A stretch of 63,871 bases of DNA, filler included. It is 13 parts of 13 records of this genome, joined end to end, with 100 filler letters (N's around TTAATTAATTAA, not from the genome) between each part and the next. Parts side by side here need not be neighbours in the genome. Positions count along the whole stretch, not along the records: positions 29,548 to 37,221 come from SRR15195285_4117; 12 more parts are not named here. The stretch is one strand, 5' to 3'. Positions 1 through 63,871 of this stretch are shown piece after piece (positions within the stretch are counted from its first letter, which is position 1; each line of letters opens with the position of its first letter). Both the position numbers and the translations under genes were made by a program. The notes beneath the pieces were generated by a model. The model had not been told where the DNA came from, made no database searches, and saw only the letters and a program-made list of their open reading frames with translations.

Positions 1-62
1 TTCTCAGTGCGTTTTCCGTACTCCCAACGTTGGCATCCACGTGGCCGAATGGGCGCCCAGTG

Positions 63-2181
63 ATGGGCGCGCAGGTGAGCCGCTGCCGGGCGCCGAAGAG
101 CGAGCCAGTGGCGGTGGCGCTGCCCAGCCCGGACCCTCGGCTGCAGCTGTGGGCGGCGGCGGCCGCGAGGCACGAGGCGAAGTAAGCTCGTGGCATTATT
201 GAGCTTCTTTTGTTTCTTCGCTGTGCTGCGTCGGCTTCTCTGGCCAGCTGAGCAGGTGGTTTGGTTGGAGCAGGAGTGGCGCGGACGCAGGTGAGACGCT
301 CAGGGCGCGGGCGAATCTGGCGAAAGCGCTGCGGAAGACCGGTAATCGCATGCCCTTGTCTGGCTTGCGTACATTGTGCTGTGGTCATCTCGTTTTCGAC
401 ATTTTCTACAGCATTTTCGACATATTTGCATACATCTCAGCGACCGGGGCTGTCGTGCTGGAGCAGGTGCGGTGGGCGAGGCCCGGGCGTTGCTCGAGGA
501 TGTGCTGGAGCGGCAGGTCAAATCGCAGGGCGAGGGGAGCGATGATGTGCTGCAGACACAGCAGAGTCTAGCGAGCCTGCTGATCGAGGAGCGTGCGCAG
601 CGACGGCGGCTCGGCCTTACACTGCCAGCCGATGCTAAGCCGTTGGTCGACAGCGTCGTCGCCAAGAAGAAGCGCGCGCTGGCCGGTGAGCTGAAGGCCC
701 AGGGCGATAAGCACATGACGAGCGGCGACGCTGGCGCTGGTGGCGACGCACGGTCTGCTTTAGCCGCGTACACAGAGGCAGCGAACCTGTACGCCCGCGC
801 GCTCGAGCTGGACCCGGAAAACGAGGAGCTTCCACCTCTGCAGACGCTGGCTAAGCGCAAGGCCAAGGCAGAGAGCGACGACGCTGAGCAGGACGGGGAG
901 GGCGAGCTTGGAGAAGCCGGAACGGTGCCATGGGTGAGGTCGAAGGTAGATCCGCTCACCGAGGGGTTGGGAGACTACGAAGCCGCACGGCCGCTTGAAG
1001 AGGCAGTAGCCACAGGCTTTGCTTCTAAATTTGGATCCAACGATGAGCGCACAGTTCAGGCCCGCATGCAACTGGCTCGCACTTTGCGGCGGCTTGGCCA
1101 GCATGCGGCTGCACGCCCTGAGTACGAGGCCGTGCTGGCAGCCAAAGGTGATGCGGATGGCGAGTTCGCTGTACAGCGTACAAGCCGTGTGATCGCTCAG
1201 GCTAATCTGGCGGAGCTCTTATACGAGAATCTCGGCGAGCATGAAGAGGGCCTGCGGCTCATGCAGGAGGTGGTAGAGACGTGGAATGTGGAGTTGGGGG
1301 CGGCGCATACCGAAACAAAGCTCCACGCGGCAACACTCGCGCGATGGCAAGCGATGACGCCCTTGAAGCCTGGCGCGGCGCTTGCTGCTGCGCAAGCACA
1401 ACTTGGCGGGTCGTCCTCGGTGGTTGCCGTCTGTGTGGAGGGGTTGCCTTCGCTCCCGGATTACAACGGCGTGTTTCTCCCTGTCGATGAGAGCCAGCAG
1501 AAAGGCTGGCCGCGGTTCGAGAGCTCGGAAGGCAAGCACCTGTTCCGAAACGTGGAGAACGGGCTGTGGGTGCTACGGGACGAGTTCGAGTACGATGCTG
1601 CAGATGCAGAGGCATTTATCACAGCGGCGAATGGTCTCTTGCCAGAAGGAGTGCGTTTATGGACGGTTGCAGATGCCAAACCGCAAGTAGTGGACGATCT
1701 GGCTGGGCCTACCCGCCGCAGAGCACGCGAAGATGAGAACTGGAAGACGCGCCCTGTTACAATCACTTTGCTACAGTCGGACGCATCGTTGCATACCGAG
1801 ACTGAGAGATTACAGGTGCTGCGGCAGTCGCTGCACGAAGAACGTGCGAAGGCCGAGGAGGAGGCTCGGGCAGGACGCTTCCTCTACGTGAGAGATATCT
1901 TCGCCATGTTCGACGAAGATCGGGACGGGATCCTTAGTGCCAACGAATACAGGGCGTATCTCGCAGGTCTGGGGCGCGTATATAGCGATGACAGCTCCTT
2001 TGAGGAGCGATGGCGACGCGACTGCGAGGCCACTGGGTGCACAAAACCAGAAGCCAGTGGCATTTCCTGGGACGCTTTTGAGGGCGTTGTGTACGGAAAT
2101 TTTCGCACGGACAAGGCACAGCTGGACCTTGAGATGTGTAAGAAAGCACGCCCAGACTTGGTGCTAGAAGAGCCGGGGTGA
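63..2181 (+). CDS. Putatively N-myristoylated TPR (kinesin-light-chain-like) protein with C-terminal EF-hand; exons 63-181, 274-341, 467-2181
   Basis: GT-AG introns 182-273 and 342-466 splice in phase to give MGAQVSRC... (MGxxxS motif). TPR-like repeats include ETLRARANLAKALRKTG and RTVQARMQLARTLRRLG. EF-hand: DEDRDGILSANE. Confidence 0.75.
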
Positions 2182-2297
2182 TCCACTCCTGCAGCTGTGC
2201 CACAGCAAGCAATGATGACTCAAGTTCCAAATCCTCGCGTTTACTTCCATTCCACGTAGCACGCGGTCAGCACTAAACAAGACGATTCGGGCCCGAG

Positions 2298-3917
2298 CTA
2301 TGAGGACGAGCTTGATGAGGATGAGGACGACGAGGAACCTTTCGAGGAGCGTTGGCGCTTCGCTCGCTTCTCTGCCCTCTTCCGCTCTCGCTTTCGCTTG
2401 CGCTTCTCCTTGCGCTCTTTCTTCTTCGCATGCCGCGCCTTGACATAGAACCTGCGCAGGACCTGCTCATCTGGGAGCCTGCGCTCGCTACTGCCGTTGC
2501 TATCGCGACCAGATCCCGCCTGCTGCGCCCACAGCGAGGCGCCGCCAGGCATTTTCTGTGTGAAATCAAGTGCAAAATCGATGCACTGTCCGTAGCGCTC
2601 TGGATCTTCTGCCAGCCGCCAGAGCCATTTCGCCGCCAATCGCGGACGGCTCTTGACAGTTTCTCCCCAGACGAGCTGAAAGTTGGATTTAGAGGAGAAG
2701 TTTTGCGTCACGGCTACAGTCGTATCTAGGTTGGTAACCACATGCCACCACTCTCCAGGGACGAACACCGTCTCTCCGGGCCGCTGCACGAAGTCGATGC
2801 GCTTGCTCGCGACTTCTGGATGGTTGCGAATCAACGACGGCAGGATTTCCTGAAACCACGAGATCGCCTCGCGATCCACACCCTTATAGTCGTCGGGCTT
2901 AAGAAGGTGCCGCGAGGTGCCCGGCGGAAAGAGACACCAGCGCTTGTGGCCCTGGGCAAGCATGTTCCATGCGGAGGTGCCCAGCGGATCGGTGTGGATG
3001 CCGGTGCCCGATCGCGGCGGTCCAATCATGAACCAGCGCCACGGCGGCCGCCGCTTGCTCCCAACGAGCTTGAAGAGGTCGTCGCAAAAGTATGAACTGC
3101 GCGCAGAGCAGGCGGCACAGCGAGGCCATCAGAGCGAGGCAATGCCCAGCAGATCCACCGCGCGCCAGCGGAGTGGCGGGAGCGCAATCTTACGGAAGCC
3201 GGTAGTCGTTCAGCAGCGACTTCCCATCACCGCGGTCGCCGAAGCGGCTGTCGAACACGTAGAGCGGCGAGTCGTCCACCTTGCCCTCGGTCGCGCAGTA
3301 CTCCATGAAGTGCTTCAGCTTCACGCGCTCCGGATACCCTTCGTCGTCCTCGCCGCACTTGAACTTCATCTCGGCGTACTTTTGCAGCAGGCTCTGCGCT
3401 GTCCAATGCTGGGCCGGCGTGCCCTCAGCGAACCCATCGATCACCACTGGGCGCGCTGGGACCTCGAACCGCTCGTAGAACTCCTCCGCCGTCACATCGC
3501 GGCAGTGGATGCGCTCCAAATTGTCCAGCTCCCGCGGCAGCGCCGGCGCTCCTGCTCCGACCAAACCACCTCCTGCTCAGGTGCCCAGCGAGCTGACGCG
3601 GCAAGCAACAGGCAAGCGAAAGCGCCCCGTCCCGCTGGAGCGACCAGGGAGCTGGAGCGACCAGGGAGCTGGCAGCTGAGCGGCAAATGCAGCGAGCAAG
3701 CTCTTGCCAAGACCTCAAATGGAGCTGCAACGGAGCTGCTGCTGCCGGGTGGCATTTGCAGCGGGACAGGAGCTGGCGCACCGGGGCGCCAGTAGCCACG
3801 CCGCGACCAGGAAGCCGGCTTGAGCTCCGATCGGATCTCCTTCTTCGCCTTGTGGATCGCCTCAGCGCACTCCGCAGAGATCCCGCTCTCCAGCCACCCA
3901 GACGCCTCCCCACCCAT
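2298..3917 (-). CDS. JMJD6: JmjC-domain arginine demethylase/lysyl hydroxylase JMJD6 (PSR); exons 3917-3782, 3551-3194, 3096-2298
   Basis: Motifs [46 protein letters not shown] and [15 protein letters not shown]. Basic NLS plus poly-Ser tail. Two GT-AG introns keep the frame. Confidence 0.95.
3634..3672. repeat. Short tandem duplication (GCTGGAGCGACCAGGGA x2) inside JMJD6 intron 1
   Basis: Directly visible 17-nt unit repeated twice plus a partial copy. Confidence 0.85.
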
Positions 3918-4063
3918 GCCAGTGGCTGGAAGATCTGACCGAAGCAACTGCAGCGATACGACGCAAGATCTGACTGTGTGGGAGGGACTGTTAATGCTCT
4001 CGCTGCAGTCAATTGTATGGGAGGCCCAGAAACAGGGCGACCAGTCCTCACCAGTCAATAGTA

Positions 4064-4163
4064 NNNNNNNNNNNNNNNNNNNNNNNNNNNNNNNNNNNNN
4101 NNNNNNNTTAATTAATTAANNNNNNNNNNNNNNNNNNNNNNNNNNNNNNNNNNNNNNNNNNNN
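4064..4163. other. Artificial contig spacer N44-TTAATTAATTAA-N44 (first of 12)
   Basis: The same 100-nt linker, with stops in all six frames, occurs at 4064-4163, 10261-10360, 15561-15660, 20321-20420, 25292-25391, 29448-29547, 37222-37321, 40901-41000, 44499-44598, 49318-49417, 52736-52835 and 57924-58023. Confidence 0.99.
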
Positions 4164-4432
4164 TGCAGTCTCATCGACACCGCTGGCACGCAAGATTGCG
4201 ATGAGCGAGCGACGTCGACCCGCGCCGGCCGGATCGCCGGCGTGAACCTCTGCGCCGCCTGCTGCTCGCCCAGCACCGGAGCGAGGCGCAAACGAAGGGT
4301 GCCGCGGGCGGAGGAGCACGCCAGCAGGTGAAAGCGCATCGAGGCAGGCAGAGCCGTCGACCCTCACGGTGCCAGATTGCCAATCCTCTCGCTCTCGAAC
4401 TTGTGTGTCTGCTGGAGGCCTCGCAGTCGATC

Positions 4433-5874
4433 ATGCCGGCGGCGTCAACGACATCGAGCACACGTAGCATTACCGAGGCGGACATCCGCATGTTCCGTGA
4501 CGACGGCTACTGCATCTGCCCTAACTTCTTCAGCGAGTGAGTGTGGCTGTGCAGCTACACATGTTCCTCCCTTTGTATCTGCGCCTACCCTGAATCGACG
4601 TGGTAGCACAAGGTTTTCCAATCAGCACGTGAGAGCAGCCAGCTGACCACGCGTAAAAATCCACTAAATTCGTCATCCCGGGTGTACACGTCTGGGTGTA
4701 GGTCCGAGGCGGAGGCGATGCGGCGTACCGTTCAATCTTTCAAGCGCGAGGGCTTCCTCCACGATCAGTCGGTGACTGATTCAGCCCAAAACTATCAGAT
4801 GCACTTCCTCTCTGAGGTGTCAACACTGTGGAGAGCGCTGCCGTGGGAGGACCGTGTGATGAATGCTGTCACGCGGCTTCTGGACACCCCGAATATCGAG
4901 GTCCACCTCGACCAAGTAGGTTGAGCGGCGGTCCTGCCTACAGCAACTTCCACAGCCTATATCTGCAAGCGTGTGGTGCCTTGGTCTCACTTAAGCGAAT
5001 GCCCATTGTTGCCGCCGCGTAGATGTTTTTGAAGCCCCCCCACAAAGGGCTCGGGACTGCGTTTCACCAAGACAACGGCTGTGCGCCATCAATCCTGCTG
5101 GCAGATCTCTACTATTTTTTTGAGCTGAGGGTGCTAAATCGGCTTTTGTGGGGGTTCACGCGGCGCGTGCACGCGCTGAAATGTTTCGTAGATTTCGGGA
5201 TCAGTGACCCTCTCAAAGGAACGGGGATGTGGATCGCGGTCGATCCCGCCACGGAAGAGAACGGAACGATGAGTGTCGTACCGAAAAGCCACCGTGGGCC
5301 AACACTCGAGCATCGCCGGTGCCTGACCACTCTCTATGCTCACTCTTGCATTACGAGCTAGAAAGGTAGAGTATGTTATCTTAACCGACTAACTGTAGAC
5401 ACGGAACGGGTTAGGCACAACGAGGTCGAGCAGTTGATCACATGCGTCGATGAGATCGACGAGTCGGCGGCAGTCCCGTGCGTGCTGGAGCCAGGAGGTG
5501 TCGTATTCTTTTGCTACGGCATCGTGCATGGGACAGGTTTCAATCTTTCGCCCCACGAGCGCTCCGGCGTAGCCTACCATTTTGTGAGCTCTGACCATGT
5601 CCAGCATCAGGCCAAAGATGGTACCGATCAGCATCGGCAGCTCACGGGGGTATCGCGAGGTGGTTGGGTGGCGGATGGTGGGCGACGTGAGTATGGGCAG
5701 TCTATGGAGGGAAAGTGGCACGCAGCCGTCGATGAAATCTTGCAAGGTGGGCGTGATCAACCGACAGATGCCGAGCTAGGCAGGCTGGCACCGCGTGAGT
5801 TTTTTGTCAAGCAACAGGAGAGTTACCGAATCAGAAACGCCGCGAGCGGCAGGGCCCCAAGCAGCTCGTTGTGA
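4433..5874 (+). CDS. Phytanoyl-CoA dioxygenase (PhyH)-family Fe(II)/2OG dioxygenase; exons 4433-4536, 4702-4915, 5023-5080, 5192-5318, 5415-5874
   Basis: Motifs FRDDGY, MFLKPP, HQDNGYF (after splicing), WIAVDPATEENGTM and PGGVVFF..IVHGTGFN..R. Four GT-AG introns in compatible phase. Confidence 0.88.
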
Positions 5875-6044
5875 AGCCTCGCCCCGTATGCGAGAAAATG
5901 CGATGTTATTGATCGAATGATACGGGGTGAGATGCCTAGGATTAATCTTTCGTTCGTCCTTGCGACGCCTCCTCTTGCTCGGAATCAGCTGGTTTGCCCA
6001 TTGGGCCTGGATATGGCAGAGACACAACGCGTTAGCCTTTCATG

Positions 6045-6458
6045 CTACCCTGCTGTAGACAGGGCGTGTTCCGCACGCGAGGGCGTTGCAGACTCACCGT
6101 TCCATAGGCTCGCCAGCGGGTTGAAGCTCGACAGTCCAAGGTCCACAGACGACGGATTTTTGAACCCTGCGGGGGCTTGGTCGATTGCGCCTTGAACGAT
6201 CCCGAACTTGCAGTCCGTCCACGCCTGGTGGATCACACTGCAGTGTGCTGCCATCCGCTCCGGCCGTGCGCAAGCTTTTAGCGCGGCCTTGCCACCGAGC
6301 TGCTTCTCCGACTCGCGGAAGCACTCGCTATTGATAATACAGCCAACCCATTCATCCCAAAGCTTGTCCAGGTTGCACGGTGGTCGCGCGGTGGCAGAAG
6401 GTGCATCGCCGCCGGGCGAAGCTGCCGCTCCAGCTGCCGCCGACTGCGAGCTGGCCAT
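6045..6458 (-). CDS. COA5: Cytochrome c oxidase assembly factor PET191/COA5-like
   Basis: 137 aa with the six-Cys pattern C..(11)..CIINSEC..C..C..AWTDCKFGIV typical of Pet191. Confidence 0.7.
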   Translation of the reverse strand: MASSQSAAAGAAASPGGDAPSATARPPCNLDKLWDEWVGCIINSECFRESEKQLGGKAALKACARPERMAAHCSVIHQAWTDCKFGIVQGAIDQAPAGFKNPSSVDLGLSSFNPLASLWNGESATPSRAEHALSTAG

Positions 6459-7342
6459 AACTCTGAGTTCGCACCACCAGTATCTACTAGGTGATCTGAC
6501 TGAATCGACGTCCCGGTGCTCGGCTCAGCGTGCTCGGAGACTCGGAGTCACCATATACAGCTGTCAGCGGATGCCGACCTGGCCATGTTTCTTGCAGACA
6601 ACTTGCCGGCAGCCGTGCCAGCGTAGTTATGGTACTAGTACCTCTAGGTAGCCTAACTAGCTACACTAGTCGCTGAGCATGATACATCGCGGCTTCGACC
6701 CCCGGGAGAGCGGCGGGGTTGCTTCGCAGCAGCGCCACGCAGGCCGCCGGGTACGCGACGGCGGAGTGGATGCATACATGCCGCATACGTATAGTCGTAT
6801 ACATATGCCCACGCCACACGCGCACACGCGCGCGCGCGCCGGTGGCGGCGCGCGAGAATTTCCGGGTAGCGATATATACGATCTATCATATGAGAATATG
6901 CAAGTTCATATCGATACCGGCAAGAGTATGACAGTATGTACATGTACTAGACTAGTACATGTACGACATTGTACGTTGTATACCGTGTGTACACCCATTC
7001 ATGCGTACATACTAGTACCTCAGGTACAGCAGTCGATTTGTCGAATGTGCGGCGCGTGCGATCAGACAACCGGGTGGTGCACAGTGCCCAGGTCGTGCGA
7101 GCTCTCGTGCTACAAACTCGCATTAATCAGAACATATTTCCAACCCGCCCTTGAGGATCGTGAATACATGTAACGAAAACAAGTGGCACAGGTCTGCTCT
7201 AGACTTGGCAAGGGTGATCGGGGACGACGAGACTGCCAAGCTGCTCGAAACGCATGCAGCTGAACACCTTGCTGATGACTTTACGTGGTACGAAGAATGG
7301 TATCATGTTCTGAAAACATCGCGTACCCAAACAATTACTGCT

Positions 7343-10006
7343 TTACCACATAAATCGCGCCGTCGAACCGTCTGGCCATTGAAACGGCCTAATGATGGCA
7401 GTGAATGCTGGCAATTTAGCGAGGTCCTAGAAACAGGCAAATCAATTCAAATGGGCACTCAGTCTGGGTACATACCTTGCCACGAACAGATAGAGCGTGC
7501 CGATGTTGATCAGTGCGTTGAGCACCAAGGGCATCGGGAAACCCGGGGCGCTGGTCGCTTTGGCGAAAGCTGGGGAATGAAGCGCAGCTATGGTAAATGG
7601 TAGCACAAAGTATCTAGACAATCCACACGCACGCGCACACGCGCAAACACATACACTGCAGCGTGAGTGATGGGCACGTCAAAATCAATTGTGAAGCCTG
7701 AGTACACTGACTCGCACGAAACGCACCGCCCCTCCAGCAACTCAGCAGGAACAAGTACAAGTGCCGTGCAAACGATATACAGAATCAGCCTGTCCCGAAG
7801 ACCACCGTCCGCAAACGCAGTTGGCAAACACTCTCCAATGCACTGCACACTGACGCTAGCCAGAAGCACAACTGTTGTGAGACTCGATGCTGTCTGTGGT
7901 AGGATTACCATAGCGGGTGTTTCATCCTAACTTCCGCCGTGTAGAGGTCAAAGCCGACACACCAGCCAACCGCGAGATAGATCGGACAAAAGAGGTAGCG
8001 CAGCATTGATCCAACCGTGCCCTGTCGGCGAAAGAATAGCTTCCATACGTCTGTCGCACAGGCATGCACAGACGTGCACAGACGAGACCAAGTTATACCA
8101 GTGTAAATCTCTACTGAAGCAAATTACAAGCTAAGTGCTTGTTCCTGAAGTACAAATGGGTAGAAGTTGTGCCAGATGCAAAAAACGATGAAGCAGATTG
8201 TGGCGCACAGAATGTGTAGTGTCGATTGTCAGCAAGCAGGTACTTGTGAGCAAAGCTGTGGAAGTGCACCGCGTAGAGCAGAGCACCCAAAGAGCACAAC
8301 CCGCCTGCAATGAGTACGAAACGATGGGTTGTGCGTTTTGCCCTGCAGTGACATGCATCAGCATGACTGCCATGTCAGCAGCACATATTGAGCGGCATAG
8401 GGTCTGGCAACTACCTCGGATCAACTCACCAGAGCTCCGTAGCCCCTCGAAGTCCGCCACAAACCAGCTGATACGGCGCGAGCAGCCCAAACGTGAAGAC
8501 CGCGAAGTATGCGAGTTGTGGAAAGTGAAGTACAGGGGCATGGGCAGTGCGATCGCCTATCACAACTCCGCCATTGATCTTACGCACGCAACAAAAAAGT
8601 GGAGATAAGTCAGCTGAAAGGCGTCAGCTAAGCCCATCAACAATCGATGAATGGATGACATGTAACAGCTGCAAACGGCTGTGGCAGCATCGACTGCTCG
8701 CAAAAGGCACGGGACAGTTCTTAGACGCCCCGGTACTTACCAGCAGAAAAGCGACAAAGGCCCCAGCAAGTATCATATACGGCAAAGTCGCTAGAGCTAG
8801 CTGCCCGCAAATGTTCCACCCTCCGCTTAGGTACCTTTGCATCACAGCGACAATTGAGAATTCTTGGAGGGGCAAAATGTTGTGATAGTTCAGACGCACC
8901 GCCAAAGTGCACCTGCCGCTGCATGGCTCTTGACATCGGGTGACGTATCAGACTCGTTGATCATCCGCGCCATCGCTGTGCAGCAGATGAACGCACACCA
9001 TACTATATTCGTCTGTCGAAATCCCACTGCGGCGGTGCCTGCATCACATGCAGTTGAGCAACCATCTAAGCCGATCTTGACAGAGGTGCGGATGGAACTA
9101 TCGAGCTCAAATGCGTGCCTGCTAGTGCAGATAGCCAGAGCCTCCGCCGCAGCGCTAGTGCATATGCAAGAAGAACGAAACCATTCGCGCCGAGGTCTGT
9201 GTAGCTGTGCACAGTTTGACCCCAGGCCAACGCCGAGTAAGTAATGGTTTGGCAACACACTCACCGCCAGCTACATCTATTGCTATCAAAAATTGAAAAG
9301 TGTTACCACCAACGAGCTGCTCGACTTACAACAGAAAGATGAAGAAAAAGTGCAATGGACACAGCGACAGAGTTAGGGCACCCCACGTGCCGTCAACACC
9401 CACGACGGTTTGGGCGTCAGTATTGCTGGTAGGCCGAAGCGTCGGCGCTGGGGAGACACTATCGCGTCGCTTGGTCCCACGGGAAGCCTTAAGCTGCTTG
9501 AAATGAGCATAGGCTGGCTGGCGTGCACCCGACGTAGACGTTGATCGTGTCGGTTGTCGCCCAAGGCTGTCGATGATATCCGCGGAGCAGAAGAATACCA
9601 GCAGTCCGAACAGTGGATTCACTAGGCGCAGCATGGGCGCCGAACACAACCACGAGCCTGACGAGACCAAAGACTGACCGAGTAGTGCAGCAGTGGTCTG
9701 CAGTATCCCGACAGCAAACAAGTACAGACCCGGAAATGTTGTAATCATTGGATCCCAAGTCGCAAAATCACCGCCACAATACTGCTGCGTCTGCCGCACG
9801 TGAAACAACTCATCCTGTGCAGCAGAAAAAGGAGCACTCAATGCCACCTCAATTTAGCTACAGCACAGCTCACAGGCTTGGGCACAGAAGACGTCTCAGC
9901 GCACCATGTACGGCTCAGGTACCCGGGAGCTGACGAGGTGCCAGCCGGCAGCATACAGAACCGACAGCGCAGCACCGGCGACAGCTCGCGGCAGCGGCGG
10001 TGGCAT
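7343..10006 (-). CDS. ALG10: Dol-P-Glc alpha-1,2-glucosyltransferase ALG10/DIE2, multi-exon
   Basis: Exon 1 10006-9905 (..VPEPYM) joins DELFHVRQTQQYC..WDPMITTFPGLY. Further motifs: FRQTNIVW, LADNRHYTF, RYFVLPF and terminal RPFQWPDGSTARFMW* (stop 7345-7343). Internal exon boundaries were not all resolved. Confidence 0.93.
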
Positions 10007-10360
10007 TATATGTGGGTACACAGCGCTGACGGTGGCTGAGATACGTTGACTGGTCGAGTCGTCAGGCCCTGCTGGGCTCGCACTGAGCCGCTAGCGGACG
10101 CCCAGTGAGCGCCCGAGCTCCGCTGCAACTCCGCTCCGTCGCGGTCGATGGTCCGAGGCTCCGTCGTCGGTCGTCCGCCGGCGCGGGTCCCTCCTCCATC
10201 CATATGGGTCCCTCTCGCCTCTCGCTCGCGAGCGTGCGCCAAACGAGTCGATCAGACTGCNNNNNNNNNNNNNNNNNNNNNNNNNNNNNNNNNNNNNNNN
10301 NNNNTTAATTAATTAANNNNNNNNNNNNNNNNNNNNNNNNNNNNNNNNNNNNNNNNNNNN

Positions 10361-13300
10361 CCTTTCATCCAACGTTTTGCGCTGCGCGTCACTGACAGGC
10401 GGTGGCGTCCGTGCGCGAGGCAGTGGTGTCGTCAGCATCGATTTGGGTTCGTGCTCGGGCTCGGGGATGAGATCTTGGGGTATTTTGAGCCGCACCTCAT
10501 TGGATGTGCGTGCGAGCAGCCTGCCGGTAGAGTCGACATCCAGCCACCCGTCGCCCTCCATCACCCAACGCACACCTTCATCTGTGCCTGGATTGGGGCG
10601 CAATGCCTTCCAAACCTCGCGTGGGCTTACGCTTAGCTCAAAGAGAGTCGCCCAGTATTTATCTGCCTTGTACTCAACGCGCAAACTAGCGATCGGGTCG
10701 TTCGGACAGTGATCGACGTCGCTCAGTTTGTTGAGAAATTTGAGTACAGTCCGGCTCTTCACGCGAACCGACTGGTGGTCGAGACCGAAGCTGATCAGCG
10801 CGCTCACGTCTTTCGACCCTCGGCACAGCGCCTCCTCTGGTACGAAGCAACGCCCATCGACCAGGTCATACGGCAGTGCGCGGCTTCGGATCATTGGCAG
10901 CGCTGCGAGCACGGCTTTTCTCTTGACAGTCTTGGAGAGGCCTCTCCAAAATGGGTCGTCATTGTCTCGTTTGTCGCCCACTTGCAGTCTGACACGGTCT
11001 GCTGTGAATGTCGAATCCTTCGTCGCCAGCAACCGAAAGATAAAGCCACAATCATCCTCGCGAACAATGTTGCCTTGTGGGAGCTGCACTTGCAGCGACG
11101 AAAGTGAGAGTTTGGGCGTACGCAACTCCTTGAGTTCAGCTTCGGTCAGTGGGTCCTGCCAGTACTTGTTCAGGATTCGCAGCGCCCGGTATCCAAGAAG
11201 GAGGGATATTGCGGCACCGATGCTAAGCACCAACACTCGTCCTGGCGTCCAGGTTGAGCTCGAACCGGCCGTTGGTTCCAAGCTTGTAGAGTCTTCGATA
11301 CTTGCTGATCCATCAACAATTGCCCATCCTACTTCAACTACCTGCAGATCCTCTGCCCAGAAGTAGCCTGCGATTGACGGCCAGCCAATCCACATCACCA
11401 ACACAAACGGAATGACGAATTCGCCGAGCATGCCGTGATGTTTCCAATCATGCCACTGGTAATTCTTTTTGATACAGAACACAAGAATCGCCTTGTATGG
11501 CTGCCATGCTTTCACGATCATCTTGCCCAGCAATCTGTACGCCTCCAGCGGCGAGTATATCGGGACATGGCGCCGGCAATACTGCCACTTCTGCGCGATG
11601 CTAGCGGCGACGACCGCAGTCATGAAAAAGGAAGCAACGAGTCCAGCTGGCGCAGCTGCCACAGCCTCGCCTGAGAAGCAGTCAAAGAGCGAAGTCTCTC
11701 CCAGGCGACAGTCCACGAGAACCTCCACAATGAGCGGCATGGCCGAGCAAAGAACGGTCCAGCACAGAAACACGGGCCCACCGATGACCTGCAGCACAAC
11801 GACGATCGTGTGCACCACCTCTAGCCACCATGGAGATGCCGGATTGAGGCGACCAAGCTTGTGCAACTGCAGCTCCAAGCGCTTCCGTTTCCAAAGTGGC
11901 GAGAATAGCGTTAGCAGTAGAGGGAAGAGCAGATGGATCATGAAGAGCACTGTGGAACACAAGTCGAGCAAAACTAGTGGCACGGCGGCAAGCAGGGCCA
12001 GACCCTTTAGGTGTGACCTGCGGATCGTATTGGCACCCTGCGATGTTTCCAGGAGCTTTTGGCCTTGGTTGCTTGCACCCGACTGAAGGAACCACGAAAC
12101 GTTGTGGCCACCAGCTACGCCGAGTCTGAACTGCAAGAGGAGATGAAACGGCAGCAGTAGCACTGCGAGCAGCTTGATCGGCAGCAGTAGTACATGTGGA
12201 AGGTCCATCACGGCCCTCTTCAGCCAGTCCCACGCAAGAGGCCACAAGAAGGTGGTGGTAGCTTGCGGTTGAAACGAGTAAAGTGGTTCCTTCACGGCTT
12301 TGGCATTTTGTCCAGCTTCCACGTCGCCGGCCTCCAAATGATGCACGGCCTCGGGCTCCGGCTGTGTCCCCCGAGCCGCGGTCTGGCTTGTGGTCAGAAG
12401 TCCGCCCGAACCATCGTCCCAGTAACCCATGGGGCCCCCCGTCCGGCCACCCCTGTCAATGAGGCTCCGATCGATGAGATAGGGCTTAGGTGGACCGGTG
12501 CCCGTGAAGGCAGCCTGCTCAGTTCTCAAGGAGAACAAGGACACCTCGCCCGCCGCCTTGCCAGCTCCGTGCAGCTGTTTGCCAGGACGGCTCTGCATCA
12601 GCTGCTGGGTCTCGCGAATCATGTTTGGGACATGCCAGAAGGCAAGTAAAAATGATAGGACCGCGGTGGTGAGAGCCAGTATGTCGCAGACTGCCACAAC
12701 GGAAAGCGGCAAGAGGACGCTGCCAATGCTGTCGTATAAGCACGGACACCAAGACAGACGTGGTGTCAGATCCATCCATCCGACCGACGGGACATTTCCA
12801 CGTGCCGGTGCTTTCACATTATTAGTCGCGTCAGCAACGGGCTGCCCGAACACAGCTTCCCTCGATTGAAGTAGCAATGAGCTGCGTTCATGGTCCCATG
12901 GTCGGAATGTTGGCAACTTGAGTCCGTGACGCCACAATCTGCTTCCGTGGCGCGCCAAGAAAAGTTCGTACTTGACGAGCGAACGAAGCTCATAAATCCT
13001 CCATGGTGAGCACATCAGCAGCGGTGAGAGTGCAAGCGACACCACCTCGAAGACTGAGAGCAACGCATACCGCACGATCACCCATCGCTGCCACGGAAGT
13101 ATGATGCTTCTCCACTGGCCAAAGCTCAGGAGATTCTCCAGGTCAAAGCGATTGTCCGGCCCAGGCGTGCCCGCGCGCCACAAGTACGCGGCCAGAAACG
13201 GTAGCCGCCATGGCACCACAATGCAGCATAAAAGCACGAAAGGGATGTCGCAAGCCCAGTCGAAGAAAGCCACAGCGATCCGTGTGTGCCACGTGGTCTC

Positions 13301-15560
13301 CGTGCTCTTCCATATCCTTAGAAGTGTTGGCAAACGCCAAAGGCTGGCAGCCATGAGCAGAGCCATCGCACCACAAGGGATATCCAGTAGCATCCAAAAG
13401 AAGTAGCGCACGGTGAGAGCCGTGCGTGGCCAACGATCGTACAGGATCTCTCGTTCGTTGACGTCTTTAACGAGCCCGGGCATGCGCCACAGACAGAGCA
13501 GCGCCATGACTGGGAAGGGCAGATCTAGCGCCAGCAGTACAAGCTGTTGGTAAACGAGAACGCGCCACTCGACTTGCTCGTCGCCAACGCTATCGGCAAC
13601 GGCAAGGGTCGGTCTGACAGCGTGCAGTCCTTCGCCAAAGCGCACCAGTGTCAGATTGACCAATGTGGCATTCACTTCTCTGTTATCAAACGGCACGACG
13701 ACGGTGTCAAGGGAAGTGTTGTGACCCCTGTCCTTGCTGTCTATAGGTCCTTGTCCTTGCAACATAATGGTGGAGCGGAGCATCTCAAGATGAATACGGT
13801 GCACCATGCCAGGCTTCAACAGGATAATGGCATCAGGCGGGGCGACTTTCAGCAGATCGTCTAGTGTCGGCATCCCGTGTGGCCACTCTCCTGGCACGCA
13901 GTACTCAGGACGAGATATAGAGGCCACGCGCTGAACCACTAGCTCCACAATCTCTTCGGGCAACTCGGCGCACCAGCTGTTGGCGGCAAGCCTTGGGTGC
14001 AACATTTTGGAGACAATCAGCCGGCGGTCGACTTGAGCCAGATTTACCGTCGGTATCGGTGTGCCGTCGGGGTACGCTGACGACAGGTACGTTTGCCCAC
14101 GGGCCCAAGCACCTGAGTACATGTCGTGGGCTCTCGTGGGTGCGTGCGCGAGAGTGCCAGCGTCAGGATTACGCAAAGCCTTCTGGAGCATTGCGAACCC
14201 ATCGCCCTCTTCGCGTGGTCTCGCGCGCCCATGTTCCCACCAGCATCTCAGTTCTTTGTAGGTAATTTTTGCTCGCACAGCCGTTACTATTAGCAGTAGC
14301 AGAGCTGGGATCGCCGGCAGATCCAGAGCCCACTGGTAGAATGAGGTCAGAACTACCCGGTATCGCGTACCGCGTTTAAGCTCCCAATCCTGTAAAGAAA
14401 AGCTGCTTTCGGCTTGCCGACGTAGCATTGGCAGCCTCCAGCATGTCAGCGCGATCACACACGCAGTTACAAGAATAGGCAGTTCCAGCAGGATGTCGCA
14501 CGGGACCATAAAGAAGTGGTAGAGTAGGACCTTCAGATAGCGGCACTGGCGGCGTTCGCTGGTGGTTCCTCGGCTATCGTAACTTGAGCCAACGTCAAAT
14601 AGTAGCGAGCGACGCAAAGCGTCATGACAGCTGCAGCGTGTGTCAAGCAATTTGACGCAAAGGCAGCAGGAGCAGCAGCAAAGGCATGATAGAAAAGTCA
14701 CTAGTGCGCCAAATGCAAACGGACGCGCCGAAACGGGCGTCTCGTCATCCTCCGTGACAGTGTCGTGGCTGGGTACTCCACTGCCTGAGCCATAATAGTA
14801 CCCGTACTCATAGGATGGATTGGTGCCTTCTTCTTGAATGGGATGGGAGTACCCGACCACCACCACCAGTGCTGCCGCCAAAAACCAGCTACCGAGCATG
14901 AACGCAAAGAAACCAGATTCAAGCCCATTTTTCATAGCACGCAGAGCCGATCCGCTAGGAGGGGCCGGTTTGGCAAGGTTACGCAGCCGCCGCACGTCCG
15001 CAAACGCGAGCGGAAGCCTCCAAATGAATGGAGCCAGCATCGCGCCCAGAACAATCAGCCGCAAGTCGAGCACCACCTTCAGAGCACGCTTCATAACATA
15101 CCAATTCCATCGACCATTTAGAAGTGGCCAGCCTACACCACCATGTTTGCCTTTGACGCCTCTCACGCTGAGGACACACCCCATACGCGACCAATGTTTG
15201 CCTTCCCGACCAGGTGCGTTCAGCTGTCCGGAGACCTTTTTGGCCGTCTTAGCAAGGCGATGCCACGGAGGCAACAGTAGGATCAACACTGCAGGTAGCG
15301 TGAAAGCGTCCAGGATGCAGAGCACAAGATGCTTGAAGACAATCGCCTGCCAACCTCCAGGCATTGCGAGCATCCGCCAGACAGCTCCACCGGCGTTTGG
15401 AGCAGCACGGCGTCCGTTGTTATCAGCCGTAAGGGCTTGGCGGTGTGCCACAAGAAGTTCCTTGAAGTCCAACCATAGCGCACATGCCCGATACATCGTA
15501 CAGGTCAACACGAGGCCCAGCGCAACCGTCGGGAAGTCCACAAGCACCACTAGCACGGCC
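10361..15560 (-). CDS. Large (>1700 aa) multi-pass membrane protein of unknown function with repeated D-x-P ... W-R-L-P helical-hairpin units; partial at both ends
   Basis: Uninterrupted ORF across the whole contig with many hydrophobic segments. Recurring motifs WRLPLA, WRLPML, WRMPGL, WRLPTL, WRLPFL, mostly preceded by DLP/DIP. Confidence 0.8.
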
Positions 15561-15660
15561 NNNNNNNNNNNNNNNNNNNNNNNNNNNNNNNNNNNNNNNN
15601 NNNNTTAATTAATTAANNNNNNNNNNNNNNNNNNNNNNNNNNNNNNNNNNNNNNNNNNNN

Positions 15661-15687
15661 TGTATTGAAATCCTGTGTCAATATACC
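15661..15687 (+). repeat. 27-bp imperfect palindromic site shared (inverted) with 57749-57775; candidate recombination site or element terminus
   Basis: TGTATTGAAATCCTGTGTCAATATACC versus the reverse complement of 57749-57775, TGTATTGAAATCCTGTATCAATACACC (25/27). Arms TGTATTGA/TCAATAYA flank an asymmetric core. Confidence 0.8.
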
Positions 15688-16171
15688 GGGCGGGTATCGG
15701 GCGTAAGCTTCAGAAAGGTTCTCGAGAGCCTTCTCCGTAGCTCTGGAGCTGCCGTCCCCTCTCTCTTTGAATGATTCCCGGAATCCCAGCTCTCCTCTCT
15801 CTCTCTCCTTCGCTCTCTGACGTCTGAGGACCTACCAGTACCGAGTACGCCGCCATCTGAGCCACGTCTACCGTATTCAGCCTCTCCAACGGGCAAATGT
15901 GGGTCGCTGTCACATCGAGTCACTACTGGTACAGCTCGGTACCAGGTCACTCGACGACGTTGGCTCGACGTTGACTCGAGGTGCCGGCGACCCGTCCGGT
16001 ACCTGGTACTAGAGTATCTCAACAGCGACAGCAGTGGTGGCAGTGCTCTCACCGCAGTAAGGCAGTATCGCAGTATCGCAGCATCGCAGCAGCAGCAGTG
16101 GAGCATCGCGACTGCAGTGGCAAGACGCTATCGACACGCGTGTGGCTCCCCGGGTACAGGCAGCTCAAATC

Positions 16172-19100
16172 ATGGTCGACAAGGGGAATACGGGTAGTGG
16201 TTGCTTTCGACTGACAGAGGCCGAAATCTCTTTGTCTTTGCGAGACGAGATGGAAAGCTTCCGGCGGCACTTTCCAGGGCAGAGCGACGCCACGTTTGAG
16301 GGCTGGAGAGATGACACCCGAGAATTTCTCGGGTTCTTGCCGCGCGAGCGTGGACACGCTGTCAAGGATACGCTGTGCCTCAAAGACTGCGCGGACGCGG
16401 ACGCCATCTGTGACTTCTACAAATTCAAACGTGACGTGCGAGCAATTGCTTATCCGAAAAAATTCCTTAACAGCATGTCGAAGACGATACGCTTTCTGGG
16501 CGATACGAACCAAATCGAGGAGCCGAAGTTGAAGCTGTTGAGCTCGCAAATTAAGGAGATCAAGGATGAACGGAGTCTAGGCTCTGCACGCACCTGCCGA
16601 CCCGAGCCAGAGCTCAGTTGGCCTCAACTTCGAAAAGTCCACGAAGCCCTGCGGCGCGCCTCACGCCTGAACCCTGGGGATGAACGCATCCAGCAGCATC
16701 TAGTAGCGCTGAGCTGTTTTGTTCTGAATCCGCCCTTGCGGATGAGTGATTTCCGCGAAGCTATTATTCGCACCAGAAATGACGTTGATACCAGGAAGGT
16801 GCTAGTGCGACAGGCCAGTGGCACTAGCAGGCAGTGGATATTGTACCTCAACATCCATAAGACGCTGGGCAAACGGTCGCGCGAGAAGCGAACACTCAGC
16901 CCTGAGTTGAGTGAAGTGATTAGTGGTTTTGTTGACAAGTGGCGACGACCCGGAGAGCCGCTGTTCAAGAATACCGCAGGAGAGCAATATCTCAGCGTGT
17001 CTTTCACCGGTTACGTGGCCAACCTGGGGAAGAAGCCTTGCATTCCAGGTGAGTTGCAATGTAAAACAGGAGCTAAAGACATGCGCACCGCATTTGTCAG
17101 CTGGTATTTGGACCAGGGCTACACAGACCAGGAAAATCGTGATATACAGGAGTACCTACTCCGACGAATGACTCTCTTAAGCGCTGATCAATTTTGTAGT
17201 GCTAATTGAGGTTCTTATTCAACCGAGCAGGTATATGATGCACACGGATGAAGTGGCTCGAAAGTCCTACTTCAAGGGAGCCAAGGAAAAGACGCTAGCA
17301 CGCGCGATGTCGACCTTTCGACAACAAATGGGTTGTCCACCGCAACGCCAGACAGTTAGACGGGCAAGCTGTGCCACAGTCGCTGAAATCGCTGCAAGTG
17401 CGGCCGCCATTGGTTCCACGTCAGCTCAGCAACCACTGGCACCAACTCATGAGTTAAGAACCAACTCAAGCCCAACTGGTACCGATGGCAAACCTGGTGT
17501 TAGCCGTTTTATCAGGAAGAGGAGAAAACGCAAAAAGCCTAGAGAATTACCAACGCGTGCACGCACTATGATGAACGACGACGAGGAGAGGCATTTTCTG
17601 GGCGCAATCGAGCGCTCGGTTGCTGGCAAACCAGGGAGAAGAATTGACTGGAAGAGTGTTCGGGCGCAAGTGCAGCCATATTTGCACACAAACTTTACAG
17701 AAACACAACTGAGGGAGAAATACAAAAGAATGAAGCTCGGTCTGCCGAGTTCCTCTGTATCGCCTAACTACGTCAAACTCCGGAGCGTAGTGTGTCTGAC
17801 GCATCGCAGCAGCGGAGGTGACACCGCAGCATCGCAACAGCATGTGCGAGCAGCAAGTGCGTCAACCATTTCAGACAAAGTCGAGCAGAATAGCATGGGT
17901 GTGTTCGAGTTTGACAATGATGGTGATAATGACATGACATCGGTAGAGCCGTGTGACGATGTCAGTGTGACAATTTGTGATGGTGCAGCGACAGGCACGG
18001 ACGTGACGAGCCTAATCAAAGGTTGTTGTCCAGCTGAGTCGTTGGAGAGGCAGCTGTTGGCAGTGCAGCAAAGTGCAGCACAACGTGCGGCTGAACTAGC
18101 CATGAGAGTTTTTCTCATGAGTGATGAGAATGATGACGTCACACAGGGCATGGACGTGAGCTCTTCACTTGAAGAAAGAGATGACGATGGCTGCCACGAC
18201 CATGATGCTGCCGATGAAATTGCGATCACATCCACCAAACAGGAGATCGGCAATTTTGGAGTGACAGTTTGCGACGATATAGGTAAGGAGGACTCGGAAG
18301 AGCTGGACCGGGTGCGTAGGCAACCAGCCCGTGAAGTGGCGGCCCAGACAAAGGCTCTAGAGGTGATGGCAGTGCAGAAAAGTGCAGCACAACGTGTGGC
18401 TGAACTTGAGGAGGTCAAGTTAGAGAAGCTCACACAAAATGCTATGGACGTGTTCGAGTTTGATGATGAACTCGATGGCAGTAAGAGTTGCGACGTCGAT
18501 GGCATTGCTGTCATCAAGCCTGCATGTCGAACCGAGGGTCTGCCAGTAGACGCAACAACTCCAGAGACTGACTTATCTAGGCAGTCACGATGCTTCGGAG
18601 CGGACAGAAGCTCGAGGAAGCTTCTCAACTCAGCCGTGCCACGCGCAGGTACGAAAGTGAAGGCGTCCTTCACCACAGGTTCTAGCGAAGGAACTGTGAC
18701 CTACCGAGAAGGTTCCAAGGTTTGGGTTTCCTATCCAGAAATGGTTGATCGTCCATCGATTGGATACCCGGCTAAATGGTTTCACAGGAACTTGCAGGTG
18801 CTGGTGAAACCGGGCGATCCAAAGAGATACAGACTTCCCCCAGCACTGCTGCGACGTGCTGCTGTGTCTGGTGGGTTGTTGGAGACTGGAATTACAACCG
18901 GCGCTTACGATGCGACCGTCTGGCACGAACCCATAGACTGGGCTGGTGACAAGTCAGAAGTAGAGGCTGTCCTTGGTGAGCCGGTAGTCAAAATGCGACG
19001 CTCCTCCCCAAATCTTGCCTCGTCATTTGAAGCCAGGACAACATCGTTGCCTTCCACCCCGCACAAGCGACGCAAATCAGAGGCTTCTGTGAGTCATGAG

Positions 19101-19628
19101 ACTGATCTCTGTGCCCTAGATTTGGAAAGGGCGGAAGACTATGCGCAAGAAGCTGTTGCCACTGCATGTACTGGCAAGTCCGAGTACGAAATGGAGCGTG
19201 AGCGCAGGATCCAGCGAAATTTGGAGATGCAGAGATTGCTTGGTCTGCACGACGCTAAAATTAGCTTGGACAATGCGTGCCGGCACAAGAGTGATGCTTC
19301 TGCAGGTAAACGCATAATGCAGAATCGTAATTGTCGCACTACCACCAGGAGAAAGGTGGACACACGGGAAAGGCACTCCCTTCGGCAAGCCCGCGCACAT
19401 CCACTTCATGAATCTGACGACGCACGACATGCTCACCAGCGGGTTCAGCACCAAACAAGACGTCGACAGTACACTCGTTGGACGCATGACGAAGTTCGTG
19501 CGCTCAAAGAAGGAGTAAAGATATTTGGAAGAGGAAAATGGCAGAAAATCCTTGGTTGGGGAGGGATCGAATTCCATAACCGCAGTGCGGTTGACCTCAA
19601 AGACAAGTGGCGCACGTTGAACCGATAG
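16172..19628 (+). CDS. Tyrosine recombinase fused to Myb/SANT, Tudor-like and C-terminal telobox-type Myb domains (~1125 aa); exons 16172-17151, 17231-19628
   Basis: YR motifs NPPLRMSD (R), NIHKT (K), AKDMR (HxxR position), then across a 79-nt GT-AG intron (17152-17230, branch GCTAAT) YMMH..KSY (H, Y). Myb IDWKSV..TETQLREKYKRM. C-terminal WTHDEVRALKEGVKIFGRGKW..RSAVDLKDKWRTL. Start codon uncertain. Confidence 0.82.
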
Positions 19629-20624
19629 GTCTGCAAACAGTTGACCAGGAAAAAGTGACTAGATCGTGGTGTGTGTGCCCTCCACCCTCAGTGCGCCGGG
19701 ACTCACCTAGCTGGTGCTGGTGGTACACCCCTTTGAGTGGCGGGTGGCATTGTGTGAATTCAGGTGGCATGTGTGAGGTCGAGCTGTAATTATCTCAACA
19801 TCTGGCGACCAATGAAAGGCACGTCCCTTCTTACCCTTTTGTCTATACTTATTTTTTGTGGTCTCATTGGTGAAATATATGAACTGACACGCGACGTGCA
19901 TCCTGGCTCTTGTACTTTGTGAGTGGATGCGAAAGATTTCGATATTATGAGACAGTGGATCAGAGTTGCCCAGCAAACGGCGACAGAAAATGCACCTTAA
20001 ACTTTAGAATTCACTCTTGCAGATTTATAAATCATTTTGATCGTCCTCTCCTTCTTTTTATGCGCGCACTACGGTCGGCCGCCGCGCCACTGCCGCCGTG
20101 CGTGCGTACGAGAGTTGTTAGCCAATTTGGGTGTTTTCACTACCGGCCGCTATCCACCGGGCTGACAATATTTACCGGGCACTTAGACGTTAGTGTCAGC
20201 CCGGTCACGCGGCCCAAAAACTCACGTACAAGCATCTTGTGCTCTCGGAGCAGCTAATGTTAAGACAGGATTAGCCTAGTTAGAGTGAATCGTATACGAT
20301 TCATGCGATTCGTAGATCGCNNNNNNNNNNNNNNNNNNNNNNNNNNNNNNNNNNNNNNNNNNNNTTAATTAATTAANNNNNNNNNNNNNNNNNNNNNNNN
20401 NNNNNNNNNNNNNNNNNNNNAAACACACGAGCCAGCGCAACACGCGCTACTGGCGCACGCTGCTACATACGTGAGTTTCGGAAACTCAGTGTGTAGGCAC
20501 TGGGCCACGGCCCACCACATGGCCAATGTGGGGCAGAGGGCTGGGGTGGTGCCACATGCAAGGCCTATTCAGGCGACCTGCATGGTTGTGATTCAAGAAA
20601 CGGAGCAAGGAAGCACATAAGCGT

Positions 20625-23600
20625 TCATTCGCCTCCAGCCTTGGCGATTTCCTTTGCCGCCTCCTCGTCGTCTTCGCCCTTGCTCTTCCCTCGGAAGATC
20701 ACCAGCATTCCCCCTTGCCCTCCAATAATCACCGACTGTACAGTGGCGATGAAGTTGGAGCTCTGCGTGAATGCGGACGCGGCAAACACTAGGAACACGA
20801 CGAGCGCCACGATGTTGACCACCAGCACAAATACGGCCCTCACCACGTTCTTGTCAGTCAGACCCAAGCGCTCCGCTGTCTTCTCAACCTGGAAGGTGAG
20901 CAGCGCGTCCCAGCCGTCGATCCACTCGCTCTCAGTAAGCAGCTGGTCGTGCGGGTGCATGTCGCAGTGTGCAAACATCTGGTCGCGCTCGAGCTTAGTG
21001 GCTGCCCAGCCCAAAGAGTTGAAGATGCGGTTGAACTCGTGCCTGCTGAGCGTGGGTTGCGACTTGTGCTCCACTCTCTCTGCAGCAAAACGGGCAAAGA
21101 TGTCGGACGGCTCCACCTCGGAGACCTCTGTATCGCTGATTGTGAACTGTTCGCCTCCATCCTTGCCGTGAAGGAAGCTTGAATGGCCGCCCTCGTCGCC
21201 GTTCTGCCGGCGCTCCTGCTCCAGTTGCTCTCGCCGATCGAAGAGCAAGAACTGCCGCTTCATCTGCTTCTCAGTGGCATCGCGCAGCCTCTGCTTCAGC
21301 TTGGTGGACTTCTCCTGAATTCCTCTCGCCACGGCTCTCGCGGACGCCCACGTCGTCACGAGTGCAGCTCCGTACGGCATGACCGCAGCAGGTTTGATCA
21401 CCGAAGCGACGATCAGCCATTCGCAGCTGAGGATGAAGAAGAAGAGGCTGACGACGACTATGGACGCCAGGGCCCCGAAGAAAAAGAATTGGACCAACAG
21501 TTGGACGAGCTTAATCACGAGCAGCAGCTTCGCGTTGGCGAACTCAACGGCTGCCTCCGCGGCGTCCTCCAGCCTGCCCTCTTTTTCATTGTCGTCGAAG
21601 GTGCCTCTCGTGCGGTCGCTGTCTAAGGAAGCACAGCACATGCGCAGCCATGCCGCAGTGAAGAAGGCCACACCAATGCCCAGCAGCAGAGCTACCTCAG
21701 GAACAGCGTCCTCGCTGGAGGCACGAACGTCATCGACCCATGCGGACTGTTCTTCGATCAGAGCTCCGATTGGCGTCCAGCTCAGCCAGTCAAGCCTAGT
21801 CAAGGGGGCAAAGTGGGCGTCGAACGCCCACGTGGAACCCATATACACGGCCTGAAGGGATGTGCCAATTTCAAACCTATTGGCAGCAAACGATCGGCGT
21901 CAGACCACGTGGTGATGAGATGGCTGGGCAGACCGTTGCTGTACTCACAGTAGGAAGAGAATGCCAAACACGATGACGCCCTGGGCTGATACTAGGGCAA
22001 CTTGAATCACCCACCACACCCAGCGCACATCCATCTCACTGGACACAGCCTCGAAACCTTGCGCTCGCAGATCACTGAGGAGGTACAATCCATGCAGAGT
22101 CCTGATTTGCTCTCGCTTGACCTGCACGCCCATCCTTGCAACCACTTCAGACAGAGTTGCTGGTGGGCACAGGACGCCATCGACGGTTGTGTAGTGCCCA
22201 GCTACGCTGACGCTGTCGCGAGAGCCGATTATCGCTGTCTGGCTGTCTTCGGCCAGCCAAGCCGTGAGCGATTTCAGCCCGTCGCGGTTCTGATCGTTGC
22301 TCCGCCAAACAATCTGATCGTCGTCATGGGTAACCTCGCAGTGCCGGGCGAAAAACACCTGGAGGATATCGGCATCGGACGATTCGTTCTGCAGGAGCTT
22401 CGCGTGCTTCGAGTCGGGGTCGGGTGACTCATCCGTGTCCAACCATCGGACACCTGTCAGGACAGTCTCTGGCGTCGAGGGGCTTCTGATAGTGACATCC
22501 GGACACTGCTCGTGGAGATGCTCACGAACCTGGTGGAAATCGTCGACAATGGTGTAGTCCTGGCGGAAGCAGAAGTTCTGATATTCTTTGAAGAATCTGT
22601 TCCACTCCAACGGCTCAGGCTCATCGGTGTCGCTAGGGTTGACCAAGGCTGTGCGCGTGAGCCTCGAGCTGAGACGAGACACCAGCCCGCCCGATTGCCC
22701 CCGTCGTTTGCGGGCTTTCAGCTGGTCCAACCCCTGCGCAGTGGCGCAATGTTGGGTGACGAAGCTCTTGACAGAGTTGCCCAGCATCCGCTTGATCGGA
22801 ATCTCGATGTAAAAATGCATCAGCTCAGTGACGGTATCGTCTGTAGAGAGGATCTTATTCAGCACCGTCTCGGCCCACTTCTTCCCTCCACCGGTCAGCG
22901 CATCGATGTGCTGCCTCAGCATTTTGGTGCGCCGTGCCTTCTTCGTCGAGCTTTTGGGAAGGCTCCCTTTCCTGTGACTCGCCACATCCACCGCGATGTT
23001 TGCCAGCATATCTTGGACCTGGCTGCGCTTCCGCTGGTGCTGCACCAAGGTGCGGGTGTACTTCAGAGTCATCCAGCTGATGGCAATGGTCCAAATCACG
23101 GTGATGATAATGCTGATCACCCATGCCCGCCTCAAAAAGCCGGACGAACTGCTGAACCACGAGGGACAGCCCAGATCACTCGAGTTATCGGGGTGGAAAT
23201 GGTCGAAGCATCGCTGCACCCGGATGCTGTCGTCATCGCCCCCAGGCACAGGCGAGAACGTCGCCACCCGTGGCGCCCAGGCCGTACTCCCCGGCTCGTA
23301 GTGGATCAAGACACCTCGCATCACCAGCTGCTTGTTCGGCGTCAGGGCTTTGCTGAGCAGCGCGAAGATCTCGATCAGCTCCTCGTCGCTGAGCCGCGCG
23401 TTGTCAGGCGTGATCGAGTAGTCGGCCCAGTCGGAGCGGCTCCCGCCGACGCAGTCGCCATCGTACGTCTCGATCCGCTCCTGGCGGATGGCTGGGGACA
23501 GAGCCCCGCCGGAGATCATGAACAGACGCGCCGGTTCCAGGTCCACGTACACCGGATTAGTCGTGAAGACCCAGCGGGATGAGCCGTGCTTTTGCGTGAC

Positions 23601-25058
23601 GACTTCCATCGAAAGGTACAGCTCCTCAGTCTTGTCCAGCCCGCCGAATTCGTCCCGGATGGAGAGCAAAGTAGTCGCCGACGCCTGCAGCAATCGCAGG
23701 CCGGGCTGGCCCCACGATAGCGAATCGAGCCGCGGGTGCGACGTGTTCGGCCAGCTGAGCACCCGCCGCTCATCTCCCACCTCCACGAGAACAGAGCCCG
23801 TGTCGGCCGTCATCGACAGTGAGTGAGACGAAGCGCTGCCCGCGTCCGGAGTCACCGACACGCGCCGCGTGCAGCCGGAGACCAGCGTGGTCAGGTTCTG
23901 TTCGTAGATCCGGTCAGCGAAGTCGGAGAACTTGCAGTAGCTGCGCCTCGAGCCGTCATCCGCGTCAAATAGCAGCGACTGCAGGCCACCGGTCGACGAT
24001 TTGAGAGGGCACTGTCCGCCCAAACATATCGGCAGCTTCTCAAGCCCCTCCTTGAACTCGTCGGCCGTGACCTTCGTGTTCCAGTCGCCATCGTACTGCT
24101 TTTGCAGCTTCTTGCGCCACTTGGACTGCGAAATGTCGCAGCGGCTCCAAGGGAGCTCGATGGTGTCAGCGAACGGCTCCACGTCCAGCGCGCGCACGCA
24201 GACCTGCTCCTGGTTCGAGCGGTAGTCCAGCGTGTAGGAGCGGTCAGGCAAGCTGTGGTCGTAGAAGGCGACGGATCCGCTCTTGGTGCGCAGCGAAAAC
24301 GACGGGGCGTCCGTGTCGACCACCGTAATGGTGCCTTCAGAGACGGAGACCTTCAGCTTGCTGTTGAAGGTCGCACTGTCGACGATCATCGAGCGCACGC
24401 TACCACTGACCTGCAGCTCCTTGACCACCGTTCCGGGTGCGACGCTCAGCTTGCCGCCGCCGCCCATCTTGAGCTTCAGCAGGTCCAGCCCCTCCCCCGC
24501 CGCGTTGCTCGTCGTCGAGATGGTCAGCTCGCACGCTCCGCCGCAGCGCACCAGGCCGCCCGCGTGATCATCACAATTCTCGTTGGCGACCTGCAAGTAC
24601 TGCAGGGCGCCGCTCCCGTCCAGCCCGACAATCGTCGAGTCCCGGGTGGGCTCCGGCACCTTCACGCCGCGGAGCATCTTGCCCGCGATGGAGGCCGGCT
24701 CCCCCGCCGCCGCCGGGCAAATGTTGACGTCGCAGCCGCTGACGTCCAGGGCGAGCGGCACCGTCAGCTCCAGCGCCCACTTGTTCTCGCAACCGAGAAA
24801 GGAGTGGCAGCGCAGGTAGACCTCAACTACGAAAACGTAGACAGCGAGGAAGGCGAACGGGAAGAGCAGCCAGCAGCACGTGCGGCAGATCGCACGGCGG
24901 CGCCAGTGCTTCTTCCGATCGTCGGCCGGGCTCGGCGGCGGCTGCTCCGCCTGCTGGCTCGGCAGCGCGGCGGCTGCGGCGCTGCTACTCGGCGGCACGA
25001 TCGGCACCTGGCCCGGGATCGGCACCTGGCCCGGGATCTCCGCCGCCGTGGCGGACAT
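20625..25058 (-). CDS. ~1453-aa multi-pass membrane protein with beta-rich (adhesin-like) ectodomain and EF-hand motifs; exons 25058-21949, 21876-20625
   Basis: A 72-nt GT-AG intron (21948-21877, CTGAC branch) joins the 1039-aa and 407-aa ORFs in frame. EF-hand-like motifs DGDWNTKVTADE and DMHPHDQLLTESE. Several TM helices. Confidence 0.75.
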
Positions 25059-25391
25059 CGCCACCTACCTGAGCGCGAGAGGGGTGCGCGCGCGCGCGGG
25101 TCGCGGCCGTTAACGCGTCGTTGTTTCATAGTTTGTGCAGGTCAGTCTTAGTCTCGGCAGTGCATGGTCACCTGACGTGCAGGACGGTTCCGGTCTGCAA
25201 TTTCTATCTACATGTACCGGTACAGTACTGTATAGTACAGGGTATCGCGTGGGATAAGAACCCGGGATGGAGAATGGGAATCGAGACGTTGNNNNNNNNN
25301 NNNNNNNNNNNNNNNNNNNNNNNNNNNNNNNNNNNTTAATTAATTAANNNNNNNNNNNNNNNNNNNNNNNNNNNNNNNNNNNNNNNNNNNN

Positions 25392-28300
25392 GGGCGCCGG
25401 GAAGGGCGCCGGGAAGGGCGCGGGCAAGGGCGCGGGTAAGGGGGCCTCGGGCGGTGGGGATGTGGACCTCACGCCGGGTGGGACCCCGTACCTGGAGCAG
25501 TCGCTGGCCGACATTATTAACGCGCGAGTCGGCTGGCGTAAGTAGATCCTCTGTCCCTTCCAGAGAGGCTTGGCGCGCTGCTGAAGGCCTGGCGGGTTAG
25601 CGCTCCTTTCTGGCAAGCTCCTTGAAAAGCTTCCTCGCAGGGGCGCGGGGGGAGGGGGACGTAGAGACCGAAGCAGCCCCGCCTCTGTGGTGCAGGTAGC
25701 GGGACAGCCAAGTGCACCCAGAGCCTTGTCTCAGGCTCGCGTGGTGGAGCGGTCTCTCTCGCTTGCAACACGGAGGATGTCTTATCTTTCATACCAAAGG
25801 TAGCGGGGGTGTTTTGTTGATCTCGAAGTGCCCGCCTGGCCTCACTCAGTAGCGAGCTTTAGTGGGGTTGAAAGGACGAGGCTAACTGCGCCTGCTGTGG
25901 TTCGGCCGCAGTCGCGGTGTTCTTCGTGGGCCTGCTGTTCACAATGATCATCATGGAGAGCTTCGAAGAGATCCTCGCGCAGAACGTCGCGCTGAGCTTC
26001 TTCGTGCCGCTCATTGTCGGACATTCTGGCAATACGGGCTCGCAGTCCGTGTCCACCGTCATTCGCGCGCTCGCTCTAGCTGAGGCGAAGCTCACCGACT
26101 CCATTCACATCATGCAGAAGGAGTTCTTCGCCGGCGGCACGTGAGTCCTACACCGCGTGTGCTTGCCGCCGTGGACGAGAGCTCCCTACTGTCTAACTTG
26201 AAGCGCATTATCACAGCATCGGCCTGGTTCTAGCCGCATTCTCGTACCCGCTCGGAGTCCACGTCTCCGGAATCCCGCTGCGCGTCATGTTTTCCGTGGC
26301 AGTCTCGCTGCCCTGCTGCAGCTGCGTGGCAAACCTGATCGGCGCGGGACTGCCGCTCATCTGTGAGAAGTTCCAGGTCGATCCAGCTGTCATCGCCGCT
26401 CCCTGCATGACCACACTCGTCGACTGCGTTGGCATTCTGACGTACCTCAAAATCTCCGGCATCATCATCGGCACAAACGAGGAGGAGGAGGGGGAGGGGG
26501 AGGGTGGCGAGGGCGAGGGCGAAGGCGAGGCCGGCTGCGAGTGCAGGGTTAATACCCTTTGGCGTGGTGTGGACGGATCTGAGTGCCAAAAAGAGCCGCC
26601 GGAGGGTTGGGCTCCAACCCCAGCATTTTGCCAGGAGAAGAACGATGAAGGAGAGACGGCTGCCGATGCATGCTGTCTCGTCGACGAGTGCTGGAGGATC
26701 ACGGGCGGATGTGCGGAGAACAGTGGTGAGGAGCTCAGCGACGAGAACCTTGCGCTTCTTGCACAGCACGAGGACTGTGACAAAAAAGATTTGTGTCATA
26801 GCCTGGAGGGCCATGAGGACTGGGCGATCGATCCGGAGACTTGCCAGCTTCATCCGCACGCGGAGCGCGACGGCGACGAAACGATCAACATCTTCATGAT
26901 GATCGTGCTGCTAGGAGCGCTCGTGTTCTGTGGAATATCCGGCTACCAGCAGTGGAAGGATATGCAAGAGGAGGACGAAACCGATCCACACGCTGAGGAT
27001 GACCACCTGGCCACGAACAGCAGCCGCGGAAAGCCTGTGGAGGAGTTGGCGGAACCTGTCAAGTACCTCGTGCTGAACACCGCGACGGTGCGCCGCGGCC
27101 CGGACGCTGATTCCGAGAAGATGGGTGAGTTGAAGTCCAAGCAGATGATCGAATGCGTCGAGAAGACCACCAACGCCGCCGGCCTCGACGTGCTGCGGCT
27201 GAGGAAGAAGGGCGACGGCAGCCCGGTCGACGGGGGCTGGGTGAAGACTGTGACTTCGAAAGGGAAGCAGCTCCTCCACCAGCTCCCAGGCGCACAGTTT
27301 CCCGGCGACCCTTCACCGCACATCATCCCGAAGCATCAGATCGAGGTCGCCGTCCAGGAGGCGCTCACAAACCTCTCTCTCCTGCCAAACGTGGACATCG
27401 ACGCGGCGAAGGTGGTGCAACAGCTGGCCAACTCCATGCAAGTGCAGGTAATCCTGCAGACCGACGCCCACAAGCATCAGCGCGTTCTGAAGTCGATACC
27501 GCTGCTCTCAAACATGACCCCCGTGGAGCTGAGACCAATCATCGAGTCGGTCGAGGTGCTCAACTTCACTGCAGGGCAAGACGTAATCGCCGAGGATGCG
27601 ACTGATCAGGACATGTACGTCGTCATGGAAGGGACGGCTGTCTGTACCAAGCTGGGCGCCAACGATGGAGGGCCGGTCGCGCAATACGCCACGGGCGATT
27701 TTTTCGGTGAGAGGGCCGCGCTGGCGAATGAGCCTCGCGCTGCGACGGTCACCGCAGACTCGGACCTCACCGTGTTGAAACTCGACCGCTCCGCCTACAA
27801 CCTTGTCCTCGACTCAGCCAATGCCAACGTCGAAGTGGTGCACTCGCTGCAGAAACAGTACGAACAGGCTTGCGGCACGCCGCAGCCGCGCGTGCGCCGC
27901 CAGCAAGTCAACTACGCACGACGCGCCGGTTCCTACGGTGCTCACGGGGGACCCTCCGTATTAGGTGCAATGCGAGCGGCGCGCCGAGGACCGGCCACCG
28001 GGCGACGGGGATCGGACATGTCGGACAGTTCGGACACTCCGGGACCGTCCCTGCGCTTGTCTGCGTCGGACCTTAGCAGCACGAACATGGAATACGCGCA
28101 GCAGGCGGTAAACGCTGGGGCTAACCCTGGCTCGCCGAGGCGATACAGCGACCCCGAGGTCAGTGCCAGCACCAGCCTGCACGCCATCCGGTAGCCCATC
28201 TCGAGATCGGTTGCATTTAGACAGGAATGACTGAGTTTCAGCTCCAGTTGTGTTGCTTTAGAATCTCCCAGGTTACTGCAACAGCTGTTAGCATTGAACG

Positions 28301-28582
28301 TACTGGGTCGAACTGAACCAGCTGCCGCGTGGTGGCGCTGATCGTTATGATCGCCTGCAGGTCGGTGCTGGCGGCAACCTGGCTTTCGCGAAGGCACCCC
28401 CGCAGCGGCAGTTGGAGACCGTGGTCAGCATCAGTGGTGACGACGAGGCTTCATGGTCCGACAACCCTGTGGCCAACGGGTCTGTGCCCAATGGCAACGG
28501 CGCGGCGGCTCCGAGGACTCCATTGGGAGCTACTGCCCCACCTCCGTCTTCGGCTCCAGCTCCGGTCGAGGAGGACTTATAA
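25392..28582 (+). CDS. MgtE-family Mg2+ transporter fused to a Cys-rich segment, TM, SH3-like and cyclic-nucleotide-binding domains; 5'-partial; exons <25392-25537, 25912-26140, 26217-28158, 28361-28582
   Basis: MgtE motifs ARVGWL, FFVPLIVGHSGNTGSQS and DPAVIAAPCMTTLVD. SH3b-like TATVRRGP..GWV. cNMP cassette GDFFGERAALANEPRAATV. Three GT-AG introns in phase. N-terminal (GAGK)n repeat. Confidence 0.85.
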
Positions 28583-28825
28583 TATTCGAAGGGTGTGCCG
28601 AAGAGACAACGGGTGCAAGCCTCTGCTTGTATCTAGTCCTCAGATTGGTTGCCCACTCTGGCCTTGTCGTTGTTGAATGCACCCTCAATTTCTCCTAATC
28701 GTTTGCTCGCGGCTGGGTTGACAAAACTGTCTCGCTGTCGCGGCGCCTCGCTCCCTAGGCTACCCAATGCGAGCACGGCTACCGCCGGAGCACCCACGTG
28801 CGGCTCAGCGTATGTGCCCGACCCG

Positions 28826-28885
28826 TGACACAGGGCATTTGGCCCAAATGCCCTGTGTCAATGCCAAATGCCCTGTGTCAATGCC
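28826..28885. repeat. Perfect 17-bp inverted repeat with 1-nt centre plus tandem copy of the right arm
   Basis: TGACACAGGGCATTTGG-C-CCAAATGCCCTGTGTCA, then CCAAATGCCCTGTGTCAATG repeated (28844-28863, 28864-28883). Confidence 0.9.
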
Positions 28886-28899
28886 TGACGTCAGTGGAT

Positions 28900-29300
28900 A
28901 GGCGGGGGGTCTTCGGGCCAAGCTGATGCATCGCCCATAGGAGATTGGTGCTCAAGGACATAGCCTGTCACTAGATGCTGTGCCTGGCGAATGGTACGCG
29001 AGCGGTGAGCAATTCAATATTGCTCACACTCGGCCTCAGTATCGAAAGTGACCAGACGAATCACGGCCTCAGGTTAGATTCGAAGCTGCATGCGTCGGGC
29101 AATGCGACACACGAGTACATTGCGGTGGTGTGCTAATGAGAAGCCACACAGGCTTCATGGATTCTACGTAGACATGGAGATCCTGATGAAGACTTGCTAC
29201 CGATTGGAGGGAGATCACGCCGAGTGTCTACTGGTCTACGACAACGCTGAATTTCTGCTCTCTTTCGGTGACTCTCTCGGCACCGGCACCACACCTTGAC
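28900..29300 (+). pseudogene. Possible degenerate hAT-like transposase fragment
   Basis: KTCYRLEGDHAECLLVYD resembles the TYxLEGD motif I recall from hAT-like transposases. An upstream GHS/VTR fragment is frame-broken and there is no long ORF. Confidence 0.35.
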
Positions 29301-29384
29301 AAGTTCGTTCGCAGCCTGCAGTGCAGGGCATCCAAAATGAGCATAATCGTCGTTTTCAACGCACAACCTGCAGGCGCATTACCC

Positions 29385-29447
29385 GCACGGATGCGTACTC
29401 TCTCGGCATGGATGCGCACTCTCTCGGCACGGATGCGCGCTCTCTGG
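29385..29447. repeat. 21-bp minisatellite (GCAYGGATGCGYRCTCTCTSG x3) running into contig end
   Basis: Three visible units; the array probably caused the assembly break. Confidence 0.85.
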
Positions 29448-30023
29448 NNNNNNNNNNNNNNNNNNNNNNNNNNNNNNNNNNNNNNNNNNNNTTAATTAAT
29501 TAANNNNNNNNNNNNNNNNNNNNNNNNNNNNNNNNNNNNNNNNNNNNGCCCCACCAATAAAACCAATGCACATGTCTCTCTTTCTACCTCTTCTTCTTCT
29601 TCTAGGGCCGTGGACTATGGGTCTCCTTCTACGTTTTGGGGGTATGGGAGAAGGTTCCAGCCCCGCGCCACCGACCTTGTGGGTTTGCTGTCGGGCTGAC
29701 TCATCCTCTTCCGCGTCCCATAGGGCCTGTATGCCCTATGTGCGGATTCAGGTGAGGTCTAAACACGGTTGCAGGTGTACGCTTCGTGACGACTTCTAAC
29801 TTAGAAGTCGTTTTTAACTTAGAAGTCGTCGCAAAGCGAGGGGTGGAAGAGAATGTGGTCCTCATCGAAGGACACAATTTTTCAATGCGGACTGCATTAT
29901 AGTGGGCAGCTGTCTAGTATGCCACGGGGGATCGCACCCACACACGATATGTCGTTTTGTGGCTCAACTCAGAATGCTATTATCAATTCGACTATTACTC
30001 TATGTTCTCATGTGGTGCGTGCG

Positions 30024-33000
30024 TCATCTTTCATCGGTGTCTACACCAGCACCGACTCCGTCCGCTCTATCGGTGACTGCTTGGTGTTGAGTTTTTGCTT
30101 GTCCCTGCGTCGCTTCTGCGCCCACTTCGGCTTCCATTTTCGCTACAGCTATCTCAAGTGCGCCCGTCTGCAATCCTCCCAAGATTGCAGCACGCGTTTT
30201 CTTTCTCGTGACCGCGACAGCCTCTTCGTTGTCACCTTCCTCCGCCTGCTTTTGCCGCTGCTCCTCAGCATATTCTTGGGTAGCATCGGCACCCTGGTGT
30301 ACGATGTCCATCTGCTCGTCAGTTAGATCGTATTCCTTCAGTGCATCTTCGAACCTCTTTTTCTCGGCTTCAAGTTTCGCCTTGGCCTTTTCCGTTACAT
30401 TGGAATTCAACTTCGCTGCTTCGATTTTCCCTTGGGTATCCGCCACCATCTCACTCAGATTGACCTGCATCGTGGCGAGGCTGCTGTCGTCCCTGCCACG
30501 ATTTCGAGCTTTTCGTGCCATCTGGTCCTCAAGGCTCAGAGCAGCTTCTCCGCAGTTCAGGTTTACTAGGGCCTGTAGCAGATCATCGTACTTGACTACC
30601 GAATCTTCGTCGATGTAGCGGTGGCCGTGAAAGTCGAGCTCTTCTTTCAGACTTTGAAGCCGCATCCGAGCACGCAAGGTCGTCAAACCATACAGAATCG
30701 ACGTGTAGGATACGGTTCCTGTGCCGTTTGTCAAACGAAACGCTTCCCACTCCGTCACATTTTCCCACGTGAACTGCAATTCTGTTATGCTGTCGCACCG
30801 CAAGGACTCAGCAGACATCGCTTCTTCTGGCAAGCAATCGAATACCGACGGCGTCTCAAGTAAGGCTTGCCAGTGCTCAGAAAACCCAACCCCGACTCTT
30901 TCCGTTTCGCTGTTGATTGGAGAGTTGTTCTGGAAGTACAAATCGTGCACGAATGGTTTAACGTCGCTGCAGGTTTCGTCCGAGCGTCCTTTGGCAACCT
31001 TCCAAGCTACGAACTCTTCCCGAGTCCATTCACTAACTGGGGGCGGCGCAAGCGCGTTTTCTATGACAAGCCCGTCGTCGGTGTGACCGTCTAGCTTGCC
31101 AATGGTAGCAAGAACTGTCCATAGCTTTTGATAAGGGAGCAACTCGGGCGTCTGGTCCGTGGTCTGGGCTCGGAATGCATACTTGAACTCCTCGAAGTCC
31201 GCCTCGCTAATATCCAGCTCCTGCTCGCGCATCGAAGCCGCAAAGTTGTCCAGAATGACCGCGACAAATAGATTCAGCAGGATGTAGTTAGAGAAGAAGA
31301 AGAAACTCGCAAAGTACATGAATGCGAGCCCGTAGGTTGTGTTGTCTGGGTCTTTGCAGTCATACCCACATGGCTCACCTCCCACAGCATACATCACAAA
31401 CTTCCAATCTTGCCCTGCTGCACATTGAAAGAGGAGGCCCATCGCATCCTTGAAATTTCTGAATGAACTGTGATGAGTGTACTGTCTGTTTAAACCCATC
31501 AGCATCTGACCGGCTTCGCCCCCCGCAATTCCAGCGAACTTGCTTGAGCCATCTTCAATAGCCCACGCACAGTGTGGGTTGCTCATATCTGTCGGCTTCA
31601 TTGCACATTCGATGTCCTGTATAGGCGCGTTGCCGAACAGCATCATTCCCATGATAGCGTACAGCGCATATAGCAGCAGCACGAGGACACTGATGTTAAT
31701 GGCAGGTGGGATACTCAGTATCAGCGTTTGAAACAACGAGCGAATTCCCTTTGCACTCTTGAGCACTAGAATGATCCGCAATGCGCGCATTGCTCGAATT
31801 GCCTGCGCGCCACTGACTTCAAAGATTACTGCTGCCCATGACAAGCTGATGACCACGACGTCAAACTTGCTCCACGGATCACTCAAGTACTTGACCGGAA
31901 AGTAAGCAATCAGTTTGAAGAACATCTCGTAGGTGAAAAAGTGTAGACAGATGGTGTTGTACAGATCCTGCATGTCTATCCATGCTTGTGTCTGACCTTC
32001 GTACTCACACATCATTATCGCGACGTTGAACAAGATAAAACCGTTGCTGAGCTTGTTCCAAAAACTAGACTCTACCAAATTGTAAAACCATTTGCGGATA
32101 GCGTTGTTCGGGGCTTGGTCACGTAACGATGGCCTGTGGAGCTTCTGAAACTTCGCTAGGTCAAGCAGCATCTGCTGTTCTTCTGTAAGCAATGCGCTGC
32201 CATCGCTATTGCCGATGAAATCAATGAGCACACCAATGAAAAGGTTTGTGATGAAGAACGCCATGATCATAATGTACATCAGGAAGTACAAACATTTGCC
32301 AACCCATGCTCCACTGAACGGGATAGGCTGCATGCCAATCCCAGTGTTGTCCAATCCAATTTCCATAATGTCGGTCCATCCAGCGAGGGTGGACGCCGTA
32401 AAAAGAGACATCATTGCATTCCCAGTCGTATCAAAATTGTAAGGTCGATTGTCCCAGTAACATTGTGACACAGCGTTCGGAAAGCTCGGATCAATTCCGT
32501 ACATGACCGAATCACCAGACTCGCCGATACAATCCTGCTCCCTCAAAACCACTCGAGGACGGCAGCTCCCAGTAATAGAATCTGGGTTGAAGAAAGGGCT
32601 CGTGCTGTTGGTCTCCACGCACTGCGCTCCGGTTGCAATGTCGACCCAGCCTCCATCATTTAGGAAATGAGCATTTGCCGGCGACAGTCCGTCAGGGTAT
32701 GTATACGAGCAGTTGCAGGTGTACATCCCGCCAGCAAAAAGAGAGACGCCAAGGATGGCAAACATCAGTAAGCCCAGCCCCGAAAGCGCCAGCACTCCGA
32801 GATTGACGGCCAGGCTGTTCACGACAGCACTGATGATGACACGCATGCCTTCGTTGCGGTTGATTATTCTCAAGGGGCGTAAGCAGCGCAGCAAACGAAC
32901 GAATCCAGCGTTCCCTCCAAGATAGTTGACCACAGACCCAACAATCACAACGAAATCCAGTTTGTTCCATGGGTTTTTCAAATAGCTTTTAGGAGTAAAC

Positions 33001-36000
33001 ATAAACCCGTGTCCGATGGTCTTCGCAGCAAACTCCACTAGGAATATCAGGAAAAGGACATCGTTTATCCTATCAAAGGTTTCCTGAGTTTCGGCCGGAA
33101 GTGAGTTCGGCGGACCTTCTGCAGCCAGCAAACCTGTGCCAATCAATATTGCAACGAGTATGATGCTGTCGAAAATGTCATTTGCTGCTAATGCAGCCAT
33201 ACCCTTCCGGAAGTTGTGATTGGATTCGAACAGAAACAACGACTTGTCATCGTTGTACCATTTCGCCCCTGGATTGATTGTACCAAAGTTCACAGGAACC
33301 CATATCAGCCGCATGGCCACATTCGCAATGCCGGTGCGATCGAGCGAAGCCAAGTGGGAGCGAATGGCGTGGTCGAAATCTGCGGTGCCAGGCTGCACAC
33401 CCTCTAGTATGTCCCGAAACACATCTTTTTGGCACTGGAACTGACAATCCCAGCTCACAATGAGATCTACCAATGCAGCCACGGCCACCTCATCTTTTGT
33501 CAGCGGGTTGTCTGCTAGCTTGACCGCTCCGAGCAGATTTTTGTCCATCTGCATGTCGCTGTAGATGCCAGCTCGATCCAGCTCATTACTTTCGACATCG
33601 ATGCCGCATACGGTGCCTGGTTTCTTACCCTCACCACCACACAACCAAACCAACCGGTGCACGAACGAAATCTTTGGCTTCTTCGCAGCCTCCGCTTTTT
33701 TGTAATTCTCGTCTTTCATCTTCTCCACTTGTAGCTCCACCTTCTCTTTCTCAGCAATCTCAAAATTCTCTAGAATGACTGCAATGAAGAGACTTAAGAG
33801 AATGAAATTGCAGAATGCAAAGTTGAGGAAGAACAGCAGCGGAGTGATCCAGCCGGGAGCCATTTCCATGTGATCGTGCATCTGGTTGACCCAGTCATCC
33901 CCAGTCATGACCTGAAACGCGAGTAAGAATGCACGTGGGAAGTCTTCAAAGTTTCGACGGGGAATCAAACCCAAGCGGATGAATTGCTGTACGTCATAGC
34001 CGTAGCGATACTCCGCAATTTCGTCAGGGTTGTCGCTAGACATCGCGTAATGCCGAATGTCGTACACACCGTCGCCAGAAAGTCTACCCCACAGAGATCC
34101 ACTGTTGTCTCCATAACCCCATTCGGCATTTTCCGGGTGGTAACCGCCGCCGAGCAAGTGCATTCCACCGATGGAAAAGATCAGCACGGCAAAGAATATG
34201 AAGAGGATGAGATTTGCCAGCGACGCTCCACTACCGAACACCGTGATCAGTACACGCTTGAGGTTCTTGTTCTTGTATAAGATGCGCATGACCCGCAGTA
34301 CGCGGAACAGACGAAACATCCGGAAGAGCTTGAATACGGCGAAACCGCCTCCCTCATCGCCTTCGGCCATCGCTTCACCTAGCATATCTAGACTAGACGT
34401 CACGACGATGAAGAAGTCCAGCTTGTTGAAGTTCACTCGGATGTACTCTCGGAAACCCATCCCTAAAATCTTCATAACGCACTCCATGGTGAACACAAAG
34501 TTGAAGACGTAGTTCAAGTGCTTGTTCATCTCAATGAAGCTGTCAGATTGACACAGTTCTTCGACTTGCATCTGCTTGCACGCTGACCGGTTGTGGTGGT
34601 CCATCGCCAACAAGATGGTGTTGAGGAAGATGAACGACAAGATAAGGTTGTCGAACCACTTCTGATTGATGATCCCTTCCCGAGAAGCCAGATCCCTTCT
34701 ATTGGGCCCAGCATCTTCGCCATATAGTGATTCGTGCTCTTCAAAAGGGCCTCTGCCACCTAGTGCAGCGACAAAGTAGAAAGGCTTGTTCCAACGTTCC
34801 GCCCGATCATCCCTGATCTGTTTCGCAGCGTCGCGTCTCTCTATCGCACCCATGGCCTGCCCCTCATCTCCGAGTCCCTCATCTGGAGCATTAGCTGTTC
34901 TGACATCCATAAACACGGTCGTGATCACGGCGACAAACATGTTCACCGTAATGTAGCTCAAGAAGAACACGTTGAATGTGCCGAAGGACCACGATATCAT
35001 AGAGCCAAGCCCGTTGTTCGCGTCGGCTAGGCGATGCGCAGTTTCCCACCAATATAAGTTGGCCATGTTGATGAATAGGGCAATCCATGCATCGCCGATG
35101 CTATCATAGTTCTGGAACCCTTTCCCAGGGTTGAGTGCTGGTTGGCACGTCTGCGTACGGTTGTACGGTCCTGGAATATCATACAGTGGACAGTCGGTGT
35201 CCACGGTACAGTAAGTAATCCACATACCAATCCCTATAGGGTACTCATATCCTGCATCAGACGGGTCAACATCCAGCGGTGGCTGTGGCCATGGGTGGCT
35301 GGCACCGTCCGAGTACGTCCTGTTGCCATCCCATGCAGCCGTGCCCGCCACCATCGAGCCATTCACACTCACACTTGCTTCCATTAGTGGGAATTTGTCT
35401 GGGTTTAACAGCGCTTGCAGATCGAACGTTGCATATTCGCAGCGGTTCAATCCAAGGCCTCGGAACATTTGGATCCCGATGATACCCATCACAACAAACA
35501 GAAATGCAAGAAATGCCATAACGTTCAACGAGTACGGCAGCGCTGCGCCAATCGTGCCCAAAATCTGCCTAATGCCATTAATATTCTTGAACGCCTTCAA
35601 CACGCGCAGGATTCTAAGCGCCCGCAAAGTTTTCATCTCGACCCCGAGCTCCAACCCGGTCACTTCCACAAGCACATTCAGCCACGACGATAGAACCACG
35701 AAAAAGTCGAGCTTGTTCCAGTCGTCGTTCAAATATTTGGGCAGTCGGTCATCGATGATCGGATTTCGGTCCCAAAGGCCCATCGCGACGATGCGTATGT
35801 ACATCTCCACCGTGAAACCAATCTGTACAACATTCACTCGTGCATCAGCACGCACCCGACAAGCTAAGTGGTGTGTGATGCCACAGCGTCGTGATCGCAC
35901 CGTAAGAACCGTGTCGGCGGCGACCATCATTAGCAGCGTTTCCTCTGCAAGAATGTTAGCAGGGCTTTCAATAGCAAGAAGAACAGTGTTAAACAAGATG

Positions 36001-36441
36001 GCGCAGAGCACTGTCATGTCCATCCACGTCGACTTGCACGCGTTCTGGCACCAAAACTGCATGGCGAGTGCTGCAGTTTAGCAATGCACGCCATATCTAG
36101 CGACTAGGTGTGACGAAAAGCGCTGGCTGCACACACTTCGCGCGTGCGAAAAGCGCTGGCTGCACACACTTTGCGCGTGCCAGACGCACCAAAATTGCCT
36201 TGTCAATTTCGCCCGTGTACAGGGCGTCCCCCGCTGCCAGTTGACCCCACGCATCTGTGCTTCCCGGCACGTTCTCATCCTCGAAGGACGACAATTTGAC
36301 GTTCTCGTCCTCGAAGGACGATTGCTTCGCCTGTTCGTTCTCGAAGGCTGCTGGCGACTTTGGTAAAGAATTCCCGTCGTCGGAGAGATCGCCAAGTTTC
36401 AACCCAATTGGGTTGCTCACCTGCTGCTCCCCGGTTGCCAT
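30024..36441 (-). CDS. Four-domain (4x6TM) voltage-gated cation channel, Cav/Nav/NALCN superfamily (~2068 aa); exons 36441-36190, 36056-35901, 35822-30024
   Basis: Four S4 segments (LRALRILRVLK, FRMFRLFRVLR, LLRCLRPLR, IRAMRALR), WNKLDF motifs and S6 N(L/M)F(I/V)AVI motifs. An in-frame 78-nt intron lies at 35900-35823. Confidence 0.93.
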
Positions 36442-37321
36442 GTCTTGCTCCCGGCTACACAGACGCTCCCCAGTCGCGCTGCCGAGACCAGTTCACGGGC
36501 TGCCTCGAGATGAGCAGTCTGATGCTTTGCCGTGCCTCAACTCGCCAGCTGCTTGCTGGCCATGGTCGCTGTGCACAGTGTGCCCGTCGACAAGTGGCTA
36601 GCGCGGCTTGAGCGCTGTTGCCCTTGCTGGGCGCGCCAGACCTGGGCGCAGCCCGAGTGGGGCAAGGCTCAGCGGCCTACCGCCTATACAGTAATGCCTG
36701 CACACTCATGCCACAGTCGCCGAAGTGGAAGCGAGTGGCACGCAGGAACCAGCATGGCGAGAGCTGTTGATTTTCAGGGCACACGACAGTGGGAATTCTA
36801 CCTTCCTTTGGTTTGAGTGTACACTACAATATGAATCGTACTAGTACTGTACAGTACGTAACATTGTTGTACACCATACTAGTACAGCGGGTACTGTACT
36901 GCTAGCATTTCTTCTTGTAAACCGTGTACCTGGTAGCATTACTATGAATAGTATGGTGTACGTGAGTAGACTAGGGTACTGTACTGCCGGTACTACTATT
37001 GATGGTATACCATTATAGTATAGACCGTACCCAAGCGGAAGTACGATTGATGGTCATCTGTGTACAGCTGTAGCCTGTACGCTCTGCTAGATCTAGTACC
37101 ACTATACAGTACATGTAGTACCAGTTGCTGGTACAGCTGTAGCCTGTACGGTACTGTGCATCATCACGATAGTAGGATCCCTGCTGTACTCCGCGTACTA
37201 GCTATTGATAATACACCCCTTNNNNNNNNNNNNNNNNNNNNNNNNNNNNNNNNNNNNNNNNNNNNTTAATTAATTAANNNNNNNNNNNNNNNNNNNNNNN
37301 NNNNNNNNNNNNNNNNNNNNN

Positions 37322-40300
37322 CGGTGTGCATGCGATCGGACTGTTCCCATTACGGACTGCGCCGAGTGCAATGGATTCGTGCCCCCCCCCCTCCGAGCTC
37401 TGTTCCCAAGGTTGCAGAATCTCAGATCGGTGCGGACGCGACCGGACTGTTCCCATTGCAGACTGCGCCGAGTGCAATGGATTCGTGGCGCTGCCCTCAC
37501 GAGGTGATTCCACGTCCTGGACAAAAGGAATGTTTTCGTCTCCGACGTGACATGACTGAGATTGCAGCGTGCCACCAGCCTGATTATTTTCATCTGCGTA
37601 CAATTGGCCTTCGGTAGATATCGCAATTCCCACCACTACCCCCAGCGATGCCACAACGGCAACAAGGTCAAACACAGCTATCAGCCAGAGTAAACCAGTA
37701 AGCACGGTCAAGCACACGCATAAATCGACCCGTAGCGTAGCCTGCCTGATGCTTTGAGAATCCACTCGTCGTAGTTGGTAACGCCGACTGCACATTAGGC
37801 AAGTCTTCGGCACGAAAGTCCAAAACAGCTTCTTGTATGGGCTCTCTACATGAAATACCTCGGCTTTCCATAAGTCTTCTTGTACCCGAATCGCCCACTT
37901 TACCCATCTTGTAAAAGGAGTCAAGAATGCCCGAGTGAATATGTCGATATCTTCGTCCTCAACACATATGGATGACGCATACAGCTGAAACCTTTGGTCG
38001 CCAAGCTTGATCACAGGATCTTGTTTCTTGTGGCGCATCGAAGTCAACGCTGCTCTGAATGATCGAAACGAGCCAAACGGTACTCGCATGTCCAAATTGA
38101 CGACAATGTGTGCAGATATAGCTCCGGAATTCCGGTCGAGCGTGAACGACGTCATCTGTGGCGCTCTCTGTGCGCACGTATTGGTCATCGGGAATGCATC
38201 CAGAACGGCCATCGATCCATCTGCACATTGTGTCTTTAATGACTCTACCATCACCTTTGTCCACGTAGCTTCGTCAGGCACTCGATTGGGTCTAGGATCG
38301 CTGCCGTTTGCCACATCTCCACTAGTGGTTGGGTCGCTGAATCCATCTTCGGTCTCGCTGAATCGAGGCCGATGGCATGGATCGACCTGCAGACAAGCAC
38401 GTAGCACGTTCCATGCTCGCATATAATCATGTACACACGCGCCTTTCAACAGTGAAGACTCTTCAGCAACAAGATTTGCTCGATGAAGCGCCAAATGCTC
38501 GCGTATCCAAAAGTCTTGGGTGAAACCTAGCTTTGTAGCGGCGTTAATCTGAGCCGTTGTCATATACTTTGCACCGCGATATAGCGTCCACGCACCGACA
38601 GTGCGCACTACACAAATATCGGTATGGTCTTCATCAGATGGACTTGCGCGACTTGTGTCCTCGTCTGTCAGCACATCGTGGTCCCAGACCAGGTCGTATA
38701 TTGGACCTACCGACTGCGCTACATGTTTTGTCTTCTCTGTATCCGTCAGATGGGATCCCATTGCCGCTTCAGCTCTTCTCCTTGCGGATCGCTCTTCTTC
38801 TAGACGATGGATGCGGCACCACTCCTCCCACCACTCCCTTTTCTTCCAGCCCAACTCTTCACATGCGTCAGGCTCTTTTGCATACAAATCCTCTGCGAAC
38901 GGCTTTGGCGCCATACCTTCAACCTCAGGCTCTGGCGCCATACCTTCAACCTCAGGTTCTGGCGCCATACCGTCAGGCTTAGCAGACTGGTCAGGCAACA
39001 GGAAATACAGCAAACCCTCCCAGCGGTCCGCGCCACCTTCATCAGACTGCAGATCCTGGAAGATCGCGGACTTCGGTGGATTTTCAGATTGAATCCGTCG
39101 CTCGCTCGGGGCAAATACTGCACGAACGCCAGGAGGAAAACATAACTGCAAGTCAACAAAATACTTCGCGAGCTGCTTGACAACGGCCTTTTGCACGACT
39201 GCAAAGTCGCCCACACGATGTTGCAGAAGTACTTCAGCTTCTCCAGCTCCTTGATCTGGAACACCGATTGTTTCGCCTTTGCTCTGTGGACTGAACAGCA
39301 ACCGCAATCCAATGATTCCAAGCGACCAAATGTCGCGCTTAACATGCGTTTTCTGGGGTCCATCAAACCTCTGCACGTGCAGCAGCTGCTTGTGATCAGC
39401 ATGTTCCAGTCGCTCTTCCATAATCTTGTACCCATCGAAGGTACCGGTCCCACGAGCATCTTTCAAGCTCTCGAACCAGTTCGCTGCCAAGTCAACACTG
39501 CCTTTGATGTGGCTGCTAAGGTGAGCTACCAGTGACAAGAAGACTTCAGGTGCGAGGGTTCCAGATCTGGTTGCAAGCAACCACGGGGCATGCTTCCGGA
39601 GTCCATCATTCGACTCTCCGGCCGTATCAAATCCAACGATATTCAGTGTACACCCTGCAACCTTTTCACCCCCATGGCAGGTAGGTGGGCATACGGTCTG
39701 AGAACACTTAGAACAGACATCCACTTTGTCCAGCGTGACGACCTCAGGCCGGAGTGAGTTGTGGACGTGTTCTTTCAAGTGCAGGTCCCGCAGCTTACAT
39801 GCCAGAATTCCAATATAAGACATGGCGATCCCAGGCCAGAGTTCGCGATTCTTCATCCATATCAGCTCCCCGAAGCAGCTTCCAGTAGCGTCGCGCGCGA
39901 TAATAGACTCCAGCGTCTCCAGAAAGTTATGCCTTGAACTGAGACGCAACGTCCCGCTAGGCTCTCCATTGGCAACTGAGTAGTATCCATCTGTCTTGTC
40001 CGGTTCTATCTGTTCACCAGCATCCTTGTTTGCGGATCTTTCAATGGGGTTCTTCCACTCGCTCGGAAGTGGCCGTACCTCTAAGACGTAGTGATCTGTA
40101 CCGTCGGAACAAATGTAGCGGTCACTGGCAAATTTGGATCTTTCCTCGATCCGTTCTAGATCCTCCCAAAAAAGCTTCTGCTCTGTTTCTGTTTTAGAGA
40201 GCTCTTTTACGGCGTTTCTGAGCGTCCTGAACTGGCTGGGTTCACGGGGCTTGTACAGAGGTGCTTTGACGAAGAATCTCGCAGGCGAGATGACCTTGCT

Positions 40301-40900
40301 ATCACGTTGAACACTGTCAAACACATCACTGGTCCGTACGTTCTTACCGCCGACTTTTTTGAGGTCGTGACGCTTCACGGCCCCAATCACCGAGATTCCG
40401 GCACCGATTACACTGGACGCTAAGTCGGACGGGAGATCTCGTTGCTGGTCATGTGACAAACGGTGAGTGTGTTGCCATGTTGCACTTTCCACGGGCCGCA
40501 GATCACAGTCAATTCCAATGCCGTTGGTCGGCGGCCAGTTATCATATCCTGCAGTGCCGTGTGTTGTTTCTACCCCCAGTGCAACATCTGCGAGTGCACT
40601 TCCTTCGACGCCTGCTTCCCTACTACGAGTGCAGCAACAATGAAGAGAACGCAAAAAAGCCTGAGGATCTTTGTTGCCGTCGTCCCAGGCCTGCGTGAGG
40701 ACAAAACCAAATCCAGGGAACCCAACGCAACCTGCAAATAGCCATATCCACGATGCTTTTCCCTCACAGGTGCCCTCTGATGTCAAGAAGCCGTTCGTGC
40801 ACATAACTGCTACAACGGCGGAACAAGCAGATATGAACAACATAAATGCACCGACGGTTCTCCGCTTAAACTGCATGAAAAAATAAGTAATAATCAAACA
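37322..40900 (-). CDS. Membrane-anchored protein-kinase-fold protein, probably a pseudokinase; partial at both ends
   Basis: Kinase subdomain remnants HNSLRPEV (for HRDLKPEN), GFD (for DFG), TLAPE, RDIWSLG and CLQVDPCHRP. TM helices near both ends. 16-aa repeat (TNPLHSAQSxMGTVRS x2) at the C-terminus. Confidence 0.7.
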
Positions 40901-41286
40901 NNNNNNNNNNNNNNNNNNNNNNNNNNNNNNNNNNNNNNNNNNNNTTAATTAATTAANNNNNNNNNNNNNNNNNNNNNNNNNNNNNNNNNNNNNNNNNNNN
41001 TGGGCTGGTGGGCACGCTCGCATAGCTGCTGGCTGCGTGGGGGTTCTGGGGGCACTGGCGCAGGTCTGAGTAGCCAGAGAGCTGCTTTTTGACCCTCCAA
41101 AGCGCTGGTATGAAGCGCGGAGGTGGGCGGGCAGGGGGTGGGGGGTGGCGGCACGATGCTGGCGGAGCCACCGTCGCGCAGTCGCCAAGGCGTTGTTGAG
41201 CGTAGCGTAGTGATAGCGCTGTGCCACGGTCCAGTAGACGTCGGAGGGTCAGACTGGTTGCTATAGCAACCTTCATAGCTATCTCA

Positions 41287-44200
41287 CTAAACACGTACGC
41301 CTAGTGGTTCCCTTTTTTGATAGATGCGGATCAACTTCACCATTGCATTAACTTTACCTATCGGGCTACCATTGCTTGCTAATACGTTGAAAATACTCCA
41401 AGAGGACCGTCGTATCGTTCTTTGGAGCAGCATAAACGGACGTGCGCACGTTCTCTCTCCCGATGAGGGATCCAAGCACTGCCTCGACCTCGGCTGCATC
41501 AAAGTCGCAGTAAATTATATCGTAGCTCGGCGCTGATGATGTCAGCGTTGTTGCGACATACGCTGGAAGCTTGCGAGCTGGCCAGCCTCTAGTAGTAGCC
41601 TGCACACCTCTCCGTTTGTGGTCAGGCTGCGCGCGGATTTCTGTTGCTTTCTCCGCCCGTGCGTTGAGCCTTGCTAGCAAAGGTTGCAACACACCACCGG
41701 GGACGCTTTCGGCGGTGTAAAAGAAGTTTGCGTATGGTGATGCTTTGTAGCAATCGTTGACAACAACTGGACCCGCCTGATAACACAGATTAGACAGCAC
41801 AGAAAATAGTAGTCCACAAGGCAGACAAGAGCCACGTCAGCAATGCGACGAAAACGACCGCTTCCGTGCACGAGCATGTCGCCTAATGTTCGTCAGCCTA
41901 AAGCTAGGATTAATGAAATCGCTCACATATATATCATAAGTGAGCGCCCCTGTGCCGAAGACAAACCATTGCGGCCGAGCTAAGCCTACGACTGAACTGT
42001 TCAGCTCCTCTCGTCCCTCGTGTTGCTGTCGCCTGTACTGTGGCTGTGATGGAGAGGTAAACAAAACCGTGGGCACTGCCTTGTTGACGTACAGGGCATA
42101 GAGTGAATCTGGTTCTGTCATCGCTGCCTCGCACTTGTAATGCGTCAAAGATTCTCCAAGCCTTACGTCTAATCCAAGCTGATCCTTTACACTACAATGA
42201 AAAACGACATCAATTGTGCAGTTAACATAGTTAGAACGACGCGTCACGATCGTAGTCAGTGACTGCAGCACACGCCAAGCTATGGTCACATGCTCAGACA
42301 TGCACCCATTGCCGTCGATAAGAGATCCAATTGGACATACCGGGTCAACGCACTCTCCGCTGTGCGACCACCTGCGCTGGGTTGAAGCCTTGGGCGAGAG
42401 CTATTGACAGCCTATTCACAAGAGATATTACGATCAACAAATTTCCGTAGTTCAAGCTGTGCTATGCGACAATGGCCAAGGAACACTTGTGGCCATCATT
42501 AGCGCGAGAAGTGCACAAAGTAGTCAGCATAACTATGGACATACCTGCGCGAGACTGACACTATTGCCGTCAATATTCGAATAGCGAAATACAAGCCCTG
42601 GTATCTTCGATCCCCCATCTTGCATATGATTTCGGTCTGTAGATTTAATCAATGGCGACGGTGCTGTCGATTTTGGAAAAGAAATGTAGCCGACGGTATC
42701 CATTTTGCAGCCGGCCTCGAAACTGCTGGCGAAATTGTCGAGCTGTTTGAATTTGCCTGTGTTATATCAGAGCGGTGCAGGCAAGAATCATAAGATCAAT
42801 GGTTTGTGGACTCTTCGAGCTCAAGCAAAGGGAGTTTGCGACAGGATACGGATAGACGGAGCCTTTACGCATGTGGGAGTGGCCCGTGAGGAACGACACC
42901 GGCTTTGTCGGTCCTGTTCCACTAAGCAGTCAGAATTCGCACTCCAACCTTTGACTTTGGGGAAATCAGCGTATCAGTCACTGAAAAGACGAATAGAACC
43001 AGTTTGTAAATATGCCAAGGGTTGCACGAATGGCGTCGTTGATCACCGTCACCTGTTCAGCGAAAGCATGCGCACCCCACCGTGCCGTCATAATTATGTG
43101 AAAATCAAAATGGCACTACAATGGTTTGGACGTCTGGATCGAATATGAGTATGGGACCTCAATATTCACAACCAAACTGGATGTGACACTACTATAGCAT
43201 ACCAGAGGGTCCTCTGCATCCATGTGTGCAAGCACGACGATCGCATCCGCCGATGTACCGTCTGAGGAGAGAGCTGCCTTGAACCACGCCGATGCTACAA
43301 CGTCTTCCACCCTAAGCACATCCACTGCAGGGCAATGGTCTTCCATGTTGTCTGCATTCACATCAACCATAGCCATGAACAACGCTTTGAATTGCAATCA
43401 CCACGAGACAGCCACACAATTATGCAACGGAGGATCATGAATGTGCGTAGCGCTAGTCTGCTTCGGTCGGCTCCACGAATGTAAATTGATCAATGTGCAA
43501 ACAGTACGACGAGGCGGTGTACACCTGCAATAAGCAGGAGAGGAAATGGGTCCTTACAGAGAAACCCAAAGACGAGCAGCCGCGTACCGTGCGGTCCAGT
43601 CAAAGTGGTAAATCGCTTGCCCACAGGCGTGGTGGTGTTTGGCTGGACAATATTGGACGTCAAGTACCTGCAACGCATCCATGATTGTCAGTAGCCACTC
43701 CACACGGTCAGACATCGAATTATGTTTGAGGATAACCTACCTTCCATTCCAGCTGGCGACGTATCCATTTTGCTGTAGCCCTGTGATTGGACAGAGATCG
43801 TTATTGCCGTCCCCGCGTTGGTACAGCTCGTGGTTTCCGCAGTTGAGTGCGTCGTAGGAGACAGTGCGCAGCAGCGGTGAGAGGTAGTCTACATGATTGC
43901 CCGCAGTCGCGCTGAAGCCAGTTCCATCATTTATATCGCCGTTGTCAAACACAAACACATCCTTGCCTGCAGCATCGGCCGCGGTGCGCAGTGACCCCAC
44001 CATTGTCTCGAGATCAGCGATCGATGCGTTCAGATGTGGCTGGTGCGCTCGACCGTCAAGCCAGCTGTGCATGTCCGTTGTTACAACCAGGTTTATGTCC
44101 GAGAACGTCAGCGGCTGCTGCTTGGTGGCTGGGCACACGGAGTCGTAGTCCGGACAGCAGTCGCCGTACGAGTAGCAAGTCGGCGCGCAGTAGCATACGC

Positions 44201-44342
44201 TGTCATGGTGCCCGCACCCGAGCGCTGCGCAGGTGTGTGGCGGTGGCGGCGCGGACGCTGCTGGGGCTGTTTCTCCACTGATGATGTTCTCACTGGCTGT
44301 TGGGGTCGCCAGCACTACCACCAGCCCGAGCAGAAGCATCAT
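41287..44342 (-). CDS. Secreted calcineurin-like metallophosphoesterase / 5'-nucleotidase-like protein with N-terminal somatomedin-B-like domain, many introns
   Basis: Signal peptide MMLLLGLVVVLA. SMB-like CYCAPTCYSYGDCCPDYDSVC. Motifs TDMHSW, DNGDINDGTGFS, GNHELY, RYLTSN, LAHM and FLTGHSH. The 3' end is approximate. Confidence 0.85.
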
Positions 44343-45550
44343 GGGTGCACGTGTGTATCCCGTACTCGCCTGTATCGAGATAATCGAGGATAGACCCTGA
44401 CGTCCCTGAGGGGGTCCGCGGGCGGCGTCGCGCGCCGGCGCGTATCATGCATACGCACTGTACATGTATGTGCGCCGGGTGCGTCGATCAGACCCAAGNN
44501 NNNNNNNNNNNNNNNNNNNNNNNNNNNNNNNNNNNNNNNNNNTTAATTAATTAANNNNNNNNNNNNNNNNNNNNNNNNNNNNNNNNNNNNNNNNNNNNAT
44601 GAGAGCTCCTCGGGCGTAACACATGTACAAGCTCAGTGGCCCATGAACCCGGGTCAAAAATTTCCATGTACGCCAGAATGAAAACTGTTCCCGTGATCTG
44701 GTGAAAAAAAGAAGGAAAAAAGAATTGGCTCACGTTGATCAGCTCGACGCCGACCTGCGGTGTGGCCCGGTGCCCAAAAAGCCAACAAACCAGCGCTACT
44801 AATCTCGCGTTGCACTGCGCCAAACTGCGCTTAGTGTTGGCTACGTGCGCGTTGCCAACGCCCTTCATCCATTCTGGTGGTAGCCTTTCAGCTTTGCCGA
44901 GGGACCTAATGGAGCTTATCGGCATGCGCATATTCCCCGACGTAGCAATCTACGTTCGTACGTTGTTGCCCACAAGTATGGATACTGGTCGGCAAGGCCA
45001 CCATATGAGCCATCGTACCATGAGCGCCACGCCAAGCGCCGCTGCAACATTGTCTCACCAGTCTGAATGATCGCGTGGCGTCGAGGTGTAGCGCTTTCAA
45101 TCGCCGATATATTTGAAACGGCGGGAAAGATAGGATCAGTAGCGCAATGCCCAATGCGTAATGTCCACATCATCAGCTCTCTATACAGTGGTAGTGCTAA
45201 GACTGGAATGTACCGATCATGAAAGTATCAATCGTTTTTCTCCCATTGCGACCACTTAGTGCTCTTGCTGACCGCAGTTGTTTCTAGCACTACTGGTTCC
45301 AACTGCTCAAGCTCACGCTAGTCACACATTGACAGCGAGGCCAGCGTCCGCAGCAGCAGATGTAGCGCACCACTCGACCTGACCCGCCGCGGCGGGTCAA
45401 GTTGAGAATGGCTACATAGCCACACCCACGCAGCCACGGCCACGGCTCACCCGCCTCATGGCCCATCCCCATGAGGCCCGCGAAACCAGCCGCCCATGAG
45501 ACGAACCTATCCCAAGCAAGCCGCGACAATCATGTCCCGCAGCTGCGCCG

Positions 45551-63871: not shown

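Follow-up and report, generated by a model that had tools for sequence, protein, structure and literature searches.

The window analysed here is a stretch of 63,871 nucleotides, filler included, in which parts of 13 records of one genome are joined end to end. All positions count along it, and the locus falls in the part taken from SRR15195285_4117 (29,548 to 37,221). On the minus strand, between 30024 and 36441, this part carries a gene with two short introns and a spliced product of 2068 amino acids. Sequence and fold comparisons show that the product is a complete four-repeat voltage-gated cation channel from a marine eukaryote (protist), belonging to the FVCC / 4D-Cav/Nav superfamily. Pfam places Ion_trans (PF00520) in four stretches (E 1.9e-178), the best solved relatives found by phmmer among PDB chains are Cav3.2, Cav1.2 and Nav1.7 (E 1e-83 to 6e-91), and a fold search matches Cav3.3, Nav1.7 and Cav1.2 (E about 1e-16 to 3e-17). 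The gene is organized as follows:

36190 to 36441, minus strand: exon 1, 84 amino acids, cytoplasmic N-terminus, ATG start at 36441; translation verified
36057 to 36189, minus strand: intron 1, 133 nt, GTGCGT...CAG, predicted from sequence comparison with homologues
35901 to 36056, minus strand: exon 2, 52 amino acids, encoding S1 and the first part of S2 in repeat I
35823 to 35900, minus strand: intron 2, 78 nt, in frame, GTGCGA...TACAG, predicted; amino acids 55-80 of the raw ORF
30024 to 35822, minus strand: exon 3, 1932 codons and the TGA stop (30024-30026), covering the remainder of repeat I, repeats II-IV and the C-terminal tail

All four pore motifs share one 2012-codon minus-strand frame (30024-36062) and extend from 35075 down to 31404, in agreement with the interval 31400-35080 assigned to them in an earlier, sequence-only reading. 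That reading also held the ORF to be intact, which is correct, but the ORF is not the whole gene: it includes the in-frame intron 35823-35900 and misses the upstream exon 36190-36441. Exon 1 is kept in the orthologue locus L002 (tblastn E 3e-13) with the same IDKAIL end, and it also matches the N-terminus of P0009. Removal of intron 1, which contains a 33-nt tandem duplication (36114-36180), joins IDKAIL to FWCQNA and gives back the spacing of the homologues; L002 has a gap at this site as well, ending in CAG before TTCTGG. The 26-residue insertion encoded by intron 2 is missing in nine of the nine relatives covering the site, among those listed, and L002 has a 91-nt gap there with a changed frame. 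Contigs from three metatranscriptome-library runs are at least 95% identical to the gene, although RNA-library contigs may contain DNA. No spliced joint at intron 1 or 2 is seen in these contigs and one, from run X14, extends 29 nt into intron 2, so that the splicing of intron 2 is predicted from the comparison with relatives. Among DNA runs, 10 contain at least half of the sampled gene words; their labels are marine or seawater, except for one that reads rhizosphere.

The pore loops and the codons of their ring residues are located as follows:

35022 to 35099, minus strand: repeat I pore loop, residues 322-347, FINMANLYW from residue 330; P1 322-333, turn ANLY, P2 from W338, outer Glu E340; ring codon L336 TTA at 35055-35057
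33861 to 33941, minus strand: repeat II pore loop, residues 708-734, FQVMTGDDW from residue 716; turn GDD, ring D722, D723 at +1; ring codon D722 GAT at 33897-33899
32352 to 32426, minus strand: repeat III pore loop, residues 1213-1237, FTASTLAGW from residue 1221; turn TLAG, ring A1227, D1231 at +4; ring codon A1227 GCT at 32382-32384
31380 to 31454, minus strand: repeat IV pore loop, residues 1537-1561, FQCAAGQDW from residue 1545; turn AGQD, ring Q1551, D1552 at +1, K1554 at +3; ring codon Q1551 CAA at 31410-31412

The four acidic residues of the pore ring are thus replaced by L336, D722, A1227 and Q1551 (Leu/Asp/Ala/Gln), which confirms the ring proposed from the letters. In the phmmer alignments with PDB chains D722 and A1227 fall on the Glu residues of Cav1.2 DII and DIII, and L336 aligns with the DI Glu of Cav3.2; a search with the DI loop by itself pairs L336 with the Asp in the DEKA ring of Nav1.4. 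A MAFFT alignment to three calcium channels, two of them vertebrate Cav1 and one from crayfish, sets L/D/A/Q opposite E/E/E/E. This is further supported by two AlphaFold2 models, both of half-channels, in which every ring residue lies inside the three- to four-residue turn between P1 and P2 (block-mean pLDDT 82-94 at the turns). The ring residues stand two positions ahead of a Trp that is invariant or nearly so across the four loops. No register shift in the alignments or models yields an acidic ring. The ring position itself holds a single acidic residue, as had been stated, but the vicinity does not: DII and DIV each have an Asp at +1, and DI and DIII a Glu/Asp at +4, which brings the carboxylates around the filter to five, next to a conserved Lys at DIV +3.

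The voltage sensors and the linker between repeats III and IV were mapped to the following positions:

35568 to 35636, minus strand: S4 of repeat I, MKTLRALRILRVLKAFKNINGIR
34266 to 34334, minus strand: S4 of repeat II, six basic residues at a spacing of three
32841 to 32903, minus strand: S4 of repeat III
31740 to 31802, minus strand: S4 of repeat IV
32172 to 32207, minus strand: III-IV linker motif SDGSALLTEEQQ, hydrophobic triplet plus Thr (ALLT), at the position of the Nav fast-inactivation particle

In each S4, four or more basic residues recur at every third position, so the earlier description of all four sensors as basic is borne out, and these charges are kept in the clade described below. 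Direct reading of the sequence finds acidic and aromatic partners in S2 and S3. The ALLT motif within SDGSALLTEEQQ is conserved throughout the L/D/A/Q clade. The accessible text of PMC5824947 defines this hydrophobic-triplet-Thr motif and calls it ancestral to the superfamily; its presence therefore does not define membership in Nav.

In an alignment of 202 sequences the ring reads LDAQ in 26 rows, including this gene and its database copy P0002, and LDAK in six. P0002 differs at one site, W1553C in the DIV loop. The ring is unchanged in 25 other complete proteins that reach down to about 45% identity; a loss of conservation among relatives, which would have spoken for relaxed selection, is thus not seen. 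A tree of 162 complete sequences (FastTree LG, 1147 columns) recovers the LDAQ sequences as monophyletic (25 tips, support 1.0), LDAK plus LYAK as a group of seven tips (1.0), and the union of the two (1.0). A group of 14 DEEQ/DDSM/DDAE tips is sister to this union (0.999), and all three are nested among EEEE tips. The tree thus shows the L/D/A/Q ring to be a fixed family signature: its carriers form a monophyletic group whose sister is the L/D/A/K clade, and both derive from E/E/E/E-type protist channels. Of all fetched proteins, 62 carry the clade loop motifs, with the Q form at DIV in 30 and the K form in 12. The loop signatures of the L/D/A/Q clade, LYWWE, TGDDWVNQ, STLAGWTD and GQDWKF, are all present in this gene. 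Exceptions in the wider group are the fragment P0127, in which Asn takes the place of Ala in III, and P0037 of the K clade, in which Tyr takes that of Asp in II. Known members of the L/D/A/Q clade come so far from environmental and single-cell assemblies only.

Mean column conservation is 0.82-0.91 in the pore loops as against 0.61 in the core and 0.39 in the I-II linker, which is poorly conserved in the clade; the ten best-conserved 20-residue windows include all four pore loops, beside S4 and the ends of S6. Against L002, an 86%-identical orthologue, dN/dS is 0.055 (dS 1.55, 526 codons). Among the strain variants listed, 32 lie in frame (21 synonymous, 11 not), none of them in a pore loop. 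These comparisons indicate that the channel gene is intact and under strong purifying selection. Together with the basic S4 segments and the retained ALLT, pore-loop conservation and the low dN/dS exclude relaxed selection and make a dead pore unlikely.

The channel was compared with the familiar types. It shares with Cav1/Cav2 (E/E/E/E), which are among its best sequence and fold matches, the four repeats, charged S4 segments, the P1-turn-P2 arrangement with Trp at +2 and the repeat II Asp at +1, but has one Asp where these have four Glu and lies outside their part of the tree. By Pfam it also lacks GPHH, IQ and CAC1F_C, all carried by the animal Cav1 matches; neither GPHH (PF16905) nor IQ (PF08763) is reported for the protein (P0001) at E <= 0.01. 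Conversely, Cav1.2 lacks the III-IV linker triplet motif that is present here. Cav3 (T-type) was rejected, as the ring is not E/E/D/D and the EEDD sequences P0228, P0254 and P0204 fall outside the clade. With Nav1 (D/E/K/A) the channel has in common the asymmetry of the ring, its small residue and its low number of carboxylates, as well as the III-IV hydrophobic triplet followed by Thr/Ser; the best match of the DI loop alone is Nav1.4 DI (NPxxGxxxYD...ALF, Tyr at +1, outer Glu). It is not a Nav1, since repeat III has Ala rather than Lys and Leu replaces the DI Asp, and Pfam does not report a Na_trans_assoc domain in it. The lysine of Nav1 sits in repeat III, whereas this gene has no ring lysine and its sister clade has one in repeat IV. 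The lineage of the channel is also separate from that of Nav, the only DEEA (Nav2-like) sequence being placed outside the clade. NALCN/Cch1 (E/E/K/E, E/K/E/E, E/E/E/E) are likewise four-domain channels with a variable ring, but the match (E about 3e-48) is far weaker than to Cav or Nav, and the four charged S4 segments and the L/D/A/Q ring also argue against this identity; NALCN is described in the accessible text of PMC5824947 as voltage-insensitive with charge-poor S4 segments. The D/E/E/Q environmental clade (for example P0040, P0042 and P0043), within the 14-tip sister group, also has the repeat IV Gln and the GQDW turn and is known from sequence alone, but three carboxylates are kept in its ring. 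Several D/E/E/Q members carry EF-hand domains, which are recorded for P0040, P0042 and P0043.

Unusual rings are an established pattern in protists, and the list of known rings given in the sequence-only reading was incomplete in this respect: the surveyed four-domain channels in the accessible text of PMC5824947 already show many non-canonical rings, among them D/D/K/D, A/G/K/E, S/S/K/E, D/K/T/D and R/H-bearing ones. As far as that source and Verret et al. 2010 (via PMC6259924) describe them, these clades belong to the same superfamily, are lineage-specific and E/E/E/E-derived, keep charged S4 segments and the Nav-like inactivation motif while ring residues are swapped, and are known from sequence. 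Neither L/D/A/Q nor L/D/A/K is among the rings reported there, which contain no Leu and carry their lysines in repeat II or III. A literature text search returned no report of the L/D/A/Q ring, which may still appear in Figure 3 of PMC5824947 or in Verret et al. 2010, no report of a ring lysine in domain IV and no characterised precedent for a ring Leu. The L/D/A/Q ring would thus be a modest, if new, variation on a known pattern.

We favour, with a probability only slightly above even (roughly 0.55), a channel that both conducts and inactivates, no longer has the high-affinity site for Ca2+, and is permeable to Na+ or monovalent cations or weakly selective. The four charged S4 segments and the acidic and aromatic partners in S2 and S3 suggest that it would open upon depolarisation and probably inactivate via the conserved ALLT motif. 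Conduction would occur through an asymmetric filter in which D722 (II) faces Q1551 (IV) and the bulky L336 (I) faces the small A1227 (III), a diagonal pairing taken from the general domain arrangement. Cations may be drawn by the +1 Asp of repeats II and IV and, farther out, by E340 and D1231. Only one of the four carboxylates of an E/E/E/E ring is left here, and the high-affinity binding of Ca2+ should therefore have disappeared with the other three. Effects of such losses have reportedly been described for Cav (Yang and Ellinor and their colleagues, 1993 and 1995) and for Nav (Heinemann and colleagues, 1992). In sea water the inward current would then be Na+- or monovalent-preferring or weakly selective rather than Ca2+-selective. 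By analogy with the lysines of DEKA, DKEA and EEKE, the L/D/A/K sister, one base away (CAA to AAA), may be a more strictly Na+-selective version; the accessible text of PMC6259924 associates Na+ selectivity with a lysine in DII or DIII. Two observations weigh against the monovalent or weakly selective reading: Asp at 0 and +1 in DII and at +1 in DIV are three carboxylates that possibly still bind Ca2+, and the ring Leu might constrict the pore or dehydrate it.

An alternative would be a mainly Ca2+-permeable channel whose site has moved to D722, D723 and D1552, aided by E340 and D1231, so that affinity but not the physiological ion has changed. The Asp at 0/+1 and the Asn at +4 of DII (TGDDWVN) are invariant across the clade, which descends from EEEE channels. 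The accessible texts describe the DII +1 Asp as a 'calcium beacon' universal in animal Cav channels (PMC6259924) and tie acidic n+1 residues to Ca2+ selectivity (PMC5824947). However, the carboxylates at 0/+1 number only three on two repeats, the residues at these positions being Leu/Tyr in repeat I and Ala/Gly in repeat III; DIV has a conserved Lys at +3; and the sister clade places a ring Lys beside the same Asp residues, which opposes Ca2+ binding in known filters according to the same text of PMC6259924. We therefore regard a mainly Ca2+-permeable channel as unlikely, if worth keeping in view. A filter for K+, H+ or a large or organic cation, a truly new selectivity, would fit a ring that is absent from characterised four-domain channels and unreported in the text search, but the net negative vestibule and the fold suit ordinary small cations, and we give this little credence.

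A non-conducting voltage sensor, coupling membrane potential to another protein with its pore plugged by Leu, is the least favoured of the three possibilities raised from the letters, given the highly conserved pore loops and the dN/dS of 0.055. A hydrophobic ring residue, the loss of three carboxylates and fully charged S4 segments are what such a sensor might show, but a vestigial pore should drift, and here pore loops and S6 ends are the most conserved parts, equal to or above S4. All 25 complete L/D/A/Q relatives have an unchanged ring, the one change across the whole group is the directed replacement of Q by K that separates the two clades, and the inactivation-type motif is retained; a silent pore is thus quite improbable. 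An artefact of misaligned register, sequencing error or a decaying gene can practically be dismissed. The extra Trp of the DI loop (YWW) does allow a slip of one residue and the P0002 copy does carry W1553C, but the slip puts Tyr and no acid at the ring position, and AlphaFold2 turns and alignment agree. Contigs from three other runs (X14, X15 and X1) are identical over the repeat IV pore loop, and the low dN/dS and a ring kept to about 45% identity argue against decay.

Four-domain ion selectivity has been explained almost wholly from the animal rings EEEE, EEDD, DEKA, DKEA and EEKE. Here a one-carboxylate, leucine-bearing ring is held fixed by natural selection across a diverse clade, which has no named member in the databases queried and thus marks a gap in channel catalogues. 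Its sister differs mainly by a repeat IV lysine, a location for which we found no report. We tentatively propose, as a conjecture that may well prove wrong, that the L/D/A/Q and L/D/A/K channels are independent, non-animal Na+-conducting four-domain channels, in which the selectivity-determining pair, a repeat II Asp opposite a repeat IV Gln or Lys, is rotated by one repeat relative to D/E/K/A and a hydrophobic Leu sits in the ring. They might underlie Na+ action potentials in very small marine flagellates, and the Q/K pair would show a lysine filter arising by one base change. The Q and K forms, side by side, would offer a natural experiment on lysine position, on +1 aspartates substituting for ring glutamates, and on the excitability of uncultured marine protists.

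The channel gene lies on the minus strand, where a single long frame of 2012 codons (30024-36062) contains four Ion_trans stretches by Pfam (E 1.9e-178) and also matches PKD_channel, though weakly. The pore-loop motifs of the sequence-only reading are correct in letters and in coordinates, starting at residues 330, 716, 1221 and 1545, i.e. from position 35075 down to 31404. Its description of the ORF as intact holds, but the gene extends beyond the long frame: one in-frame intron lies inside the ORF and an upstream exon outside it.

Elements at the 5' end of the channel gene
36441-36190, minus strand: exon 1 ORF, 84 aa, conserved in L002, the closest orthologous DNA (E 3e-13), with the same IDKAIL ending
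36189-36057, minus strand: intron 1, 133 nt, GT...AG, joining the upstream ORF to FWCQNA
35900-35823, minus strand: intron 2, 78 nt, GTGCGA...TACAG, equivalent to residues 55-80 of the raw frame

Residues 55-80 are missing in all nine of the printed relatives that cover the site, and L002 (86% amino-acid identity) has a 91-nt frame-changing gap at the same place; 35900-35823 is thus read as an intron that is in frame here by accident. Removal of intron 1 gives the spacing found in homologues, and the predicted spliced product, from 36441-36190, 36056-35901 and 35822-30027, has 2068 aa. No RNA joint over either intron is present in the contigs of the RNA-library runs X14, X15 and X17, which cover parts of the gene; one X14 contig reaches 29 nt into intron 2, and library cover of 36037-36498 is next to none. 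Intron 1 contains a 33-nt unit in two tandem copies (36114-36180, 97% match). In exon 1 the peptide SSFEDENV stands in two consecutive copies (36268-36330) and L002 is gapped there, suggesting that the N-terminus evolves via short duplications. The intergenic stretch upstream of the gene (36800-37200) holds many GTAC-containing words (gtactgtacagtac and similar).

The register of the selectivity ring (L336, D722, A1227 and Q1551) was assessed by four independent checks: phmmer, the repeat I loop alone, multiple alignments and AlphaFold2. When the whole protein is compared with PDB chains by phmmer, TGDDW falls on TGEDW of Cav1.2 repeat II, STLAGW on STFEGW of repeat III and NMANLYWW on VITLEGWV of Cav3.2 repeat I. 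Taken by itself, the repeat I loop finds repeat I of Nav1.4 as its best match: L336 aligns with the D/E/K/A Asp, Y337 with the Nav1.4 Tyr and E340 with the outer-ring Glu, and there is a single additional Trp. Multiple alignments including two vertebrate Cav1 channels and a crayfish calcium channel set L/D/A/Q against E/E/E/E; the alignment of 60 full-length sequences was made with MAFFT FFT-NS-2. In AlphaFold2 half-channel models (residues 81-790, mean pLDDT 75.9; residues 940-1640, 80.8) every ring residue sits in the short P1-P2 turn (ANLY 334-337, GDD 721-723, TLAG 1225-1228, AGQD 1549-1552) and the conserved Trp starts P2. A fold search returned the expected Cav and Nav matches only. The register is ambiguous at one point alone, where repeat I has its additional Trp. 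Because a one-residue slip there would put Tyr at the ring, the shift to a standard acidic ring envisaged in the sequence-only reading does not arise.

The filter is nevertheless more than position 0. In the alignments, repeats II and IV each contribute a further carboxylate as Asp at +1, repeats I and III one as Glu/Asp at +4, and repeat IV carries a Lys at +3. The conserved Trp of the repeat IV loop (W1553, codon 31404-31406) is Cys in P0002 (COSAG02_NODE_649...), a database protein of the same gene that differs at 1 of 1639 residues. The Cys probably stems from an error of amplification or assembly in that record, since contigs from three further runs carry the Trp.

The word-indexed search gave 514 relatives, and an exhaustive HMMER search gave 13,638 at E <= 0.001 among 1.84 billion representatives. 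Rings were counted in an alignment of 202 fetched sequences, the remainder of which comprises one to three rows per ring and partial rows.

Rows per selectivity ring in the 202-sequence alignment
EEEE: 82
LDAQ: 26, counting both this gene and its database copy P0002
EDEE: 12
DEEQ: 10
LDAK: 6

By motif listing of all fetched proteins, the clade's loop signatures occur in 62, with repeat IV in the Q form in 30 and the K form in 12; P0002 has the Gln yet misses the repeat IV pattern owing to W1553C, and the fragments P0267-P0269 were assigned by motif and not by alignment placement. Two proteins depart from the ring: P0127, a 443-aa fragment, has Asn for Ala in repeat III, and P0037, of the K clade, has Tyr for Asp in repeat II. 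A tree was built from 162 complete sequences and 1147 columns (FastTree LG), excluding P0002 and rows in which any of the ring positions was missing.

Clades in the tree
LDAQ: 25 tips, support 1.0
LDAK and LYAK: 7 tips, support 1.0
LDAQ with LDAK/LYAK, joint clade: support 1.0
DEEQ/DDSM/DDAE, sister of the joint clade: 14 tips, support 0.999

All three groups are nested among EEEE tips. The repeat IV Gln is thus common to the L/D/A/Q channels and the D/E/E/Q members of the sister group, and a single base separates the CAA codon of the gene studied here from the Lys found in the L/D/A/K clade. The L/D/A/Q ring is a family trait and not an accident. Beside the D/E/E/Q clade stands a small group (P0131, P0141, P0048) with rings D/D/A/E and D/D/S/M and MTGDRW in repeat II, one more set of unusual filters in environmental channels. 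Two L/D/A/K proteins, P0265 and P0266, are about 3200 aa long with EF-hand domains on record; they represent genuine fusions or else gene models that were merged within metagenome contigs.

Mean column conservation within the L/D/A/Q clade
Four pore loops: 0.82-0.91
Channel core: 0.61
I-II linker: 0.39
II-III linker: 0.27
C-terminal tail: 0.20

The ten best-conserved 20-residue windows include all four pore loops, S4 of repeats II-IV and S6 ends. Against L002, dN/dS is 0.055 (526 codons; dS 1.55, near saturation), and synonymous sites are saturated against L004 and L006, two others of the eight metagenome loci found. Of the 32 listed strain-level differences within the frame, 21 are synonymous and 11 nonsynonymous, and all fall outside the pore loops; a further 17 differences lie beyond this list. 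Relaxed selection, which the sequence-only reading named as grounds for refuting it, is at odds with these values.

The other functional DETERMINANTS are the S4 segments, the III-IV linker and the domain content. Every S4 carries four or more basic residues spaced three apart, a pattern kept in both clades and in line with the basic sensors described from sequence. The III-IV linker reads SDGSALLTEEQQ, containing a hydrophobic triplet followed by Thr, a combination that the text of PMC5824947 presents as a Nav-like inactivation gate inferred for the ancestral channel. Pfam finds neither GPHH nor IQ, domains specific to Cav channels, nor Na_trans_assoc in this channel.

As the voltage-sensing and inactivation parts are complete and the pore is the most constrained part, the protein is probably a conducting channel; a silent voltage sensor appears very improbable. 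In pseudo-tetrameric channels, as is established for this family, repeat I faces III and repeat II faces IV. The ring would thereby set a bulky Leu opposite a small Ala, and Asp opposite Gln, or opposite Lys in the sister clade. In Cav channels, mutagenesis by Yang in 1993 and Ellinor in 1995 reportedly showed that high-affinity Ca2+ binding is lost once ring glutamates are removed, and that monovalent conduction remains. In animal channels a ring lysine accompanies Na+ selectivity (PMC6259924 section 17). On this basis the favoured reading is a Na+- or monovalent-preferring, or weakly selective, channel (probability 0.55). The main rival, a Ca2+-permeable channel, would draw on the aspartates at 0 and +1 of repeats II and IV; we regard it as rather unlikely, and some other selectivity as a slim prospect, on a par with the silent sensor.

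Ten DNA runs with a marine or seawater label (in one case rhizosphere) contain half or more of the words sampled from the gene, and six RNA-library runs contain part of the gene. Contigs from three RNA-library runs match the gene with at least 95% identity, although such libraries can contain DNA; two RNA-library contigs span the repeat IV loop with zero differences. Metagenomes and single-cell assembly records (labels COSAG02, COSAG05, SAG31, SAG22 and SAG11) are the sources of the relatives, among which P0028 is the one NCBI-sourced protein. The nearest ESM Atlas feature clusters are commonest in Haptophyta, which serves as a lead only.

Rfam has no match anywhere in the window. Pfam gives zero matches in several other long ORFs, 10313-15556, 21945-25064, 37274-40897 and 61499-63868. 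Other ORFs carry recognizable domains.

Other ORFs with domain matches
58163-60883, plus strand: 906 aa, Ion_trans, Ion_trans_2 and cyclic-nucleotide-binding domain, 22 kb from the four-domain channel; a second channel gene, single-repeat and CNG/HCN-like
26287-28194, plus strand: last part of an MgtE divalent-cation transporter domain, combined with a cyclic-nucleotide-binding domain; probably without its upstream exon
376-2181, plus strand: TPR repeats and EF-hand motifs
46484-49306, minus strand: TPR repeats and EF-hand motifs

Rings that depart from the canonical ones are already established for four-domain channels of protists (PMC5824947 section 7; PMC6259924 section 17). Literature searches, with Verret 2010 outside their scope, found no L/D/A/Q ring, Leu-bearing ring or repeat IV lysine. 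LDAQ and LDAK are absent from the text and supplement of PMC5824947 as searched, a scope that takes in the supplement's list of taxa and leaves aside Figure 3, which maps rings on the tree. The L/D/A/Q channels are a real, conserved clade, yet not a new kind of system, and the clade merits an electrophysiological test.
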